This document shows, piece by piece, positions 1-64,000 of a stretch of 64,000 nucleotides of DNA. The position numbers were made by a program, and so were the translations under genes. Positions within the stretch are counted from its first letter, which is position 1. Every line of letters begins with the position of its first letter. The stretch lies in assembly GCA_021156105.1 (NCBI GenBank), contig JAJNBD010000002.1:198416-262415 (forward strand), in the 5' to 3' direction. This stretch comes from Gammaproteobacteria bacterium. GTDB lineage: Bacteria > Pseudomonadota > Gammaproteobacteria > CAISUE01. The notes beneath the pieces are model-generated. The model worked only from the letters and a program-made list of their open reading frames with translations, ran no database searches and had not been told where the DNA came from.

Positions 1-456
1 GTTGGGGCGCTTTATAACCGCCAATCAGCAACTTGGCAAAATAGTGGTGCTGCCGTTAAAGCGATTTTAAAACAAAATGGTGTCAATACGGATGGCATGG
101 TCATTATTGATGGTTCAGGTTTGTCACGGGATAACCGAGTGACACCAGACCAGCTTTCGGATGTATTAATTGCTGCCCAAAAGGATCCGAATATTGCTCC
201 TGTCTATCTTAAAGCGTTACCAGTTGGTGGTTTGAATGGAACATTGAAAAATCGCTTAGGAACAAAAGATATTATTGGCAAAGTGAAAGCAAAAACCGGT
301 AGTATGCATGGTGTTTCTTCTCTGTCAGGCTATGTTGAAACTCAAAGCGGTGAGGTATTAGTTTTCTCGATTATTGTCAATGACTTTGTGGGCGGTTTAT
401 ATCCTTATCGAGCGCTGGAAGATAAGCTTTGCCGCGTGCTGAGGGCAAAATATTAA
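1..456 (+). CDS. dacB: D-Ala-D-Ala carboxypeptidase/endopeptidase PBP4-like, C-terminal fragment (gene begins upstream of window)
   Basis: Frame open from nt 1; C-terminal S13/PBP4-like motifs (DGSGLSRDNRVT, KTGSMHGVSSLSGY). Confidence 0.55.
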   Translation, partial: VGALYNRQSATWQNSGAAVKAILKQNGVNTDGMVIIDGSGLSRDNRVTPDQLSDVLIAAQKDPNIAPVYLKALPVGGLNGTLKNRLGTKDIIGKVKAKTGSMHGVSSLSGYVETQSGEVLVFSIIVNDFVGGLYPYRALEDKLCRVLRAKY

Positions 457-461
457 TTCTA

Positions 462-495
462 AGGTAAGTTAGGTTAAACCTAACTTACCTTTTTT
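462..495 (+). terminator. Rho-independent terminator
   Basis: Perfect 14-bp stem aggtaagttaggtt / aacctaacttacct then T5. Confidence 0.6.
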
Positions 496-800
496 ATAGC
501 ACTAATGCCTAGCGTCCTAAGCGAGGGAAATCCACATCGCTTTGTACGTCAAAAGAAGGGGCTTGATTTTCTTTACTCGCTTCACTATTTTTTCCTTGAG
601 ATAGCGGGGATAAGGGTGCGATCGCTACTTTAGAGGGGCTTTGGAAGGGGCCTGGGCGCCAGTACGTTGTCGCAACTTTATAAGCTTCTGTAACATGCGT
701 ATGTCTAAAGGGGGTGCTGGGACTTTTCATATTAGTACCTTTTTTATTATTGTTGTGATAGTTATTAGTATAATTAAGTCAATCTAGTTACTGATTATAA

Positions 801-2882
<2,082 letters not shown>

Positions 2883-2891
2883 GCCTGGCGT

Positions 2892-2917
2892 GGGGCGTTA
2901 GTGGGTTAGCCCCTTTT
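2892..2917 (+). terminator. Putative terminator after ligA
   Basis: ggggc-N12-gcccc hairpin followed by TTTT. Confidence 0.45.
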
Positions 2918-2931
2918 ACCAAAATATCTAC

Positions 2932-4509
2932 TTAGGAATCTAGGCTAAACACGACCATCTCTTTATGCCCTAATTTTTCTCGCAAAATAAGTTTTAAATT
3001 TTGTTTTTGCTCATTTGGCAGATCATCAAATGTTTTTGCTTCTGTAATATATAAAGTTTTTGGATTATTGAGTGCCTCAGTAAAATCAATAGTCACGGGT
3101 TGTCGTAAGCTTGATAAAAATTCGATTGGCTCGGCATCGGGGTGGACTTTATAAAAAGTAACCGTGCTATTGGCAGGTAAATTTTGCATGACATGATTAA
3201 CAAAAGGCCTCACACGATTCAAGCTAATTTCAATGGGTTTTACCACAAAAATAATGGCGGCTAAAAAACTTGCCAAGCCAATGCCAATAATTTTTTTGGG
3301 ATTTCGGCTGGCGTATTCCATTGGGTGATGAAATAAAACATAGAGGCTTGCTAGCGCAAAAAGAATTAATGTGCAAAAAGCAGAAACATAATGTGCATTA
3401 ACCTCTAAACTTTTTAAGTGTATAACCACAATGGTTGCAATACAAAGCAAAATCAAAATAAAAGGCAGTGCTAAACAAATGATAGAAAAAATTTGACGAA
3501 TAATTTTTGCGGTTTGCGTATTCATTAACCATAGAGAAGCGCCAAGGAGTGAGATGGCTGGCATCATTGGCAGCGCGTAGCGAATCTTATGTGAGCCTGC
3601 AAGATAAATGCATAGAAGGGTAAGTGTGGTGAATATAGCAAAAGTATTAATTAAGGGGCGAGGAATAATGTTTAAAGGCTGTTTTGTATAAAATCCTAAA
3701 ACAATACCGATAACCGCAAGTTCAAAGGCAATTGCAAAGCTGGTCAGTGCATCTTGTAACACAGCAAGCAAAGAAAAACTTTTTGGATGCAAAACAGGGT
3801 TAAAAATCTGTACTTTGAAAACTTCGATAGCGAATAAAGTGTTACTTTGCAACTTTGCTGCGGCTAAAAGAAAAATACATAATGCTAGAAAAAATAATCC
3901 CGCCTGAAGGCTAAACTGCCTTAACATGAGCCAATTTCGGTGAGCTGTATAAAACGATAGGCAAGTTAATGCAGGTAAAACAAATCCTGCTGGCCCATCA
4001 ATAAAGAAGCCGAAAAGTAATGGTAAGAATAACCAAGTTTTTGCAGATTGACGTATTAATAGATAGAGCGCCCAAGTACAAGCAAGCAAGATAAAAGGCT
4101 CAGGGGTTAAGCTGCGAGCGGCATCAAAAAATTCATAAGTAAAAAGCGATAAGAGAACAGCAATACGACCCCATTCACGGTTGAATGGTAAAGCAATCTT
4201 GTAAATTAAAACTAAGGTCAGTGAAGACGCTAAAGCGCCAGCAAAGATAGCAGAAAAGGTCGTAAACTTGCCGAAAGCTAAAGCAAACAAACTATTAAGA
4301 AGCGCAAGTCCACTGACAGTCGCGGGATAAGGCGTGCCATAAGGTGTGGGGAAAAAGCTGAAGCCATTTCTGAGTATTTCTTGCGCAAAAACAGCGCTAT
4401 GTGTTTCAAAACCAACAAGCTCTCGCCCAAATATTCCATAGAGGAATAATGCTAGGCTGCCGAAAAAAATGATCCAAGGTTCAAGTTTACGTAAAATATC
4501 CATTAGCAT
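2932..4509 (-). CDS. Polytopic GT-C glycosyltransferase, ArnT/PMT_2 (GT83/GT39)-like
   Basis: 525 aa, more than 10 predicted TM helices; N-terminal loop ETHSAVFAQEIL...FPTPYGTPY resembles the ArnT ETRYAE..EM...PY.EKPP motif. Confidence 0.55.
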   Translation of the reverse strand: MLMDILRKLEPWIIFFGSLALFLYGIFGRELVGFETHSAVFAQEILRNGFSFFPTPYGTPYPATVSGLALLNSLFALAFGKFTTFSAIFAGALASSLTLVLIYKIALPFNREWGRIAVLLSLFTYEFFDAARSLTPEPFILLACTWALYLLIRQSAKTWLFLPLLFGFFIDGPAGFVLPALTCLSFYTAHRNWLMLRQFSLQAGLFFLALCIFLLAAAKLQSNTLFAIEVFKVQIFNPVLHPKSFSLLAVLQDALTSFAIAFELAVIGIVLGFYTKQPLNIIPRPLINTFAIFTTLTLLCIYLAGSHKIRYALPMMPAISLLGASLWLMNTQTAKIIRQIFSIICLALPFILILLCIATIVVIHLKSLEVNAHYVSAFCTLILFALASLYVLFHHPMEYASRNPKKIIGIGLASFLAAIIFVVKPIEISLNRVRPFVNHVMQNLPANSTVTFYKVHPDAEPIEFLSSLRQPVTIDFTEALNNPKTLYITEAKTFDDLPNEQKQNLKLILREKLGHKEMVVFSLDS

Positions 4510-4611
4510 GCTTCTTAAATTTTCTTGTATTATACTGCAATTGAAAATGAGTAGGGTGAGTGATTATTCCTCATGCTTTGCTTTTGGTGAAACTTTAATA
4601 ACGATGCTTTC

Positions 4612-6066
4612 ATGACGACGACTCGCTGGTTTTATATTTTTTTAATTATTCATATTTTATGTTGGACATTGGCACCAAGCTTGGTGCGCCATACGCTGCC
4701 AATTGATTCTAATGAGTCAACGATTTGGGCAAATCACTTGCAGTGGGGCTATGATCGGGATCCTTACTTTTATGCGTTTTGTGCAAAACTTGCTCTAGCG
4801 TTGAGCCAGCATGCCATGTGGGGAATGTACTTTTTTGGGCAGTGTATGGTTGGTGTTGCCTTATGGGCGATTTGGCGTTTGGCTAGCCAAATGTTGCCTG
4901 CTTGGCATGCCTTGGTGGCTGTCATGATGTTAGAGTTAGTGCAATATTACAATATTGCAGCGATAGATTTTGATGATAATGTTTTACAAATGACAATGTG
5001 GTCATTAACTTTATTAAGTTTTTATCAGGCATTAAGGTTTAATAAAGTATTACACTGGATATTGGCTGGCTTATGCGCGGGTTTAATGTTAATGACGCGT
5101 TATTATGCTGGCATTTTCTTGCTATCCCTATTAATTTTTCTAATCGTAGATAGTCAAAGGCGGCAAATATTTTTACAGCGTCATTTTTATGTGGGTTTGT
5201 TGTTTTTAATCCTTCCTAGTTTGCCACATTTATTTTGGCTTATGCAGCATCAATGGTTAACGGTGCATTATGTATTTGGTCGTATGGATGAGCAATCTAT
5301 GTGGGTGAGCCATATTGTGCAACCCCTGCATTTTATTTGGGCGCAATTGTTAGTATTTTTACCTGCTATCGTATTGTTTATGTCTCTTTGCATTGGTAAA
5401 GATCAAGGGAGAATTGTGGAAAGTAAGCAATTTAACTTGACGCACTTTGACCGCGCTTTTCTTTTTTATCTAGGCATTTTGCCTTTGGTCATAACGATTA
5501 GCCTTTCTTTATTAACTGGCTTTACTTTGCGTGTGCTATGGGGAATGTCGTTGTTATCCCTGGCGGGTATCATGTGGACAGCTTGGGTGCGAGTAGACCT
5601 TACCAAAAAGAATTTAGCTGTTTTTATTTCTTTAATTTTTAGTCTAATGTTGCTCATGGTAGCAGGATATGTCATTTCATTAACAAAATCAGGTGCGCAT
5701 TCAAGCGCTAATTTTCCTGCTGAAAAAATTGCACAACAGTTGACCACAACGTGGCGCCAGCATTACCATCAGCCCTTGCGTTATGTGGTCGGTGCGAGAG
5801 AATTAGCGGGAAACATTGCTTTTTTTTCACCAGATCACCCGACGGTCTATATTGATGCGGACCTTAATGTAAGCACCTGGATAAAGCCCGAAGCCGTAAA
5901 ACAGGCAGGGGCATTATTTGTTTGGGATATGAAAGATGGTATGCCTGCGGAATGGAAACAGCGTTTTCCTAATCTTATCCTACTTGCGCCCCAAGATTAC
6001 TATTCTTTGCAAAATCCAAGCGTTAAAGTCATGACGGTCGGTATGGCTTTACTGCCACCAGCATGA
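4612..6066 (+). CDS. Polytopic membrane protein, probable GT-C glycosyltransferase paralog
   Basis: 484 aa multi-TM, C-terminal soluble domain; arranged divergently from 2932-4509; weaker ArnT-like loop (WGYDRDPYFY). Confidence 0.4.
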   Translation: MTTTRWFYIFLIIHILCWTLAPSLVRHTLPIDSNESTIWANHLQWGYDRDPYFYAFCAKLALALSQHAMWGMYFFGQCMVGVALWAIWRLASQMLPAWHALVAVMMLELVQYYNIAAIDFDDNVLQMTMWSLTLLSFYQALRFNKVLHWILAGLCAGLMLMTRYYAGIFLLSLLIFLIVDSQRRQIFLQRHFYVGLLFLILPSLPHLFWLMQHQWLTVHYVFGRMDEQSMWVSHIVQPLHFIWAQLLVFLPAIVLFMSLCIGKDQGRIVESKQFNLTHFDRAFLFYLGILPLVITISLSLLTGFTLRVLWGMSLLSLAGIMWTAWVRVDLTKKNLAVFISLIFSLMLLMVAGYVISLTKSGAHSSANFPAEKIAQQLTTTWRQHYHQPLRYVVGARELAGNIAFFSPDHPTVYIDADLNVSTWIKPEAVKQAGALFVWDMKDGMPAEWKQRFPNLILLAPQDYYSLQNPSVKVMTVGMALLPPA

Positions 6067-6158
6067 GTGGCTCAGCTTGCCTAAAGTTGGTAATCTTATC
6101 AAAATCAAGCTAAAATAGAGAGCTTGTTTTTTTTAAAAATAAAAATTGGAGATTAATA

Positions 6159-6605
6159 ATGAGTAATCATGCAAGAAATTTAGGAATTGCGGCGACGATA
6201 GCAGGTGTCGGCGGTTTATTGTTTAAAGCTGGCCAAGTTGGTGTCGCGATTGTTGCGGGTAATACACCTGCGGCAATTAGTCATGGTGTTGAATTAGGGG
6301 TTTCTACTTTAGGAACGGTTGCGGCTAATTTGACTTGTGTGCCTGATAGCGTGCGTGCTGGCTTTGTTACTTTGGATGCTGTTGTCAAAGGAATTAATGC
6401 TTATATTAATGCCGAAGCTGCTGCGGGTTTGCAATTTTCGGGTGCAACGGCTCATCAATTGATAGAAGCAAGCCTTCAAATTGCTGGCACGGTTGCTGAT
6501 GGCGCTGCCGCGGCATTGCGTACCGCACAGACAGGAAGGGCTTATGAACAAACGAAGTCAGAATATAACGTCTTAAGAGAGCCTGCTCCACGACCAGCAT
6601 TTTAA
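6159..6605 (+). CDS. Gly/Ala-rich hypothetical protein
   Basis: 148 aa ORF with good SD (ggagattaataATG) and a strong terminator directly downstream. Confidence 0.5.
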   Translation: MSNHARNLGIAATIAGVGGLLFKAGQVGVAIVAGNTPAAISHGVELGVSTLGTVAANLTCVPDSVRAGFVTLDAVVKGINAYINAEAAAGLQFSGATAHQLIEASLQIAGTVADGAAAALRTAQTGRAYEQTKSEYNVLREPAPRPAF

Positions 6606-6625
6606 TGCTTGTTTTTTATTAAAAG

Positions 6626-6649
6626 ACGCGCTACGGCGCGTTTTTTTTT
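6626..6649 (+). terminator. Rho-independent terminator
   Basis: acgcgc-tacg-gcgcgt hairpin plus T9. Confidence 0.65.
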
Positions 6650-6695
6650 GTTGGTAAGCTTTTGACTATTCCCAGCCTCTTTTTCCTAAGGTATC

Positions 6696-7904
6696 ATGTG
6701 CAAAGAAAAAAATGGAATATTTATGACGATTGCTCTTGCTGCTCGCCTTGCGAGCGTTAAACCTTCTGCTACTTTAGCGTTAAATGCTAAAGCAAACCAA
6801 TTAAAAGCCCAAGGCAAAGATATTATTAATTTGGTCGTAGGTGAACCGGATTTTGATACCCCACAATTTATCAAAGACGCGGCCATTGCAGCGCTTGAAG
6901 CTAGTTTTACAAAATACACAGCGGTAAATGGTATTTTAGAATTGCGCCAAGCCATTAGTGAAAAGTTAAAACGCGATAACCAATTGGATTATGATCCTGC
7001 GCAAATCATTGTTTCCACGGGTTTAAAACAGTCTTTATTTAATTTAATGTTAGCTGTGTTAAACAAGGGGGATGAAGTGATTATCCCTGCGCCATATTGG
7101 GTTTCTTATCCTGAAATGGTCTTGATCGCTGAAGCAACGCCAGTCATCGTTACCGCAAAATTAGAAAATAATTTGCGTATTAATGCAAAAGATTTAGCCG
7201 CGGCAATTACCCCAAAAACCCGCATGATTATTTTAAATAGCCCTTCGAATCCGAGTGGCGTGGTTTATGGTAAACAAGATTTGCAAGCCATTGCTGAAGT
7301 GTTGAAAGCACATCCTCAAATTATCATTGCAAGCGATGACATGTATGAAAAAACCTATTGGAGCCACGAGCCATTCGTGAATATTTTGAATGTGGCGCCA
7401 GAGTTGAAAGATCGGGCGATTATCTTGAATGGTTTTTCTAAAACCTATTCAATGACGGGTTGGCGCTTAGGTTATGCGGCTGGCCCAATCGAAGTGATTA
7501 AAGCCATGGATATGATTCAATCACAAAGCACTTCATCGGCAAATTCTTTTACCCAAAAAGCTGGAGTTGTGGCGCTCCAGGGATCGCAAGATTGTGTGCA
7601 AGAAATGGCAAAAGCTTTTCATGCGCGCTATACTTTCTTAAAAAAAGAACTGTCGTTAATTCCAGGTGTGACCATCCCAGAAGCGGAAGGTGCCTTTTAT
7701 CTTTATCCCTATGTCCAGCCTTTGATCGATAAGTTAAGTTTAAAGGATGATATGGAATTCTGTGATTACTTGTTAAGTGAATTGGGTTTGGCTGTATTAC
7801 CAGGTAGTACTTGTGGTACCCCTGGCTTCATTCGCATTTCATTTGCAACCAGTATGAGCGCATTACAAGAGACTGTGGCGCGTTTCAAGAAGGCGTTTAC
7901 TTAA
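6696..7904 (+). CDS. Class I/II PLP-dependent aminotransferase (aspartate/aromatic aminotransferase-like)
   Basis: 402 aa; NLVVGEPDFDTP, SNPSG and SKTYSMTGWR motifs (the catalytic Lys is in the SKTYS context); true start may be the M at 6723. Confidence 0.85.
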   Translation: MCKEKNGIFMTIALAARLASVKPSATLALNAKANQLKAQGKDIINLVVGEPDFDTPQFIKDAAIAALEASFTKYTAVNGILELRQAISEKLKRDNQLDYDPAQIIVSTGLKQSLFNLMLAVLNKGDEVIIPAPYWVSYPEMVLIAEATPVIVTAKLENNLRINAKDLAAAITPKTRMIILNSPSNPSGVVYGKQDLQAIAEVLKAHPQIIIASDDMYEKTYWSHEPFVNILNVAPELKDRAIILNGFSKTYSMTGWRLGYAAGPIEVIKAMDMIQSQSTSSANSFTQKAGVVALQGSQDCVQEMAKAFHARYTFLKKELSLIPGVTIPEAEGAFYLYPYVQPLIDKLSLKDDMEFCDYLLSELGLAVLPGSTCGTPGFIRISFATSMSALQETVARFKKAFT

Positions 7905-7906
7905 GG

Positions 7907-9154
7907 TCATTCTGCCTTGGCTGATTTGCGATAGCTGCTTAATGAGAAAATAAACGCGGCTATGCTGATGCCGAGCAACACTAGGCCCATATCTTTTGGC
8001 TCATGATGAAAATATTTAGCGGTCATAAAAGAAAGTGAGATAGCTAAAATGGCTTGAAGTGTTCCCATAAAAGCGGTGCCTGTGCTAACGTGCCCAGGAA
8101 ATTTTTCTTGAACATTATTGCGTGATAAGACTTCTAACGTTGATTGTACAAAACCATATACGGCAATCAGTGCTAGTACCATAGGCGCGATGTTATGCTG
8201 CAGTTGCTCTGTGTAACTTAGCGTTAAGCAGGCTAGGATTGCGAGGCCGGTAGCGGCTAGTCTGGCAGCAAAACCGCCAATATGCGCTGCGATGGGCTTA
8301 ACCAATAACTTCCCTAAGAATAATCCCGAGACAAAACATAAAATGATAATCCAATAATAGTGCGCTGGCCATTGGTATATTTGAATGAATAGTAATGGCG
8401 TGATAGTGTAAATAACGGCTTGTCCTGCATAGATTAGGCTATAAGCAATAATTTCGCATAACGTGGAGAAATTTAAAAAAGCATGGTAGGAAAGTTTTTC
8501 TTGCTTCTGTACATCTTTTGGCAAAGGTTGTGAAGTTGGGACAAATTTTATGGTTAGCCAAATAATGAATACGCCAAATAAAAAGAGAAAAACAAAACTA
8601 TACTGCCAACCAAAATAAGATTGGATACAGCCGCCAATAAAGGTAGCTGTTAAAGGCGTCCAAACATTAATTAGTCCTATTTTGCTCCAAGCGGTGATAA
8701 AATCTGTTGGGCAGATTTCTTTAACGAGAGCGGTGGAAATGCTTGTAATGCACCCTACGCCAGCACCTTGAATCACACGGCCTATTAACATCAGCTTTAG
8801 GTTGGGTGTTAATGCAATTAATGAACCTAATAATGAAATAAAAAGAAAGCAAATTAACACTCTTTTCTTGCCATATTTTTCAGCCACATCCGTAAGCACC
8901 GTAAGTTTTGCCAATAATTTTCCCCCTAAATAAGCGGGGACCATTAGCTGTGCAAAAAAGTTAGGGGCCATGAAGTATAAGGCGATAGCGGGTAAAGAGG
9001 GAAGGATAATGGTTTCGATAAAATCCATATAAATTCGATTTAATTCGATCGCCCATAATTTACTATTCATCTTTTTTCCCCTCGGTGAACTAATATTGTA
9101 GCGTGTTAGTGAATGATTACTCAAATAGTCGTTTAGGGCATTGCAAGTAATCAA
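7907..9154 (-). CDS. MFS transporter
   Basis: 12-TM profile with MFS-like loops; start may lie at an internal Met (about 9070). Confidence 0.65.
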   Translation of the reverse strand: MITCNALNDYLSNHSLTRYNISSPRGKKMNSKLWAIELNRIYMDFIETIILPSLPAIALYFMAPNFFAQLMVPAYLGGKLLAKLTVLTDVAEKYGKKRVLICFLFISLLGSLIALTPNLKLMLIGRVIQGAGVGCITSISTALVKEICPTDFITAWSKIGLINVWTPLTATFIGGCIQSYFGWQYSFVFLFLFGVFIIWLTIKFVPTSQPLPKDVQKQEKLSYHAFLNFSTLCEIIAYSLIYAGQAVIYTITPLLFIQIYQWPAHYYWIIILCFVSGLFLGKLLVKPIAAHIGGFAARLAATGLAILACLTLSYTEQLQHNIAPMVLALIAVYGFVQSTLEVLSRNNVQEKFPGHVSTGTAFMGTLQAILAISLSFMTAKYFHHEPKDMGLVLLGISIAAFIFSLSSYRKSAKAE

Positions 9155-9295
9155 AAACTGCCAAGAGGAGTCAAGGCGAGTATTATAGTTGGATTAGATA
9201 TTTGTTTGTTTAGTACATAAATGTGGCGATATTTGAGAAATATTGCTTAAACAAGCGTAGCCAGCTAAAATTCTTTATTAACTTACTTTAAAGGA

Positions 9296-10309
9296 TTGCT
9301 TATGTCGAACCCATCAGTTTCAGCCGGCAACATCAAAACCATTAGTGTTTTTGGCGCAGGTTCTTGGGGGACGGCATTAGCTATTTATTTAGCGCGTAAA
9401 GCCTATAGCGTGATGCTTTGGCATAATGTGCCTCAAGATGTTGCGCGCATGAATGAAGTTCGGCAAAATGAAGTCTTCATGCCGGGGATTGAATTTCCCC
9501 CTAGTCTGGTTTGCGTAGACAGCTTGCAAGAAGCTGTTGAAAAAGCAGATTTATTATTAATTGTTGTTCCCAGTAAAGTTTTTCGTTCCGTGCTTAATCA
9601 AATCAAACCTTATGTCAAAAAGCATCAGCCAATTATTTGGGCAACCAAAGGGGTTGATGCCGAGTCTGGTCAATTAATGGATGGTGTTGCTGAAGAAATT
9701 TTTGGTCAAGAGGCAATTTTAGGCGTATTATCGGGGCCTAATTTTGCAGTTGAAGTTGCGCAAGGCTTGCCAGCAGCCAGCACTTTAGCTTGTTGCCATC
9801 AAGATGCATTGCCAGCATTATGCCAAGTATTTGAGTCAGATTTAATGCAAATCGATGGTTCTGACGATATGACAGGGGCAGAGGTTGGTGGCGTCGTAAA
9901 AAATGTTATTGCCATTGCCGTTGGTATCTGTGATGGCTTAAAGCTGGGTGCTAACGCCCGTGCGGCACTTATGACGCGTGGTCTAGAGGAAATGCTATGC
10001 CTTGGTAAAGCCTTAGGTGCTAAAGAAGAAACCATTATGGGTTTGGCTGGTGTTGGGGATTTAATTTTAACCTGTACAGATGATAAATCTCGCAATCGTC
10101 GTTTTGGTTTATTGCTTGGTCAAGGAAAATCAGCAGATGAAGCATTAAAAATAATTGGCCAAGTCGTCGAAGGTTACGCAAATGTACAAGAAGTAAAAAC
10201 ACTGGCAAAAAGAATGAATGTTCATATGCCAATTGTTGAAACAGTTTTTGAAATGATTCAACATCCTATTGACCCTAATCGAGTTGCTCTCACTTTATTG
10301 CAGCATTAA
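9296..10309 (+). CDS. gpsA: NAD(P)H-dependent glycerol-3-phosphate dehydrogenase
   Basis: N-terminal GAGSWGTALA Rossmann motif; overall GpsA architecture, 337 aa. Confidence 0.9.
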   Translation: MLMSNPSVSAGNIKTISVFGAGSWGTALAIYLARKAYSVMLWHNVPQDVARMNEVRQNEVFMPGIEFPPSLVCVDSLQEAVEKADLLLIVVPSKVFRSVLNQIKPYVKKHQPIIWATKGVDAESGQLMDGVAEEIFGQEAILGVLSGPNFAVEVAQGLPAASTLACCHQDALPALCQVFESDLMQIDGSDDMTGAEVGGVVKNVIAIAVGICDGLKLGANARAALMTRGLEEMLCLGKALGAKEETIMGLAGVGDLILTCTDDKSRNRRFGLLLGQGKSADEALKIIGQVVEGYANVQEVKTLAKRMNVHMPIVETVFEMIQHPIDPNRVALTLLQH

Positions 10310-10566
10310 TATTTTGTTCTTTTAATTACCTTGGTAAAGGCGAATTGCTTGCCCAACGGTTAAGTAATTTTGCTTTTGAATTCTGTTTAAAAATCACAGC
10401 CAGGGGCGGAAACGAGTGAGGGCGTCCGCTCCCTACTGATCACAGCTCTGATGTGTTATAAAAAATCATACCGTCCTAAATATTTTTAGCGCTTTAATTT
10501 CCTTCAGTTAGGCTTAAGCTTTCTTTGATAAAATGTTAATTAATATAATAATCATATATTTTTAAT

Positions 10567-11526
10567 ATGCCAAAAAATCATCGAGATTCATTTACTTTTC
10601 TTTTTTCACAAAAGTACTTAATCAGCCCTGCCAAAAAACTTGGTTTTGAGGGTGATAGATTTGAAAGAGGGGTTTGCTTTGGTCTAATGGTTATATGGTT
10701 TAGTTATATCAATGATGGTGATGATACACTTTTTTATGCAAATCTTAAGTTGTTGTTTATTTTGGATAGAATTAGGTTAAGTCATTCATCTTCAGAAATA
10801 AGTCCATTTTACACGTTAGGAAAGAGATTTTTGAAGCAAGTTGTAGAGGCTCAAGTCACAAAAGAAGGTTATCAGTGGTTGAAATCCATAGGGTTTGATT
10901 TGCATCTCGGAATTGATTTTGGCAATGTGGGTGAGGTGAAGGTGCGACAACAATTGATTATCTGCGCAAAGGCGCTCCTTTCTGAAAAAAATTTGCTAGA
11001 AATAGAGATTTATAAGGAGGGGGGAGGGGGGCGTCATGTGATAGGAGCTGCTTTGCGTGGAGGGTGGTATAGATTTTATGATGCAAATAATTCAGTCGAG
11101 TCAATTCGTTACCGTGACGTAGAAGAAGGGCTCACTGCAATGCTTTTTGTTGCTGGTGGCTTAGCTTTTGGATCGTTCGAGGAGACTATTAAAGTAAGAT
11201 TGTGTTTTTATGAAAAAAATTCTCAAGAAACATTAATGAAATTTATAGAGGAGCTCGAAAAATTTCCTCTTTATGTAGAGCATCAAGAGCTAGTAAGCAG
11301 GATGAAAGCTCATTCAATGCAAGAAATTTTTAGTGTATGTAAGATTTATGAGGTTTTGTCAAAAATAGCTGAGCGGTTGATAGCTAGTCCTCGTGTTTCC
11401 AGGGATAAAACACTATTAATCAGCTTAAATGAACAGATGAAACAAAGTGTACAAGCTTATCAGCTACCGCCTATGGAAACTGCTCAGCCAGTCCCAGAGA
11501 CATCGTTAATTTCTCATCACCGATAA
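10567..11526 (+). CDS. Hypothetical protein; possible papain-fold cysteine protease of the YopT/AvrPphB (C58) type, effector candidate
   Basis: G-V-C-F-G-L-M-x-x-W around a Cys, then His (RHVIGAALRGGW) about 120 aa later and YDAN Asp about 15 aa after that. This C-H-D spacing is as in C58 peptidases. C-terminal region is Glu-rich. Confidence 0.35.
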   Translation: MPKNHRDSFTFLFSQKYLISPAKKLGFEGDRFERGVCFGLMVIWFSYINDGDDTLFYANLKLLFILDRIRLSHSSSEISPFYTLGKRFLKQVVEAQVTKEGYQWLKSIGFDLHLGIDFGNVGEVKVRQQLIICAKALLSEKNLLEIEIYKEGGGGRHVIGAALRGGWYRFYDANNSVESIRYRDVEEGLTAMLFVAGGLAFGSFEETIKVRLCFYEKNSQETLMKFIEELEKFPLYVEHQELVSRMKAHSMQEIFSVCKIYEVLSKIAERLIASPRVSRDKTLLISLNEQMKQSVQAYQLPPMETAQPVPETSLISHHR

Positions 11527-11571
11527 CCAGGTTTAATGTTAAAATAACGCATCTTTTTAGATGCGTTATTT

Positions 11572-12711
11572 ATGGTAAAACGTTTTTTTCCAGAAATCTT
11601 ACTCTTTTTTGCTGCATTGCTATTGTTAGGGGGGATGTTGAATGGCCATGCGATTTGGACGCAAGAATACCGCTGGCAACAAATTGTGCTTCACATGCTT
11701 TCTAGTAAGGATTATTGGCATCCTTATTTAGATGGCCGGCCTTATTATGATAAACCTTTAATGACTTATTGGTTTATTGTAGCGTTGGCAAAATTAAATT
11801 ATGGGGTTTTAACGAAGACATTACTACGTTTGCCATCTGTCTTTGCTGGCTTGATAACATTGGCATGTACTTATTTTCTAGGCAAAAATTTTGGCGATCG
11901 CAAAGTTGCTTTGTTAGCGACTTGGTTTTTGCTGACAACATTTTACTTTGTTTTTTTTGCCAGAACTGCTAGCGCAGATATGTGGAATGTGGCGAGTGTT
12001 TTACTTTGTTTAGTTTGGTTTTTTTATGCAGGTCTATCAGTAAAAAGAGTGTTTTGGCGTGATTTAATATTTTTCCTTTTATTAGCTTTTAGTGCTTTAT
12101 TAAAAGGTTTAATTGGACCGGTGCTTGTTTTTCTTGTTTTAATCCCTACTTTATGGCGCAATCAACTTTGGCAAAGGTTTTTTAATTTTAAATCTATAGC
12201 AGCATTAATGGTTGCAATAGGTTTTTATCTGTTACCCTTTTTTATTTCTTCCGCAACTTCGACTAATTATCAAGAAAATGGTTTGGTAGAGGTATTTCGG
12301 GAAAACGTTTTACGTTTTTTTGAGCCATTTGATCATGAAGGTCCTTGGTGGACATATTTTGCTTATCTGCCGGCTTATTGCGCACCATGGATATTATTAA
12401 GCTTAGTTTTTTTAATGAAACGGCGGAAACCTAGTAGCGAAAATAAAAATTTCCTATATGGAGAGGGCAGTTTCTGCTGGGCTGTGCTAAGTATTTTTAT
12501 CTTTTTATCATTGAGTGGTTCTAGGAGAAGTTATTACATTCTTCCAGCTGTACCTTTTGTTATGCTTTGGTTTGCACAATTATGGCAACAGAAATTTATG
12601 GGAAGCGTCAAGGCAAACTATGTCTTGGCTTGGTTTGTTGGCTTGTTTTATTTAATATTATGTGTTAATTTTTTGATCATTCAACCTTGGTACTACTTAC
12701 ATCATGGCTAA
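11572..12711 (+). CDS. ArnT/PMT_2-like GT-C glycosyltransferase
   Basis: 379 aa polytopic; [15 protein letters not shown] motif typical of the ArnT/GT39 first periplasmic loop; stop overlaps the eno start. Confidence 0.65.
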
Positions 12712-14002
12712 GCTTATTTCTAGCATCAAAGCAATTGAGATTTTAGATTCACGCGGTAATCCGACTGTCGAAGTTACCTTAACTATAAATAATGGCCAAA
12801 GTGTAACAGCCTCAGTGCCATCCGGTGCTTCAACTGGCATACATGAAGCCTTAGAGTTGCGTGATCAAGATAAAAAACGTTTTAATGGAAAAGGCGTTTT
12901 AAAGGCAGTGGATAATATTAATAATATGATTGCGCCAGCTATACTTGGGCGTGATCCAACGCAACAAGCGGTGTTGGATGATTTGATGTTAGCGCTTGAT
13001 AACACGCCTAATAAAGAAAGACTTGGTGCCAATGCGATGTTAGCAGTTTCATTAGCCATTGCTAAAGCAGGTGCTTTGGCCAATGGTTTGTCTTTACATG
13101 ATTATTGGGCTGCTGATGGTCTGCAAACTTTGCCTGCACCTATGATGAATATTATTAATGGTGGTGCGCATGCTGATAATGGTTTAAGTATCCAAGAGTT
13201 TATGATCATGCCTTTGGGGTTTGATCATTTTAAAGATGCTTTGCGTTGTGGCACAGAAATTTTTCACACCTTGAAAAATATCCTTACCAATAAAAATTTA
13301 AGCACTAGTGTGGGCGATGAAGGCGGTTTTGCACCGCGTTTGCCTAGCCATCAAGCGGCATTAGACTTAATTATGTTAGCAATTGAAACCGCAGGTTATA
13401 AGGCGGGCGAGCAAGTGTTTCTTGCTTTAGATGTGGCTAGCTCTGAATTTTATCGTGATCAAAAATATTGTTTAAAAAATGAAAATTTAGTGCTTGATGC
13501 TGAAGGTATGGTGGATTATCTTGCTAAGCTCGTTGATAAGTATCCTATCATTAGTATTGAAGATGGTATGGCTGAAGAAGATTGGGGTGGTTGGCAGTTA
13601 TTAACTCAAAGGTTGGGTGAGCGTATTCAATTGGTGGGTGATGATTTATTTGTGACAAATCCTGCTCGTTTAGAAAAAGGTATTGCGGATAAAGTTGCTA
13701 ATGCTATTTTAATTAAACCTAACCAAATTGGTACGGTAACTGAAACCTTAAGGGCAATTAAGCTAGCAAAAGAAGCTTCTTATGGCACTGTTATCTCGCA
13801 TCGTTCTGGTGAAACGGAAGATACTTCCATTGCAGATTTAGCGGTAGGTTTAAATGCTCAACAAATCAAAACGGGTTCTTTATGCCGAACAGATCGTATG
13901 GCAAAATATAATCAGCTATTACGTATTGAAAACGCAAGGCCTGATTTGTTGTATGCGGGTAAAACCATTCGTGACCAACATATTGCTGTTTTGAGGACAT
14001 AA
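12704..14002 (+). CDS. eno: Enolase
   Basis: 432 aa; conserved enolase motifs (SIEDG, LLLKVNQIGT-like [17 protein letters not shown]). Confidence 0.95.
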
Positions 14003-14008
14003 ACTTTT

Positions 14009-14308
14009 ATGGGCCGTGTGGTTATCGTTGCGCTGGTTATTTTATTTCTTGGCTTGCAATACAAGCTTTGGTTTGAAGATGGCGGCGTGCGCCAAGTTGC
14101 ACGCTTGCATGAAGAAGTTGAAAATCAGAAAAAAGAAAATGAAGCTTTAGCGCGGCAAAATGACCAATTACGAGCAGAAGTTAAAGATTTAAAATCAGGG
14201 GTTGATGCGCCTGAAGAGCGAGCACGTAATGAGCTTGGTATGATTAAACAAAATGAAGAATATTTTCAGATCGTGCAAGAAAATAATTCACGCCGCGGGC
14301 AGGGATAG
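14009..14308 (+). CDS. ftsB: Cell division protein FtsB
   Basis: 99 aa, single N-terminal TM then coiled coil; positioned directly after eno as in many gammaproteobacteria. Confidence 0.8.
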   Translation: MGRVVIVALVILFLGLQYKLWFEDGGVRQVARLHEEVENQKKENEALARQNDQLRAEVKDLKSGVDAPEERARNELGMIKQNEEYFQIVQENNSRRGQG

Positions 14309-14413
14309 TGTCTCGTGGAGCAGCAGGGTTGAAGCAGTTGTTAAATAAACCCTCTCTAAATTTTCCCGTTAGAGTTGGATAACCGATAAAACTAGATCTC
14401 GATAGTAAGAAAC

Positions 14414-14527
14414 ATGACGAAAAAGATTTTACTTTTAATACTACTTTCTTTCATACTTACGGCTTGTGGCCAAAGCGGGCCTCTCTACTTACCTAAAAAT
14501 ACTTCACAGCAGCAGGGACGTCAGTAA
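14414..14527 (+). CDS. lptM: Small lipoprotein, LptM (YifL)-like; not in the ORF track
   Basis: 37 aa: signal peptide, lipobox LTAC, then GQSGPLYLP matching the YifL/LptM CG.KGPLY.P signature. Confidence 0.55.
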   Translation: MTKKILLLILLSFILTACGQSGPLYLPKNTSQQQGRQ

Positions 14528-14528
14528 T

Positions 14529-15110
14529 ATGGCAGCTAACAGCGATAAAATAACTTATCATGAAAAATTTTTCTCAGTTGGTTCTAATACAGATATCTTA
14601 GAGCTAACGGGTGTAGAAGACGAGCTTGATGCTTTTGTAAAACAAAAGCGTGTTGGTGTTGTGCATTGGGGGCAAGGTCAGCGGGATTTAATCAAAAAAT
14701 TTCGTGAAATAAGCCCAGGAGTTTTATTGCAAGAAAGAATGAGTAGTCTTATTCCTGAGCGAAGTTGTTTTGAGGCGATGCCTATTCAATCTGAAATGCA
14801 TCATAAATTGCAAATACTTTTATTATGTATTGCAACTGTTATTGAGCAGGGATCTTCTGTTGATAGCACTTGTTTTAATCGTGAGGAAATCAATTCGGCT
14901 GATCGATTAAATCCTATCTTGCAACATATGATTAGAGAAAGATACTGCGTGGAGGGGCGACAGCCTTCGGTTCGCAGAAGTTCGCTTTCTGCGCTTATTG
15001 ATGATGTCAAAGGGCTTTTTGCGTCACTCAAAGTCGGTGGCGACAGTCAGCGTCCTCCAGCTGCTGCGGCAAAGCGATGTGAAGATTCTTTGAAAATAAG
15101 ATCGCCTTAA
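14529..15110 (+). CDS. Hypothetical protein
   Basis: ATG at 14529 directly after the LptM-like stop; 193 aa, no recognisable domain; 3' end overlaps the convergent midA-like gene. Confidence 0.45.
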   Translation: MAANSDKITYHEKFFSVGSNTDILELTGVEDELDAFVKQKRVGVVHWGQGQRDLIKKFREISPGVLLQERMSSLIPERSCFEAMPIQSEMHHKLQILLLCIATVIEQGSSVDSTCFNREEINSADRLNPILQHMIRERYCVEGRQPSVRRSSLSALIDDVKGLFASLKVGGDSQRPPAAAAKRCEDSLKIRSP

Positions 15111-16227
15111 ATAATTCACCCATTTCTTCTGGTGAGACTAATTTTCGAACAGCATTTGCGGTCAGTAGTGAACTTTTTTCCTGTGTTAGAAATGCCTGAG
15201 CTAATTCCATTATGCCACCATGCATGAGTAGTGCGCCCTGTGTCATGAAGGTTTCTAAAGTTAAACCATTTTCAATACCGCATTTGGCGAGAGCAGTAAA
15301 ATCAACATGGGAGGTAATGTCTTGTAGCCCTGGCCAAAAATAAGGATTTGGATGTGCATGATGTTGATAATGACACATTAACGTGCCTGTGTCCCGGTCT
15401 GGATGATAATACTCACGTGCTGGGAACCCATAGTCGATAAAAAGCAGAATCCCTTGTGTCAAAATAGCAGTCAAAGATTTTAATAATGCTTCTTGTTGTA
15501 AATTGATTTCGCTCTCATAGCCTGCGGTCAAGCCCATTCCCCCTTGTTCTTTGGGTAGCATGAGCGCATTAAGTCGTTGCTCTAAATAAGCAGAGCTTGG
15601 ATTATCTAGTATTTCATGAAAATTATTTAGCGCAGTTGAGTCGCTATTTGCCTCTACTACATAAATTTCCTTTGCGCCATTCTCAGTAATCTTGAAACGG
15701 TGCACAGGTAAAGCATCAAGTACTTCGTTAGCAATAATAATGCCTGAAAAACTGTTGGGTAAGCGGTCGAGCCAAATGATACGCTTGAATATTTCGCCGC
15801 TTAATTTTGCTTGTAAATAATCTTGTTGACGTTGTTTTAAATCTGCACTGACTTCTAAAATAAAATAATGTTGGGGTAAATTTTTTTCTTTGGCTAAATA
15901 ATCTAAGATGCTTTCAGCAAGCCTGCCTGTGCCAGCGCCAAGTTCTAACCAGTCAGGTTGTGACATTGCAGCGATATAAGGTTTTAGAGCGCTTGCGATA
16001 GTCATGCCAAATAATGGCGAGATTTCAGGCGCGGTAATAAAATCGCCAGACTCTCCAAATTTATGCGCACCAGCGCTGTAATAGCCTAAACCAGGCGCAT
16101 AAAGCGCAAGCTGCATATAATTGTGAAAAGAAATTTTGCCATGATGTTGAGTCATGGCAGTTTTTATCTGTTGCTGTAGTTTTAAACTATGAGCCTGCGC
16201 AATCGTTGAGGGTTCTGGGAAGCTCAT
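15028..16227 (-). CDS. SAM-dependent methyltransferase, MidA/NDUFAF7 (DUF185) family
   Basis: 399 aa; GESGDFITAPEISPLFG motif characteristic of the MidA family. Confidence 0.8.
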   Translation of the reverse strand: MSFPEPSTIAQAHSLKLQQQIKTAMTQHHGKISFHNYMQLALYAPGLGYYSAGAHKFGESGDFITAPEISPLFGMTIASALKPYIAAMSQPDWLELGAGTGRLAESILDYLAKEKNLPQHYFILEVSADLKQRQQDYLQAKLSGEIFKRIIWLDRLPNSFSGIIIANEVLDALPVHRFKITENGAKEIYVVEANSDSTALNNFHEILDNPSSAYLEQRLNALMLPKEQGGMGLTAGYESEINLQQEALLKSLTAILTQGILLFIDYGFPAREYYHPDRDTGTLMCHYQHHAHPNPYFWPGLQDITSHVDFTALAKCGIENGLTLETFMTQGALLMHGGIMELAQAFLTQEKSSLLTANAVRKLVSPEEMGELFKAILFSKNLHIALPQQLEDADCRHRL

Positions 16228-16236
16228 AATAATGAC

Positions 16237-16635
16237 TTACCCAGTAGAGCGAGGCGTTGGTAAGGGATTTTCAATATCGTTATCAGCAGGAATCGAGCAT
16301 TTTTTACAGCCAAAAAAGACAGATAGAGACGCTAGGCCTACACTGACAGCAGTGCCAGCTGAGCCTAGGACTATGCCTGCCATATCGCCTTCTTGAATAG
16401 ATTTGTAAAGCGTAAATGCACTGGCGCCGGTTAGCCCTAAGGCTAATATACAAAACACGGCTGCACCGCATTTGTATTTACTATTCGGTGAGCTTTCTGC
16501 TGTAGGTAATAGTTGATCAGTTTCTTGTTGTTGGCCTGGATTAAGCATATTTTTACTCATAAGTATTATTAGAGCGCTTATTATAATTTGAGAGGCTAGA
16601 GAATGCAATTTTGTTTTTATCGTGTAAAGCGACAC
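16237..16635 (-). CDS. Small membrane protein, hypothetical
   Basis: Two hydrophobic segments; stop lies 9 nt upstream of the midA-like start, so probably co-transcribed. Confidence 0.35.
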   Translation of the reverse strand: MSLYTIKTKLHSLASQIIISALIILMSKNMLNPGQQQETDQLLPTAESSPNSKYKCGAAVFCILALGLTGASAFTLYKSIQEGDMAGIVLGSAGTAVSVGLASLSVFFGCKKCSIPADNDIENPLPTPRSTG

Positions 16636-16665
16636 ATAGGAGAAGAAGCGTAGGGCTTCTTGCTG

Positions 16666-17706
16666 TTATGCGCATATTTTAGTGCTTACATCTCTTTTGC
16701 AAAATCCTTGCTGATAGTTAATTGAGCTGGGGTCATGAATGGCTTGATCGAGTGTCGTCCTGGCGAAGGTGTAGTGGATATGTTGCGTATGATTTTTGTC
16801 GTTTAAATCGGTTATGTTATCTATTAGCCTTAAATAAAGCTCTATGGGTGCTTTATCGTTTTTAGGCAATTTTATAATCATGCTTGAAACGGCTTGGTCG
16901 CTATTAGGATATTGTTTGTTTTTTCTATCAGGGTGGCTGTTAAAAGTCCTGAAAATACTATTATCTTGATAAGTATTATCATAACCTTTATCAAATTTAG
17001 CTAAGGGGTTATCATTTGCAGCTTCGGTGTTAAAACTAAAGCGGATAAACTGATCTAAGTTTAATTCTGATAAATGATGCACCATGAGTGCAGTAATTTT
17101 GTTTAGTCTTAGATAAGATGTTTGCTGATCGATAACGGGTGTAAGGTTGTATTGCGTTAGGTTCTCCAAAATATAATGATTAGTTTGAGCAAAAATTACG
17201 GTTTCCCCATTGGAATTTCTTGAAAAAATTTTACACTGATACTGATTATTAAGTGCAATTTCGCATAACATAGCTTTGCTTCTATCCGCAAAGATATAAT
17301 TTATTGGGGTGCTATTGGAAAATAAAAGCTTACTGTTTTTTTTTATATCATCAACTTTGTGATAATTTTCAAGGATATTTTCCATGACTTTTTCATAAGA
17401 GATCTTTGCTGCGCGTTGCTTTAAAGGGATCGTGCTTGCGAATGTCATAAATGCGGCTAAGCCTGTCTCGTTAACCCCCATCTTGATGCTATATTGATTA
17501 TCGTACTGCTTATCTCCATACAGGCCAAAAAATTTATATTTATTTTTATGTTGTATGGTTAAAAATTTTTGATTGCCCGGATAAAAGTCACGGTTTTTTG
17601 CAATTAAGAGCTCGTTTGGTGTAAGCGTGCCCCAAACAGTGCAGGCTTGAGATGAGTTTACGAGGCAGGCTGCCAAGATCGCAGCAAAGAAAAATGTTTT
17701 TGGCAT
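16666..17706 (-). CDS. Secreted Ntn-hydrolase-like protein (choloylglycine hydrolase/penicillin V acylase or C45-type), putative
   Basis: Signal peptide ending SSQA, then Cys as predicted mature residue +1 (CTVWGT). This is the hallmark N-terminal nucleophile arrangement. Confidence 0.4.
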   Translation of the reverse strand: MPKTFFFAAILAACLVNSSQACTVWGTLTPNELLIAKNRDFYPGNQKFLTIQHKNKYKFFGLYGDKQYDNQYSIKMGVNETGLAAFMTFASTIPLKQRAAKISYEKVMENILENYHKVDDIKKNSKLLFSNSTPINYIFADRSKAMLCEIALNNQYQCKIFSRNSNGETVIFAQTNHYILENLTQYNLTPVIDQQTSYLRLNKITALMVHHLSELNLDQFIRFSFNTEAANDNPLAKFDKGYDNTYQDNSIFRTFNSHPDRKNKQYPNSDQAVSSMIIKLPKNDKAPIELYLRLIDNITDLNDKNHTQHIHYTFARTTLDQAIHDPSSINYQQGFCKRDVSTKICA

Positions 17707-17894
17707 ATTTTGCTAACTCTGAAATTATTAGCTATATTTAGACTAAGCAAATCATATACCAGTTCGAGCTTAGTTGTGTATCTATGCGATTCTTGGTATT
17801 AGCTTATGGCTTGAGCGGTTATTGCGAAAATTGTATCAAAAAGTTAAGCTGTCAATGATGTGGTTGTCCTAATAAACAAAATAAGGAACCAAAT

Positions 17895-18701
17895 ATGCCA
17901 AAAAGAAAAGAGCTTGTCTGGGGTGCTTTAGAAGATTTTTTAGAAGGAGTCGGCACATCTTTTTATACTGATGTAGAACTTAGGCGGAAAATGACGTTAT
18001 GGCAGATGCCGACTGCGTTTAGCACGATGTTAAAGAAGAAGTGGGATAAGTTAGATCGAGGTCAGTTTTATCGGGCAATACGCGTGGCGCGCGAGAGTTG
18101 GGGCTGGGATTGGCGGAGACCATCAGCGGCGGATATAGAGGGTTCACCGAAAACGATGCCCTTTGCAGATATAGGGTTTTCTAAGGATAGCCAAACACAA
18201 GTTAGGCGTGTGCTGATACAAGCGGAGATATCTTCTCGATTAGCTTGTGAGGGGGTTGACAAGGTAACGCAACTGATAGAGCTTGCTCAAAAGTTTCGCA
18301 GCGATAGTGGTATTGCAGAAGCAAAGATCAGAGCAAAAGAACATGACAAGCTGGTTGAAAAAAATTTTCAATATATTGCAAAAACTTTCTGTGTTTTTTT
18401 CACGAGCCCTACACCTTTTAAGGAAATCAAAGGAAAGTATATGTTCTATGCTTTATTAATAGCCGTCATGGCATCAATAGCTGAACTGCGTAGAGGCTAT
18501 TTAGAAATGGAGGGTAGCGCCAGCGATTTATATCCCGCATTGCTCACGATTACTGATTATTTAATGAAAGCCTTGAACCGTTTGCCTCTTGCCGCGGATT
18601 CTCAAGAGGAAATCGCGCGTATCAAGAATACACAAATGATGGCAGAAGTTAAAAAAAATTTAGAGGAGACAGGCGCAAAGCCTGCTCGCTATTTATGGTA
18701 A
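17895..18701 (+). CDS. Hypothetical protein (effector candidate)
   Basis: 268 aa, isolated transcription unit, no recognisable domain. Confidence 0.5.
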   Translation: MPKRKELVWGALEDFLEGVGTSFYTDVELRRKMTLWQMPTAFSTMLKKKWDKLDRGQFYRAIRVARESWGWDWRRPSAADIEGSPKTMPFADIGFSKDSQTQVRRVLIQAEISSRLACEGVDKVTQLIELAQKFRSDSGIAEAKIRAKEHDKLVEKNFQYIAKTFCVFFTSPTPFKEIKGKYMFYALLIAVMASIAELRRGYLEMEGSASDLYPALLTITDYLMKALNRLPLAADSQEEIARIKNTQMMAEVKKNLEETGAKPARYLW

Positions 18702-18758
18702 TTTCTTGGTTGGGTGGAGATGGCATAGGCGCTTAAAAAGCCTATGCCATGTTTGATA

Positions 18759-19196
18759 TTATTGACACTTGTACTGCGCTACGCGCTTTTCCATCTCTTC
18801 ATCGCTCACGTCTTCGATATGGGTTGCAAACCACCAGGAATTTCCCCAAGCATCTTTTACGCCACTATGCCTATCGCCATAAAATTGATCGGCAGGTTCC
18901 ATTGTTGAAGTGGCGCCTGCTTTAAGCGCACGGTGGTACCATGCATCGCAATCTTCCACATAAAGATAAAACATTCCGCCTGGTGCGGCTGGATGATGCT
19001 CGCTGGCATCTGCAAACATAAGCATTGAGTCGCCTACTTGTGCACAAGCATGCTTAATCGTGTTATCTAGCTCAAAGCAGTCTTGAATTTTAGCGCCAAG
19101 GCCTTCTTGTAAGAATTTTAAAAAACCTTGTGCATTCTCTACTACCAGAAAAGGTGTGATGGTATGAAATCCTTCAGGGATGGGTTTTACGCTCAT
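18759..19196 (-). CDS. VOC/glyoxalase-fold protein (PhnB-like)
   Basis: 145 aa with glyoxalase/bleomycin-resistance-like pattern. Confidence 0.55.
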   Translation of the reverse strand: MSVKPIPEGFHTITPFLVVENAQGFLKFLQEGLGAKIQDCFELDNTIKHACAQVGDSMLMFADASEHHPAAPGGMFYLYVEDCDAWYHRALKAGATSTMEPADQFYGDRHSGVKDAWGNSWWFATHIEDVSDEEMEKRVAQYKCQ

Positions 19197-19264
19197 TTAA
19201 TATCTCCATAATAAAAATGAATCATTAATTATAGCGTAAAACCCTTGCTGCTGCAGTGAAAGTT

Positions 19265-19792
19265 TTAGGGTATGTTAAGCGTTTGAGCAACTGCATTAAC
19301 AACAGCGGATACTCTTATGCAAGTTTGAATGGCTTCATGTGAAACTTGGTGCTGTACTAAAGATTTCACATGAGAGTCCATGCACATGCCGCAGCCATTA
19401 ATCGCGGAAACAGCTAAGGCATATAATTCAAAATCAACTTTATCAATGCCGGGATTTGCCATGCCATTCATGCGTAATTTAGCAGGCATGCTAGCAAAAC
19501 TTTTATCACTGGCTAAGTGAATAAAGCGATAATAAATATTGTTCATGGCCATTAAACTTGTGGCAATTTTAATTCCTTGAATATCGGTTTCTGTTAGCAT
19601 TGCATTGGCGTAATCAAATATAGCGTTAATAAGCTCTGCTTGTTTTGTGCTATAAGCGCTGGCCAGCGCGATACCTGCGATTTGCTTTGCGCTTAAGCCA
19701 TCGATATCTTGCTGATTTAATAAGCTGCTTAGATTTAATTTTGTATCTTTAGCAAAATCAGGTAGTTTATTTTTTAATGTATCAAAGTTCAT
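19265..19792 (-). CDS. ahpD: Alkylhydroperoxidase AhpD-family protein
   Basis: 175 aa; NGCGMCMDSH matches the AhpD C-x-x-C-x-x-S-H active site; directly downstream of ahpC. Confidence 0.8.
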   Translation of the reverse strand: MNFDTLKNKLPDFAKDTKLNLSSLLNQQDIDGLSAKQIAGIALASAYSTKQAELINAIFDYANAMLTETDIQGIKIATSLMAMNNIYYRFIHLASDKSFASMPAKLRMNGMANPGIDKVDFELYALAVSAINGCGMCMDSHVKSLVQHQVSHEAIQTCIRVSAVVNAVAQTLNIP

Positions 19793-19801
19793 AGTAGCTC
19801 C

Positions 19802-20359
19802 TTAAGCATTATTTTCAAGGGTTTTCACATCAAGGGTTTGCTGTCCTTTTTGCCAGTTGCAAGGGCAAAGCTCATCAGTCTGTAAAGCATCTAGAACGCG
19901 CAAGACTTCATTAGGATTACGGCCCACGTTTAAATCAGTGACCATGACAAAACGAATGACGCCTTCAGGGTCAATAATTAACGTTGCGCGTTGAGCAACA
20001 CCTTCTTGTGGATCTAAGATGCCCAAAGCGCTAGAAAGTTCACGCTTAATATCTGAAAGCATTGGGAATGGTAAATCATTTAAATCTTGGTGGTGCTTTC
20101 GCCATGCGTGATGAACGAATTCTGAGTCAGTGCTTAAGCCTAAAATTTGAGCATCTCGGTCTAAGAAATCCGGATTTAATTTAGCAAAGGCTGTGATTTC
20201 AGTTGGGCAAACAAAAGTGAAATCTTTTGGCCAAGAAAATAATACAAGCCATTTGCCTGAAAAAGTCTGGTTGTTGATATTTACAATGCCTTTTTCAATA
20301 TCATTGCTTACAACCGCCTTTAACTCAAATTTTGGTAAAGCGTTACCAATGGTTAACAT
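19802..20359 (-). CDS. ahpC: Peroxiredoxin (AhpC/Prx1 type)
   Basis: 185 aa; peroxidatic FTFVCPTE motif and resolving Cys near C-terminus (CPCNW). Confidence 0.9.
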   Translation of the reverse strand: MLTIGNALPKFELKAVVSNDIEKGIVNINNQTFSGKWLVLFSWPKDFTFVCPTEITAFAKLNPDFLDRDAQILGLSTDSEFVHHAWRKHHQDLNDLPFPMLSDIKRELSSALGILDPQEGVAQRATLIIDPEGVIRFVMVTDLNVGRNPNEVLRVLDALQTDELCPCNWQKGQQTLDVKTLENNA

Positions 20360-20410
20360 AATTTTTCTCCAAGTTGTTTAAATTGGGTTCATTGTAGAAT
20401 GCTGGTATCG

Positions 20411-20456
20411 ATAAGTAAAATATATTTTTTATATCCTAATGATATATTTTACTTAT
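20411..20456. promoter_or_regulatory. Perfect 15-bp inverted repeat, 52-97 bp upstream of the ahpC start; candidate operator
   Basis: ATAAGTAAAATATAT N16 ATATATTTTACTTAT. Confidence 0.4.
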
Positions 20457-20907
20457 AATAAAAATATTGAGCGGTTTGCGAATTATGATTATGGAGAGGT
20501 AAGTTATAAACCTATGAGTATTAAAAGGCGTTGGCTTTTAATTATATAGTGCCTACTAATCTTGGGGTGGCTCATCGCTTTTAAAGTATTTTTTAGAAAG
20601 ATATGGTTCACATCTGTTGATCAGAATATTTCTATTAAAAAATTAGGTTGTGTGCCATATATTAGCTTATCTCAAATAGAAGCCTCTCACAAAGCTGTTG
20701 CTATTAATGCGCCACTTAAGATCGGTTTCCAGTAAAGTTTTTACTGGGATAGCTTCATGTTTAGTAAACGCTGAGGCCAGCCCAAAATGACCTCATTAAT
20801 AAAATGTTAACCATAAATATCATATACTATAACGCTTTAAACATTTCCCAAAATATGTATTACCATATAACATAAACAATAATAAACTAATCCTATTAGG
20901 AAAATTT

Positions 20908-22191
20908 ATGAATCAACAACAAAAAGAATGCCTCATGTTTTTCATGTTCCAATGCAACTGGCGTCCTTGGAGTGCAGCAACGATTGATAGGCTATCCGGG
21001 CTTTTTTTTGTAACCAACACAGGCTTGCTCCGGGAAATTGCTTTAGCTGAGAGATGTTTTTCCAAAGACCTCCCAACTCCATGGGGCCAAACGCTCCCTC
21101 GGTCAATAAAAGAATTATTAGAAAAGCATAATTTAGATGTCTTAGAAGCAACAAGACCAAAGAAGTTTCTTATTTCGCAAGCAGATGTCTTACTTAGTGA
21201 AAAGCAAAAAGTTATTTTACAAGGGATGCCTATTAGCTTAGCCCAACCCAAATATCAAGAATTACATTTAATTCTTAGCAAATTTTGCAAAGTCAAGCAG
21301 CACGTCATCACAGACTTTTTAATAGCGCGTTTAACGCAGACGAAAGACAATGAAGGCCAAGCGCATTCTAGCGATGCCCCTGATCTATACAAACATCTAG
21401 CTAATGCTATTCATCAATTATCTGATGGAAATAGTTTATTGGAAAAAATAACCTGGGCGCGCCTCAAAGAATTGAGGAGTTCATCGCTACATGCTTCAAT
21501 CCTTAAAAAAGTTCAAGCCGAAGCTGCAAAATATCCAGCCGAAAAAAATTCAAATAGCTACCCCATTAATGAATTCGCCATAAATCTTATCAACAGGCTA
21601 AAAAAATTTTACCAAGCTATGCTTGATACGATTTTGCAGAAACTATTTGCACCCCAGCAGTTAACATCCTCTTTAGCTGAAAGTTATGCTTGTCTTCGTT
21701 ACTCTGTCGCAGCGACAGAAGAATTGGGGCTTGGTAATCAATTACGCGCCTACGCCATTTACGGCATGGCAATTTGCTTAAGCAGAGTTAACTTGCTTGG
21801 GCCTGCCATAGCGCTCTTCGAAATCTTAATAGTAGATGAATCCTTAGACGCTGCTCTAAGAAAGAACATTAAAGATTTTTCTGATGAATTAAAAAAATCT
21901 GAAGTCACAGTTACTTATCAACGAGCGGCCCCTTTTTATGGAGCGCCATGGCTACCCTTATCTGCCCCAAGAGACAGTTCAACGTTTGGTGACACTTCTG
22001 ATCAAAGGATAGCCCCCGCCAAAGGATCAGCGTTTTCTCGTGTGCATGCAGGTTCAGTATTTCAGCCGGCAACAGGCCCATTATGTGGTTCTAAAAGAAC
22101 CCACGACGATGAACCTGGTGACTCGTCTGCAGCTAAACGCCAAGAACCGCCTCGTGATGCCTTCAGTATTGCAAGCCTAATGAATCTCTGA
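20908..22191 (+). CDS. Hypothetical protein (effector candidate)
   Basis: 427 aa; no recognisable domain; acidic, Pro-rich C-terminal tail ending ...FSIASLMNL. Confidence 0.5.
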   Translation: MNQQQKECLMFFMFQCNWRPWSAATIDRLSGLFFVTNTGLLREIALAERCFSKDLPTPWGQTLPRSIKELLEKHNLDVLEATRPKKFLISQADVLLSEKQKVILQGMPISLAQPKYQELHLILSKFCKVKQHVITDFLIARLTQTKDNEGQAHSSDAPDLYKHLANAIHQLSDGNSLLEKITWARLKELRSSSLHASILKKVQAEAAKYPAEKNSNSYPINEFAINLINRLKKFYQAMLDTILQKLFAPQQLTSSLAESYACLRYSVAATEELGLGNQLRAYAIYGMAICLSRVNLLGPAIALFEILIVDESLDAALRKNIKDFSDELKKSEVTVTYQRAAPFYGAPWLPLSAPRDSSTFGDTSDQRIAPAKGSAFSRVHAGSVFQPATGPLCGSKRTHDDEPGDSSAAKRQEPPRDAFSIASLMNL

Positions 22192-22203
22192 TCCCGGAGT
22201 GCC

Positions 22204-23394
22204 TTATCTTAGGGCTTGGCAAGTATTGGTCCGATTGCATCGCATTACTAGGGAAATTTTCACCATTAACAGCAGGCCTACGGATCCTAAAGCGAAATAA
22301 AAAACTCCTAATAAAAATTGATTTTGGTGAGGAATAGAATTTAACAGAAAATTTATTCCTGTGGAGATAGCAATTTGGCTGGCGCCATAAACTGCGCCGG
22401 CGGTGCCAATTTTTTCATGTACACTTGAAAATGCTACCGCTAAGGCATTAGGAAATAAAATTCCACAAGCTGTCATATTCACAAAAATAAGCGGGATCAA
22501 GAAAAAAAGTCGTGTTCCAAATAAAGTATATGTTAGCATCAGCAAAATGCCGCCTATAGCCAAAAGGATTACGCCACTACTCACTAATTTTTCAGGACTT
22601 ATTTCCTTCACCATTCTGCCACTTAAAAAAGCACCAAAAGAAAGGCCCAATGCTGCAATTAATAAGATTTCGCCATTTTGCATCGCTGATAACTTTAAGG
22701 TATTTTGAATAATAAAAGGCATGATGTTGGCGCATAGAATAATCGCCGAGAAGCTAAATCCAGCTATAGTTACATAACACATAAATAAGCGATGACTTAA
22801 AATTTTTCTATAGTGTAAAAAAGTTTCTCGTAAACTAAATGCGCTTTTCTTTTCAGCTAATGTTTCTTGAAAAACACTCAACAGTAAAATGAATAGCATA
22901 ACACCATAAAGCAACATAAAAACAAAACTTGCTCTAAAGCCAAAATACTGTTGCAAGAGCCCTCCTACAAACGGTGCAACTGCTGGTGTTGCCGAAATAA
23001 AAAAAGCTATCTGCGAAGATCGCTGCGCCAATAATGGCCCATGATAAAGATCTCGCAATATCACACGCGATAAAGATAACCCGCCCCCTACGCCTATACC
23101 TTGAATAATTCGCCCAAGACAAATTCCTTCAAATGACGCAGAAAAAAGACAAATTGCAGACCCTAACACAAAAAACGCTGTGCCTAGCATTAATAAAGGT
23201 TTTCGCCCATAGCTATCAGATAGCGGTCCATAAAACAATTGTGAAATCGCAAATCCCAATAAGAATAAACTAATGGTTAATTGCGTATGTGCCACAGATT
23301 GACCAAAAAAGTTTGCAATCGCTGGTAACGATGGTGCGAATAAATCGGTTCCCATTAAACTCATCACTGCCAATAAAATCACTACATAGAACAT
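22204..23394 (-). CDS. MFS efflux transporter (Bcr/CflA-like)
   Basis: 12 TM; probable start at MFYVVILLAV; divergent LysR neighbour. Confidence 0.7.
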   Translation of the reverse strand: MFYVVILLAVMSLMGTDLFAPSLPAIANFFGQSVAHTQLTISLFLLGFAISQLFYGPLSDSYGRKPLLMLGTAFFVLGSAICLFSASFEGICLGRIIQGIGVGGGLSLSRVILRDLYHGPLLAQRSSQIAFFISATPAVAPFVGGLLQQYFGFRASFVFMLLYGVMLFILLLSVFQETLAEKKSAFSLRETFLHYRKILSHRLFMCYVTIAGFSFSAIILCANIMPFIIQNTLKLSAMQNGEILLIAALGLSFGAFLSGRMVKEISPEKLVSSGVILLAIGGILLMLTYTLFGTRLFFLIPLIFVNMTACGILFPNALAVAFSSVHEKIGTAGAVYGASQIAISTGINFLLNSIPHQNQFLLGVFYFALGSVGLLLMVKISLVMRCNRTNTCQALR

Positions 23395-23505
23395 AAAATT
23401 TGTCCTCTTTATTATTTCCATAAAAATTATGGCATTGCTATACGTATAATACAAATCTATAGAAGTTATACTTAAAATAAGTTAAACTAATACAAAGGGG
23501 GTGGT

Positions 23506-24429
23506 ATGGATCTTTATCGAATTAATTTAAATTTACTGATCGCACTTGATCAACTGTTAACCGAAAAAAGCGTTACCAAAGCCGCGGAAAAACTTTCTAT
23601 CACACAAGCTGCGATGAGCAACAATCTGCAACAGTTAAGAGAGCTTTTTTCGGATGCACTATTAGTGCGTGAAAAGCATCACATGCTATTAACACCTTAT
23701 GCGCGCGAATTACACCCTAAGCTTCAACAAATCATTGAAGAAGTAAGAACATTAATTGTCAGTGGGCAACGTTTCTGTCCAGAAAAATCTGAGCGCGTTT
23801 TTAAAATTGGCGTGCCGGATTATATGGCGCCGCTCATCATGCCAAAGCTTTTAACTTATCTACATAAACGCGCCCCAGGTATTAAAATTGTATTGACTTC
23901 TATCCAGTATTTAGGAGAGTCTGAGCCCTTTGAAAAAGGTGATTATGATTTAGCAATTGGAAAATTATTCACGCACTCACCCTCTGTACAAACAACGCTT
24001 TTACTTAAAGATTCGTTAGTATGTATTTTGAATCCCAAACATACTTTAGCGAACAAGAAAAAACTTTCCTTAGAAGATTATATTCAAGCGGAACATATTG
24101 CAGTTTGCGCTGATAATCTACCTTTAACTGTCTCAATTGTTGAACAAGCTTTAGCGCAGTTAGGTATTGCTAGAAATGTTAAATTTTCACTGCCTTTTAT
24201 TATGCCTATATTCAAATTAATTGAAAAATCTACCACACTGCTAGGAACCGTGACCAAATCTATTGCAAATTTATATCGAAATGATAAACAATTTTTGATT
24301 AAGTCCTTACCTTTTTCAGTGCCAGAAGTAGAATTTTATCTTGCTTGGCACCAGCGATCTAACAATGATTTGGGACATCGCTGGTTGCGAGAGCTTATTC
24401 TTCAAACGGTGCTCCCTGAAACAAAATAA
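23506..24429 (+). CDS. LysR-family transcriptional regulator
   Basis: N-terminal HTH (LNLLIALDQLLTEKSVTKAAEKLSITQAAMSNNLQQLR) plus substrate-binding domain; divergent from the MFS gene. Confidence 0.85.
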   Translation: MDLYRINLNLLIALDQLLTEKSVTKAAEKLSITQAAMSNNLQQLRELFSDALLVREKHHMLLTPYARELHPKLQQIIEEVRTLIVSGQRFCPEKSERVFKIGVPDYMAPLIMPKLLTYLHKRAPGIKIVLTSIQYLGESEPFEKGDYDLAIGKLFTHSPSVQTTLLLKDSLVCILNPKHTLANKKKLSLEDYIQAEHIAVCADNLPLTVSIVEQALAQLGIARNVKFSLPFIMPIFKLIEKSTTLLGTVTKSIANLYRNDKQFLIKSLPFSVPEVEFYLAWHQRSNNDLGHRWLRELILQTVLPETK

Positions 24430-24606
24430 AAAAACATCTTACGTATGGCCTAATTTTGGCGTTAAAGCCTCTATACTAAATTCAAAAAGGGAATAGGGTA
24501 GAGCTAAATTTCAGAGTTACTATCTTATTTGAAATGACTGCCATGAGCCGACCTGGTTTTAGTAGGCGCTGAATTTGATAGGCTTAAAGATCAAAGGAGG
24601 TGTTAA

Positions 24607-24705
24607 ATGGCTTACAAAGCCACAAAAGAATTTAAACAAGAGGCAACCCGCCTTGCGTTTGTCCAAATAGCGATAAATTTTAAAAAGGGCACGTTCGCAT
24701 TTTAG
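24607..24705 (+). pseudogene. IS3-family transposase OrfA N-terminal stump (32 codons)
   Basis: Perfect SD (aaaggaggtgttaaATG), then MAYKATKEFKQEATRLA resembling the IS3 OrfA N-terminus; stop after 32 codons. Confidence 0.3.
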
Positions 24706-24752
24706 AATTGCGCACTTTACTAAAAATGATCGTCGATCATTTTTAGTAAAGC

Positions 24753-24930
24753 GGCGGAGAGAGAGGGGTGTGACTCGGCGCATCCTGCGCCTCGGGCGTT
24801 GCCCGCGCTGCGCGCGTCCAAATCGGCAATCCTGCCGCTTTGTCGAACCGATTGTTTTAGGATCGAGGGTTCGATGAAATAGCTGCTGCAGTTTATAAAA
24901 AAAGGGCCTTATGGGCCCCTTTTTTATAAA
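24753..24930. repeat. 180-bp tandem repeat unit A. Contains a copy of the tRNA-Ser 3' acceptor end (ggcggagagagaggg), a GC-rich segment, an inverted T-arm fragment and a terminator hairpin.
   Basis: About 98% identical to unit B (4 mismatches); period exactly 180 bp. Confidence 0.85.
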
Positions 24931-24932
24931 CT

Positions 24933-25110
24933 GGCGGAGAGAGAGGGATGTGACTCGGCGCATCCTGCGCCTCGGGCGTTGCCCGCGCTTCGCGCGTCCA
25001 AATCGGCAATCCTGCCGATTTGTCGAACCGATTGTTTTAGGATCGAGGGTTCGACGAAATAGCTGCTGCAGTTTATAAAAAAAGGGCCTTATGGGCCCCT
25101 TTTTTATAAA
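24933..25110. repeat. 180-bp tandem repeat unit B; abuts the genuine tRNA-Ser 3' end
   Basis: Direct comparison with unit A; the 17-nt tRNA 3' terminus occurs three times at 180-bp spacing (24753, 24933, 25113). Confidence 0.85.
25077..25105 (-). terminator. Bidirectional rho-independent terminator of tRNA-Ser (duplicate copy at 24897-24925)
   Basis: A7-gggcc-ttatg-ggccc-T6, 7 nt downstream of the tRNA 3' end. Confidence 0.7.
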
Positions 25111-25111
25111 C

Positions 25112-25204
25112 TGGCGGAGAGAGAGGGATTCGAACCCTCGATACGGGGGATTCCCGTATACACGAGTTCCAGTCGTGCTCCTTCAACCACTCGGACATCT
25201 CTCC
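25112..25204 (-). tRNA. tRNA-Ser (anticodon GGA)
   Basis: Manual fold: 7-bp acceptor GGAGAGA/TCTCTCC, anticodon stem CACGA/TCGTG with loop CTGGAAC, long variable arm, T-arm GAGGG-TTCGAAT-CCCTC, discriminator G plus CCA. Confidence 0.9.
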
Positions 25205-25273
25205 GCAACTACACTGTATGGCACAGAATAACATCTGGGCCTTCAACCATTATTCGCCGCATCCTGCGGCTCA
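25192..25273. repeat. 82-bp direct repeat copy 1 (tRNA-Ser 5' 13 nt plus upstream leader/promoter)
   Basis: Identical to 25337-25418; includes the hairpin GCCGCATCCTGCGGC. Confidence 0.8.
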
Positions 25274-25336
25274 CCCTTCGCTACGCTCAGGGCCGTTTGC
25301 TTTGCAAACGTTCAAAATCGCTCCTGGCGATTTTGG

Positions 25337-25418
25337 CGGACATCTCTCCGCAACTACACTGTATGGCACAGAATAACATCTGGGCCTTCAACCATTATTC
25401 GCCGCATCCTGCGGCTCA
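25337..25418. repeat. 82-bp direct repeat copy 2 (orphan tRNA 5' stump plus leader)
   Basis: Identical to 25192-25273. Confidence 0.8.
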
Positions 25419-25549
25419 ATTTTTGCTTTCTGCGATTTGCATGAATATGTCATGCTTTAATCTGAACGCGTAAGAGTACTGGGAATTTGCTTGCTTGTCA
25501 ATGCTAATTCGCTTAGAATGGGTCTTTCTTAATAATTTTAGAGGTTTGA

Positions 25550-25771
25550 ATGGCTAAAGAAGATGTCATTGAAATGGAAGGCGTTGTGACGGAGGCGCTG
25601 CCTAATACCATGTTTCGCGTCAAATTAGATAATGGTCACATTATTCTCTGCCATATGTCAGGCAAAATGCGCAAGAACTACATTCGAATTTTAGAAGGTG
25701 ATCGTGTAAAAGTTGAAATGACACCTTATGATTTGACAAAAGGTCGCATTACTTTCCGTGATAAGGCTTAA
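25550..25771 (+). CDS. infA: Translation initiation factor IF-1
   Basis: 73 aa, highly conserved S1-like IF-1 sequence. Confidence 0.95.
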
Positions 25772-25795
25772 AACAAGCGACTTAATAATAAAAAA

Positions 25796-25818
25796 CCCGC
25801 CAGATGGCGGGTTTTTTT
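25796..25818. terminator. Bidirectional terminator between infA and rpmA
   Basis: A7-cccgcc-agat-ggcggg-T7. Confidence 0.75.
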
Positions 25819-25834
25819 ATATCTTAAACAGCGA

Positions 25835-26098
25835 TTAAGCAACAACTTCTTCAATGCTAACGGTTTGACGAACTGGTTTGCCTTTTAAAGCAAATTTAAC
25901 CACGCCATCCACTAAAGCAAATAAAGTGTGGTCTTTACCTATGCCCACATTTTTGCCAGCGCGATATTTAGTACCACGTTGACGAACAAGAATGTTGCCA
26001 GCAAGTACTGCTTCATCACCAAACTTTTTAATGCCTAAGCGTTTTGACTGCGAATCGCGGCCGTTTTTCGTACTACCACCGGCTTTCTTATGTGCCAT
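25835..26098 (-). CDS. rpmA: 50S ribosomal protein L27
   Basis: 87 aa, conserved L27 N-terminus [16 protein letters not shown]. Confidence 0.95.
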
Positions 26099-26109
26099 GA
26101 GAGAACTCC

Positions 26110-26421
26110 TTAGCCAGCTTTAATGCTGGTAATTTTAACTTGAGTATAATATTGACGATGACCTTGCTGCTTGCGGTAGTGCTTGCGGCGACGGAATTTG
26201 ATAATTTTTACTTTATCAAGACGGTCTTGCGCGGTCACTTCACCAGAAACTGTTGCTTTCACTAATGGTGCGCCAACAGAAACTGTATCGCCATCAACTA
26301 ACATGAGAACTTTGTCAAAATTGACTTTAGCGCCAACTTCAGCAGGTAATTTTTCGATTCTTAAGGTATCACCTTCGGCGACTTTGTATTGTTTGCCACC
26401 GGTCACAATGACTGCGTACAT
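26110..26421 (-). CDS. rplU: 50S ribosomal protein L21
   Basis: [14 protein letters not shown] start, 103 aa; the ORF-track N-terminal extension is probably not translated. Confidence 0.9.
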
Positions 26422-26601
26422 GGATTTTGCTCCGAACTTCTGACTAAAAAGACTCGAAATAATATCAGGTTTTTTAAAAAGCTGCAACTATTAAGCCGAT
26501 ATCTTCAGTAAAATTCATCAGGGGTTGTCTAAGGTGGGCAAACGCTTATTGGTTAAAAATAACAATAAGTTAATGGGGTTTAAGGTTGGCTATATATACC
26601 A

Positions 26602-26973
26602 TTATTTATGGCAAACCGCTTCAATGTTTCGCCCGTCGAAATCAATCACAAAGGCGCCATAATAATTTGGATGATACATTTCACGAACGCCGGGCTTGCC
26701 ATTATCTTTGCCGCCGGCCGCTAGTGCTGCTTGATAAAATTGCTCGACTGCTTCACGACTTGAGGCTGTAAACGCGAGATGAAGGGAAGTGGGTTCTTCG
26801 CTTTGGTGTATCCAAAAGCTTGCGATGGGTCCTTGAGGCTGATTTTTTAAACCAAAACCTGCAAAGCCATGGACTTCAACAAGTAATTCATAGCCTAAAG
26901 GCGCCAAAACGCTTTGGTAAAAGGTCTTTGCTTTTTTATAATCACTGACTTTAATGCCAATATGGTCAAGCAT
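26602..26973 (-). CDS. VOC/glyoxalase-family protein
   Basis: 123 aa, glyoxalase-like fold signature. Confidence 0.55.
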   Translation of the reverse strand: MLDHIGIKVSDYKKAKTFYQSVLAPLGYELLVEVHGFAGFGLKNQPQGPIASFWIHQSEEPTSLHLAFTASSREAVEQFYQAALAAGGKDNGKPGVREMYHPNYYGAFVIDFDGRNIEAVCHK

Positions 26974-27013
26974 AAAATATTCCTTGTGATAGACATTTAA
27001 CTATTCAAAGCAC

Positions 27014-27781
27014 TTAAGAGCTTAGCTTATACTGAACTGTCGTGACAAGCCGGACTTTTTTATTAATGGAGGCTTTTTCATTCTGAGCCGCTTGCCAGTC
27101 ATTGCCTGGGCTGGTGACACCAGCATCATCTTGGCTGGTAATTTCAAATATCCCTTGATTCGCTGAGTGGATGAGGCCAAGTTTGCTGTTAGAATCAAGT
27201 GCAAATTGTTTAGCAACTTCCCGTGCGCTCTTAGTGGCTTCTGCCAACATTACAGGTCGAATATTATTTAATTGGGTATAGAAATAAATTGGGTTGGGGC
27301 TGGCGCTATCATCGCCAGGACTTAGCACAACGCCTTGTTCTATTAAGCTACTGGTCAGTTGGCTGATTTGTCGAATATGCTGCACATTAGTTGAGCGTAC
27401 TTTAACGCCGCCTTTAATTAAAAAGCGGTGCGCTGGTTGAGAGTTTTGGTAAGGATTCGCTGATAAATCGGTGACTTTGATGGGCTGGATTTCAATTTCA
27501 TCAGGTCCAACTTTGTTGTTTTTCAGAAAAAGCAAAGCAAGACTTTTATCTCGAGAAATTTCATTATTAACATCGGCGAGAACATCACCGGTAGCAGTAT
27601 AATTGATATTCCAAACCGCAAGATCGGCTGTAACATCACGTTCTGCCAAGCCTTTAACGGTTACGAAATTGCCATCAACACGTGAGTGATAGATGTTTCG
27701 GCCGACATAGGCGCCCGCTAAGATAATGCCAACAGCTAAAATAAAGAAACACAAAATTGCATTGTTATCATTGAGATTCAT
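27014..27781 (-). CDS. SIMPL-domain (DUF541, bp26-like) periplasmic protein
   Basis: 255 aa; N-terminal TM/signal; C-terminal LAEATKSAREVAKQFALDSNSKLGLI resembles the SIMPL consensus. Confidence 0.55.
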   Translation of the reverse strand: MNLNDNNAILCFFILAVGIILAGAYVGRNIYHSRVDGNFVTVKGLAERDVTADLAVWNINYTATGDVLADVNNEISRDKSLALLFLKNNKVGPDEIEIQPIKVTDLSANPYQNSQPAHRFLIKGGVKVRSTNVQHIRQISQLTSSLIEQGVVLSPGDDSASPNPIYFYTQLNNIRPVMLAEATKSAREVAKQFALDSNSKLGLIHSANQGIFEITSQDDAGVTSPGNDWQAAQNEKASINKKVRLVTTVQYKLSS

Positions 27782-27975
27782 CAGAATTCCTCAAGTTTTT
27801 TTATAATATATATTAAAACAGCAGAAATAAAAATATGCCATGTGGGAAAAGCTATTTGCAATTTCAATGCCAAAGCTTTTGTCCATACTTTTTTCTACTG
27901 TGTTTGATCGATTATCAGATTTTTACACTGAACATTTGCTATACTTTAATCTAAATAACTTTTTTGAGATTCTGC

Positions 27976-28809
27976 ATGCAACTACTCAATTTTAAGATCG
28001 GTTTAAATCAACCTCTTTTTTTAATCGCCGGGCCTTGTGTTGTGGAAAGCGAACAATTGGCTATTGATTCTGCCGGACAGTTAAAAGAAATTACCAAAGA
28101 GCTAAATATTCCATTTATTTACAAGTCTTCTTATGACAAGGCTAATCGCTCTTCTTTGAAAAGCTTTCGCGGGCTTGGCATAGAAGAAGGTTTGCGGATT
28201 TTGCAAAAGGTGAAAGAGCAAATCGGTGTGCCAATACTTACCGATGTGCATGAAGATTCTCCATTAGCAGAAGTGGCTGCGGTGGCGGATGTCCTGCAAA
28301 CACCGGCTTTTTTATGCCGCCAAACAAATTTTATTTTAAACGTCATGAAACAAGGCTTGCCTGTGAATATCAAAAAAGGCCAGTTTTTAGCCCCCATTGA
28401 TATGATGAATGTGGTGGAAAAAGCACGAAGCTCGGGAAATGAGCAAGTTATGGTTTGTGAACGTGGTGTTAGCTTTGGTTATAACAATCTAGTAGTGGAC
28501 ATGCGCTCTCTAGCGATTATGCGCCAAACGGCATGCCCTGTGGTTTTTGATGCAACACATTCTGTGCAATTGCCAGGCGGCCTTGGTCATGCAACCGGTG
28601 GCCAGCGTGAATTTATTCCAGTATTAGCGCGTGCAGCTGTTGCTGCAGGCATTTCGGGTTTATTTATGGAAACTCATCCAGATCCAGACAAAGCCTTGAG
28701 CGATGGTCCTAACGCTTGGCCATTAGGACAAATGCGTGAGTTATTAGAAGTATTAAAAACGCTTGATGACGCTACCAAGCAAAGTGTAAATTTTAATAAT
28801 ACCCTATGA
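27976..28809 (+). CDS. kdsA: 3-deoxy-8-phosphooctulonate synthase
   Basis: [11 protein letters not shown] ... [11 protein letters not shown] motifs; 277 aa. Confidence 0.9.
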
Positions 28810-29405
28810 ACCTGATTACCATTATTAATTGGATTGGCACTTTAGCATTTGCAATTTCAGGCGCGTTTGTTGGAGTAAAAAAACGCTTTGATTTGTTAGG
28901 GATTATTGTGCTTGGCGCAGTAACGGCTGTAGGGGGCGGTGCCACGCGTGATATTATCGTGAGTCATATTCCCATGGTATTTCAAAATGAAGCCTTGCTA
29001 TGGGGAATCATTATTGTTAGTTCATTAACCATGTATTTTTCAGAAGGGTTAAAAAAGTTTGAACTTCTTTTAATTTACTGTGATGCGATGGGGTTGGCAC
29101 TATTTAGCGTGCTTGGTGCCCAGGTTGGTATTAGTGTACATTTTCACTTGTTAGGTGTTACATTTTTAGGCGCGCTCAGTGGTGCAGGTGGTGGCTTAAT
29201 TCGTGACTTGCTAAGTAATGAAGTGCCAGTTATCTTTTTACCGGGTGAAATTTATGCAACTGCCGCAGCCGCAGGCGCTGCAGTATTTTATCTTCTTTAT
29301 CCTTACTCTCCTGACTCAGCGCTATTGATTGGTGCTGGCGTAACTTTTGCTATTCGGATTATTAGCTTGCATCGTAAATGGTCGCTTCCAGCAGCAGGTT
29401 ATTAA
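28806..29405 (+). CDS. UPF0126/TRIC-type membrane protein (YadS-like)
   Basis: Two repeats of a [14 protein letters not shown] motif, 6-7 TM, 199 aa. Confidence 0.55.
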
Positions 29406-29406
29406 T

Positions 29407-30600
29407 ATGCAAGAAGTGAAACCTTCTTTTTATATTTTAGTAAAACGATTTACGCCAGATTGCTGGCTTATGCTGTTGCTTGTGTTTTTTATGAAAGCAG
29501 GGCAGTTTATGCTTTTGCCTTACCTTGCTTTATATCTCACTAGAACAACGCATGCGCCAGTGGATGTTGTTGGCGTGGTTGTTGGCATTGGTTCATTAGT
29601 CTATGGTTTACTTGGGCCATTTAATGGATATTTAATTGATAAATTTGGCCGCCGCCGCGTTATTATTACCAGTGTATTTTTTGCAGGATTAGTTTTTATA
29701 TTTTTCAATGTTGAGCGCACACTCACTTATTATTTTTGTATGAATATGCTAGTAGGTGTCACGCGCTCAGCTTTTGATACAGCTGCACGAAGTTACAAAA
29801 TTCATAGCATGGATTTAGAGCTAAGGCGTGTTTGGTTTAGCGTGCGCTTTGTTGTCAATAACGCTGCAGCAGGTTTAGGGCCTGTTGTTGGTATGTTTTT
29901 TATTCAAAAAAATGCTGATATTTTATTTGTCATTAATGGTTCCCTATTTGTTTTTCTTTCGTTAATTATTCTCTTTTATATGAAGCAAGTGGATGATTTT
30001 TCTGAAACGCTTGCTCCTCCAAGTATTCTGCAGGTTTTTAAGACAATGCTAAATGATATGAAATTATTCTGCATTGTGGTTGGGGCGACTTTAATGTGGC
30101 TCTGTTATGTCCAGCTAGATTCCATGTTTGGGATTTATTTAAACCAAAATTTTTCTAATGGACTTGAAATCCTGACCTGGACTTTTGTGGTTAATACGAT
30201 GGGTTGTATCTTGTTGCAAATCCCCATGGCAAGGTTTATGGCAAGGTTTTCTGAAAAATTACAGATAATAGCTGGGACGATCTTTTATATGTTGGGTTTT
30301 CTGATTATCCCCTTGGTGTCGCATATCTCTGCTTTATTATTTGCCTCTTTGTTGGTGGTATTTGGTGAAGTTATTTTGAGTCCTCTGGTTGATTTGTTAG
30401 TCTATAAACTTGCGCCAACGAATATGATGGGTAGTTATTATGGGGCGCTGGCGCTGAGCATGATAGGCGTGGGTTTGGCGCCTATGGTAGGCGGCGTATT
30501 TTATGAATACTTGAGTGCTAAAGCTTTATTTTTCTTTTGTGTGTTTTTATTTTTGCTGATGGGTTTGTTATTGCAACGAGGAATAAAAAAGGATATTTAG
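29407..30600 (+). CDS. MFS transporter
   Basis: About 12 TM; ATG at 29407 directly after the upstream stop. Confidence 0.6.
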   Translation: MQEVKPSFYILVKRFTPDCWLMLLLVFFMKAGQFMLLPYLALYLTRTTHAPVDVVGVVVGIGSLVYGLLGPFNGYLIDKFGRRRVIITSVFFAGLVFIFFNVERTLTYYFCMNMLVGVTRSAFDTAARSYKIHSMDLELRRVWFSVRFVVNNAAAGLGPVVGMFFIQKNADILFVINGSLFVFLSLIILFYMKQVDDFSETLAPPSILQVFKTMLNDMKLFCIVVGATLMWLCYVQLDSMFGIYLNQNFSNGLEILTWTFVVNTMGCILLQIPMARFMARFSEKLQIIAGTIFYMLGFLIIPLVSHISALLFASLLVVFGEVILSPLVDLLVYKLAPTNMMGSYYGALALSMIGVGLAPMVGGVFYEYLSAKALFFFCVFLFLLMGLLLQRGIKKDI

Positions 30601-30602
30601 AT

Positions 30603-32084
30603 ATGTCTGCTTATTATATATTAGCGATTGATCAAGGTACGACTTCTACACGTGCTATTTTATTTGACCAAGATCATCACATCATTGCTTTAGATCAACA
30701 AGAGTTTACGCAATATTTTCCTCAACCAGGTTGGGTGGAGCATGATGCTGAAGAAATTTGGCAAACGGTTTTGACTACTTGCCAAAATGCTATTGCAAAA
30801 TCGCACGTGGATCCAAAGTTAATTGTTGGCTTAGGAATTTCTAACCAGCGTGAAACTTCAATTTTATGGGAAAAATCGACAGGTAAAGTGTTGGGTCGAG
30901 CGATTGTTTGGCAAGATCGTCGAACCGCAGAACAATGTGAAAAATTAAAAGCTGAAAATCTTACGCATTGGATTCAGCAAAAGACAGGTTTATTGTTAGA
31001 TCCTTACTTTTCGGCGACAAAAATCCGTTGGATGTTAGATCATCTTCCTGGGGCGCAACAGAAAGCTGATAATGGTGAATTAGCTTTTGGTACCATCGAA
31101 AGTTTTTTGGTTTGGAAATTAACAGCAGGGAAAGTTCATGTTACTGATGTGACGAATGCTTCAAGAACATTATTGATGAATATTTCCACGCGTCAGTGGG
31201 ATCAAGAATTGCTAGATTTATTTAAAGTGCCACGAGCGCTTTTGCCTGAGATTGTCAGTAATGCAGAAAAAGTAGGTGAAACAGATACCGGGCTTTTGGG
31301 TATCGCGATTCCAATCACTGGCATGGCAGGTGATCAACAAGCGGCTTTAGTTGGGCAGGCGTGTATTGAATCAGGTATGTTAAAAACAACGTTAGGGACG
31401 GGGGCATTTTTAACCTTGAATACCGGTAAACAATTAATTTACTCTTCGCATCAATTGTTAACCACCATGGGTTATGATGTAAAAGGCGATATCGCTTATG
31501 TATTGGAAGGAAGTATTTTCAGTGCAGGCGCGGTGCTGAAATGGCTACGCGATGAATTGCAATTAGTGCAAAATGTCAAAGAGACAGAAGCGCTGGCGCA
31601 ATCTTTATCAGGCAATGACGGTGTTTACTTGGTGCCTGCTTTTACTGGCCTCGGTGCACCTTATTGGAATCCTGATGTGCGTGGCAATTTATCGGGTATT
31701 ACGCGTGGCACCACCAAGGCACATATTGTACGTGCGGCTTTAGAATCGATCGCTTACCAATTACGAGATGTATTGGATGCGATGAATAAAGATGTGGTCG
31801 ATGGTATTAAAGAAATTCGGGTTGATGGTGGCTTAACGGCAAGTGCCTGGTTATTACAGTTTATTGCTAACTTGCTAAATACACCTGTGTTATTGACGGC
31901 AACACAGGAAGCTAGCTGCTATGGTGCAAGTATTTTAGCGGCTATTGGTGCAGGATGCTTTCCTAATTTGAAATCGGCAACGCAGCATTGGCGAGCTGTG
32001 CGAAAATTCCTACCTTCTTTTTCAGCGGAAGAGCGAAATAGCGTGTATGCTGGATGGTTAAAGGCGGTGCATCAACTTTTATAA
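30603..32084 (+). CDS. glpK: Glycerol kinase
   Basis: N-terminal AIDQGTTSTR FGGY-kinase motif, about 494 aa. Confidence 0.9.
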   Translation: MSAYYILAIDQGTTSTRAILFDQDHHIIALDQQEFTQYFPQPGWVEHDAEEIWQTVLTTCQNAIAKSHVDPKLIVGLGISNQRETSILWEKSTGKVLGRAIVWQDRRTAEQCEKLKAENLTHWIQQKTGLLLDPYFSATKIRWMLDHLPGAQQKADNGELAFGTIESFLVWKLTAGKVHVTDVTNASRTLLMNISTRQWDQELLDLFKVPRALLPEIVSNAEKVGETDTGLLGIAIPITGMAGDQQAALVGQACIESGMLKTTLGTGAFLTLNTGKQLIYSSHQLLTTMGYDVKGDIAYVLEGSIFSAGAVLKWLRDELQLVQNVKETEALAQSLSGNDGVYLVPAFTGLGAPYWNPDVRGNLSGITRGTTKAHIVRAALESIAYQLRDVLDAMNKDVVDGIKEIRVDGGLTASAWLLQFIANLLNTPVLLTATQEASCYGASILAAIGAGCFPNLKSATQHWRAVRKFLPSFSAEERNSVYAGWLKAVHQLL

Positions 32085-32176
32085 GATAGTAGGATAGGCT
32101 AAATATATAATTTGTGCCTGGTATTTTTTGTGATGTTATCTAATGATATCGGTTACAATAGGTTCTTTGTAAATTT

Positions 32177-32767
32177 TTGACGTTACCCATGACTGACCAA
32201 AATGATGATATCGACGAACAACGCCGCAAATTTTTAAAAGTTGGCGCTTGTGTATTAGGCGGAGCTGCAGTGGTGGCGGCAAGTTATCCTTTTGTGAAAG
32301 CACTAGGACCTACGGAAAGTACGGAGGCAAAAAATGCCCCGGTGACGGTTGATATTAGTAATTTACACGAAAATGAACAGCTCGCTATTCAATGGCGGGG
32401 AAAGCCTGTCTGGATTATTCGCCGTACGGCGGCAGAAATTGCAGAGCTGGTTAAACCAAATGCAGATTTGTTAGACCCTAATTCGACGTCTGATCAACAA
32501 CCGGCTTTTGCACGTAATCCATATCGTTCTTTGAGGCCAGATATTTTAGTCCTAGTTGGGGTTTGTACTCATCTTGGCTGTATTCCTAACTTTTTTCCAA
32601 ATGCTGGTAGTATTACGCCAAAATGGGAAGGTGGTTTTGTTTGCCCGTGTCATGGTTCGCGCTATGATTTGTCTGGGCGAGTCTTTAAAAATATGCCAGC
32701 ACCTTTGAATTTATTAGTACCACCTTATCATTTCATTGATGAACATACTTTGGTGATTGGGGCATGA
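32177..32767 (+). CDS. petA: Ubiquinol-cytochrome c reductase Rieske iron-sulfur subunit
   Basis: Tat motif RRKFLK; 2Fe-2S boxes CTHLGC and CPCHGS. Confidence 0.85.
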
Positions 32768-33873
32768 AAACTTTACTAGAGATTATTCTAGGTCCACGCC
32801 ATTTTGTGCCCAAGAATCTTAATTTTTGGTACGTATTTGGCGCGTTACTCTTATTTGCTTTTGTCATACAATTTATTAGCGGGTTATGGTTAGCGATGTT
32901 TTACCAACCCTCTGCCACGCAAGCCTTTGCTTCAATACAATACCTCATGCGTGAAGTGCCTTATGGGTGGTTAATTCACTCTTTGCATGCAGCGGGCGCT
33001 TCTGCCATTTTTATTTTATTATATCTACATATGATTCGTGGCTTGATTTATCGCTCTTATCGTACGCCGCGAGAATTAGTTTGGTTTTTTGGCGTTATAT
33101 TATTTTGGTTGGTAATGGCAGAATCTTTTTTAGGTTATTTGTTACCTTGGGGGCAGATGTCTTACTGGGGGGCAACGGTTGTAACTAATCTGCTGACTGT
33201 TCTGCCGCATGGTGACGATTTTGCGACTTGGCTACGAGGAGACTACCAAGTTTCGGGCGTGACTTTAACGCGCTTTTATGCTTTGCATGTGATTGCTTTA
33301 CCTGTCATGTTAATTTTTGTGATGCAATGGCATATTAAAGCATTACACTATGTTGGTTCTGGTAATCCGCAATTATTGCCTATTGATACGCGCAGTGTTG
33401 ATGGAAAAGTTCCCAAAGATTGTATGGCTTTTTTTCCTTATCAAGCATTGAAAGATTTGCTAGCAATTATTATTTTTCTTATTTTATTTTGCGCCGTTGT
33501 TTTCTTTGTGCCACATCTCTTTCAAGATCCCATTAATTTAATTCCTGCGGATTCAATGCAAACGCCGCAAGAAATTAAACCGCTTTGGTATCTAGCATCT
33601 TTTTATAGCTTGTTGCGCGCTGTGCCCAGTAAATTAGGCGGTATCTTATTTTTAATGTTGAGTATGTTGATGTGGCTATTAATGCCATGGTTAGACCGCT
33701 TGACTAAAGCACGCGTGCATTTGTTGCATAAGTGTCTAGTCGGCGCCTGGGTATTTAGTTGGGGGTTATTAACTTATTTTGGTTTGCAGCCTGTTGCAGC
33801 TTGGATGAATCAGGTATTATTGATTTGTAGCATATCGTACTTTGTTTTATTTATTTTGATGGGGATTTTATGA
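32764..33873 (+). CDS. petB: Cytochrome b
   Basis: Paired His ligands in helices B and D; start overlaps the petA stop. Confidence 0.85.
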
Positions 33874-34115
33874 GTTATCCGGATATTATTGGTTTATTAG
33901 GGGTATTGATTATTATCGTCGCTTACTTTTACCTGCAAGTAGGTAGGATGCAAGCAGAGCAAATAGCTTACTCTTTTCTCAATGCACTGGGTGCAGCCAT
34001 GATTATTTTCTCGCTGATCTTTAAGTGGAATCTTTCTTCTTTTGTGATGGAGGGGACATGGTTTCTGCTAAGTTGTTATGGTTTGGTTAAAGCTTGGTTG
34101 CGCCCAAAAAAATAA
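33870..34115 (+). CDS. Small 2-TM membrane protein, translationally coupled to petB; sits where cytochrome c1 is expected
   Basis: 81 aa, ATGA overlap with petB; no CxxCH haem-binding motif. Confidence 0.4.
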   Translation: MSYPDIIGLLGVLIIIVAYFYLQVGRMQAEQIAYSFLNALGAAMIIFSLIFKWNLSSFVMEGTWFLLSCYGLVKAWLRPKK

Positions 34116-34140
34116 TAATTTTTCGTTTTAAAAGGGCTAA

Positions 34141-34176
34141 TGTAGGGTGGGCAGAGGAGCATAGCAACGTGCCCAC
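34141..34176. repeat. Solo REP-like element
   Basis: tgtagggtgggca...cgtgcccac, same family as the REPs flanking the RAYT gene. Confidence 0.45.
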
Positions 34177-34195
34177 TACTAAATATAATAATCTT

Positions 34196-35125
34196 TTATT
34201 CAAATAAACTAATGAATTTTGGAGAAATGATTAATTGCGCAACAGGCTGCATTTTGCCACCAGGTATCTGAACTTGGGTAATGCAAAGCGCATCTTTGCC
34301 ACAGGCAATAACAAGGCCGTCGGCACCACAGGAAAGTACTTCGCCTGGTAAGGCATGAGAAATATTTTTTACCACATGTGCTTTGCCAACTTTTATCATT
34401 TGTCCATTTTGCTCAAATGCACAACCAGGCCAAGGTGAAAAAGCTCGAATGCGACGCTCTAATACTTCAGCTATTTCTTGCCAGTTCAAAATACTTTCAG
34501 CTTTTTCTAATTTTTTTGCATAATTGGCTTCTGCTTCATTTTGTTTTTCTGCGTTTAATTCACCGCTGATAATTTTAGGCAAGGATTCAATTAACGCTTC
34601 AGCGCCCAAATACGCTATTTTTTGCATTAAGCTTGCGCTGGTATCTTCAGTGGTAATAGGACAGGTTTTTTTATAAAACATGCCGCCCGTATCTAAACCT
34701 TTTTCCATTTGCATAATAGTCACACCAGTTTCCTGATCACCTGTTTCGATTGCGCGCTGTACAGGTGCGGCGCCGCGCCAGCGTGGCAATAATGAACCAT
34801 GAATATTAATGCAACCGTGCTTAGGAATAGATAACACGGCTTCTGGTAATAATAAACCATAGGCTGCAACGATCATGACATCGGCTTGAAAGCTTTTCAG
34901 CGTTTCTTGTATCTCTGTGGTTTTCAGGGTTTCAGGCTGTAAAACTAATAACTGATGTTGCAAGGCTAAAGTTTTAACCGGACTTGCTTGAAGTTTTTGT
35001 CCTCGGCCGGCAGGTCGGTCAGGTTGAGTTAATACGGCAACAATTTCAAAGCGCTTATCATGAATTAACGCTTCTAAGCTAATAGCAGCAAACTCTGGTG
35101 TTCCAGCAAAAATAATTTTAATCAT
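34196..35125 (-). CDS. fmt: Methionyl-tRNA formyltransferase
   Basis: IIFAGTPEFA N-terminus, HGSLLPRWRGAAP motif. Confidence 0.9.
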   Translation of the reverse strand: MIKIIFAGTPEFAAISLEALIHDKRFEIVAVLTQPDRPAGRGQKLQASPVKTLALQHQLLVLQPETLKTTEIQETLKSFQADVMIVAAYGLLLPEAVLSIPKHGCINIHGSLLPRWRGAAPVQRAIETGDQETGVTIMQMEKGLDTGGMFYKKTCPITTEDTSASLMQKIAYLGAEALIESLPKIISGELNAEKQNEAEANYAKKLEKAESILNWQEIAEVLERRIRAFSPWPGCAFEQNGQMIKVGKAHVVKNISHALPGEVLSCGADGLVIACGKDALCITQVQIPGGKMQPVAQLIISPKFISLFE

Positions 35126-35218
35126 GGATTGTCTAAAGATTTTTTAAATCATTGTGATGAATGCACGGTATTGTACCTTATGATGTTCGGTGAACAAAAT
35201 AACTGAAGAATAAGGTTT

Positions 35219-35303
35219 TGATGGGCACGTTACGCTTTGCCCACCCTACAGCATAGGACTACGCAACACTGTAGGGTGGGCAAAGCGTAGCGTGCCCACC
35301 AAA
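35219..35303. repeat. REP doublet (inverted pair, BIME-like) 5' of the RAYT gene
   Basis: gatgggcacgttacgctttgcccaccctacag ... ctgtagggtgggcaaagcgtagcgtgcccacc. Confidence 0.65.
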
Positions 35304-35315
35304 CACAGGAGAAAT

Positions 35316-35826
35316 ATGGGCAATTATCGAAGAATATATCTTTCAGGCGGTTGGTATTTTTTTACAGTAGTAACGTATCAACGCCAGCCTATTCTGTGTG
35401 AGGAAAAAGCATTGCAAAGACTAAAGCAAGCGTTTAAATATACGCAGAAAGATCACCCCTTTAAAACGCATGCCATTGTGATATTGCCAGATCATTTACA
35501 TTGCATTTGGCAGCTTCCAGATGGCGACTCTAATTTTTCAGCGCGCTGGAATAAGATTAAGCGCTATTTTTCGATAGGATCCAGCGCTTTTAGCAATCAT
35601 AGACGTGAAAAAAACATTTGGCAAAGAAGATTTTGGGAGCATGTTCTTAGGGATGAAAAAGATCTTAAAAGGCATTTATTACAACCCAGTAAAGCATGGC
35701 TACGTTAAAGCCCCTAGAGATTGGTTACATAGCTCCTTTCAGAGAGAAGTTGCAAGAGGATTTTACGATAGAAATTGGGGTGCCTATCGAGAGCCTGAAA
35801 GTATAGCGGATATTTTATATGAATAA
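35316..35826 (+). pseudogene. REP-associated tyrosine transposase (RAYT/TnpA-REP, IS200/IS605 superfamily), single-base frameshift near 35670
   Basis: HuH motif LPDHLHCIW and WQRRFWEH...RDE in frame 1. The conserved YYNPVKHGYV...DW..SSF C-terminus continues in the +1 frame. Confidence 0.6.
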
Positions 35827-35832
35827 AGGTTT

Positions 35833-35913
35833 GGTGGGCACGCTGCGCTTTGCCCACCCTACGGTCTTACGGAGTCCCATGTTGTAGAGTGGGCAAAGCG
35901 CAGCGTGTCTACC
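35833..35913. repeat. REP doublet 3' of the RAYT gene
   Basis: ggtgggcacgctgcgctttgcccaccctac ... gttgtagagtgggcaaagcgcagcgtgtctacc. Confidence 0.65.
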
Positions 35914-35935
35914 AATTAATTGAGAATAAAAAGCA

Positions 35936-37024
35936 ATGAACGATCAAATTTCTTCTGAAGAGCTGCTGGCTAGATTTGCTTTTTGGCGTGTTTCTGGAGT
36001 GGGGCCTGCGCTGATGGCAGAATGTCTTAAATATTTTGGTAGTATTCAACTTTTGTTTGAGCAGCTGAAAGAATTGCCTGCCCCGTTGCAGACGCTAATA
36101 CAAAAAGCAGATTGGCGAGGTGCTGAAAAAGACTTCCAATGGTTAAATGAGCCAGGGCATCATTTGGTTATCTTAGGTGAAAAAAACTATCCTAAGGTGC
36201 TAGCCGAAATATCGAATCCGCCGCCATTCCTTTTTGTTAGAGGCGATGTGGCAATATTAAACCAAAAGCAAGTTGCGATTGTGGGTAGCCGTAACCCTAC
36301 GCATTATGGTATTAAAATCACGCAGTTATTTGCCCATGGATTTGCTACTGCTGGACTAGCCGTGGCGAGTGGTTTAGCGCTAGGTATTGATGCGATTGCG
36401 CATGAAGCTGTTTTGAAAGTGCCAGGAAAAACTATTGCAGTATTGGCGGTGGGATTAGACCAAGTCTATCCCAAGCGGCATCAAACCCTAGCAGAAAATA
36501 TTTTGCAGCATGGAGGTGCTTTGGTGGGTGAGTTTGGCGTTGGCACTAAGCCAGTTGCAGAAAATTTCCCAAGGCGCAATCGTATTATCAGTGGTTTAAG
36601 CTTAGGAGTATTGGTTGCAGAAGCAACGGTTAAAAGCGGCTCTCTAATTACAGCGCGTTATGCGTTAGAGCAGGGAAGAGAGGTGTTCGCCGTGCCAGGT
36701 TCAATTTTTCAAACGCTTTCGCAAGGCTGTCACGCTTTGATTAAGCAAGGCGCTGTGTGTGTTGAGAAGGTTGCTGATGTGCTCGAAGCCTTATCTTATG
36801 AGATAGTAATGCCAGCTACTGAAGTTAAGCAAAATAAAATTTTTCCAAATCTTACTACAGATGAACATCACGTGCTTAAGCTGTTAAGCGAAATGCCTCG
36901 AGAATTTGAAGATCTGCTTGCCCAATTAGCTTGGCCTAGTGAAAAATTGCAAATCTGTTTAATGCAATTAAGATTTCAAGGGTTAATTGACCACGACTGG
37001 AGTGGTTATGTCATTAAAAGTTAG
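35936..37024 (+). CDS. dprA: DNA-processing protein DprA (Smf)
   Basis: Rossmann-like core with VAIVGSRNPTHYG and a C-terminal winged-helix region. Confidence 0.85.
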   Translation: MNDQISSEELLARFAFWRVSGVGPALMAECLKYFGSIQLLFEQLKELPAPLQTLIQKADWRGAEKDFQWLNEPGHHLVILGEKNYPKVLAEISNPPPFLFVRGDVAILNQKQVAIVGSRNPTHYGIKITQLFAHGFATAGLAVASGLALGIDAIAHEAVLKVPGKTIAVLAVGLDQVYPKRHQTLAENILQHGGALVGEFGVGTKPVAENFPRRNRIISGLSLGVLVAEATVKSGSLITARYALEQGREVFAVPGSIFQTLSQGCHALIKQGAVCVEKVADVLEALSYEIVMPATEVKQNKIFPNLTTDEHHVLKLLSEMPREFEDLLAQLAWPSEKLQICLMQLRFQGLIDHDWSGYVIKS

Positions 37025-38004
37025 CGCGAAATTTTTCTGATACAAAGTAAAGACAAGAGAGGGAGCTCAATTTCCTTTGTTCTTGAAGTTATTGGTGGTG
37101 GAGGGCTATGCTGCTGCTGAGCTAGTGGGCCTCGCTGCGCTGCAATATAGCGGCTTAGCACTTTTTGTCCTGCCGCGAGCATCTCTCGATCTTTTTGGGC
37201 TGCTTCTTGAGCAGCTAATAAAAAGCTCATGCGACTAACTTGAGCCTTGGTGCTAGGGGGAAGGTGCTTAGCACGCAGTGGAGGGGAACGCTGAGCTTCT
37301 CCTAATTTAATTTTAGCTGGCGAAGATGGGGTGGGCGAATCTTTTTTGGCTAAAGGTTTTGGTGATTTCGCATGCTCTATTTTTGTTGCTGCAGGTTCAG
37401 TTTGTGCGATGTCACTAGGTTTTAGCGGTTTAACAAGCTTTGGAAGTTTTGGTATTTCACTTTCTAGGGAGGCTAATTCTTTAGGCTTTTCTTTTGTGGA
37501 TACAGTTAAAGCTGGTAACATTTGGCTTGTGAGCGTTTGTTTCGTGTGGGCAATGCTAGCTGGAGGAGGTGCTTTTGCTGGAAATATTTTTTGCTCACCT
37601 ACTGTGGCAACTCTTTGTTCGTAAGCTGTTTGGCTTGCCGCAAAAGATTGAAATTGTGTTTGCATTCTGATTAAAGCTGAATGATTTTCGGACCGGTTCA
37701 GTGCTTCAATCAAGGGAATTAAGATTGTTTTTTGAGGGTGATTACATAAGCTTGTATAAAGCTCGAAAGGTGTTGTTGCTGTTTCTAAAAAGGCTAATAA
37801 TAAATTTTGTAGTGTGTGTCTTTCACTTAAGTGATGTCTTTGGGCAATTCTTTGAAAGATTGTCGCAATTTGTAATGTATATAATCCACGGTCGCAAAGC
37901 TCTGCCCATTCTTGAAATAAAAGCGTATTTGTTTGGTAGAAAAAAAGCTTAGCATTGATTAAAGTTTCTAGGATTTTCTTATATTCCCCAAATGTTTCGA
38001 GCAT
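37021..38004 (-). CDS. Hypothetical protein with Pro/Lys-rich central region (effector candidate)
   Basis: 327 aa; helical N-terminal domain then repeated PxxP/KPxK segments. Confidence 0.45.
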   Translation of the reverse strand: MLETFGEYKKILETLINAKLFFYQTNTLLFQEWAELCDRGLYTLQIATIFQRIAQRHHLSERHTLQNLLLAFLETATTPFELYTSLCNHPQKTILIPLIEALNRSENHSALIRMQTQFQSFAASQTAYEQRVATVGEQKIFPAKAPPPASIAHTKQTLTSQMLPALTVSTKEKPKELASLESEIPKLPKLVKPLKPSDIAQTEPAATKIEHAKSPKPLAKKDSPTPSSPAKIKLGEAQRSPPLRAKHLPPSTKAQVSRMSFLLAAQEAAQKDREMLAAGQKVLSRYIAAQRGPLAQQQHSPPPPITSRTKEIELPLLSLLCIRKISR

Positions 38005-38024
38005 TTTAATCCTTAAGGGAAAAT

Positions 38025-38810
38025 TTATTTCCCTTTAAAAACCGCTTTGCGTTTTTCAAGGAAAGCACTGGTGCCTTCTGTTTTATCTTTTGTAGCACAA
38101 GCAGTAGCAAAGTGCAAAGCTTCAAGCTCGAGTGCTTGTGGCAGTGGTAAGTTAAAGCCTTCATCAATGACTTGTAAGCAAGATGCTACCGCAAGAGGTG
38201 CTTGTTGTGTTGCCATGAGTAAGTGTTCGCGGCTTTTCATTAATAAGTCTTCTCCTGGGGTTAAAAGGGTAACGAGCCCCCAATCATAGGCCGTTTTTCC
38301 ATCAATAAATCTGCCAGTAATACATAAATCGATTGCACGGCCTTTGCCAACTAAGCGCGCTAATCGTTGTGTGCCGCCATAACCTGGGATCACGCCAAGC
38401 TTGACTTCTGGCTGACCAAACTGTGCTTTATCAGAAGCGGTTCTGATGCTGGCAGACATGGCAAGTTCACAGCCGCCACCAAAAGCATAACCATTAATTG
38501 CGGCCAACGAAGGCTTGCCTAAAGTTTCTAGCGCGCGAAAGACATGCTGGCCTTGGCGGGCAAAGGCTAAACCGTCTAAAGCATCGGCTTTTGCTAAGCG
38601 ATTAATATCGGCGCCAGCACAAAAAGCTTTGCCTTCTCCGCTAATAAAAACACCCGTAACGCTGGATGTTTCTTTGGCATAAGAAAATGCACAGAATAAT
38701 TCTTGCAACATGGTATCGTTTAAGGCATTTAGTTTATCGGGGCGTGATAAAGTAATTTCAAAAATGCCATCATCAGCAAGCAAAGTTTTAATTGTGGTAA
38801 AGTTTTGCAT
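38025..38810 (-). CDS. Enoyl-CoA hydratase/isomerase (crotonase family)
   Basis: 261 aa; crotonase fold signatures GEGKAFCAGADI and AINGYAFGGGCELAM. Confidence 0.8.
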   Translation of the reverse strand: MQNFTTIKTLLADDGIFEITLSRPDKLNALNDTMLQELFCAFSYAKETSSVTGVFISGEGKAFCAGADINRLAKADALDGLAFARQGQHVFRALETLGKPSLAAINGYAFGGGCELAMSASIRTASDKAQFGQPEVKLGVIPGYGGTQRLARLVGKGRAIDLCITGRFIDGKTAYDWGLVTLLTPGEDLLMKSREHLLMATQQAPLAVASCLQVIDEGFNLPLPQALELEALHFATACATKDKTEGTSAFLEKRKAVFKGK

Positions 38811-38854
38811 AACGTTCCTTTAAATCAACTGAGGTGCCAGGCACTGAGTTTGGT

Positions 38855-39442
38855 TTATAAATTAAAATAAGACTGGATTCCCGTCAATAGCATCTGTACA
38901 GCCATGGTGGCTAACAACATTCCCATTAATCTTTCTATGGCGTGTAATAGTTTCTTTCCTAAAATTTTTAGAATATAGTCGGAAAATAAAAGAATGAGTG
39001 TGCTAACCACAGATGCAACCGCTAAAGCACCAAGCCAAAGCGGCCATTTTTCTGGATGCTGATTGGTTAGCAACATGACGACAGCCATTGATGAGGGGCC
39101 AGCAACAAGAGGGACAGCAAGCGGGACAATAAATGGTTCTTGGCCTTGGGACTCTCGTTGCGGCGTGCTTTCATCTGGAAACATCATTTTCAACGCAATT
39201 AAGAAGAGGATAATCCCCCCAGAAATACCTAGCGCTGCTTGGCTAATGCCTAAAGCGGCTAATACATCTTTGCCGGCAAGTAAAAAAAAGACTAATACAA
39301 AAAATGCAATGATACACTCCCGTAGAATGACATATTGCCTGCGTTTTGATTCAACATTTTTAAGTAACGCTAAAAAGCCTGGAATGTTTCCTAATGGATC
39401 CATGACTAAAAATAGCGTGAAGACGGCGGTGTAGAAAGTCAT
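38855..39442 (-). CDS. MarC-family (UPF0056) membrane protein
   Basis: 195 aa, 6 TM, MarC-like N-terminus. Confidence 0.65.
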   Translation of the reverse strand: MTFYTAVFTLFLVMDPLGNIPGFLALLKNVESKRRQYVILRECIIAFFVLVFFLLAGKDVLAALGISQAALGISGGIILFLIALKMMFPDESTPQRESQGQEPFIVPLAVPLVAGPSSMAVVMLLTNQHPEKWPLWLGALAVASVVSTLILLFSDYILKILGKKLLHAIERLMGMLLATMAVQMLLTGIQSYFNL

Positions 39443-39604
39443 AATAGCTTCTGTATAGTAATATAAAGTTAATTGTAGCGGATCTTTTATGAAAAGCTAT
39501 ACCTGTTTACATTCAGTATATTTCGTGCTTTAATAAAACTGAAGTGGTTTTACTTAAGTCTATTTGCTTAGGTAAAGTTTATTTATTTTAAAAGGAGTTT
39601 AATT

Positions 39605-40192
39605 ATGTTGAAGAAGAAATTGTTGGCGATTGCTGCAACAGCAGCTGTAATGACAGCACCTGTGCTTGCATCAGCAAATCAATTGCAGGACCAAATCAAT
39701 ATTGGTGCAAACTTAGCTGCAGAATTAGCCGCTTACCAAGGAATTTGGCATAGTGACCCAACCCACTCGTTTTCAAGCGATGCTGGTGTAACTGCAATTG
39801 TTAATAGATATGCGGGTGTGATTGCTAGCGGTAGTATTTCTAATACAAGTGAAGCAATTACGATTACTTATGGCTCAGGAAACGCTGTTAACCAAGGTAT
39901 TAGAGGCTTGGTTATGACGTTGACGCCTAAAACCTTCACCGAAGGCGGCGCAAGCGCAACAGGTTTCTCATCTCGTGCAACAGATGCTGCTAAACGTGTA
40001 GACACATGGACCTGTGCATTAGATAACACAACTGTTGGTAATGCAGCATTCATGACTTATGTGGTTGGTGGTAAAACCGCTAACGTTTGGGCAGAAAGTA
40101 AAGTGACTGCTACAGGCGTTAATGGTCAATCTTTAACAAATATCGCAGGCCAAACCTGTGCTAACGTTACTGTTACAACTTCAGCTGGTTAA
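39605..40192 (+). CDS. Secreted pilin-like protein, paralog 1 (Sec signal peptide, two conserved Cys)
   Basis: Signal peptide with ASA cleavage site; RGLVMTLTPK and DTWTCAL...QTCANV motifs shared with the two downstream paralogs; strong SD; own terminator. Confidence 0.6.
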   Translation: MLKKKLLAIAATAAVMTAPVLASANQLQDQINIGANLAAELAAYQGIWHSDPTHSFSSDAGVTAIVNRYAGVIASGSISNTSEAITITYGSGNAVNQGIRGLVMTLTPKTFTEGGASATGFSSRATDAAKRVDTWTCALDNTTVGNAAFMTYVVGGKTANVWAESKVTATGVNGQSLTNIAGQTCANVTVTTSAG

Positions 40193-40228
40193 GATACTTC
40201 TTTAAGTATTTGAAAATAGTTGTGCTTG

Positions 40229-40256
40229 AGGAGGTATTCCAATACCTCCTTTTTTG
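40229..40256 (+). terminator. Rho-independent terminator after pilin-like paralog 1
   Basis: ggaggtatt-cca-atacctcc then T6. Confidence 0.7.
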
Positions 40257-40285
40257 TTAAGAGAATAAGATAAGGTGTGAAAAGG

Positions 40286-40855
40286 ATGTCTTTTTTCTTT
40301 TGTCGGAAGTTTCCTCTTCTGTTTTTACTGCTGGTGAGTTTACTTTTATCACAGCCCGCCTATGCTGTATCACAATTACAAAATGAAATTAATCTTATTT
40401 CGACTTCTATTTCTAAAGCAGTTAAATTTGTTGAAGTTAATAATGCAACGGATGGATATAATTTAGCTAATTTTTCAAATTTAAATATTGCTTCACAGAG
40501 TTTACTCTTAAGTTCTCTTACGATCGATAATGTAACAGGCAAAATTGATCTGGTTGTTGCGGCAGACCGTCCCGCAGTTTCACGCGCTATTCGAGGTTTA
40601 ACGATTAGCCTTACCCCAAAATATTATTCAGCGGATGATCAAAGTTACCATGCTTTTAACCGTACAAACGGCGATGGTTCACACAAAATAGAGACTTGGA
40701 GTTGCACAATTAATAATGCTTCCGCTGGTGCAGATTTTTCTATTTATCGTACATTAGGGCGTATTTACAATGTTTTTGTTCAATCTCAAGTGCTTGATCC
40801 TGAGCTGGAAAATGCATTAAGCAAATATTGCTCTAATACGACAATTGTTGTATAA
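40286..40855 (+). CDS. Secreted pilin-like protein, paralog 2
   Basis: ATG at 40286 (the ORF track uses GTG 40277); signal peptide ...AYA; RGLTISLTPK, ETWSCTIN, KYCSNT motifs. Confidence 0.55.
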   Translation: MSFFFCRKFPLLFLLLVSLLLSQPAYAVSQLQNEINLISTSISKAVKFVEVNNATDGYNLANFSNLNIASQSLLLSSLTIDNVTGKIDLVVAADRPAVSRAIRGLTISLTPKYYSADDQSYHAFNRTNGDGSHKIETWSCTINNASAGADFSIYRTLGRIYNVFVQSQVLDPELENALSKYCSNTTIVV

Positions 40856-40880
40856 GTATAAGTAAACACAAGGGATAAAT

Positions 40881-41378
40881 ATGCGTAAAACAAGGAAGGT
40901 TCTGTTAAGCTTCATTTTATCGCTCACTTTTCTATTTACAAATAGCTTTGCTAATGTAAACATTAATAATTATATCCAGGTTGCTATCAATCAGCTCGGT
41001 GAATTGTCAGGCTATATGTCTTTTTTAACAAGCCATATTGCAGCTCAATTAACTGCGACGCCTGCAAGTAATTTAAATGGCATCAATCATAATGATATCT
41101 TTACCAATGGCGCAACATTTAGTGCGATAGATATCGTTAATGGTGTTATTTATATTTACCTCAATGAAAAAGTTGGTTTAAGCGCAATTGATAATCGTAC
41201 CATTAAATGTACGCCTAACCTAGCAAGCACGCGACAAGACGGGTTATATGATACGATCTTAAGTTGGACTTGTGTAACAGATATTCAGTACATGCATGCA
41301 AATGGGAAAAAATATGGCGTGCTAGATTACTTGCCTTATCCATTGTCTGATGCAACTTACAATGTAGCCATTACTTAA
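40881..41378 (+). CDS. Secreted pilin-like protein, paralog 3 (divergent)
   Basis: Signal peptide ...SFA; IKCTPN and LSWTCVTD motifs; no terminator before mshI-like gene. Confidence 0.5.
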   Translation: MRKTRKVLLSFILSLTFLFTNSFANVNINNYIQVAINQLGELSGYMSFLTSHIAAQLTATPASNLNGINHNDIFTNGATFSAIDIVNGVIYIYLNEKVGLSAIDNRTIKCTPNLASTRQDGLYDTILSWTCVTDIQYMHANGKKYGVLDYLPYPLSDATYNVAIT

Positions 41379-41387
41379 TTAACATTT

Positions 41388-42227
41388 ATGCGAATCAAAA
41401 AAGAAGGGATTAATGATTCTTACCATATCAGTTTAGCAAAAGCTCAGGACAAATTCGGCTGTACAATTGCTTATCAAAATAATTATGGTAAAAAAGAGTT
41501 GATTTTTGCGAATGTTGCAGATTTTGAAAAAATTTGCACAGCCTTGACAGCAATGCTTCCAAAAAGTCAAAGAAATATTTCCCTAAGGATGATATTAGAT
41601 CCTGCAGACTACCGATGCGTGGTAATAGAAAAACCTGCAGTGGCTGATCGTTATCTTCAAGAAGCAATCCATTGGAAATTGACCAAAGAATTACATCAAA
41701 GTTTAGAGAATTATTCGCTGCAAACTTATCAGCCCGTTATGGAGCAGCAGATGCTTTGGGTATATCTGGTTTCAAATGATATTTTAAATCAATATAAGCA
41801 ACTGGCACTTTCTTTTCCGAATTTCAAACTAGAGCTTATTGCTCCTCCAGAATTCGCTTTACTAAACTTGTTGAATGCTCTAACAAATTCAGAGAAGGGG
41901 CGCTTTGGACTTATCCATGAGTTTTCAAACTTTTTTATGCTGATATTTGCACAATCAGGACGGCTTGAGAAAGTTAGTTTAATACCGAGCGCGTCTGAAG
42001 CTGTGAAGTCTGTTTGGTTATCACAGATTCGTAATAGCATAGAATCAGTAGAGTCTACCCAGACGAAAGTGAATAAGTATTTTCTTAGTATCTCTAAAAA
42101 TAGCCAAGAGTTGCTAGCACCAGCATTGCAAGAAGAAAAGTGTGAGCCTTTAGTGCTGCAAAATGTTGAGGTAATTAAGGCAGCAGAATGGGTGGAGTTA
42201 GTAGTTTCGGTAGGAGGGGCTCTATGA
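41388..42227 (+). CDS. MshI-like (PilM-type) pilus assembly protein
   Basis: First gene of an operon whose order matches mshIJKLMNEG; 279 aa cytoplasmic protein. Confidence 0.4.
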   Translation: MRIKKEGINDSYHISLAKAQDKFGCTIAYQNNYGKKELIFANVADFEKICTALTAMLPKSQRNISLRMILDPADYRCVVIEKPAVADRYLQEAIHWKLTKELHQSLENYSLQTYQPVMEQQMLWVYLVSNDILNQYKQLALSFPNFKLELIAPPEFALLNLLNALTNSEKGRFGLIHEFSNFFMLIFAQSGRLEKVSLIPSASEAVKSVWLSQIRNSIESVESTQTKVNKYFLSISKNSQELLAPALQEEKCEPLVLQNVEVIKAAEWVELVVSVGGAL

Positions 42228-42898
42228 ATAAAGTCAATTCTCACTGCCTATTTGATGTCAATTTTGTGCAAGATAAAATTTCTTTTGCTCGTTTGTTCCG
42301 AGTAAAACTGGTTTTAAGTTTTGCGTTTAGCTTGATAGTGTTTCTTGGTCTAATTAGTTTATTATTGTGGGGAAAAGTTTATTTATTAGAAAAAGAGGTT
42401 TCGCAATTAAAAATAACTGAAACGAATGCTGAAAAAACCTTGGCGGGTATGTACAAGAATGATGTTGTTGCCATCTTGGGCGATAAACAGAAAATGGAAC
42501 TTAGAGGGTTCGGTCAAATTTTACAAGGTTTAGCAACCTTGCATTATGAGCAACTTTGGTTGAACACGTTAAATCTTAAAGGTTCACCACTTTCAGTTAG
42601 TATTTATGGTCAAGCGCTTGATTCAAGTTTGGTGCAGTTGTATTACGCAAAGCTTTTGGCTCTTCCTGTATTTTCTCGCTTAGATTTGCGAATTATTGAA
42701 ATTAATGATGTCAAAAAAGCTTTGAGCCAAAAAGAAAAACAAACAATAGAGCGACAGAAAAGCCAAGGCTTACCGGTAGATAATTTTTTAATAAATCCAG
42801 TAACTGATTTTACTATTTCTAACCTTCCAGAAAAAGAAATTAAAAAGAAAAGAGGTGAGGGAGATCCAGATGCAAGGAGTCGTGCAAATGGATTTTAA
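42224..42898 (+). CDS. PilN/MshI2-like bitopic pilus assembly protein
   Basis: aggagg SD before the ATG at 42224; single TM then coiled coil. Confidence 0.4.
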   Translation: MNKVNSHCLFDVNFVQDKISFARLFRVKLVLSFAFSLIVFLGLISLLLWGKVYLLEKEVSQLKITETNAEKTLAGMYKNDVVAILGDKQKMELRGFGQILQGLATLHYEQLWLNTLNLKGSPLSVSIYGQALDSSLVQLYYAKLLALPVFSRLDLRIIEINDVKKALSQKEKQTIERQKSQGLPVDNFLINPVTDFTISNLPEKEIKKKRGEGDPDARSRANGF

Positions 42899-43436
42899 AT
42901 ATAAGTCTCTTTTATTGAATATTAGTGTGATATTAGCTATTTTTTTAGTGATTATATTTTTTTGGCTAAAAAATATATTTTTGCCTTTATACGCTGAAGT
43001 AGATACACAGAAAAAGGCAATTGAGGCTATTGAAGATAAAACCAATAAAATTCTTTCATTCGATAGAAATGAGGCAAATATATTCTTTGCTAACCAATTT
43101 ATTTCTTCTTCTACACTTAATGAGAAGCTTTACCAAATAACTAAGCGTCACCTGAATGTTGTATTATTAACAATGTCTGTTTCAGAGCCGACCAAAATGC
43201 CAGTTGAAAAGGCATTAGGCGCGGATTTAACAGCCTATAGCCATCAGCATATCTCTGAAGTTAAAATAACACATTACCATATGCAAGTTGCAGGGACTTA
43301 CCAAGCTATTTGTAGTTTTTTAAAAGATGTCTATGCTTTGGGGCCAAGCACTTTTTGGGAAAAATTAGATTTGGAGATTGCAAATTACCCAAAACTTGTG
43401 GCAAGTTTAGATTTTTATATTATGGACCGTGCATGA
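42888..43436 (+). CDS. PilO/MshJ-like pilus assembly protein
   Basis: aaggag SD; N-terminal TM; size and position. Confidence 0.4.
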   Translation: MDFKYKSLLLNISVILAIFLVIIFFWLKNIFLPLYAEVDTQKKAIEAIEDKTNKILSFDRNEANIFFANQFISSSTLNEKLYQITKRHLNVVLLTMSVSEPTKMPVEKALGADLTAYSHQHISEVKITHYHMQVAGTYQAICSFLKDVYALGPSTFWEKLDLEIANYPKLVASLDFYIMDRA

Positions 43437-43789
43437 GGAATATTATCTGCTTTGCTTTGCTAGCATTGATAAATTCAGGGTTGGCTGATGTTTTTTATGA
43501 CCCATTTTCGCGTCCTGCGAACATGCAAAGCGCAGCAAAAAATAATGCCTATAGTGTTTTTCAAGGAACTGATTTAAAAATCGATATGCTTATGTTGGCG
43601 CCAGATAAAAAGGATAGCTTTTTTGTGAGCGATGGAAAAGTTTATAAGGTTGGTGATTATTTTGGCTCAAACCAAATCATGGATATTAAAAATTTTAGTG
43701 TTACTTTATGGAATGGGGTGCTTAGTTTTGACATCCCAGTTACAGAGGATATTTCAGGTGATATGCAAATTACGGAGACCGCAGGATAA
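43433..43789 (+). CDS. PilP/MshK-like protein
   Basis: Signal peptide MRNIICFALLALINSGLA; ATGA overlap with the preceding gene. Confidence 0.4.
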   Translation: MRNIICFALLALINSGLADVFYDPFSRPANMQSAAKNNAYSVFQGTDLKIDMLMLAPDKKDSFFVSDGKVYKVGDYFGSNQIMDIKNFSVTLWNGVLSFDIPVTEDISGDMQITETAG

Positions 43790-45378
43790 TGAAAAAAGTT
43801 ACCACAGCATATCTAGCTATTATTGTGTCAATGTTGGTGGCATGTTCTCCTGTTGATAAAATGAATCAGAAGAACCAGCAAGATATTAATAGTACTATTA
43901 ACCAAGCGTTACTAAGCAATCAGGCTATCAAAGATAAAGCGCAAGCAGAAATAAGTAGGCCAAATTACAATTCGGTGTTGACTGATTTATTGCCAAACAT
44001 CAATAAGCCTGAGAATAAAGCATTTGAAAAGCATATTAGCATTAGTGTAGATAAGGTTCCAGCAAAAGATTTTTTTGCGCGTATTAGTCAGCAGCTTAAA
44101 ATAAGCATTTTACCTTCGCCGGATATTAAGCAAGATATTAGCTTGTCTTTGTATTCTGTCACTTTATCACAAATTTTCGATGCCTTAACCAAGCTTTATA
44201 ATTTTGATTTTGTGAAGACTAGCTTTGGTTATTATGTCTCTTTGCGCCAATCAACGATTGAAACTTATCATTTAAACCGCCTTGCAATTACGCGTAATGC
44301 TAGGAACTCAATGAATGTGACTGGTGTGAGTATTACCGGCGGAAGTTCTAACGCTGGTGCTGGTGCTGGTGCTGGCACTGGTGCTAATGCTCAGGCTTCA
44401 GGAGGTAGTGGTAGTGGTTCTTCGACAATTGATACCAGTTCAAGCGACAAAGATTTTTGGAAAAATCTTGTCAATGCGATCAAACTTATTACGGCTGATG
44501 ACCCTAATAGCAAGATAGAGGCAACGCCTGAGACAGGGACGCTGATTGTCAAAACCTATACAAGTTTGCAAACACAGGTGGCTAAATATATTCAAAAAAT
44601 TCAGCAAATTGGTAATAGACAAGTTGTTATTGAAGCAAAAGTTTTAGAAGTGCAGCTGAATAAAAGCTATAGCACTGGAATTAATTGGCAAACTGCCCAC
44701 GTGACCTTTGACGGTGGAGTAGGTAAATTTACTTGGAATTCAACGATCAATAATCCACTGACTCGTGTTATCACACTTTTATCTCAGCAAGGAAAAGTGA
44801 CAGTGCTTTCAAGCCCTAAAGTGACAACGATGAATAATCAGCAAGCCTTAATTAAGATTGGTGGCGATCGTTACTATGTGACAGGTGTAGAAACGAGCAC
44901 CACGCCGATTGGTACCACAGCGCAGCAGAATCAAAACGTGAATTTAAATCCTTTCTTTTCAGGTATTGCGCTTGATGTATTGCCACAAATTAGTGATGAC
45001 GAATTTATTACTTTGCACATTCATCCGATGATTAGTCGGGTGCAGGATGATCAAAGAACGATTAAACTGTCAGATACTCAAACATTAGAATTACCAATGG
45101 CACAGGATTCTGTGCGGGAAGCTGATGAAGTTGTACGTGCACGTAGCGGAGAAGTAGTGGTAATTGGGGGATTAATGGAAAGTGCGGCAAGTGCTAGTGG
45201 TAAAGGTATTCCAGGCTTAGCAGATGCGGGTATTTTTACTTCTAAGAACGATACTGGTACGACCACTGAACTTGTTATCCTGCTCCAGGCCTCTACGGTA
45301 AAGGATAATTCTTGGATAGATCAGTTAAGTAAAGCTAATGCTGATATGAAGTCATTGAATGGATTAGATGTTGGCTAA
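43789..45378 (+). CDS. Secretin (MshL/PilQ/GspD family), lipoprotein
   Basis: Lipobox LVAC; C-terminal secretin domain (VLSSPKVTTMNNQQALIKIGGDRYYV... VVIGGLM); Gly/Ala/Ser-rich insert. Confidence 0.8.
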   Translation: MKKVTTAYLAIIVSMLVACSPVDKMNQKNQQDINSTINQALLSNQAIKDKAQAEISRPNYNSVLTDLLPNINKPENKAFEKHISISVDKVPAKDFFARISQQLKISILPSPDIKQDISLSLYSVTLSQIFDALTKLYNFDFVKTSFGYYVSLRQSTIETYHLNRLAITRNARNSMNVTGVSITGGSSNAGAGAGAGTGANAQASGGSGSGSSTIDTSSSDKDFWKNLVNAIKLITADDPNSKIEATPETGTLIVKTYTSLQTQVAKYIQKIQQIGNRQVVIEAKVLEVQLNKSYSTGINWQTAHVTFDGGVGKFTWNSTINNPLTRVITLLSQQGKVTVLSSPKVTTMNNQQALIKIGGDRYYVTGVETSTTPIGTTAQQNQNVNLNPFFSGIALDVLPQISDDEFITLHIHPMISRVQDDQRTIKLSDTQTLELPMAQDSVREADEVVRARSGEVVVIGGLMESAASASGKGIPGLADAGIFTSKNDTGTTTELVILLQASTVKDNSWIDQLSKANADMKSLNGLDVG

Positions 45379-45392
45379 GGGTAAAGCAAACT

Positions 45393-46328
45393 ATGGCTGA
45401 AGCTGTTTTAAAATATTTTAAATTGAGAACAGACCCATTTTGTCTGACGCCAGATACCAGGCTTTATTGCAATTTGCCAATTTATGAAGAAACCATCGAA
45501 ACTATTCTATTTAGTTTAATAGAAGGAAATAGCATTGTCTTAGTTAGTGGTGAGGTTGGTTTAGGTAAGACAATGCTTTGCCGCAAGCTTTTAATTTTTC
45601 TTGATGAAAATTTCCAGACAATTTTTATTCCGCAACCCAATATGTCGGAAAGATCATTGCTGAATGCAATCGCAGCTGAGTTAGGCATTGATGTTCCGCC
45701 ATTGCAAGATCCGTATCCTTTAATAAATGCACATTTGCTGGAAAGTGCGGCACACAATAAGAAAACTATCTTAGTGGTTGATGAAGCACAAACGATTCCC
45801 GATAAATCGCTAGAAACAATCAGGCTCTTAACTAATCTTGAAACGGAGTCAGAAAAGCTTCTTCAAGTGGTTCTTTTTGCTCAGCCAGAAATCCAAGAAC
45901 GTTTGGCACAAAAGAAACTTCGCCCATTAGCGCAAAGAGTCGTCCAGGTATGTGGGTTGAAGCCTTTATCTTTAGAGGATACAGCAGCTTATTTAAGAAA
46001 AAAATTAATGAAAGCTAATTGCCCTCGCCGAACGATATTTGCTAATGATGCGGTAAAACTTATTTGGAAAAAAAGCAAAGGTGTTCCGAGGGTAATTAAT
46101 ATTTTATCTTATAAAGCTATGTTAAGTGCTTTTGCAAGAGAAAAAAATGAAATTAGCAAAAAAGACGTTCGCCTTGCCTTAGCAGAAAGCCAAGTGCCTT
46201 TAATGGGAATACATCAGGCTAAGACCAAACCTAGGTCCAAAAGTTTGTATATCTTACTTTGGGTAATAGGTTTACTGTGTTTTGTTATTATTTTAATCAT
46301 TAGCATCATGCTATTGGGAATTATATGA
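45393..46328 (+). CDS. ExeA/MshM-like AAA ATPase
   Basis: Walker A GEVGLGKT, Walker B VVDEAQ; C-terminal TM. Confidence 0.7.
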   Translation: MAEAVLKYFKLRTDPFCLTPDTRLYCNLPIYEETIETILFSLIEGNSIVLVSGEVGLGKTMLCRKLLIFLDENFQTIFIPQPNMSERSLLNAIAAELGIDVPPLQDPYPLINAHLLESAAHNKKTILVVDEAQTIPDKSLETIRLLTNLETESEKLLQVVLFAQPEIQERLAQKKLRPLAQRVVQVCGLKPLSLEDTAAYLRKKLMKANCPRRTIFANDAVKLIWKKSKGVPRVINILSYKAMLSAFAREKNEISKKDVRLALAESQVPLMGIHQAKTKPRSKSLYILLWVIGLLCFVIILIISIMLLGII

Positions 46329-47401
46329 GCATCGTTTTAGATGTTTTGAGAAAGATAGAAAAGACACGCCACCCTCAAAATCAAAGCGATGAGAGTGGCG
46401 ATGAGCAGTTAACCAGTGCCGCTTATGTGCCTCAAGGATCAGGAAAAAATAAGTTTTTTTTGATTAGTGGGTTAGTTGTCTGCATTCTTATACTGCTCGG
46501 GGTCGCTGGATACTTGATTTATAGCCTTTCTGGGCATTTTTCTTTAACGAAACACTCGCAGAAAGCAGAAGCAGCCAAGATTATGTCACAACAAAAAACT
46601 GATTCAAATGCAGCAGAAAACAAGTCACTGCAAGTGCCTGTTCCTGTCAATGTTTTAAGTGAAATAAATAGTGGTGCGTCGCATAACACACCTTATGTGT
46701 TGTCGCCGCATGACTCTTCGGTGCAAAAAGCATTAAAAAATTTTGATAAAAAAATACCCCCGCCACCGCCGCCAACAGATAATTCTTTTAATGATACGTA
46801 TTCTGCGATGAATACGCCACCAAGTGACGTGGTTACTGTTCCAGCAGATGTTGCTTTGAAGAAACTATTAGGTTTGGCAATGTCAGGTCACGAAGATGAA
46901 CTACAAACAGCTTTGACCAGTTATAGTCAGCAAGATAACTTTAATGAAGTTGTCACAAAAGTTATTACAAGTCTTAAAATGGCTAACCGCCCTGAGGTTG
47001 TCATTCGCTTTGCAAGAGATGTTTATTTTGCAGATAACTCAAGCGTTTTTGCGAAGCAATTATTTGCGTCAACTTTAACAGAGTACAACCAGCCTACTCA
47101 GGCAATAAAATTATTAGAAACTGAAATGCCTGATTTTACTAACAATGCTGGTTACTATTCAGTGTTGGCGACAGCGTATCTAAAAAATGCAAATTTCTCT
47201 CAGGCAGGCAGTATTTATCGCAAGTTGGCCGAGCAAGATCCCTATGACGCACGTTACTGGCTAGGATTAGGTATCTGTTATCAAATGCAAAATGATAAAG
47301 ATGGAGCATTAAAAGCATATCAAGCAGCTCTCAGTAATGCCCCACCTGACTGGTCTGCGGCAGCTTATGTAGCGCAACAAATGAGGCAACTTACTCAATG
47401 A
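46325..47401 (+). CDS. MshN-like TPR protein
   Basis: N-terminal TM, poly-Pro tract, C-terminal TPR-like repeats; position. Confidence 0.45.
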   Translation: MSIVLDVLRKIEKTRHPQNQSDESGDEQLTSAAYVPQGSGKNKFFLISGLVVCILILLGVAGYLIYSLSGHFSLTKHSQKAEAAKIMSQQKTDSNAAENKSLQVPVPVNVLSEINSGASHNTPYVLSPHDSSVQKALKNFDKKIPPPPPPTDNSFNDTYSAMNTPPSDVVTVPADVALKKLLGLAMSGHEDELQTALTSYSQQDNFNEVVTKVITSLKMANRPEVVIRFARDVYFADNSSVFAKQLFASTLTEYNQPTQAIKLLETEMPDFTNNAGYYSVLATAYLKNANFSQAGSIYRKLAEQDPYDARYWLGLGICYQMQNDKDGALKAYQAALSNAPPDWSAAAYVAQQMRQLTQ

Positions 47402-49092
47402 CTGAGGTTCTTGGAAAACCGTTAGATTTTTTAACTTTTTTAAGGCAGGTGTCTACTTATCCTTTGGATGGGATTTCCGCTTTACCTGATGGGAAAAATG
47501 CAATTGAGTGGTTATATAATGAAAAGAATTTTCGGCTTGATGAATTAAGGCTATATTATGATTGTTGGTTAGCAATCCCTCAATATAAAATAGAAAAAGT
47601 AGATTTAGGTTTAACTAAATATATTCCAGAAGAGATCGCTAGGCGTTATCTTGCTTTACCTGTTAAGCTCGATAATGAAGAGCTCATTATTGCATTTGCA
47701 AACCCTTTGAAAGTTGAGGCAGTTGCTGCTGTGGTGCAAGCTGTGCGGAACTTCAAAGTAATTCCAGCGATAGCGAAGGAAGAAGATTTAGAGTATGCGC
47801 TTCAAAGCGCATTTCAACATGTAGAAGAAATGCAGGATTTAGCTGAGCAGCTCAATGTTCTGGCGATAGAAGAAAATGTTAAGAAGGTTTCTGATTATGA
47901 AGTGGCAACTGTTGAAGATGATAGTCAAGTTAGCCAATTGCTTAATACAATATTGAATGATGCAATTGAGCAAAATGCTAGCGATATTCATATTGAATAT
48001 GAAAACCAAACTTTGCACGTAAGATACCGTATCGCCACTGTATTAGTTGAGCAAGCAAGCCTCCCTAGGAATACAGCAGATATTCTTTTGCGACGTTTGT
48101 TGATTATCTCAAAAGGTGATATTACTGAACTGCGTTTGCCCCAAGATACAAGCTTTGATTATATTTATCGAGAAAAAAAATATGGCGTGCGGGCATCTTT
48201 TTTATTTACTTCGACAGGTTATACGGTTGTATTGAGGTTATTAAAAGGTTCAAGTTTTTACCAATCACTTAGAAATTTCATTTATGAAGACACGGTTTAT
48301 CAATCCTTAGAGAAGTTTTTAAATGGCAGAAGTGGAATGTTGTTGATTTCTGGCCCAACGTCGAGTGGTAAAACAACAACTATCTATAGTGCTTTATCCT
48401 ATGTTAACAATGCTTCCACAAAAATTATTACCATGGAGGATCCCGTTGAAAGTGAAATTCCGGGGGTAAACCAAGTTGAGATTAATCCTGCGATTGGGCT
48501 TGATTTTTCAGATGTAATTCGCTCCTGTTTGCGTCAAAATCCTGATGTGTTGATGGTGGGGGAAATTCGTGATCAAGTATCTGCATCAATGTCTCTACGA
48601 GCGGCGGTAACAGGTATCATGGTAATGGCAACGATCCATACTAAGAATACTTCTGCTATTGTATTGCGATTATTAGATTTGGGCGTGGAGGCGGCGATGA
48701 TCGCTATGGGGATTAATCTGATGGTATCACAACGGTTGGTTTTATTACTGTGTGATCACTGCAGGGTAGTTACTCCGCTCACGGAGACAGAGTTGCAAGT
48801 GTTAGATGCTTTAGATCCTAAATATCGCCTGCAATCTTTCTATACTTGCTCAGGCTGTGTGCAGTGTAGTTTTACAGGCTACAGCGGGCCTTTGGCGATT
48901 TTTGAGTTGTTAGAAATGGATCAGGAGTTGGCTAATAGCATTCTATCGCAAGAGAGGCATAAGTTTGCTGAGATTGCTGATAAGAAACTCCAAGGTAAAA
49001 CCTTGTTAGATAAAGCGCTGGGGCTTGCATTAGAAGGAAAGATTAGTTTGAAAGAAGTGTTCAAAATTTCATATACTGGATCACTTGCTTAA
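47398..49092 (+). CDS. Type IV pilus / T2SS assembly ATPase (GspE/MshE family)
   Basis: N-terminal GspE_N domain, Walker A GPTSSGKTTT, Asp and His boxes, C-terminal tetra-Cys motif. Confidence 0.85.
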   Translation: MTEVLGKPLDFLTFLRQVSTYPLDGISALPDGKNAIEWLYNEKNFRLDELRLYYDCWLAIPQYKIEKVDLGLTKYIPEEIARRYLALPVKLDNEELIIAFANPLKVEAVAAVVQAVRNFKVIPAIAKEEDLEYALQSAFQHVEEMQDLAEQLNVLAIEENVKKVSDYEVATVEDDSQVSQLLNTILNDAIEQNASDIHIEYENQTLHVRYRIATVLVEQASLPRNTADILLRRLLIISKGDITELRLPQDTSFDYIYREKKYGVRASFLFTSTGYTVVLRLLKGSSFYQSLRNFIYEDTVYQSLEKFLNGRSGMLLISGPTSSGKTTTIYSALSYVNNASTKIITMEDPVESEIPGVNQVEINPAIGLDFSDVIRSCLRQNPDVLMVGEIRDQVSASMSLRAAVTGIMVMATIHTKNTSAIVLRLLDLGVEAAMIAMGINLMVSQRLVLLLCDHCRVVTPLTETELQVLDALDPKYRLQSFYTCSGCVQCSFTGYSGPLAIFELLEMDQELANSILSQERHKFAEIADKKLQGKTLLDKALGLALEGKISLKEVFKISYTGSLA

Positions 49093-50297
49093 TGTTAAAA
49101 AAACTCAAGCTTTTTAGATTTATTGCAGTGAATGCCGCTCAAAAAAAGATTGAGGGTTACCTGTTTGCTTGTCATGCCTCAGAAGTTTATTTTTTTCTTT
49201 CAAAGCAAAACTTAACTTTGGTTTCTGTTCAAGAAGCTTCGCATATTTGGTATTTTCTCAAAAGCTGCCTTTTTTGGTTTTCTTCTATTTACCATATTAC
49301 GCCCAAAATGCAAGCTTTTTTTTATCGTTATTTAGGTGAGTTGTTACAGGCAGGCTTTCCCCCAAGCGAGGCTATTTTTTATTTGTTGAAGAATACACGT
49401 TGCATTCCTTTAAAAAAAATAACTTATATTCTTTGGGTAAGGATAAATCAGGGGCATAAACTGTCACAGGCTTTTGCGGAGTTACCAGAAAGTTTTATTT
49501 CCCGAAGGGACTTGTCGTTAATTACGGCTTCAGAAAATCTGCCCCACATTGAGCAATTGTTTCTCTCGATAGCAGATGAAAAGGAAGAAAGGATTAAAAC
49601 ACGTTTTGCAGTAGTTTCTTCTGTTTATTTGCTGCTAGGGTTAATTTTTGTAATATTCTTTGCTTCACATCATGTGGCGGTTAATACTATTCCTCATTTA
49701 ATTAATGATGGTCGCTTAAATAACTATGAATTAACTGCAACAATGCAGCTGTATAACCTTGTTTTTGGGCTGGAATTTTTAAATATTTTGATCATACTGT
49801 CTTTGACAGCGGTGATTGTATTTTTTCTTTCAAAAATATTTAAAAAGGTTTATATGAGATTTTTGCCTTACTTCCGTGAAATAATAAGAATAGGAGAGGT
49901 TTATAGCTTTTTCTCAGCTTTTGCACTTGGATTGCGTAACCATCTTACACTTCAAGAGGCCTTTTTGATTGCGGGGCAAGCACTCGGGAAAGATTATTTT
50001 AGGAAAAATGCTTTAAAAATCTATGAAAGAATCATTCAAGGAGTTAGATTTGAAGATGCTGTAACTAATTCAAATCTATTGAACTCAGAAGAGCAGCAGC
50101 TGATTAACTTATCTATCGCATCAAGACAGGCAGAAGAAGCGGCAGCCTCTATTAGAGATTATGCAAGAATGAAAATGATTTTTTATACAAAGCTAAGTAC
50201 GAACCTAATCCAAATTAGTCTTGTTGCGCTACTCCTTGCTATCGTTGTCCTGAATATTGCTTTCTTTTTAGAGGTCTATTTTATTACGAAGGGGTGA
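49092..50297 (+). CDS. GspF/MshG/PilC-family inner-membrane platform protein
   Basis: 401 aa, two GspF-like repeats, 3 TM; coupled to the ATPase stop. Confidence 0.7.
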   Translation: MLKKLKLFRFIAVNAAQKKIEGYLFACHASEVYFFLSKQNLTLVSVQEASHIWYFLKSCLFWFSSIYHITPKMQAFFYRYLGELLQAGFPPSEAIFYLLKNTRCIPLKKITYILWVRINQGHKLSQAFAELPESFISRRDLSLITASENLPHIEQLFLSIADEKEERIKTRFAVVSSVYLLLGLIFVIFFASHHVAVNTIPHLINDGRLNNYELTATMQLYNLVFGLEFLNILIILSLTAVIVFFLSKIFKKVYMRFLPYFREIIRIGEVYSFFSAFALGLRNHLTLQEAFLIAGQALGKDYFRKNALKIYERIIQGVRFEDAVTNSNLLNSEEQQLINLSIASRQAEEAAASIRDYARMKMIFYTKLSTNLIQISLVALLLAIVVLNIAFFLEVYFITKG

Positions 50298-50388
50298 TAC
50301 TGTTTGAGGGATTCGTCAAAAACCTAAGCGGCCTGCTTTACTCATTCTATGATAAAATAAGGTTTTAAAAAAATTTACTTTCTAGCCT

Positions 50389-51042
50389 ATGCTTAATCAA
50401 CAAGCACGTGAAACAATGATTCGTCAGCAGCTTCGTACGGGAGGAGTGACAGATCCTGCTGTATTGAGAGTGGTTAATGAAACCCCACGAGAAGCTTTCG
50501 TTCCGCCAGCTTATCGTTCCTTCGCTTATGCTGATTTTCGTATTCCTTTGGCTAATGGGCAAGAAATGTTTTATCCAGAAGATGAAGCATTAATTTTGCA
50601 AGCTCTTTCAATACAGTCAACGGACCAGATTTTAGAAATCGGTACTGGTAGTGGTTATTTTACAGCACTGCTTGCGCAGCTGGGCGGAGCTGTCACGTCA
50701 GTGGATATTTGTCAAAGCTTTATTGATGCTGCACGAAGCAACCCGTTATTGACCCAATACCGAGGTATTAATTGGATGTGTGGTGATGCATCTAAGGGAC
50801 CGCTTAAAGTCTCAGCAACTTACGATATTATTTTTATTTCAGGCGGTTTATATTTTCTGCCGCCCGCTTATTTAGAGGCGCTTAACCCTGGCGGCCGTCT
50901 AGTGGCAATTATCGGTCAACCTGAAGTAATGGATGCTATGCTTTACACAAAAACAGGGGCGGGCTTACTGCAAAAACGTTTGTTTGAAACAGTAACGCCT
51001 TATTTGGTAAATGCCCAGCCATTGGAAAATTTTAAATTTTAG
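50389..51042 (+). CDS. pcm: Protein-L-isoaspartate O-methyltransferase
   Basis: ILEIGTGSGYFTALLAQL SAM motif and PCMT-type N-terminus. Confidence 0.85.
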   Translation: MLNQQARETMIRQQLRTGGVTDPAVLRVVNETPREAFVPPAYRSFAYADFRIPLANGQEMFYPEDEALILQALSIQSTDQILEIGTGSGYFTALLAQLGGAVTSVDICQSFIDAARSNPLLTQYRGINWMCGDASKGPLKVSATYDIIFISGGLYFLPPAYLEALNPGGRLVAIIGQPEVMDAMLYTKTGAGLLQKRLFETVTPYLVNAQPLENFKF

Positions 51043-51050
51043 TAAAACTT

Positions 51051-52538
51051 ATGAAAAAGAAAATTTTATATTTAGCGTTATATTGCTTGGCAAATTCAGC
51101 GCTAGCTGAAAATCTAGAAGATGTTTATCAGCTTGCAATTAAGAATGACCAAACTTTTCAAAACGCGACAGCTACGCGCCAAGCCGCGGCGGAAGCGCTA
51201 CCTCAGGCAATGTCTGTGTTATTTCCGCAAATTAGTGGGCTGGCAAACACAACAATGAATCGTACTGATACTGAAGGGGCTTCTGCAGTAGTACAGGCTG
51301 GTCTACAGAAATATAATAGTCATGGTTACACATTAAACCTGTCCATGCCTTTGATTGATTTTACTAATTGGTATGGCATCAGCCAGGCAAAATCTAGTGT
51401 TAAAGCTGCAGATGCGACATATGCAGACGCTGCACAAAGCTTGATTATACGGACTTCGCAAGCTTATTTTAATGTACTGCAAGCCGAACAAAATCTCTAT
51501 TTTGCACGCTCACAAAAAGAGTTGTTGGCGAAACAATTGGCTCAATCTAAAGCTCGCTATGAAGTTGGTGTCGACGCGTTAACCAGTGTTTATAACGTAC
51601 AAGCACAGTATGATGCCGCTGTTGCCACTGAGATTGCTAATGCTAATTCGTTGTTTACCGCTTATCAAAATTTAAATGTTATTACAGGCAAGCCGATTGA
51701 TCATTTATCTCGTTTGGTTGATGATTTACCTTTGTTAACGCCAAACCCTAACAATATTTCAGCTTGGGAAAAGGCTGCGGAAGACCGCAACTTTTCCTTG
51801 CTCTCATTGCGCTACACAGCAACATCCCAGCTAGCAGCCATCAAAGTTGCACAATCTGGGCATTTGCCTTCTTTAAGTGCAGTAGACACTTATCAATATG
51901 CTCAGACGAGTGTTAATGGTTTTAGCCCTGGTCAGCAATCAACAACGACAACATCCAGCGTTGGTTTGCAAGTCAACGTCCCATTGTTTTCTGGCGGAAG
52001 CGTGCTTTCCCAGACCCGTCAAGCGCAAGCACAATATGTGCAAGCACAAACAAGCTTGGAGTTACAACACCGTACCGTTATTGCACAGGTTTACCAAACG
52101 TATACCAGTATTTTAGCTGGTATAAGCAAAATTAATGCGGATCGCGCGGCCATTAAATCTGCGAATAGCGCGCTTGCGAGTAACCAAGCGGCTTATCAAG
52201 CAGGGACAATGACGATTGTCGATGTGTTAACAGCAGTAACCAATTTATATAATGCTCAACAAGCATTAGTAACCGATGAATATAGTTACTTAATGAACAC
52301 GCTGACGTTAAAACAATTAGCAGGAAATTTAACGAATCTGGATGTTGCTGCAATTAATAAGTGGTTAACTAATGGAACAACGACATCATCGTCAGCGACG
52401 ATAGTAAACCAGCAAGCGTTAGCAGATAAGATTAAGGCATCTGCAACAAACAGTCCTCTTGCTAACCAACCTAATATAAAAGCTGCGCCTGTTAACCATG
52501 CATCAAGGCCAGTCAACTCTACAGTAAAAACAAGCTAA
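51051..52538 (+). CDS. tolC: TolC-family outer membrane channel with Ser/Thr-rich C-terminal extension
   Basis: Signal peptide; two TolC repeat halves; 495 aa. Confidence 0.75.
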   Translation: MKKKILYLALYCLANSALAENLEDVYQLAIKNDQTFQNATATRQAAAEALPQAMSVLFPQISGLANTTMNRTDTEGASAVVQAGLQKYNSHGYTLNLSMPLIDFTNWYGISQAKSSVKAADATYADAAQSLIIRTSQAYFNVLQAEQNLYFARSQKELLAKQLAQSKARYEVGVDALTSVYNVQAQYDAAVATEIANANSLFTAYQNLNVITGKPIDHLSRLVDDLPLLTPNPNNISAWEKAAEDRNFSLLSLRYTATSQLAAIKVAQSGHLPSLSAVDTYQYAQTSVNGFSPGQQSTTTTSSVGLQVNVPLFSGGSVLSQTRQAQAQYVQAQTSLELQHRTVIAQVYQTYTSILAGISKINADRAAIKSANSALASNQAAYQAGTMTIVDVLTAVTNLYNAQQALVTDEYSYLMNTLTLKQLAGNLTNLDVAAINKWLTNGTTTSSSATIVNQQALADKIKASATNSPLANQPNIKAAPVNHASRPVNSTVKTS

Positions 52539-53579
<1,041 letters not shown>

Positions 53580-53615
53580 ACCGCTGAGACTTTTGCTACC
53601 AGCGGTAAAGTGTCA

Positions 53616-54428
53616 TTAAAAATAAACTTTACCGGCCATGTAAATGGCTAGGCTTATTAGCAAAAGGCAAAAGAGGTTTTTCAATAAAGCAGCTGGCAAT
53701 TTTTGCCGTAACTTAACAGCAAACATTGAAACGCAGAGGCTGATGAAGCCAAGTGTAAAACTGGGGATGACGTCAATAAATCCCCAGGTCTTTATAGCAA
53801 AGAATCCTTGTTTTGCCCCAAGTACAACAAAGCCTAATGCCATAAATGGCAAAACAAATGCACCACTGCGGATAATAAGGGAAACGCCTGTATTTAAGTT
53901 GATACCCATTCTTTGTAATATCGGTAAAACAAATGCACCGCCACCAACGCCTGTCAGCGTTCCAAGCATATTAGCAATGCCAGAAAAGATAAAAAAAATG
54001 GGTGTGCGATTCAAGAAGGCAACGTTTTTTTCAGAAGCAGGTGGCAAATATAACGTTAATGCTGTTAATAAGAGCACGCTAGCAAATACAAGCTTAAGTG
54101 TGTTGCCAGAAAAAATCGCAGCTAACATCATCGCGGGTACGACAAATATGATACCGGAAAAATTATTAATCCAGAGAATTTTTTTAGGAATCGCAGTTTT
54201 GTTTTTTAATTCGCGATAAAACGCCCCCAAAAAACAAATTGCAGAAACAGCGATGGAAGAGCCAATGGCGAAATGCATATGCGTGTAAGAAGGTAGATTT
54301 GAATAATGCTCAATAATGAATAGCATTGCCGGTACGCTAAATACGCCTGTGCCACCGCCAAATAAACCTGCGCACATGCCAATAGCAATGCCGCTCAGGA
54401 TGAAAATTAAAATCTCGGTTGTCATCAT
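53616..54428 (-). CDS. TauE/SafE (TSUP) family permease
   Basis: 270 aa, 8 TM with Gly-rich TSUP repeats. Confidence 0.7.
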   Translation of the reverse strand: MMTTEILIFILSGIAIGMCAGLFGGGTGVFSVPAMLFIIEHYSNLPSYTHMHFAIGSSIAVSAICFLGAFYRELKNKTAIPKKILWINNFSGIIFVVPAMMLAAIFSGNTLKLVFASVLLLTALTLYLPPASEKNVAFLNRTPIFFIFSGIANMLGTLTGVGGGAFVLPILQRMGINLNTGVSLIIRSGAFVLPFMALGFVVLGAKQGFFAIKTWGFIDVIPSFTLGFISLCVSMFAVKLRQKLPAALLKNLFCLLLISLAIYMAGKVYF

Positions 54429-54482
54429 TACTTCCTTGAAATCACTATAAACTTGCCAGCAGGCTGCGCTGCGGTATATGCC

Positions 54483-56474
54483 TTACATTAAGCCATAACT
54501 TTTTAATAACGCTTGCAAATCAGGCTCGCGGCCACGGAAATTCTTAAATAAGACATCCGCGTTTTCTGCGCCACCTTTTTCTAAGACGTGGGTTCTAAAT
54601 TGCCTACCAATCTCATTAGAAAATATACCTTTCTCTTCGAATAAAGAAAAGGCATCAGCAGATAGCACCTCTGCCCAAAGATAGCTGTAGTAACCTGAAG
54701 CATAACCACCAGCAAAGATATGTGCAAAGCTATGTTGAAAGCGATTAAATGGACTAACCGGAACAACGGTGACTTCTTGGCGAACGTAATCTAAAGTTTG
54801 CTGAATTTGCTCGGGGCCTTGGTTTGGATCAAATTTCCAATGCAAACCTAAATCAAATAAAGCAAACTCTAATTGTCGAACAAGGAATAAACCGGATAGG
54901 AAATTTTTGCTTTTTAACAATTGCTCTAAAAGCACAGCTGGCAATTTTTCTTGCGTTTGAAAATGCTGACTAAGAAGATTTAAAGCTTCTGCTTGCCAAC
55001 ACCAGTTTTCCATAATTTGGCTGGGCAATTCTACAGCATCCCATTCAACATGGGTGCCACTTAAGCCGCGGACTTCTACCTGGGTTAGCATATGATGTAG
55101 GCCATGGCCAAATTCATGGAATAAGGTTACTACTTCATCGTGTGTAAGTAGGGCTTCACCTTGCACCGGTGGGGTAAAGTTACAAACTAAAAATGCAATT
55201 GGCTTTTGATCACGTGCTTTCCAAAAGCTTTGCGCATCATCCATCCAGGCGCCACCTTGTTTTTTGCTGCGTGCGTAAAGATCGCAATAAAAGTGGGCAA
55301 TAGTGTTACCATGCAGATCTTGTACCTCAAAGGATTTTACATCGGGATGCCATTGGGGTAACGCGGCTGGTTTAAAACGGATAGAATATAATTTTTCTGC
55401 AATGCTAAATAAGCCTTGTAGAACGATAGATAATGGGAAATAAGGACGTAAAGTTTCATCATCAAATTGCAGGTTTTTTTGTTTTAGCTTTTCACTTAAG
55501 AAAGTTACATCCCAAGGTTCTACGGTTTTAATCCCAAGGGTCTTTGCAAATTCGACTAAAGTGGCGAATTCTTTTTCCGCAAAAGGTTTGGCAAGCTTGA
55601 CTAAGGTTTGCAGAAAGTCATTAACTTTCTCAGGTGACTTAGCCATTTTTGTTGTTAGGGAATAACTTGCATAATCTGGAAAGCCAACAAGTTGAGCCAG
55701 TTGATGGCGTAAGGATAAAATTTCATACATGACGGGCGTGTTATCAAATTTTCCAGCATTAGGACCAATTTCAGAGGCGCGCGTCTGGTAAGCTTCATAA
55801 ACTTTTTTACGCAATTCACGGTCTTCTGCATAGGTTAAAACGGCTTGGTAAGAAGGCGCTTGTAGATTAATTAAATAACCAGTTTTGTTTGCTTCTGCTG
55901 CAAACTGTTTAAACATGGCTTGCAGATTTTCTGGGATTCCGCGTAAAGCCTCGGTGGATTCAAAGGTTAGTGACCAGGCATCAGTCGCGTCAAGCAAATG
56001 GAGTTGAAATGTATTGGCGAGTTCACTGAGCTTAATTGAGAGTTCGGCAAATGTTTTTTTCTTTTCTGGCGGCAGATCGACACCCGCCAATTTAAAATCA
56101 CGAATCCCATCTAAAATATATTTTTGCTCAGCGCAGGAGAGTTGGTGAAATTCATTGCGATGGGCAATATGCTCAAAAGCAGCAAACAGCTTTTGGTGGT
56201 GCGCGATATAGGTATGGTGGCTGCTAAGAATGGGTAAACAAGCCTCATAGGCTTTACGCAAAGACTCTTCATTCATTACGGCATTTAAATGAGCAATTGG
56301 TGTCCAAAATTTATGCAAGGCATCATCTTGCGCTTCTAGCAAGCTGATAAGCTCATGGTAATTAGGTTGAGCGTTTTCTGCTAAAAAATGTTCTAGTGTT
56401 TGGCGCTGTTCATCAGTTAATTTTTTTAATTTTTCAGGTAATTGAGAAATATTTTCGAGTTGAAAATTAAGCAT
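54483..56474 (-). CDS. prlC: M3-family oligopeptidase A / peptidyl-dipeptidase
   Basis: 663 aa; HEFGHGLHH zinc-binding HExxH plus downstream E. Confidence 0.85.
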   Translation of the reverse strand: MLNFQLENISQLPEKLKKLTDEQRQTLEHFLAENAQPNYHELISLLEAQDDALHKFWTPIAHLNAVMNEESLRKAYEACLPILSSHHTYIAHHQKLFAAFEHIAHRNEFHQLSCAEQKYILDGIRDFKLAGVDLPPEKKKTFAELSIKLSELANTFQLHLLDATDAWSLTFESTEALRGIPENLQAMFKQFAAEANKTGYLINLQAPSYQAVLTYAEDRELRKKVYEAYQTRASEIGPNAGKFDNTPVMYEILSLRHQLAQLVGFPDYASYSLTTKMAKSPEKVNDFLQTLVKLAKPFAEKEFATLVEFAKTLGIKTVEPWDVTFLSEKLKQKNLQFDDETLRPYFPLSIVLQGLFSIAEKLYSIRFKPAALPQWHPDVKSFEVQDLHGNTIAHFYCDLYARSKKQGGAWMDDAQSFWKARDQKPIAFLVCNFTPPVQGEALLTHDEVVTLFHEFGHGLHHMLTQVEVRGLSGTHVEWDAVELPSQIMENWCWQAEALNLLSQHFQTQEKLPAVLLEQLLKSKNFLSGLFLVRQLEFALFDLGLHWKFDPNQGPEQIQQTLDYVRQEVTVVPVSPFNRFQHSFAHIFAGGYASGYYSYLWAEVLSADAFSLFEEKGIFSNEIGRQFRTHVLEKGGAENADVLFKNFRGREPDLQALLKSYGLM

Positions 56475-56640
56475 AGGGTTTTATGGAGAAAGAAATGAGA
56501 GTTATAAATATTATAACACTTTTTAGTAAAGCCTTAATGGTAGCTATCATATACTTATCTGTTCAAATTCTAAATTCTAATTATTAAAAAGAGGGGTAAA
56601 TGGCGGCTGTCTTTGTAGGGTATAAAAATGGTGGATACGC

Positions 56641-56726
56641 GTTGTAGAGGGCAAAGTCGCGCTAGCGACGTTTCCATCAACGCAATGGTAAAGGCAGCCT
56701 GCATAGCGCTTTGCTCACCCTACAAT
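56641..56726. repeat. Degenerate REP doublet
   Basis: gttgtagagggcaaag...ctttgctcaccctacaa inverted pair related to the RAYT REPs. Confidence 0.35.
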
Positions 56727-57169
56727 AAATTTCCTAGCCACAGAGAAAGATTGTACTTTTTTAAGTTTTTTTTAAGCTTTTAATGTTAAGATTACACTGA
56801 AACTCAAAAAAATATTTTTTATTTACAATTTGTATGATGAAACTTTTTAACTTTAACAACTTTAAATTTAGCGATAAAACTAGCTTTAACGCTTGGCATT
56901 TTATGCGTTATTTATTTAAAGGTTTTGGTTATCAGTTAAAAAGGTTAGTACAAAATGTTAAACAACAAAATATCTCAAAAGATTTACTCTCCGGTTCTTG
57001 TTGATCCTCAACAAAAAATTCACGTTTTAAATTCATTTTTATCATTAATCCTTACTAATCTCATAGGAGTTATTATGCTGCGCGCTATTTTTATACGATT
57101 TACCTGGCGATTTTCTAATTGCAAAAAAATGAACTCGATTTTACAAAAAAAACTATTAGGAGAACCGTT

Positions 57170-58360
57170 ATGTCGAAAGAAACGAAGTCAGCGCCTACTG
57201 AAGCAAAAAAGTTATTAACCATCCTTTTACATTGTGACCCTTTGGTAGGGGACACTGCATGTCATTTACGTGCTATTCATTTATTATTCCTTTATCATCA
57301 TATCCAAAAGCAAATTCAAGCAGTAGCTTCAGAGCAGGAGGAAATTGATTTGCTTGTGAAAAAGGATTTTCTTGAAGCAAGCTTATTGTTGACGAAGGCA
57401 CAAACCTCAAAGCTTGATCCGACGGGCTTATTAATTGGTCAAAAAACTAACACTGAGATTCCAGAGCTGTCAAAACTCAGTCGGACTAAGAAAGATGCTC
57501 TAATTGCTGAAGCACGGCAAAAGGTTGCAACAGAAACTTTAGGCTTTGTAAAAAGCTATTATCAAAGTATCAAAGATTTTTTCACGGATAATTTATCCAG
57601 GTATCTACTGCAAGAAGATTTTTTATATCTTAGCTCTAAGAAGGTGCACACGCCTATTTTGCCTTTCTATTTAAGTTGTAAAATTATGCTAGATATTTTG
57701 GCGCGTGAAAAACTTTTGCTTATTGTGCATATCAAAAGGCTAGCTGCTGCCGCAGATGTTTTCGAGAGAAAATTGCTGGGTGAAGCAGTTATATATTATT
57801 GCTATGATGACACATTACAGAAATTCGTGGTGCAAGATAAAAGCACTATTGCTGATAATGCACCAGGTTTAAAAATAAATATGTATAGCTGCTTGCCAGC
57901 GTTGTCGCATGGTGTTGAAAAATGTTTTGATCAAGTAGATAGCAGTATCTTTTTTCAAGATTTTAAGCAATTAGATATTGCTAAGATAATTTTAATGTGT
58001 GCTGTAGGGCATATCCAAGTGCCAGATGCGGCGCAAGGATCTCTTCAAGAGCTAAACCAGGATTTTAATATGCTTCAAGAAGGCGATGGGGAAAGTTTAA
58101 TGCGGGTGGATAATAATATTCACCAATGCTCAAAATTAGAATTTACTAAATTTTTATTGACAGCGAAAAAATATACAGTTTTTGGTTTAGAGGCATCGAG
58201 TATAAATCCAGTGCCGCCGATTCAGGTGAACCATGTTCATCTTTCAACGGCAGGGGAAGCAGCTGCCAGGCTTGGTATATTTTCACCACCGGCAGTACTA
58301 GATGTTGTGGCAGATGACCCGTTGAGTTCTCAAATAGAAAGGGAGAAAAGATATGTTTAA
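57170..58360 (+). CDS. Hypothetical protein, first gene of a three-gene coupled operon
   Basis: ATG 57170 with ggag SD; 396 aa, no recognisable domain; stop overlaps the next start by 8 nt. Confidence 0.5.
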   Translation: MSKETKSAPTEAKKLLTILLHCDPLVGDTACHLRAIHLLFLYHHIQKQIQAVASEQEEIDLLVKKDFLEASLLLTKAQTSKLDPTGLLIGQKTNTEIPELSKLSRTKKDALIAEARQKVATETLGFVKSYYQSIKDFFTDNLSRYLLQEDFLYLSSKKVHTPILPFYLSCKIMLDILAREKLLLIVHIKRLAAAADVFERKLLGEAVIYYCYDDTLQKFVVQDKSTIADNAPGLKINMYSCLPALSHGVEKCFDQVDSSIFFQDFKQLDIAKIILMCAVGHIQVPDAAQGSLQELNQDFNMLQEGDGESLMRVDNNIHQCSKLEFTKFLLTAKKYTVFGLEASSINPVPPIQVNHVHLSTAGEAAARLGIFSPPAVLDVVADDPLSSQIEREKRYV

Positions 58361-59384
58361 ATTAACTGAAGATAAATTACCAGCTTTAGCTATTGGCGCT
58401 ACTATGCTTGGATCTGGAGGCGGGGGAAACCCTAAAATTTTATATGATCTTGTACATTATCAATTACAAAAATATGGTGCAGTTAATATTTTATCAATTG
58501 ATGAAATAAAGCCTGATCAAATTGTTGTGCCGCTAGCTTTTGTGGGCGCACCGCTCGTGAGCTTAGAAAAAATACCTAATATAAAAATTTTTGATAAGAT
58601 TTTTGCGCAACTACAAAAGCTTTTTCCAGCAAGGCAAATAGTATTGATGCCTACAGAGATCGGTGGCTGCAATGCTTTAACACCGCTTTTGATTGCAGGG
58701 AAATATCAGTTGCCTGTTTTAGACGCAGATATTATCGGTAGGGCTTTTCCTGAAATTAATATGTGTAAACCAATGGTATTAAATTGTAGCAATGATCCAA
58801 CTATTCTTGCCGACACGGCAGGAAATTTGGTGATATTACATTTAACCGAGCCTAACAAAATTGAAGAAATTGTAAGAAATGTTATCCCAAGCCTTGGTTT
58901 GAGCGCGGGTATTGCAACGTTTATTTGCAGTGGTGAGCAGGCAAAGAGCCAAGTTATTGAAGGAAGTATTTCCTTAGCGTTAAAGCTTGGCGAGGCTTGG
59001 TCATCCAATCAAAAAACACCGCTGAATTTTTTTGAGATAACAAACACAAAGCTTCTTGCGACAGGCATGATTAACGATGTGTTCTATGATTTAAGCCAGG
59101 GTTTTGTAGAAGGCTATGTCACCGTTTCTACGCTTGAAGGAATAGTAAAAGTTTTTTATCAAAATGAATTTTTACTGGTAAAGCAGGGCGATAAGGTATT
59201 GGCTGGTAGCCCGAATATTATCACTTTAATTGATGCAAAGACGGGTTTGCTTATTACGGCAGAAGCTTTGACTTATGGAATAACTGTGCTAGTTATATGC
59301 ATTCCTGCTCCTGATTTTTGGCTTACGGAGACTGCTAAACCTCATGTAGATTATAAAAATATTTGTGCTAAGGAGCTCCTATGA
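58353..59384 (+). CDS. DUF917-family protein
   Basis: 343 aa; Gly-rich MLGSGGGGNP N-terminal motif typical of DUF917. Confidence 0.55.
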   Translation: MFKLTEDKLPALAIGATMLGSGGGGNPKILYDLVHYQLQKYGAVNILSIDEIKPDQIVVPLAFVGAPLVSLEKIPNIKIFDKIFAQLQKLFPARQIVLMPTEIGGCNALTPLLIAGKYQLPVLDADIIGRAFPEINMCKPMVLNCSNDPTILADTAGNLVILHLTEPNKIEEIVRNVIPSLGLSAGIATFICSGEQAKSQVIEGSISLALKLGEAWSSNQKTPLNFFEITNTKLLATGMINDVFYDLSQGFVEGYVTVSTLEGIVKVFYQNEFLLVKQGDKVLAGSPNIITLIDAKTGLLITAEALTYGITVLVICIPAPDFWLTETAKPHVDYKNICAKELL

Positions 59385-60910
59385 AAAAATATATTTTAGG
59401 TATTGATGTTGGTGGCACGCATGTTGACTTTGTCATCGTAGACCAGCAGCAAAAAATCTATGCTTACCATAAAGAAGTTATTGGCAATTCAGCGGAAAAA
59501 ACCATATTGAATGGTATTGGTAAATTGATGCGAGAGCAAAACTTTTTACCGCAAGACTGCTCATCCGTACATCTTGGTACAACGATTGGGGTCAATAGCT
59601 TGTTAGCGTTGCAGAATGTATCTCGAGTGGGCTTGATTAGAGTTGCAGGTCATCAGCCTGATCTGTTGCCAGCTTATCAGTGGTCGGTGGCTCAGCGCGC
59701 AGCAATTTTAGCAGGTTATGAAACTATTAATGGCGGTAAAGAATTTAATAATAAATCTATTACCCGTTTTGATGTGCAAGCGCTGAAGCTTGCTGTTAAA
59801 AAGCTATTAGATGCTGGTGCTCAATCGCTTGGTATTGTAAGTGTATTTTCACCGCTCTATACAGATGAGGAGTTAAAAGCAGCAGAGATTATTTTAAATG
59901 AGTTTGGTGCTGAAATTCCTTTAACATTATCACATGAGGTTGGTGGTTTAGGATTTATTGAGCGTGAGAACAATGTTTTAATAAATGCCAGTTTAAAACA
60001 AGTAATGAGAGAAAATTTTTCATTCTTGCAAAAAGAATTGCACGAATTAGGTTTTTCATGTGAATGTTATATCACACAAAATAATGGCACTTTGCTGCAC
60101 CTTGATGAAGCAATACGTTTTCCGATTAAGACGCTTTCTTCTGGTCCAACAAATTCATTAGTTGGTGCTTGCAAGTTAGCAGGCCTTAGCGATGCGATTA
60201 TTGTAGATATCGGCGGGACTTCAACAGATATTGGTATTATTGAAAATGCCTTTCCTCGTTATTCTTCAGCGGGAGCTGTAATTGCGGGGATTGCGACCAA
60301 TTTTATGCTACCAGATGTGCATGTGTTACCGCTTGGTGGCGGTAGCATTATTGAAAAGCTTAATGGCGAATATCAAATTCAACCGGTGAGCTTAGGTGCA
60401 AAAGTTTTTCAAGAATGCAAATCAGCCGGGGGCGCATATTTGACACTATTTGATATCGGTAATATTTTGAATCATGGTAAAGCTATTGATGGTGTAAGCT
60501 GCGAATTGGCTGAAAAATTAATGCAAGAAGTTTGTGCTCGTATTAAGGCTTTAGCTCATTCTATTCCTGCTAAAACTAAGCTACCCGTTATCCTTGTTGG
60601 CGGTGGAGTGCAAAATATTCCAGAAGCATACTTGGACAAAGATTTTTACCGACCTCATTTTTATCAGGTTGCTAATGCCTATGGGGCGGCATTAGCGGAA
60701 GTAGCTTGTACGGTTGATGTTGTTCAGCCATTAATGCATGATAAAGAAAGTACTTTACAAGCGCTAGAGCAGCAAGCAATGGCTAAAGCAATTGCGCAAG
60801 GCGTCGATCCTAAGACAGTTAGGATTATTGAAAAGCGTTTATTGCCTTTCTTTTATATGCCAAATCAAATGACTAGAATTATTATTACAGCAGCCGGAAG
60901 GAAAATATAA
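59381..60910 (+). CDS. Hydantoinase/oxoprolinase-family protein (HyuA N-terminal type, ASKHA fold)
   Basis: LGIDVGGTHVD N-terminus and second phosphate-2-like DIGGTSTDIG motif; ATGA overlap with the DUF917 gene. Confidence 0.65.
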   Translation: MKKYILGIDVGGTHVDFVIVDQQQKIYAYHKEVIGNSAEKTILNGIGKLMREQNFLPQDCSSVHLGTTIGVNSLLALQNVSRVGLIRVAGHQPDLLPAYQWSVAQRAAILAGYETINGGKEFNNKSITRFDVQALKLAVKKLLDAGAQSLGIVSVFSPLYTDEELKAAEIILNEFGAEIPLTLSHEVGGLGFIERENNVLINASLKQVMRENFSFLQKELHELGFSCECYITQNNGTLLHLDEAIRFPIKTLSSGPTNSLVGACKLAGLSDAIIVDIGGTSTDIGIIENAFPRYSSAGAVIAGIATNFMLPDVHVLPLGGGSIIEKLNGEYQIQPVSLGAKVFQECKSAGGAYLTLFDIGNILNHGKAIDGVSCELAEKLMQEVCARIKALAHSIPAKTKLPVILVGGGVQNIPEAYLDKDFYRPHFYQVANAYGAALAEVACTVDVVQPLMHDKESTLQALEQQAMAKAIAQGVDPKTVRIIEKRLLPFFYMPNQMTRIIITAAGRKI

Positions 60911-60952
60911 ATCAATCCTCTCTTGCTTGTGTAAGAGAGGATTTTAAGGCTA

Positions 60953-61699
60953 TTAAGTGTTTTGAGTAAGCTGAGTTAATGTTGTAATAAACAAACTTGG
61001 GTCAGCATTAGCCACTGTGCGGTTACTAATATAATAAACTTTGCCATCTTTTATCACGATGACTGTTGGGATTTCCATGATTTTAAATGCTTGCATTAAC
61101 GCTTGATCGTTTTTGAGATCGGCTTGAAGTTCTGCGCTGTTGGCAACTTTGTCATAGTCTTCAGCTTTAACACCATTGTTTAAGAAAAAGCTGCGTAATT
61201 GTTCATCGCTATTTAAGCCAAGCAATGGGTTTTGAGCAATATCAAAAATTTTGCCATTTAAAGTTTTGTCTAACTTTAATGCATGAGAAATATGATAGGC
61301 TTTGCTTAATACATCCCAGCCTGATTCAAATGCCACAGGAACAGGCTGAAAAGTGATATAAGGTTTTGCTTTTTTATCAGGGCTTCCAAAAGGTGGCAGA
61401 ATTTTCTTGGTATTTGCTGCAACCCATTGGTCAATATAAGAATGCAGTTTGTAACAATGAGGGCAACCGAAGCTAAAAAAATCTAACACTAGAATTTGAT
61501 GCGGCAGTGTTTTTAAGTTGGCCGGTACAAGGTTCGAAGAAAGTGTTTCGTAATTGGGTTTGGTGGTTGGTGCAGGTGTAGCGGTACTGCTAGTTGCTGT
61601 TGGCTTAGCAGCTGGTGTTGTGGAGGTTTGTTGTGCTTGTGCTGTGCTTAAACTAATGGTTAAAACACAAAATAAGATTTTAATTAAAGACTTTTTCAT
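60953..61699 (-). CDS. DsbA-family thiol:disulfide oxidoreductase with Thr/Pro-rich N-terminal linker
   Basis: FFSFGCPHCYKL CxxC motif; signal peptide at the internal Met (MKKSLIKILFCV...AQA); 25 nt downstream of the icmL-like gene. Confidence 0.7.
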   Translation of the reverse strand: MKKSLIKILFCVLTISLSTAQAQQTSTTPAAKPTATSSTATPAPTTKPNYETLSSNLVPANLKTLPHQILVLDFFSFGCPHCYKLHSYIDQWVAANTKKILPPFGSPDKKAKPYITFQPVPVAFESGWDVLSKAYHISHALKLDKTLNGKIFDIAQNPLLGLNSDEQLRSFFLNNGVKAEDYDKVANSAELQADLKNDQALMQAFKIMEIPTVIVIKDGKVYYISNRTVANADPSLFITTLTQLTQNT

Positions 61700-61724
61700 A
61701 ATTTGCTCGTAATAAATAGTTTGT

Positions 61725-62426
61725 TTAACCTTGTGCAGCTTGATTAATGTTTTGTCCGGTTTCTTGGTCTGGATAGCCTTCAGCGGCAATGTAATTGGTA
61801 ATGCCAATACCGTTTGGATTGGTTAGCGTAGAAATTCGCTTAATCATCAAAGTAACAATGAGTGATTGTTGGCTATATTCGCTGGCACTTTGATAAGTGA
61901 CTAAAATAGGTATATTGACTACCCAAGTGTATACGCCATCAAGTATTGCTTCACGTAGGATGGTTGGAGCGCGAGTCGCAACAGCAGAGACCACTAACTT
62001 TTTCTCTAAAACAGCATTTAAGTTACGCGAAGCTTTTAACTCGTTAAGATAGGCTTGCCAGCCATCTGGCGTGAAATATTCAGAGGCTTTTTGCAATTGC
62101 TCACGATAATTGAAAAAGTCATAAGTGTTAACCGCGATGACAGCAGTATTTGCCCATTGGAGAAGCGCCGCTTGCGAAACATTTGGCTGATTCAAGGGAA
62201 TAAGGGGAACAAGCTTGCCGTCGGCATAAGTTGCAAAATATTTTGGTTGAGGCGGATGGCTCATGACATAAATAACTGCGCCAACTAGAATGATCAAACA
62301 TAAGATAGCAAGATTAAGCGCAACGAGTACTTTACGGTAACTATCGCGATAAAATTCGTTGCGTGCGTTGACGGCAACTAGAACTTCATCTTGTTTGGGG
62401 CTATTTGGGTTTGGGGTGTCGGTCAT
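61725..62426 (-). CDS. icmL: Dot/Icm type IVB secretion core protein IcmL/DotI-like
   Basis: 233 aa, single TM after a cytoplasmic N-terminus. The TM-proximal region (YFATYADGKLVPLIPL) is paralogous to the 100-aa gene upstream. This gene sits after an OmpA-like lipoprotein, matching icmN-icmM-icmL. Confidence 0.6.
   Translation of the reverse strand: MTDTPNPNSPKQDEVLVAVNARNEFYRDSYRKVLVALNLAILCLIILVGAVIYVMSHPPQPKYFATYADGKLVPLIPLNQPNVSQAALLQWANTAVIAVNTYDFFNYREQLQKASEYFTPDGWQAYLNELKASRNLNAVLEKKLVVSAVATRAPTILREAILDGVYTWVVNIPILVTYQSASEYSQQSLIVTLMIKRISTLTNPNGIGITNYIAAEGYPDQETGQNINQAAQG

Positions 62427-64000: not shown

Follow-up and report, generated by a model that had tools for sequence, protein, structure and literature searches.

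Repeats flanking a tRNA-Ser(GGA) gene in an uncultured gammaproteobacterium probably form an RtT-type tRNA-linked array rather than integration scars

Do the repeated tRNA ends beside a tRNA-Ser(GGA) gene of an uncultured, AT-rich gammaproteobacterium record the integration and excision of viruses or islands, or are they repeats of another kind? The gene lies in a 64,000-nt stretch of DNA (hereafter "the window"), and an earlier note had taken its surroundings as an att-like footprint with possible decayed cargo alongside. That reading gives way here: the core of the repeated unit is a conserved structured module that sits beside or inside tRNA copies at 22 loci. We consider it likely that the locus is an RtT-type tRNA-linked repeat array, not a set of virus or island integration scars.

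The intact tRNA-Ser(GGA) gene occupies 25112..25204 on the minus strand (ARAGORN; Rfam tRNA model, 57.2 bits), and all features below lie on that strand unless stated otherwise. On its 3' side, Tandem Repeats Finder delineates a period of 180 bp at 24740–25129 (2.2 copies, 96% matches). The tandem amplification anchored on repeated tRNA ends that had been proposed earlier stands, with its three 3'-end copies and 180-bp spacing, though the repeated end, ATCCCTCTCTCTCCGCCA, spans 18 nt rather than 17 and its copies are not all perfect: those at 25112–25129 and 24932..24949 (T-loop to CCA) have no mismatches and the outermost, at 24752–24769, has two. No further copies of ATCCCTCTCTCTCCGCCA occur in the 64 kb, where 0.01 would be expected by chance.

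Read on the tRNA strand, downstream unit 1 (24932..25111, delimited by the 180-bp period and the minus-strand reading) comprises, in order, a terminator hairpin T (25069..25113; inverted repeats I3/I4, 20-nt arms, 95% complementary), a hairpin hp0 that ends in T-loop-like GGTTCGA (25019..25058; GTCGAACC...GGTTCGAC; inverted repeats I9, I10, I12, and I13), an RtT-type module (24951..25022; 70.6 bits, E 1e-14, with R1, a model built from the window and related copies), and the tRNA 3'-end copy. Unit 2 (24752..24931) shows five mismatches to unit 1 in register and holds an identical second copy of T (24889–24933), its own hp0 (24839–24878; same inverted repeats), and a second module (24771..24842; R1, 63.9 bits). 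T is bidirectional, its A-run pairing with its T-run, and a terminator scan finds GGGCC..GGCCC with a T-run after it. The 5' arm of hp0 is a 13-nt antisense copy of the T-arm, perfect in both full units (24862–24874 and 25042–25054, against 25130–25142), and the 3' arm is a pseudo T-stem plus half a T-loop. Both units also contain the hairpin GCGCATCCTGCGC, such that the GC-rich hairpin, inverted T-arm copy, and terminator copy noted previously are indeed present in each full unit. The module of unit 1 begins with hpA (AAATCGGCA GGAT TGCCGATTT), GGAC, and hpB (GCGC GAA GCGC) and ends with hpX (GGGC AAC GCCC), GAG, hpC (GCGCA GGA TGCGC), and CGAGTCA; it is flanked by GGTTCGA and CATCCCTC, i.e., a T-loop context.

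The outer edge of this array is less regular. The perfect 18-bp palindrome described earlier is real (T'; 24715..24751, unstranded; inverted repeat I6, 100% complementary). It differs from T, occupies the terminator position after the outermost 3'-end copy, has flanks like those of T (TTTA.TAAAAA ... TTTTTA.TAAA), and is probably an older, outer terminator. Beyond it, 24600..24714 may on sequence grounds be a decayed third unit: a weak 22-nt match at 77% (family D4) falls there, with a local alignment score (z = 3.9) that the best of 300 shuffles equalled, and R1 finds no match. This candidate overlaps a 32-codon ORF (24607–24705, plus strand) that had been called an IS3 OrfA-like stump. The ORF and its strong Shine-Dalgarno sequence are present, but the IS3 identity finds no backing, as the 32-aa product matches no Pfam family at E<=1, a search with little power at such a length.

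On the 5' side of the tRNA, a leader block occurs twice, at 25192–25282 (proximal) and 25337..25427 (distal; direct repeat D2, 96% identity). The previously reported spacing of 145 bp and the inclusion of the first 13 nt of the tRNA are both right, but the block measures 91 nt rather than 82; it contains hpC, a D-loop remnant, the leader, and the 13 nt of the tRNA 5' end. Here lies a further module, of an AT-adapted subtype (25250..25335; R1, 66.6 bits), which starts with AAAATCGC CAGGA GCGATTTT, GAAC, and GTTTGC AAA GCAAAC and ends with CCCT..AGGG, GAG, CCGCA GGA TGCGG, and CGAATAA. Directly 5' of it is a pseudo-tRNA 5' fragment, GGAGAGATGTCCG (25337..25349; D2), and directly 3' is a tRNA D-loop remnant, TGGTTGAAGG (25240..25249; direct repeat D5), so this module interrupts a partial tRNA copy at its D-loop. 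The D-loop piece itself, CCTTCAACCA, is found at 25180 (inside the tRNA), 25240, and 25385 (D5), the last being a second remnant (25385–25394). The outermost module of this upstream array is truncated or decayed (25395..25455; R1, 24.4 bits, E 0.002), with hpC whole and the remainder degenerate. All four window modules are on the minus strand, like the tRNA, and within 270 bp of it. A promoter candidate, TTGACA-N17-TACTCT at 25473–25501, was not called by the terminator/promoter scan tool; it is kept in the relative L033, a conservation that is uninformative because the candidate overlaps the divergent infA promoter. One contig of the same organism (L001/L041) is identical to the window, and the Logan contigs L002 and L042 end within the repeats and are therefore silent on copy number.

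What, then, lies between the repeated tRNA pieces? In the GC-rich cores of the downstream units and in the core of the upstream spacer, a single ~75-nt, four-hairpin module recurs as homologous copies on the tRNA strand, with identical hairpin order and compensatory changes in the stems. Across 28 distinct copies, 93.9% of pairing cells are paired (77.8% in shuffles), both sides have changed in 16 of 20 pairs (a level reached by none of 500 shuffles), and the covariation score falls from 0.416 to at most 0.071 when pairing partners are slid by 1–3 columns. On the tRNA-sense strand, G-U pairs outnumber A-C pairs by 21 to 6. Folding energies of the downstream units are ordinary relative to shuffles (z = -1.2 and +0.2), and thermodynamic folding does not separate the strands because the hairpins are symmetrical. 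The downstream modules are 67–69% GC in a genome of 39.5% GC, and the AT-adapted subtype is 53–55% GC.

A stringent pattern for the module, for which a rough estimate gives far fewer than one expected chance match, found it at 22 loci (9 genome and 13 metagenome) spanning Gammaproteobacteria, Spirochaetes, and unclassified metagenome contigs; as the pattern demanded CGCAGGATGCG, this sample is biased toward GGA loops. Eight matches in viral contigs were dismissed as chance, since they have no hpA or tRNA context and all fall in coding-like, GC-rich sequence. Wherever a tRNA is nearby, the module is on its strand, and a same-strand tRNA lies within about 200 bp at seven of the nine genome loci. 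Often the module is placed exactly within a partial tRNA copy, with junctions in T-loops (TTCGA/…/ATCC), D-loops (GGTTGA/, GGTTTA/, or GGCTTA/), and anticodon loops (TTGGA/…/AA or CTTG/…/AA), in each case beside an intact copy of the same tRNA, and removal of the module in silico yields ARAGORN-callable tRNA-Glu and tRNA-Ser. The T-loop is split (TTCGA/…/ATCC), not duplicated, in the window and at 10 other loci, and an A, mostly as …GA, precedes the insertion point in 25 of 26 tabulated junctions. Single pseudo-tRNAs can hold several modules (L028, all three loops; L020, D- and T-loops), and intergenic copies occur away from tRNAs (L014, L021, L025, L026, L030–L032, and L033). The copy in the relative L033 is of the AT-adapted subtype, which on sequence evidence makes the module family a resident of this lineage. 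Archaeal non-canonical tRNA introns work in a similar way, as short, structured, sense-strand inserts placed precisely in D-, anticodon, and T-loops, but no bulge-helix-bulge is evident by eye at the module junctions, and a spliced tRNA intron was rejected: most host copies have no 3' acceptor strand, and an intact copy is always alongside, so that splicing is neither required nor indicated.

The earlier note had held that the same architecture without an island boundary would point away from integration if present at this locus in all relatives. Such architecture was found, though at different tRNA loci of different bacteria and not at the tRNA-Ser locus in relatives: L033, the only usable relative, has no modules there, and L036, L038, and L040 (72–78% L21 identity) have lost the rpmA-infA-tRNA-Ser synteny. 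That it recurs beside tRNAs where no island boundary is present argues for an RNA element with a structural or regulatory role.

RtT-type repeats have been known from E. coli for some four decades, and rtT has been suggested to act in the stringent response there. Our model R1 matches the three E. coli rtT repeats in register (19 bits, E 5e-4) as well as the tyrT-tyrV spacer. In turn, the Rfam RtT model (RF00391), whose consensus runs AAGGUUCGA, module, AAUCC…CCACCA, matches an L013 module along the whole of the model (35.4 bits; gathering score 45), and it gives no match in 24550–25480 even at E<=10. The Aggregatibacter sRNA22 consensus describes the same module (hpA, GAAC, hpB, hpX, GAG, hpC, CGAGUA), and its Rfam model (AaHKsRNA22, RF02902) matches the upstream module (25239–25346) at full model length with 30.6 bits, short of its gathering score of 39.8. 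Aggregatibacter sRNA82 (AaHKsRNA82, RF02900) resembles the window terminator, hp0, and module start, with a weak match to terminator and hp0 (24.8 bits; gathering score 51.4); both sRNAs come from organisms other than the window host. A hairpin similar to hp0 also follows the terminator in L033. Judged from this chain of models and the common architecture, and with the AaHKsRNA22 and L013 scores sub-gathering, the module is probably homologous to RtT.

The architectural correspondence with E. coli tyrT/rttR is close. There, as here, tandem units of ~180 bp (178 bp x 3.1 in E. coli, 180 bp x 2.2 in the window) directly follow the tRNA on its own strand, and each ends in the tRNA 3' end from T-loop to CCA (ATCCTTCCCCCACCACCA in E. 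coli; window copies starting at 25112, 24932, and 24752). The E. coli repeat consists of the 3' third of tRNA-Tyr, interrupted by an insertion that separates TTCGA from ATCC, such that the same pseudo T-arm GGTTCGA is split in both systems (CGGTTCGA/module/CATCCCTC in the window; AAGGTTCGA/CTCGAG…GAGTA/ATCCTTCC in E. coli), and in the units of both, part of the tRNA 3' region recurs in inverted orientation. The two differ in host tRNA (Ser-GGA vs. Tyr) and in hpA/hpC sequences (GGA loops vs. the GCA loop of rtT), and unlike E. coli, the window has a full intrinsic terminator in each unit and a second, D-loop-type copy upstream of the tRNA. Other work has shown RtT RNAs of Actinobacillus (Pasteurellaceae Arrc20/21) to be expressed from positions upstream of tRNA-Asn and tRNA-Lys, and RtT RNAs to be freed during tRNA processing and to accumulate as discrete species in E. 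coli and Actinobacillus (PMC4986893); their structure is supported by covariation and includes a tandem GA motif (PMC7657543).

We propose the following model for the window locus. A functional tRNA-Ser(GGA) gene has partial copies of itself on either side and on the same strand, each holding the ~75-nt, four-hairpin module: downstream in T-loop context (…GGTTCGA, module, ATCCCTCTCTCTCCGCCA, then terminator) and upstream in D-loop context (GGAGAGATGTCCG, module, TGGTTGAAGG). The array was probably expanded by unequal crossing-over. One unit (terminator, hp0, module, and tRNA 3' end) would have been doubled by a single such exchange between tRNA 3' ends, from which the arrangement seen here (T, unit, T, unit, T') follows exactly, and the upstream 145-bp period would have arisen by the same route via the repeated 5' end and leader. 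By analogy with E. coli rtT and Actinobacillus RtT, the modules are probably co-transcribed with the tRNA and released as small RNAs: the upstream one would lie in the 5' leader, terminator read-through would extend transcripts into the downstream ones, and tRNA processing would free them as small structured RNAs. The strong terminator that separates the tRNA from the downstream units counts against this account.

How the modules came to lie in tRNA loops invites a bolder and more tentative idea, namely that the RtT-type module is mobile and targets a particular structure. It would enter the single-stranded D-, anticodon, and T-loops of tRNA gene copies precisely, in one orientation and without target duplication, after an A that typically ends …GA, across Gammaproteobacteria and Spirochaetes; insertions would survive only in redundant or partial copies, and the tyrT/rtT repeats and the window locus would be fossils of such events. 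tRNA fragments may, as conserved homology anchors, carry the module between species. An autonomous element between two L030 modules was considered and set aside, the interval holding only a PCMT methyltransferase and a DEAD/ResIII helicase.

Less probable again is that the module is a selfish, REP/BIME- or MITE-like miniature element that has no RNA function and lodges in the hairpin loops of dispensable tRNA copies, the tRNA-end repeats being neutral surviving targets. The precise, single-orientation insertions without target duplication and the A that precedes nearly all of them would suit such an element, as would the multiple modules per pseudo-tRNA, the dispersed intergenic copies, and the high GC of the downstream modules, which suggests recent arrival; enterobacterial rtT-like elements have also been assigned to BIMEs (PMC2965389). 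REP/BIME elements and the module share short, GC-rich hairpins in a fixed order and dispersed intergenic copies in some genomes, but the module is tied to tRNA copies and their strand, has four different hairpins in place of inverted REP pairs, and has no transposase or RAYT beside any of the copies seen. Likewise, an IS200/IS605-like miniature element was rejected, as the stems of the two end hairpins, hpA and hpC, are dissimilar in contrast to IS200/IS605 ends, no TnpA was found, and the target varies (left flanks of TCGA, TTGA, TTTA, CTTA, TGGA, CTGA, GCGA, and GCCA type share only the final A). Against an element devoid of RNA function, G-U pairs exceed A-C pairs and the module keeps strictly to the tRNA strand, both in line with constraint at the RNA level, and discrete RtT RNAs do accumulate in E. 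coli and Actinobacillus (PMC4986893). The selfish-element account is largely compatible with an RtT-type array; it differs on function, not on identity.

We regard the original integration reading as improbable. It holds that integrative elements repeatedly entered and left the tRNA-Ser 3' end by site-specific recombination, or accreted there in tandem, and that attL/attR cores at 180-bp spacing remain, with the block of LysR, MFS, and 427-aa protein genes as decayed cargo. The repeated core does span T-loop to CCA, the classic identity block for integrases whose crossover falls in the T-loop, and the block between the tRNA and a glyoxalase gene (about 19.2–24.5 kb) differs in L033, where AbiE toxin-antitoxin genes are found. 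At a Treponema locus (L019), moreover, the module adjoins a tRNA 3' fragment that has a tyrosine integrase about 190 bp away, but the module is on the chromosomal side of that fragment, not the integrase side. Like tRNA-targeting integrative elements, then, the window has direct repeats of the tRNA 3' end from the T-loop onward and a variable block beside the tRNA; unlike them, it has no integrase, no distal att copy, a split T-loop, and an RNA-like module between the repeats. The absence of an integrase, as noted earlier, holds for the 18.7–29 kb interval, whose genes encode a glyoxalase, CMD, AhpC, the 427-aa protein, MFS, LysR, infA, L27, L21, a second glyoxalase, SIMPL, and DAHP synthase. 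The variable block ends distally without a copy of the tRNA end, and the three core copies in the 64 kb all lie within 380 bp. The sequence between the cores is the conserved structured module, which is also present at many integrase-free tRNAs and at E. coli tyrT, and which occupies D-loops, anticodon loops, and positions upstream of tRNAs as well. Finally, the T-loop is split without duplication of the 7-nt overlap, and insertion of the module by a tyrosine recombinase was rejected because the junctions lack a second copy of the loop (overlap) sequence. The first 3'-end duplicate could nonetheless stem from an old integrase event.

Very unlikely, by comparison, is that the modules are CsrB/RsmZ-like small RNAs, expressed with the tRNA, that titrate a CsrA-type regulator via GGA loops: hpC (GCAGGAUGC) and the CAGGA, CGGGA, or AGGA loops of hpA in most copies (including all three window modules) do recall CAGGAUG, the repeat motif of E. 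coli CsrB, and RsmY and PrrB_RsmZ give weak, sub-threshold matches, but each module has only two GGA hairpins, the pattern-selected sample is biased toward such loops, and family members found by the model lack them (e.g., L020 T-loop copy, GCA and GAA; third L030 copy at 4145–4219, found by R1 only; E. coli rtT, GCGC GCA GCGC).

An RtT-type array thus remains our preferred account of the locus. It removes an apparent genomic-island or att signal and cautions that repeated tRNA ends with GC-rich inserts are not automatically integration scars. RtT-type tRNA-linked repeats are an already known kind, first from the E. coli tyrosine tRNA genes; the data here add to the family an uncultured, AT-rich gammaproteobacterium, further lineages of Gammaproteobacteria, and spirochaetes. 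They also allow all these loci to be described in one simple way, as an intact tRNA gene accompanied by a partial copy with a structured module in one of its loops, which makes the origin of the repeats (loop-specific insertion vs. duplication) and the function of rtT-like RNAs directly testable.

Repeats containing pieces of the tRNA itself flank the tRNA-Ser(GGA) gene of the window (25112-25204, minus strand) on both sides. Downstream, a 180-bp tandem repeat (2.2 copies, 96% identity) spans 24740-25129, and the 18-nt tRNA 3' end occurs in three copies spaced 180 bp, with no further copy within 64 kb. Both full units contain the terminator hairpin, the GCGCATCCTGCGC hairpin and a 13-nt stretch that matches the T-arm perfectly in inverted orientation; next to the outermost tRNA 3'-end copy, a perfect 18-bp palindrome takes the terminator hairpin's place. 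Upstream, a duplicated 91-nt block comprises the leader and tRNA nucleotides 1-13, its second copy lying 145 bp upstream at 96% identity. This architecture agrees with that described in an earlier note, which also reported a 32-codon ORF preceded by a strong ribosome-binding site; the ORF is present, but it matched no protein family and its assignment to IS3 is not supported. A JGI metagenome contig is identical to the window, and two short-read contigs from the same organism both break within the repeats. A 134-aa ORF that the JGI annotation places over the repeat units (24559-24963, minus strand) matches no family credibly and is most likely an artefact.

On the minus strand, each downstream unit runs from the terminator through a further hairpin (hp0) and a GC-rich core to CATCCCTCTCTCTCCGCCA, a tRNA stretch from T-loop to CCA; the 3' arm of hp0 is a pseudo T-arm with GGTTCGA at its end. 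The core holds four hairpins with fixed linkers between them, in the order hpA (AAATCGGCA GGAT TGCCGATTT), GGAC, hpB (GCGC GAA GCGC), hpX (GGGC AAC GCCC), GAG, hpC (GCGCA GGA TGCGC) and CGAGTCA. Between the upstream leader copies, the corresponding order is AAAATCGC CAGGA GCGATTTT, GAAC, GTTTGC AAA GCAAAC, CCCT…AGGG, GAG, CCGCA GGA TGCGG and CGAATAA. The parts follow one another identically while their stems differ, so the two cores are versions of a single structured module that have diverged. To the left of the upstream module stands GGAGAGATGTCCG and to its right TGGTTGAAGG, each of them one half of the D-arm region of the tRNA itself, and CCTTCAACCA is present at 25180, 25240 and 25385. 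Both arrays are thus partial tRNA copies with the module at a loop position, namely in the T-loop in the downstream array and in the D-loop in the upstream one. The outer upstream copy keeps hpC, and its remainder is degenerate (24 bits).

A covariance model of the module (R1), built on 18 modules, recovered 29 copies. Among 28 distinct sequences, paired cells reached 93.9% versus 77.8% in column shuffles, and both-sided changes occurred at 16 of 20 pairs, a count equalled by none of 500 shuffles. The covariation score dropped from 0.416 to at most 0.071 when pairing partners were slid by 1-3 columns. On the tRNA-sense strand, G-U pairs outnumbered A-C pairs (21 vs 6), an excess that favours RNA-level constraint on this strand. 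Hairpin hpB varies in length and often has tandem G·A in a core of the GCGAAGC type.

The module is not confined to this genome. A search pattern requiring the hpA 3' strand, the GRAC linker and hpC—by our rough reckoning expected far less than once by chance—matched 13 metagenome loci and 9 loci in species-representative genomes (Woeseiaceae, Steroidobacteraceae, Lysobacterales, Oceanospirillales, Treponema and other spirochaetes, and one unclassified bacterium); in viral contigs, a looser form that did not require GAG…CGA on either side of hpC gave chance matches only. A same-strand tRNA gene lies within ~200 bp at 7 of the 9 genome loci. The module interrupts T loops of partial tRNA-Glu and tRNA-Ser copies between TTCGA and ATCC (at L015 and L023, in a tRNA-Ser-like fragment downstream of tRNA-Gln), D loops of tRNA-Ser copies after GGTTGA, GGTTTA or GGCTTA, and anticodon loops between TTGGA or CTTG and AA. 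At locus L028 (minus strand, about 3140-3440 of the reverse complement), the D, anticodon and T loops of a pseudo-tRNA-Ser(GGA) are all occupied by modules, the subtype differing from loop to loop; another T-loop junction fragment lies farther upstream. In the pseudo-tRNA-Ser of L020 the D loop and the T loop hold modules, the T-loop one being a variant that lacks GGA loops. Each of these interrupted copies has an intact counterpart of the same tRNA beside it and usually lacks its own 3' acceptor strand. Deleting the modules in silico yielded ARAGORN-callable tRNA-Glu (L016, L018) and tRNA-Ser(TGA) (L013) where no tRNA had been called before. Copy number of module-bearing arrays changes, since L022 (874-1131) has two interrupted tRNA-Glu copies with a 180-bp period before the intact gene and its relatives L018 and L027 have one.

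Other copies are intergenic with no tRNA near (L014, L021, L025, L026, L030-L032), and no transposase was found beside them. At L014 (6405-6500), L021, L025 and L026, the left flank is TTGGCGCA and the right an inverted hpA copy (AAATCGCTCCCGGCGATTT), so that the element has terminal inverted repeats. L030 (78-157, 4022-4101, 4145-4219) and L032 hold long multi-hairpin arrays of concatenated module-like units, in which the unit end GAATCA directly abuts the next unit's start CAAA…; these arrays flank a PCMT methyltransferase and a DEAD/ResIII helicase. A variant of spirochaete and unclassified type (L011, L012, L017) is ordered as tRNA, terminator, imperfect inverted tRNA 3'-end copy (…GGATTTGAACC), hpC, ~50 nt more, and a direct tRNA 3'-end copy with duplicated terminator, and could form a long stem mimicking the acceptor and T arms.

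These features point to the RtT repeats of the E. coli tyrT operon. The Rfam model RF00391 (consensus …AAGGUUCGA, hairpins, GCCCGAAGGGC GAG, hairpin, GAGUA AUCCuuCcCccaCCACCA) aligns full-length to the L013 module downstream of tRNA-Ser (35.4 bits; gathering score 45). In E. coli K-12 tyrT-tyrV-rttR, 178-bp repeats (3.1 copies) immediately follow tyrV, and model R1 matches all three in register on the tRNA strand (E 5e-4), as well as the tyrT-tyrV spacer. The E. coli units each correspond to the 3' third of tRNA-Tyr (…CTTCGACCAAGGTTCGA, a 73-nt insert, ATCCTTCCCCCACCACCA) and include an inverted 3'-end copy (GGGGAAGGAT), the same architecture as in the window's downstream units. As RF00391 does not match the window even at E<=10, RtT membership rests on transitive model evidence and this shared build. 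The Rfam model Aggregatibacter sRNA22 aligns full-length to the upstream module (30.6 bits; gathering score 39.8) and is the same module; Aggregatibacter sRNA82 resembles the window terminator plus hp0. RtT structure is supported by covariation and has a tandem GA motif (PMC7657543), Actinobacillus RtT RNAs lie upstream of tRNA-Asn and tRNA-Lys (PMC4986893), and dispersed rtT-like elements of enterobacteria belong to the BIMEs (PMC2965389). The window locus is a real and non-random feature, and we consider it to be probably an RtT-type tRNA-linked repeat array. Such repeats are a known, poorly understood kind, to which this locus would add a new member.

The earlier note described the repeated tRNA ends correctly and read them as an att footprint of integration at tRNA-Ser. 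We regard that reading as improbable: there is no integrase within 18.7-29 kb and no distal att copy in the 64 kb, the sequence between cores is a conserved module rather than cargo, and the tRNA loop is split rather than duplicated. At L019 (2897-4268, Treponema sp. MAG), a tyrosine integrase (Phage_integrase plus Arm-DNA-bind_5) and an AAA_25 protein do adjoin a tRNA 3' fragment (CAAATCCAGTATCGTCCA), directly followed by a module with tandemly duplicated hpC; yet this module lies on the opposite side of the fragment from the integrase. An old integrase event could have made the first 3'-end duplicate. Between tRNA-Ser and a conserved glyoxalase gene (19197-24500), the window has LysR, MFS, a 427-aa protein without Pfam family, AhpC and CMD, and the closest usable relative (L033, GCA_040960315.1; L21 identity 87%) has an AbiEi/AbiEii pair; the flank is therefore variable, which is weak evidence for an island at this evolutionary distance.

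For the RtT-type array, the following history can be proposed. An ancestor ordered tRNA, terminator, unit, outermost palindrome would, through one unequal crossover between two tRNA 3'-end copies, become tRNA, terminator, unit, terminator, unit, palindrome. Units 1 and 2 differ at 5 positions, and the outermost palindrome is distinct from the terminator. The upstream 145-bp period may likewise be explained by unequal crossover. The relative keeps infA beside tRNA-Ser(GGA) and has no module at that locus; past its terminator is an hp0-like hairpin (TTCGAACCC gagaaga GGGTTCGAC). At 6001-6034 it has a 24-nt tandem duplication (caaagttgtaGGAGAGATGTCCGA / caaatttgcaGGAGAGATGTCCGA) that includes the first 14 nt of tRNA-Ser, with a junction (CCGA/CAAA) like the left junction of a module. 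Elsewhere it carries an intergenic module of the AT-adapted subtype seen in the window's upstream copy. GC content is 67-69% in the downstream modules, 53-55% in the upstream and relative's copies and 39.5% genome-wide; the higher GC of the downstream modules suggests that they arrived more recently.

RtT RNAs arise by release from the transcripts of tRNA operons and have been detected by Northern blot (PMC4986893), and by analogy with rtT the modules here are most likely co-transcribed with the tRNA and freed by its processing. On the tRNA strand, TTGACA-N17-TACTCT (25473-25501; conserved as TTGACA-N17-TAACCT in the relative) overlaps the likely divergent infA promoter (TTGCTT-N17-TAGAAT); if used, this candidate promoter would give the tRNA precursor a ~258-nt 5' leader with the upstream modules inside. 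A bidirectional terminator between infA and rpmA (25784-25865) reaches 50 bits with the Rfam STnc370 model (gathering score 54), probably reflecting terminator resemblance only. That the GGA-loop modules act as a CsrA sponge is a weak idea and very unlikely, as GGA loops are missing in relatives found through the model and in the rtT repeats of E. coli. Published work still describes the function of rttR as unknown, with a possible tie to the stringent response (bioRxiv 10.1101/2024.07.17.603846); the module may be selfish, useful or both. The interest of the family lies in its placement: in bacteria far apart from one another, partial tRNA copies hold the module at a precise position within a D, anticodon or T loop.

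Follow-up and report, generated by a model that had tools for sequence, protein, structure and literature searches.

Type IV filament subunits of every kind described so far (pili, T2SS endopili, Com pili, Tad pili and archaella) carry, to our knowledge, a class III leader and a hydrophobic alpha1-N. These two elements govern how the subunits wait in the membrane, how they are processed by the prepilin peptidase and how the core of the filament coheres. The locus described here raises the question of what pilin-like proteins with neither element might do next to a type IV pilus machine. In a 64-kb window (the whole stretch of DNA that was analysed) three genes, P1 to P3, precede an MSHA-type operon, and an earlier note on this DNA had described their products as three paralogous, Sec-secreted proteins with pilin-like features, possibly exported by that machine.

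The three genes and the downstream operon

The three open reading frames are real and lie on the same strand (Table 1). The strong Shine-Dalgarno sequence and the separate terminator that had been attributed to P1 were both recovered, and the P1 product was read to be rich in Ala, Thr, Gly, Ser and Asn with low charge. P2 and P3 had been described as contiguous with the mshI-like gene, and this also held: the gaps are 25 nt between P2 and P3 and 9 nt between P3 and the next gene, and no terminator-like site was found between P2, P3 and that gene.

Table 1. Positions of the P1-P3 genes, their expression signals and the MSHA-type operon in the 64-kb window.
Feature	Coordinates	Strand	Remarks
Shine-Dalgarno of P1, AAAGGAG	39592-39598	+	6 nt 5' of ATG 39605, read in the sequence
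P1	39605-40192	+	195 aa; class-1 Sec-type pilin-head protein
Intrinsic-terminator-like hairpin after P1	40228-40251	+	10 bp, then TTTTGTT
P2	40286-40855	+	189 aa from ATG 40286 (gene call, L001), 192 aa from GTG 40277; class-1 paralogue of P1
P3	40881-41378	+	165 aa; class-3 Sec-type pilin-like protein, remote homologue of P1/P2
MshI/PilM-position protein	41388-42227	+	279 aa; no family match; position conserved in all loci
PilN/MshJ-like bitopic protein	42224-42898	+	224 aa as called; Pfam PilN E = 2.9e-4; longest ORF from 42188
PilO/MshJ-position protein	42870-43436	+	188 aa as called; conserved position only, no family match
MshK/PilP-position small protein	43433-43789	+	118 aa as called; position only; own Sec-type leader
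Secretin, MshL-like lipoprotein	43789-45378	+	529 aa; Pfam Secretin 2.1e-27
MshM-like AAA_22 (ExeA-type) ATPase	45393-46328	+	311 aa; Pfam AAA_22 3.3e-25
MshN-like TPR protein	46325-47401	+	358 aa; Pfam TPR families
MshE-like assembly ATPase with N-terminal MshEN (c-di-GMP-binding type)	47398-49092	+	564 aa; T2SSE 2.5e-99, MshEN 7.2e-13
MshG-like platform protein (T2SSF), last of operon	49092-50297	+	401 aa; T2SSF 4.4e-18, two stretches

The downstream genes had been read as an MSHA-type set, an assignment upheld by a PilN-like protein, an MshL-type secretin, an AAA_22 ATPase, a TPR protein, a T2SSE ATPase with MshEN and a T2SSF protein. All machine genes are intact, with strong domain scores for the ATPase and the secretin. 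The best NCBIfam match of the secretin is MshL (TIGR02519), with 215.9 bits and thus under the cut-off of 250; the protein is 30-36% identical to named MshL proteins, and its close relatives are called MshL by their sources. The MshI-position protein is weakly similar to the first gene of two related operons, L005 (E = 0.001) and L006 (E = 0.008). Genes for PCMT, a TolC-like protein and Obg follow the mshG-like gene.

The machine genes are the same, and in the same order (I, J, K, L, M, N, E, G), as in the canonical MSHA locus of Vibrio (mshHIJKLMNEGF plus mshBACDOPQ). Unlike that locus, the present one lacks a class III pilin operon of the mshBACD type and has three Sec-type pilin-head genes upstream instead. 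The genes mandatory for the MSH class are mshA, E, G, L and M (Denise et al. 2019, PMC6668835), and the window contains the mshE ATPase with MshEN, the mshG platform and the mshM AAA ATPase. MshEN on the ATPase, a single locus and the lack of a prepilin peptidase within it are further features in common with the canonical locus and its class.

Search for conventional prepilins at the locus

Neither a strict nor a relaxed pattern detected any class III motif when the 64-kb window was scanned in all six frames, and both positive controls, the operons L006 and L007, were picked up by the scan. An mshA-type class III major pilin is absent from the window, a finding limited to these 64 kb, and the 19 kb of L005 have no class III pilin. 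The description of the cluster as prepilin-less is right as far as the motif is concerned, but it is weaker evidence than had been claimed, as MSH loci normally contain no prepilin peptidase and mshA may occur as a loner gene (Denise et al. 2019, PMC6668835). Since mshA may be encoded elsewhere, such a cluster is not proof of a machine without conventional pilins.

Leaders of the Sec type

As had been proposed, P1 to P3 have Sec-type leaders instead of prepilin leaders, and the same applies to each homologue found. The predicted signal peptide of P1 comprises residues 1-24 (MLKKK followed by LLAIAATAAVMTAPVLASA), and the cuts, placed by sequence rules and marked here by a hyphen, are expected at ASA-NQ in P1, AYA-VSQ in P2 and SFA-NV in P3. 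The N-termini of the three proteins have 2-4 K/R, an uncharged core of 14-19 aa and small residues at -3/-1; all complete family members likewise have 2-4 K/R and small residues at -3/-1, with a core of 12-23 aa and often Pro at -4 to -6. The Gly at -1 and Glu at +5 that mark a class III leader are absent from P1-P3 and from every homologue found. A conserved hydrophobic alpha1-N is absent as well, the N-terminal hydrophobic stretch of 12-23 aa being variable across the family and followed by the small residues at -3/-1. Conservation starts directly past the predicted cut (LQxQL), and the segment before the cut is unconserved. True pilins show the reverse, their alpha1-N being conserved most strongly.

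Mis-called N-termini with hidden prepilin leaders, which had been named as an outcome that would overturn the proposal, can be excluded, because the ORFs already begin at the first start codon past an in-frame stop, so that no upstream extension is possible, and there is no class III motif in any frame. Inspection by eye gave no lipobox Cys at +1 in P1-P3 or their homologues, and lipoproteins were therefore rejected.

Relations between P1, P2 and P3

The three proteins had been called paralogues on account of shared motifs. For P1 and P2 this is true at the BLAST level (BLASTP E = 1e-16 across the C-terminal 97 residues), whereas P3 is undetectable by BLASTP (E = 2.6) and is related at the profile level only, where hhalign gives 96.9% when the signal peptides are included and 94.4%, E = 9e-8, when they are removed. 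Similarly, the motif RGL..LTPK is shared by P1 and P2 (RGLTISLTPK in the latter) but not by P3, which has DNRTIKCTPN in its place, and the W(T/S)C motif occurs in all three (WSC in P2). A second conserved Cys following that motif exists in P1 and in P2, where it is C-terminal, and is invariant in the family, but the class-1 Cys pair is 42-48 residues apart (Cys137 and Cys185 in P1) and not 30-40 as had been stated. P3 has no Cys after W(T/S)C, its other Cys being 21 residues earlier; the P3 orthologues in other loci terminate in WPLSxC, and the P3 of the window is devoid of that C-terminal Cys.

The predicted fold

The pilin-like fold that had been suspected is predicted. In the AF2 model of P1 (pLDDT 83.2, pTM 0.79) a long helix at the N-terminus is followed by an alpha-beta loop and a sheet of four strands. 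This is the globular head of type IV pilins, in which alpha1-C is packed on a 4-stranded antiparallel beta-sheet, and the mature part of P1 resembles the type IVa form. The helix is modelled as single and unbroken from residue 4 to 48, with a pLDDT of about 55 for residues 1-20 and 87-96 for residues 21-50, where it packs on the sheet. Pilins were ranked at the top by both structure-comparison methods, with modest Foldseek E-values (0.012-0.08). The model of P3, for which the alignment was borrowed from class 1, is of low confidence.

Sub-threshold matches to Pfam Pilin (PF00114) were obtained for 4 of 11 family members (best E = 0.0017), P3 itself reaching 16.3 bits against a gathering cut-off of 22, and PF07963 (N_methyl) gave no match. 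Sequence searches of the PDB with the P1/P2 profile and with P3 returned nothing relevant and no significant match to solved pilins. A PDB match named 'pilus-like-gamma' (9xnh) was considered and set aside as having no special relation to the P1-P3 family; it is listed simply as a bacterial pilus with a rise of 10.4 A from an environmental water sample (PMC12956863).

A small family with conserved synteny

An exhaustive HMMER search placed the family in 10 clusters among 1.84 billion representative proteins; word-indexed homologue searches had retrieved P1 alone and then three proteins. No further loci were confirmed by family alignments in GTDB genome representatives or JGI metagenome contigs. 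The family was said to be undescribed, and indeed it has no match in Pfam, NCBIfam or PDB sequences and is labelled 'hypothetical protein' by its sources; the literature searched, the coverage of which is incomplete and does not by itself prove novelty, holds no description of a Sec-dependent or stemless pilin family. The ORFs are intact, and an Arg, a Pro and the two Cys are invariant in at least 9 clusters with 21-30% identity. Each locus has three diverged copies, the identity between loci being 20-30%.

In all four loci with upstream context, the family lies directly upstream of an mshI-J-K-L-M-N-E-G-like operon. In the window, the P0003 contig, L003 and L005, a class-1 and a class-3 gene immediately adjoin this same mshI..mshG operon, albeit the secretins of the four independent loci are only 39-48% identical (44% for the P0003 contig). 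The combination of no pilin-like fold and occurrence in genomes without T4P genes, the other outcome named as contrary to the proposal, was not encountered. In L006, an operon less closely related, a divergent Peptidase_A24 gene accompanies three class III prepilins arranged in tandem (G-SFFAE, the hyphen again marking the cut; Pfam Pilin 22.7 bits), and L007 has three GF(T/S)LIE prepilins, from which it follows that the ancestral state was conventional. Direct homology of class 1 to the L006 class III pilins could not be demonstrated (hhalign E = 0.19), and the two have in common only the generic pattern V..G..I.L.P...W.C. The hosts carry Dot/Icm genes, and their clade is Legionellales-like.

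A proposed role for the pilin heads

We give about an even chance to the reading that P1-P3 are soluble heads derived from type IVa pilins, which reach the periplasm by Sec and are then taken up by the MSHA-type machine, be it as cargo or as tip/accessory subunits. A conventional cleavable Sec signal peptide would have taken the place of the class III leader and of the hydrophobic stem, alpha1-N. The precursors would traverse the inner membrane via Sec, and a cut by signal peptidase I at the AxA-type site would leave a soluble head that starts approximately at the start of alpha1-C. The delta-N28 constructs of crystallographers and the gonococcal S-pilin are equivalents of such a released head. 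A D-region-like disulfide would stabilise the head in P1 and P2. The heads would be dedicated partners of the co-transcribed MshI/J/K, MshL, MshM/N, MshE and MshG, and the machine would most likely move them across the secretin, onto the cell surface or into the medium. They could be cargo of the T2SS/TcpF kind, or else soluble subunits that attach at the tip or along the side of a filament whose conventional pilins are encoded elsewhere. P1, having its own Shine-Dalgarno sequence and terminator, would be abundant, and P2 and P3, produced together with the machine, would be partners in low copy number.

Some observations run counter to this explanation. No conventional pilin for a carrying filament is present in the 64-kb window or L005, and the cargo model therefore needs genes outside the sequence seen. 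The layout, with an abundant first gene and its terminator followed by minor paralogues and the machine, resembles that of major and minor pilins rather than of cargo, and P3 is at odds with the scheme both by its missing C-terminal Cys and by its low-confidence model.

Comparison with known systems

Among the closest known systems are the type IVa major pilins (PilE of Neisseria gonorrhoeae, 1ay2; PilA of Pseudomonas and Burkholderia), which differ from P1-P3 in having the class III leader with Gly-1/Glu+5 and the conserved hydrophobic alpha1-N, where P1-P3 have a leader of the Sec/signal-peptidase-I type. The gonococcal S-pilin, described as unique to pathogenic Neisseria, is the soluble head of PilE, which the cell releases after a cut between residues 39 and 40, and resembles P1-P3 in being a pilin head without the hydrophobic stem (PMC4877100). 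However, its source is a full-length class III pilin that undergoes proteolysis, whereas the stemless form is here encoded by the gene, as a precursor whose leader is of the Sec type and which lacks any class III part, and keeps about 24 residues of alpha1-C.

TcpF of the Vibrio cholerae TCP and CofJ of ETEC CFA/III are Sec-exported soluble proteins of type IVb systems, encoded in the pilus operon, which cross the outer membrane in a machine-dependent manner and are recognised by a disordered export signal at the N-terminus, to which the minor pilin of the tip binds (PMC10120004). P1-P3 share with them the Sec signal peptide and the position of the genes inside a pilus operon. The analogy drawn in the earlier note nevertheless holds for function only: the machine is of the MSHA type, P1 is predicted to have a pilin fold, and its mature N-terminus is predicted to be helical (pLDDT >87 from residue 21) with no TcpF-like disordered signal, which also speaks against the explanation that we favour. 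The PilC/PilY1 tip proteins, which are non-class III and join the filament tip by beta-strand donation to a minor pilin (PMC13533445), provide, like TcpF and CofJ, a precedent for Sec-exported proteins that type IV machines handle, but are large adhesins without a pilin fold, unlike P1-P3.

Alternative explanations

It is rather unlikely, in our view, that P1-P3 never leave the cell and act as periplasmic accessory or regulatory proteins, that is, as pilin mimics that prime, cap, gate or inhibit assembly and could bind to the alignment complex, the secretin or the pilin pool. A Sec leader would take them to the periplasm, as it would the soluble MshK/PilP-position protein, a pilin head fold would permit contact surfaces with pilins or machine, and P2 and P3 are co-transcribed with machine genes; yet P1 seems built for high expression, its low-charge composition is typical of exposed fibre or surface proteins, and three copies per locus with rapid divergence suit exposed proteins better than stoichiometric machine parts. 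That P1-P3 are decaying remnants of pilin genes, or unrelated secreted proteins that merely resemble pilins and lie near the operon by chance, is very improbable. Decaying pilus loci are frequent in intracellular bacteria, and the sub-threshold Pfam Pilin similarity and the modest Foldseek E-values would fit such an origin, but intact ORFs with invariant residues, intact machine genes, the first rank of pilins in both structure comparisons and the class-1 plus class-3 pair beside the operon in four independent loci with such diverged secretins all argue against it.

Real filament subunits independent of the prepilin peptidase, with the uncut leader as a degenerate alpha1-N anchor or with soluble heads polymerising in a new way, are clearly unlikely, even though the genes occupy the pilin position heading the operon, P1 has a major-pilin-like layout, the class-1 and class-3 pair is kept in every locus like a major and a minor pilin, and neither the window nor L005 has a class III pilin. 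The unbroken helix of the P1 model would also suit an anchor, as would the N-in/C-out topology, which is the same in a Sec precursor and a prepilin. On the other hand, an h-region that is unconserved in sequence and length, has no Glu5 and, in essentially all members, precedes a site with small -3/-1 residues, often with Pro at -4 to -6, is a combination expected only if cleavage is selected, and the pLDDT of the first 20 residues of P1 is low. Known type IV filaments are, moreover, held by alpha1-N packing, and mshA is often found elsewhere in MSH systems (PMC6668835). We consider it distinctly improbable that the machine of this Dot/Icm-bearing (Legionellales-like) clade has abandoned class III pilins and works only with Sec-delivered, SPase I-processed soluble heads, which it would polymerise by a new mechanism or pump out without the conventional piston.

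Significance of a head without a stem

A conserved, machine-linked family that combines a pilin head with a Sec signal peptide provides a natural experiment on the head acting alone, be it as cargo, tip adaptor, decoy or a new kind of subunit. It also offers a concrete case of conversion from a class III to a class I signal peptide, which can be compared with related loci that have conventional prepilins and a peptidase. If the heads are soluble partners of an otherwise conventional system, only a modest gain results, in that MSH-type systems would have a new family of exoproteins or accessory proteins; a machine free of class III pilins, if true, would change the definition of a type IV filament machine, which would then be independent of prepilin peptidase and alpha1-N. 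Given the Dot/Icm genes of the hosts, P1-P3 could belong to the factors that intracellular bacteria of protists secrete or display on their surface.

Gene organization

P1, P2 and P3, the three pilin-head-like genes with Sec leaders that head the MSHA-type operon, all lie on the same strand (Table). P1, annotated as a 'hypothetical protein' in its MAG, has a Shine-Dalgarno sequence (AAAGGAG) 6 nt 5' of its ATG and, on its 3' side, a 10-bp hairpin with a T-run at 40228-40251, in agreement with the strong initiation site and terminator ascribed to it in an earlier note. P2 and P3 are separated by 25 nt and P3 and the next gene by 9 nt, and no terminator-like site was found between the three, bearing out their proposed contiguity with the mshI-like gene. 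Nine genes follow P3, the last ending at 50297, beyond which the housekeeping genes PCMT, TolC-like and Obg are located.

Among NCBIfam models, the MshM-like ATPase scores highest against TIGR03015, the XrtA/PEP-CTERM system-associated ATPase (176 bits, below cut-off), and the MshN-like protein against the PEP-CTERM TPR protein PrsT; both results reflect the ExeA-type AAA plus TPR pair common to the two systems. Upstream of the locus, at a distance of about 4 kb, fmt and dprA flank an IS200-like Y1 transposase ORF (35292-35708, +; Pfam Y1_Tnp 5.9e-7).

Table. Features of the window and of the comparison loci L003, L005 and L006.
Feature	Position	Strand	Remarks
P1	39605-40192	+	195 aa
P2	40277-40855	+	ORF; GTG, 192 aa (gene callers: ATG 40286, 189 aa)
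P3	40881-41378	+	165 aa
Gene 1 after P3			MshI/PilM-position protein
Gene 2			PilN-like; Pfam PilN 2.9e-4
Genes 3, 4			two small proteins; PilO/MshJ and MshK/PilP positions
Gene 5			secretin; best NCBIfam match MshL TIGR02519, 215.9 bits, below cut-off of 250
Gene 6	45393-46328	+	AAA_22 MshM-like ATPase
Gene 7			TPR MshN-like protein
Gene 8			T2SSE ATPase with MshEN domain
Gene 9			T2SSF platform protein
DsbA-like	60953-61807	-	
DotI/IcmL-like	61725-62426	-	
Two small ORFs, Dot/Icm region	62423-63257	-	
DotL/TraG-like coupling protein	from 63336	-	runs past window end; DotM beyond
P3 orthologue, L003	674-1189		
P3 orthologue, L005	5344-5817		
Prepilins / peptidase features, L006	18418-21221 and 6574-7455	-	

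Predicted fold and kinship

An AlphaFold2 model of P1, computed from a 10-sequence family alignment (pLDDT 83.2, pTM 0.79), consists of a single long helix spanning residues 4-48, a shorter one within the alpha-beta loop, and a beta-sheet. Foldseek searches with this model ranked pilins in all of places 1-9, with probabilities of 0.89-1.0 for the top seven at modest E-values (0.012-0.08), and of 11 family members, 4 matched the Pfam Pilin model below threshold. Independent evidence supports the structural half of the earlier interpretation, a pilin-like fold.

The three proteins had been described as paralogues sharing one motif. By BLASTP, P1 and P2 are clear paralogues (E = 1e-16, with 32% identity across the C-terminal 97 residues) and have RGL(V/T)(M/I)(T/S)LTPK, W(T/S)C and a C-terminal Cys in common, but the RGL..LTPK motif is missing from P3, whose relationship to P1 and P2 is not detectable by BLASTP. 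An alignment of P3 and its positional orthologues in two further loci was matched by hhalign to the P1/P2-type (class 1) family; the match reached 96.9% probability (E = 1.9e-10) with signal peptides kept and 94.4% (E = 9.2e-8) with signal peptides removed, spanning the beta-sheet core. The proteins therefore fall into two remotely homologous classes, class 1 and class 3 (P3-type). Class 1 has an invariant second Cys, albeit 42-48 rather than the proposed 30-40 residues C-terminal of the W.C Cys, which P3 lacks. The P3 orthologues terminate in WPLSxC; P3 has lost this Cys and has one at residue 110 (IKCTPN) instead, so that any disulfide in P3 would have to sit elsewhere.

Leaders and N-termini

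All complete family members carry a tripartite Sec-type leader: 2-4 Lys/Arg precede an uncharged core of 12-23 residues, and the -3/-1 positions are occupied by small residues. Predicted cut sites (↓) include ASA↓N, AYA↓V, SFA↓N, LYA↓A, ATA↓A, CFA↓R, VFA↓E and AMA↓K, and Pro is frequent at -4 to -6; the one at -6 may be left over from pilin Pro22. The combination of Gly-1 and Glu+5 was found in no complete member, and the claim of leaders of the signal peptidase I type rather than prepilin leaders extends from P1-P3 to every complete homologue. Nor do mis-called N-termini hide prepilin leaders, as none of the three ORFs can be extended upstream.

In true pilins alpha1-N, the hydrophobic N-terminal half of the helix, is the most conserved segment. 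The family exhibits the reverse pattern, with an unconserved leader region and conservation that starts right after the predicted cut (LQxQL). About 24 helical residues remain after the cut, placing the start of the predicted mature protein roughly at the start of alpha1-C, the soluble half.

Distribution and ancestry

Pfam, NCBIfam and PDB sequence searches gave no match for the family. With a P1/P2 profile, an exhaustive HMMER search through 1.84 billion representative proteins returned 10 clusters, with Sec-type leaders in all except one N-terminal fragment, and no confirmed relative emerged when 185,579 species-representative genomes were scanned for a motif. Wherever upstream context exists, that is in the window, the P0003 contig, L003 and L005, the family adjoins the same operon. 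The 223-kb contig of the class-1 homologue P0003 (secretin 44% identical) encodes P0003, a 168-aa protein with a weak Pilin match and then the operon; in L003 the class-1 homologue P0009 is followed by a 171-aa class-3 protein and mshI-like genes. In L005 (secretin 39% identical) mshI is adjoined by a class-3 gene and by a pair of genes for Sec-type proteins of 190 aa, one of the pair being hhalign-related to class 1 at 96%, the other weakly related.

Relatives of the secretin that are somewhat more distant are found in conventional systems; the Sec-type state is therefore a derived one that arose in a small clade of MSH-type systems. L006 (GCA_014466275.1, contig JACKZZ010001257.1) has three prepilin paralogues in tandem (262-272 aa), which bear the class III motif G↓SFFAE and an ARAQVSEA-type alpha1-C, one of the three scoring above the Pfam Pilin threshold; L007 has three GF(T/S)LIE prepilins nearby. 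Direct homology of class 1 to the L006 pilins is not demonstrable from sequence. The L006 motif is unusual in having Ser at +1, and the genome carries two TLC ATP/ADP translocase genes. A divergent Peptidase_A24 (prepilin peptidase) gene lies directly upstream of mshI in L006, making it an atypical MSH locus, as such loci are reported without a peptidase.

Proposed role

The earlier observation proves largely correct. The family fails the tests that define type IV pilins, the class III leader and alpha1-N, and keeps the pilin head, so it is best regarded as a variant of type IV pilins and not a member. The best-supported reading is a Sec-released pilin head handled by the co-encoded MSHA-type machine. 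A soluble head, with a disulfide bond in P1 and P2, would be set free in the periplasm by Sec export and signal peptidase I; the machine would then most likely convey it via the secretin to the surface or medium, either as cargo or as a soluble subunit at the tip or side of a filament of conventional pilins. Precedents are TcpF and CofJ, which are Sec-exported, operon-encoded and pilus-dependent (PMC10120004), PilC/PilY1, which are not class III pilins and join the filament tip via beta-strand addition (PMC13533445), and gonococcal S-pilin, a naturally released stemless pilin head (PMC4877100). Two features of P1, a mature N-terminus predicted to be helical and a major-pilin-like expression layout, count against a simple analogy with TcpF.

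That the three proteins act purely in the periplasm, as pilin mimics regulating the machine, is an unlikely though not negligible alternative. Somewhat less probable still are true filament subunits, with an uncut signal anchor or a new mode of polymerisation, as the cleavage-site features are conserved in the family and the hydrophobic core is not. Decay or coincidence is very improbable given intact ORFs, retained invariant residues and synteny conserved four-fold. The family is an unusually well-defined and cheaply testable oddity within a well-studied superfamily.

Host and other features of the window

Strict and relaxed six-frame scans of the 64-kb window, which recovered the prepilins of L006 and L007 as positive controls, found no class III motif. 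The cluster is prepilin-less to this extent, with the caveat that mshA may be a loner gene in the model of Denise et al. (PMC6668835). Conventional pilins for this machine may be encoded elsewhere in the genome, outside the 64-kb window. The Dot/Icm type IVB secretion genes at 61.7-64 kb mark the host as a Legionellales-like, intracellular-type bacterium. PilD, a T2SS and type IVa pili are usual in bacteria of this kind.

At 37021-38004 (-), flanked by dprA and an enoyl-CoA hydratase gene, is the gene for a 327-aa protein with no family match and a long, Pro/Lys/Ser-rich, low-complexity C-terminal half; the protein could be effector-like in a Dot/Icm-bearing organism. Membrane glycosyltransferases of the PMT_2 family (ArnT / protein mannosyltransferase-like) are encoded by three genes within a span of 10 kb (2932-4509, -; 4612-6066, +; 11572-12711, +). 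The single Rfam match above gathering score in the window is a tRNA at 25115-25204 (-), which at 90 nt is longer than typical.

Follow-up and report, generated by a model that had tools for sequence, protein, structure and literature searches.

A conserved operon of bacteria labelled host-associated joins a new protein family to a DUF917 protein and a short hydantoinase-type ATPase

What reaction could a DUF917 protein and a hydantoinase A-type ATPase catalyse together, if the ATPase is encoded without its usual HyuB partner and behind a gene devoid of recognisable domains? This question is raised by three genes in a 64,000-nucleotide stretch of contig JAJNBD010000002.1 from a gammaproteobacterium, called the window hereafter. 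We named them X (gene 1), D (gene 2, DUF917) and H (gene 3, short HyuA), and P denotes an NCS1-type permease gene present in related loci. The interpretation that we prefer, to which we give about an even chance, is that D and H make up an enzyme that converts a hydantoin-like heterocycle at the expense of ATP, with the DUF917 protein in place of HyuB, and that they are expressed under leader control from a permease-less form of an X–P–D–H operon.

The three genes are co-directional on the + strand (57170-60910). X (57170..58360) codes for a soluble protein of 396 residues, D (58353..59384) for a DUF917/S-Me-THD-like protein of 343 residues and H (59381..60910) for an ASKHA ATPase of 509 residues. 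X and D overlap by 8 nt (ATGTTTAA) and D and H by 4 nt (ATGA). Each gene has its own Shine–Dalgarno (SD) sequence: AGGAG precedes the ATG of X at 57170 (the mechanically defined ORF begins at a TTG at 57119), and the SD-like AGGGAG and AAGGAG are found 7-8 nt 5' of the internal starts of D and H. The original prediction of a translationally coupled operon is thus borne out by the overlaps and the SD sequences, and the overlaps suggest that the three proteins are co-expressed stoichiometrically.

On the 5' side of the operon lies an intergenic region (56475..57169) that had been regarded as AT-rich and regulatory. It is indeed AT-rich (GC 0.28-0.34), but a conserved small ORF had been subsumed in it. 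The region contains two small ORFs and a GC-rich, REP-like palindrome (~56600-56745) with a predicted fold of -48 kcal/mol, yet a z-score of just -1.2; its 18-20 nt core is repeated at 35233-35287 and 35845-35901. An Rfam search of the upstream region returned no family match. The 3' side of the operon is occupied by a convergent DsbA-like gene, followed by genes for IcmL/DotI (Pfam E 2e-58), an IcmM-like protein and an OmpA-type lipoprotein. The convergent H and DsbA-like genes flank a stem-loop (60914..60943; 11 bp in the stem), which lies 3 nt past the stop codon of H and gives a terminator-like match on the - strand. By its position it is a candidate terminator, in a terminator scan that was not enriched overall relative to shuffled sequences.

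The gene neighbourhoods of 82 loci, chosen by DUF917 similarity alone, were surveyed. D and H are adjacent and on the same strand in 77 of them, and the D-H loci span Actinobacteria, Chloroflexi, Firmicutes, Betaproteobacteria, Gammaproteobacteria, Chlamydiae, Dependentiae and Rickettsiales. D-H is an old, widespread pair that forms the core of the operon. X heads the operon in 52 loci, almost all of them labelled as Legionellales/Coxiellaceae, Chlamydiae, Babeliaceae, Midichloriaceae or Verrucomicrobia, and an NCS1-type permease is encoded inside the operon in 53 of the 82. The most common order in X-containing loci is X–NCS1 permease–DUF917–HyuA, and X–P–D–H is a conserved operon of bacteria labelled host-associated. 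The co-occurrence of the three families is therefore strongly conserved, and the X-D-H arrangement is far beyond chance because these families recur in this order in numerous unrelated genomes. The X-containing module has probably spread by horizontal transfer. A tblastn search of the window gave no match to an NCS1 permease; the window represents part of a Legionellales subclade that lost this fourth gene of the ancestral module.

The loci of free-living bacteria lack X and often harbour a second DUF917 paralogue and a hydantoin racemase. Racemases of the hydantoin family are encoded beside D-H in six such loci, and a PucR regulator in one (L082). The second D paralogue is found in none of the 52 loci with X compared with 15 of the 30 without it, a mutual exclusivity that is confounded by phylogeny. 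A permease–DUF917–hydantoinase triad has been annotated in Clostridioides difficile and Lacticaseibacillus rhamnosus (PMC12915319, PMC7513527). Our literature search yielded no characterised member of this D-H clade and no paper on it.

We then considered the nature of X. Sequence searches of Pfam, NCBIfam and the PDB returned no match, in agreement with the initial view that gene 1 has no recognisable domain. It nevertheless belongs to a conserved small family and is no lineage orphan: 48 representatives were counted among 1.84 billion proteins, and the window protein is 49% and 32% identical to those encoded at the same operon position in loci L001 and L002. D23, C31, R34, L74, H281 and H355 are nearly invariant among 84 sequences. 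The AF2 model of X is confident (pLDDT 88.2, pTM 0.88), and a Foldseek search with it against the PDB and BFVD identified no fold match.

Could X be a secreted, host-directed effector? It would then be a cysteine hydrolase, divergent but papain/OTU-like, that Dependentiae export through Sec and other lineages through type III or IV systems, and the permease and D-H would import and process the small molecule that it releases or would merely be co-transcribed. The family is found almost only in lineages labelled intracellular or host-associated. Seven members have signal peptide-like N-termini. The member P0166 ends in a zf-MYND domain, with an Ank+MYND gene behind it in the same operon, and in a Parachlamydia locus (L049) an F-box protein is coded in place of X. 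In the model, C31, preceded by D28-x-x, is the first residue of a long helix (31-51) and H355 lies within a β-strand (352-360), a layout that presumably resembles that of OTU/papain-like enzymes; OTU proteins are also the top Foldseek matches, though all are non-significant. The window protein has a disordered C-terminal tail (374-396) and is encoded near the Dot/Icm genes icmL, icmM and icmN. However, a peptidase identity is supported neither by sequence nor by fold searches: 42 members gave no OTU or other peptidase Pfam match at E<=1, and the best Foldseek hits (E 0.18-0.95, TM about 0.1) are non-significant. Furthermore, a Sec signal is absent from the gammaproteobacterial and most chlamydial X proteins, and the tight translational coupling with cytoplasmic enzymes is conserved. 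We thus consider an effector role rather unlikely. Some phyla with members of the X family have no Dot/Icm genes in their loci. Conversely, the signal peptide-like N-termini or zf-MYND domain of some X proteins fit poorly with a cytoplasmic subunit.

The two small ORFs upstream of X are both on the + strand. The distal one, ORF A (56834..57004; 56 aa, MMKLFNFNNFKFSDKTSFNAWHF...), has no SD sequence and is a candidate of weak status; similar ORFs with W-[R/H/C] at residues 12-21 are found at the same relative place in four loci (L002, L004, L063 and L073). ORF B (57075..57218; 47 aa, MLRAIFIRFTWRFSNCKK...) has its own SD sequence, ATAGGAG, and is a candidate leader peptide gene. Its reading frame differs from that of X, and its stop codon lies 49 nt beyond the ATG of X. 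The same architecture is present in seven of nine Legionellales/Coxiellaceae-type loci, namely an SD sequence and an ATG, 40-49 codons, W-[R/H] at codons 8-11 and a stop 41-56 nt inside X; dinucleotide shuffles put its expected frequency at <=0.0005 for each locus. Leader peptides are known to control operons by attenuation, as with TrpL and HisL of Escherichia coli, or by ligand-sensing arrest, as with TnaC and SpeFL, and the window peptide MLRAIFIRFTWRFS bears what we take to be a resemblance to TrpL. No SD-sequestering hairpin above the shuffled background was detected (SD pairing P 0.37-0.93; a fraction of 0.14-0.9 of the shuffles paired at least as strongly), nor was an intrinsic terminator or a terminator/antiterminator found in the leader. 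ORF B probably sets the expression of the operon by ribosome pausing or arrest.

SD-preceded small ORFs with His/Trp/Arg/Tyr-rich segments recur 5' of X in different phyla, in some cases in tandem. Stretches of 12 residues with at least five His and Trp in total are present in 10 of the 31 upstream regions, against 5.9% of random segments (p about 7e-6). These observations might indicate a RiPP-like cluster, in which the small ORF would code for a precursor whose core is rich in His, Trp and Arg, D and H would activate an amide and modify it at the expense of ATP, X would be the processing protease and the permease the exporter. Cyclodipeptide-oxidase clusters, suggested to make peptide-derived metabolites, show an enrichment of DUF917 genes, and ATP-dependent amide activation has been proposed for the HyuA family (PMC8453981). 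In the clade of the window, however, the conserved motif is located near the N-terminus of the small ORF, and the remainder, which overlaps the start of X out of frame, is not conserved; such features typify regulatory leaders rather than precursor peptides. In addition, the small ORF of the window has no His-rich core, NCS1 proteins are importers, and the free-living D-H clusters, with their racemase, PucR and permease genes, look catabolic. All in all, a RiPP-like system appears quite improbable.

The assignment of D to DUF917 was confirmed by Pfam, with matches to S-Me-THD_N (PF06032, formerly DUF917; E 2e-41, 141.9 bits) and S-Me-THD_C (PF20906; E 1e-34, 119.7 bits), both with a cut-off of 27. 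The alignment of homologues shows an invariant GSGGGG loop and the motifs EIGGxN, DxDxxGRAFP and QNE. The AF2 model (pLDDT 92.9) has a single structural match, 2o3i (TM 0.85, E 1e-21), and no similarity to HyuB-containing structures was found. The family had been described as having no assigned function. This is no longer entirely the case, as Pfam and NCBIfam now name the family after thiohydantoin and S-methyl-thiohydantoin desulfurases, but the present protein is not one of those. D might in principle be such a desulfurase in an ergothioneine catabolic operon: desulfurases are the only named DUF917 functions, their equivalogs NF058529 and NF058532 are its best NCBIfam matches (E 2e-21 and 3e-18), and the His-rich leaders are suggestive of a metabolite related to histidine. 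Nevertheless, its scores of 76.7 and 66.1 bits are about one sixth of the respective cut-offs (450 and 440), and we rejected this assignment. The ergothioneine pathway also requires ergothionase, thiourocanate hydratase and a carbamoylase, which are absent among the Pfam-annotated genes of eight loci. To our knowledge, thiohydantoin desulfurases act without an ATPase partner, and an obligatory pairing with one would not be expected of them. We hold this explanation to be very improbable.

H also has the predicted domains, Hydant_A_N (E 2e-28, 99.6 bits) and Hydantoinase_A (E 6e-32, 111.6 bits), although it covers only positions 1-173 of the 291 of the latter profile. Its relatives in the PDB are the N-methylhydantoinase 7hk5 (E 3e-25), 6yra, a chain deposited as 5-oxoprolinase, and subunits of acetophenone and acetone carboxylases. 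The alignments with them cover only residues 3-371 of H, ending at 359-371. Four motifs are at least 95% conserved in 65 homologues: D9-x-GGT-x-x-D16, which reads DVGGTHVD in H, D276-x-GGT-x-x-D283, which reads DIGGTSTD, and GGG at 319-321 and 407-409. The first two correspond to phosphate-1 and phosphate-2 of CapA, whose Asp-to-Ala mutants are nearly inactive (PMC8453981). H has 509 residues compared with about 690 in canonical HyuA/CapA proteins, and the C-terminal α+β and barrel domains are missing. In CapA (about 696 aa), residues 495-610 carry part of the CapB contact (PMC8453981). H appears to lack this domain, since homology to the canonical chains stops at residue 371 of a protein of only 509 residues. 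The absence of a HyuB partner, also part of the original prediction, was verified throughout the window (PF02538; best tblastn E 0.37). That H is an ordinary hydantoinase, 5-oxoprolinase or acetone carboxylase relative with its B subunit encoded elsewhere would agree with its closest solved relatives and with a HyuB search limited to 64 kb of a 775-kb contig, but it is highly improbable given the truncated homology and the fact that the short HyuA has DUF917 as its partner in 77 of 82 loci and never HyuB, the sole HyuB of the 81 related loci (L064) adjoining its own full-length, 682-residue HyuA.

Returning to the D-H enzyme that we favour, H would phosphorylate, at the expense of ATP, a small cyclic amide or ureide in its lactim or enol form, such as a hydantoin-like five-membered ring; this role has been proposed for HyuA/CapA-type subunits. 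D would stand in for the metal subunit HyuB and perform hydrolysis at the activated ring carbon. A hydrolytic step by D would fit the chemistry that NCBIfam implies in naming its relatives thiohydantoin desulfurases. Its replacement of HyuB is only an analogy since the two are structurally unlike. The original suggestion of ATP-dependent ring opening is reasonable in view of the ASKHA motifs and the gene contexts; nothing supports carboxylation. X, with its nearly invariant Cys/His/His/Asp and new fold, may contribute a step specific to the lineages that have it, either as a third subunit, in the place that the second DUF917 paralogue has in free-living systems, or as a hydrolase that makes or further processes the substrate. 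The upstream small ORF with its W-R/H motif, overlapping the start of X, would control the operon by ribosome pausing or arrest. The window has no permease, and therefore the substrate may be endogenous here. A bolder scenario, which we regard as doubtful, is that X founds a new-fold Cys/His enzyme family of intracellular bacteria from at least four phyla and that it liberates a heterocyclic metabolite in the host or otherwise beyond the bacterial cytoplasm; an NCS1 permease would import the metabolite, D-H would open it as a two-component ATP-dependent enzyme of a kind not recognised before, and the nascent His/Trp/Arg-rich leader peptide would switch the operon by sensing the supply of the metabolite or of amino acids.

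The D-H pair has a wide distribution that includes C. difficile, lactobacilli, Streptomyces and Chlamydiae, and the X version is common to Legionellales, Coxiellaceae, Chlamydiae, Dependentiae and Midichloriaceae, which points to a shared host-derived metabolite or host-directed activity. If D were shown to substitute for HyuB, this would represent a second architecture for the ATP-driven opening of stable cyclic amides; lactam and hydantoin hydrolysis is of biocatalytic interest. X lends itself to structural and enzymological study, with its confident predicted structure, no fold match found and nearly invariant Cys/His/His/Asp. The W-R/H leader ORF provides an experimental handle, as the inducing signal, and then the substrate, could be reached with reporter fusions.

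How does this operon compare with known systems? H shares the A-subunit domains and the ASKHA phosphate-1 and phosphate-2 motifs with HyuA/HyuB N-methylhydantoinase, OplA/B, CapA/CapB and the acetone and acetophenone carboxylases and, like the ATP-binding subunits of hydantoinase/oxoprolinase systems, it is encoded beside its presumed partner. In contrast with HyuA/HyuB and CapA/CapB, there is no HyuB/CapB metal subunit, H is about 180 residues shorter, its presumed partner is a DUF917 protein of a different fold, and the operon contains the new-family X and often an NCS1 permease. D belongs to the same two-domain DUF917 fold family as the thiohydantoin desulfurases, whose substrates are, by name, five-membered ureide-type rings; unlike them, it is paired with an ATPase gene. 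The free-living triads of C. difficile (CDR20291_1615-1617), L. rhamnosus, Streptomyces and Arthrobacter have the same D-H pair and the same NCS1-type permease family but neither X nor the W-R/H leader, whereas the window version has X and no permease. The second DUF917 paralogue is a feature of Actinobacterial, Chloroflexi and some other free-living versions, and the hydantoin-type racemase is one of Actinobacterial and Betaproteobacterial triads. Finally, as with TrpL/HisL, TnaC and SpeFL, a short SD-preceded ORF is located just 5' of the operon, here with a conserved Trp–Arg/His cluster. In contrast to those leaders, ORF B-type frames do not end before the first structural gene but enter it by 41-56 nt, and their mix of W, H, R and Y residues differs from that of single-amino-acid attenuators.

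The ORF listing places three co-directional ORFs on the forward strand: gene X (57119/57170-58360, +), gene D (58353-59384, +) and gene H (59381-60910, +). Most plausibly, X starts at ATG 57170 rather than at 57119, since AGGAG precedes the former and the homologues begin there. The overlapping three-gene operon of the original prediction was recovered, with an 8-nt overlap at the X/D junction (...agggagaaaagatATGTTTAA) and a 4-nt overlap at the D/H junction (...aaggagctcctATGA); an 11-bp stem-loop follows the stop codon of H. The proposed domain assignments also held, as Pfam identified S-Me-THD_N/C, the new name of DUF917, in D, and Hydant_A_N and Hydantoinase_A in H. For X, described as having no recognisable domain, Pfam, NCBIfam and PDB sequences indeed gave no match. 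The operon is real and richer than first described. It represents one version of a conserved operon, so far uncharacterised, that comprises a leader ORF, a Cys/His protein of a new family (X), a permease (probably lost here), a DUF917 protein (D) and a short HyuA-type ATPase (H).

A peptidase M3 gene flanks the operon upstream, and a convergent DsbA-like gene lies downstream, followed by IcmL/DotI, IcmM-like and OmpA-lipoprotein genes. Read on their own strand (60953-61807, -, and 61725-63257, -), these genes run icmN-like (OmpA lipoprotein), icmM-like and icmL/dotI, then directly the DsbA-like gene, which codes for a thioredoxin-fold protein with a signal peptide. In Legionella pneumophila, icmK occupies this position. 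A 217-aa ORF upstream of the icm genes (63336-63989) matches no family.

The closest DUF917 homologues are all found in loci with an unannotated gene of ~400 codons in front. The products of these genes are homologous to X, with 49 and 32% identity in the two loci compared first (L001 and L002), and a profile search confirmed the homology for chlamydial, Dependentiae and Verrucomicrobia loci. The X family was recovered through an exhaustive HMMER search and neighbourhood look-ups; word-indexed homologue searches gave almost nothing (a single relative in one of them), an artefact of candidate capping. It is small, as the exhaustive search yielded 48 representatives among 1.84 billion proteins.

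For the locus survey, one genome per species was scanned with a DUF917 alignment, and the loci were tabulated with home-built profiles. This gave 82 distinct loci, picked by DUF917 similarity alone. The co-occurrence of the three families was borne out: a short HyuA is adjacent to DUF917 on the same strand in 77 of the 82 loci, and X is present in 52/82. An NCS1-type permease (P) occurs in 53/82; the gene order is X-P-D-H in 37/82 loci and X-D-H in 12/82. The X-bearing loci are labelled as Legionellales/Legionellaceae, Coxiellaceae, many Chlamydiae (Simkania, Parachlamydia relatives, Waddliaceae, Rhabdochlamydia and Anoxychlamydiales), Babeliaceae/Dependentiae, Midichloriaceae and some Verrucomicrobia or 'Acidobacteria' MAGs. 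D-H pairs without X belong to Streptomyces, Arthrobacter, Gaiellaceae, Chloroflexi/Thermomicrobia, Thermaceae, Clostridium, Pediococcus and Betaproteobacteria loci.

The 64-kb window contains no permease homologue. A rough neighbour-joining tree of D places the window with six other X-D-H loci, and this group is nested in a gammaproteobacterial clade whose deeper branches are X-P-D(-H). Thus, the permease was probably lost secondarily in the window's group. In a Coxiellaceae MAG (L012:1635-3944), the permease and DUF917 form a single 769-aa ORF, which reflects either a genuine fusion or a misassembly; a genuine fusion would physically tie DUF917 to the transporter. Several MAG loci (L014:4872-5988, also L021, L022, L024, L027 and L031) have X as two separate ORFs, with D and H intact; these are frameshifts, pseudogenes or sequencing errors.

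The region upstream of the operon, originally described as regulatory, also holds a conserved small ORF that had gone unmentioned (57075-57218). It encodes MLRAIFIRFTWRFSNCKK... in a different frame from X, is preceded by an SD of its own and reaches its stop 49 nt into X. This architecture is found in seven of nine loci, i.e. the window and six other gammaproteobacterial loci, which share an SD and ATG, a W-[R/H] motif at codons 8-11, a length of 40-49 codons and a stop 41-56 nt past the ATG of X. The motif often lies within His runs (HHRWHWQ, HHWHWR, LWRHHHH, QHHHWHH, CYWRFFHH, FCWRFSHF), and the X proteins of these loci are merely ~26-32% identical where compared. Shuffling the upstream regions produces such an ORF at a rate of at most 0.05% per locus, vs the 7/9 seen; the criteria are post hoc, but the difference is large. 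Outside this clade, ORFs of 36-55 aa with an SD and His/Trp/Arg/Tyr-rich tails are located 100-250 nt upstream of X. At least five His+Trp in 12 residues were found in 10/31 upstream regions vs 5.9% of random segments, also by a post hoc criterion, and a general HWRY-richness statistic, equally post hoc, gave a modest enrichment, less clear than the His/Trp-specific test. In a Midichloriaceae locus (L046:2264-4845), the same 41-aa small ORF, with the C-terminus YHWHHRHYHI, stands before each of two tandem X copies and was thus duplicated along with X.

The leader could act by pausing on rare charged tRNAs, as a ligand-dependent arrest peptide or by simple coupling. Rfam matched no riboswitch or known sRNA in the leader. 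A hairpin pairing the SD of X with the codons after W-R gave suggestive MFE structures, but its SD pairing probability does not exceed that of dinucleotide shuffles. A PmrA-like tandem TTAAT motif upstream of X was dropped, with one loose match in the window and none in nine related upstream regions.

Further upstream, a distal small ORF (56834-57004) has a W-H motif and no SD. Its L002 counterparts share LFN.NFK...W and LKR.VQ segments with it, which suggests a tandem or decayed leader copy. A GC-rich imperfect palindrome (56600-56745) also lies in this region; its 18-20-nt core (GCGCTTTGCTCACCCTACAA) recurs as inverted pairs at intergenic positions 35233-35287 and 35845-35901. It looks like a REP-like repeat family, and its sole Rfam match is weak (the REP-derived naRNA4, E 0.97).

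Across 84 sequences, the best conserved residues of X are C31 (99%), H281 (99%), H355 (98%), D23 (95%), L74 (92%) and R34 (90%), with an N-terminal motif DPLVGDTACQxRA. In the AF2 model (pLDDT 88.2, pTM 0.88), a long helix begins at C31 and H355 is part of a strand, a layout reminiscent of papain/OTU-type hydrolases. OTU proteins head both Foldseek match lists, with no significant match in either (best E 0.95 in the PDB, 0.18 among the viral models of BFVD). The predicted likeness to such hydrolases is only a lead, and a Cys/His/His/Asp metal site is equally possible. X and the second DUF917 paralogue of free-living clusters (D') are mutually exclusive, with D' in 0/52 X loci vs 15/30 others (Fisher p 2e-8, phylogenetically confounded); X as a replacement subunit for D' would fit this distribution. 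That X is a divergent DUF917 was rejected (hhalign probability 0.1), as was a relationship to HyuB, the metal subunit of two-subunit hydantoinases, or to proteins of solved structure, since a PDB profile search gave nothing at E<=10 and Foldseek no significant match. The Pfam profile search was also empty. There is a modest chance that X and its leader represent something new.

Three observations bear on where X acts, and the mutual exclusivity with D' points in the other direction. Seven X members, mostly from Babeliaceae, have signal-peptide-like N-termini. At L088:2300-4495, an X member with such an N-terminus ends in a zf-MYND domain, and the next gene encodes an ankyrin+MYND protein; the two genes form an insertion before permease-DUF917-HyuA, placing eukaryote-like domains within the operon. 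In a Parachlamydia MAG (L049:3447-4448), an F-box gene occupies the usual place of X upstream of the permease, and X itself went undetected there.

The ASKHA signature is kept in H: D9-x-GGT-x-x-D16, D276-x-GGT-x-x-D283 and two GGG loops show at least 95% conservation across 65 homologues. As originally noted, no HyuB is encoded in the window; the same holds for the related loci except L064, where a HyuB comes with a HyuA of its own (682 aa). D contains an invariant GSGGGG loop as well as EIGGxN, DxDxxGRAFP and QNE motifs. A relationship of D to HyuB was rejected: the sole structural match of its model (pLDDT 92.9) is the structural-genomics entry 2o3i, and nothing HyuB-like was retrieved. Free-living D-H neighbours include NCS1 permeases, Asp/Glu/hydantoin racemases and a PucR regulator. 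Free-living clusters (among L057-L087) often have two DUF917 paralogues in the order H-D-D', and six of these clusters also have hydantoin-family racemases. The annotations of C. difficile and L. rhamnosus also show the permease-DUF917-hydantoinase triad, with no function assigned (PMC12915319, PMC7513527), and a preprint reports DUF917 enriched beside hydantoin racemases and suggests a hydantoinase-like role. In the literature searched, we found no functional study of DUF917, thiohydantoin desulfurase or hydantoinase in Chlamydiae or Legionella. From the motifs of H, the missing HyuB, the free-living gene neighbours and the DUF917 annotations, we infer that D and H would form an ATP-dependent enzyme acting on a hydantoin-like heterocycle, in which D would fill the role that HyuB has elsewhere.

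The window operon falls outside the HyuA/HyuB enzymes. Contrary to the first description, DUF917 is not wholly devoid of assigned functions, because thiohydantoin desulfurases are named in the family, the only such functions; however, D scores far below their equivalog cut-offs and is not one of them. In caprolactamase, the proposed role of CapA is to phosphorylate the substrate in its lactim form, followed by transfer to the metal subunit CapB, which contacts a CapA helix (418-438) and a loop in the alpha+beta domain (495-610) (PMC8453981). H has 509 residues, its similarity to canonical chains stops near residue 371, and by its length it appears to have no room for a counterpart of at least that domain. 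It keeps the phosphate-motif aspartates, the equivalents of which are required for CapA activity (PMC8453981). In its ATPase subunit, the window operon resembles the ATP-dependent hydantoinase/oxoprolinase systems.
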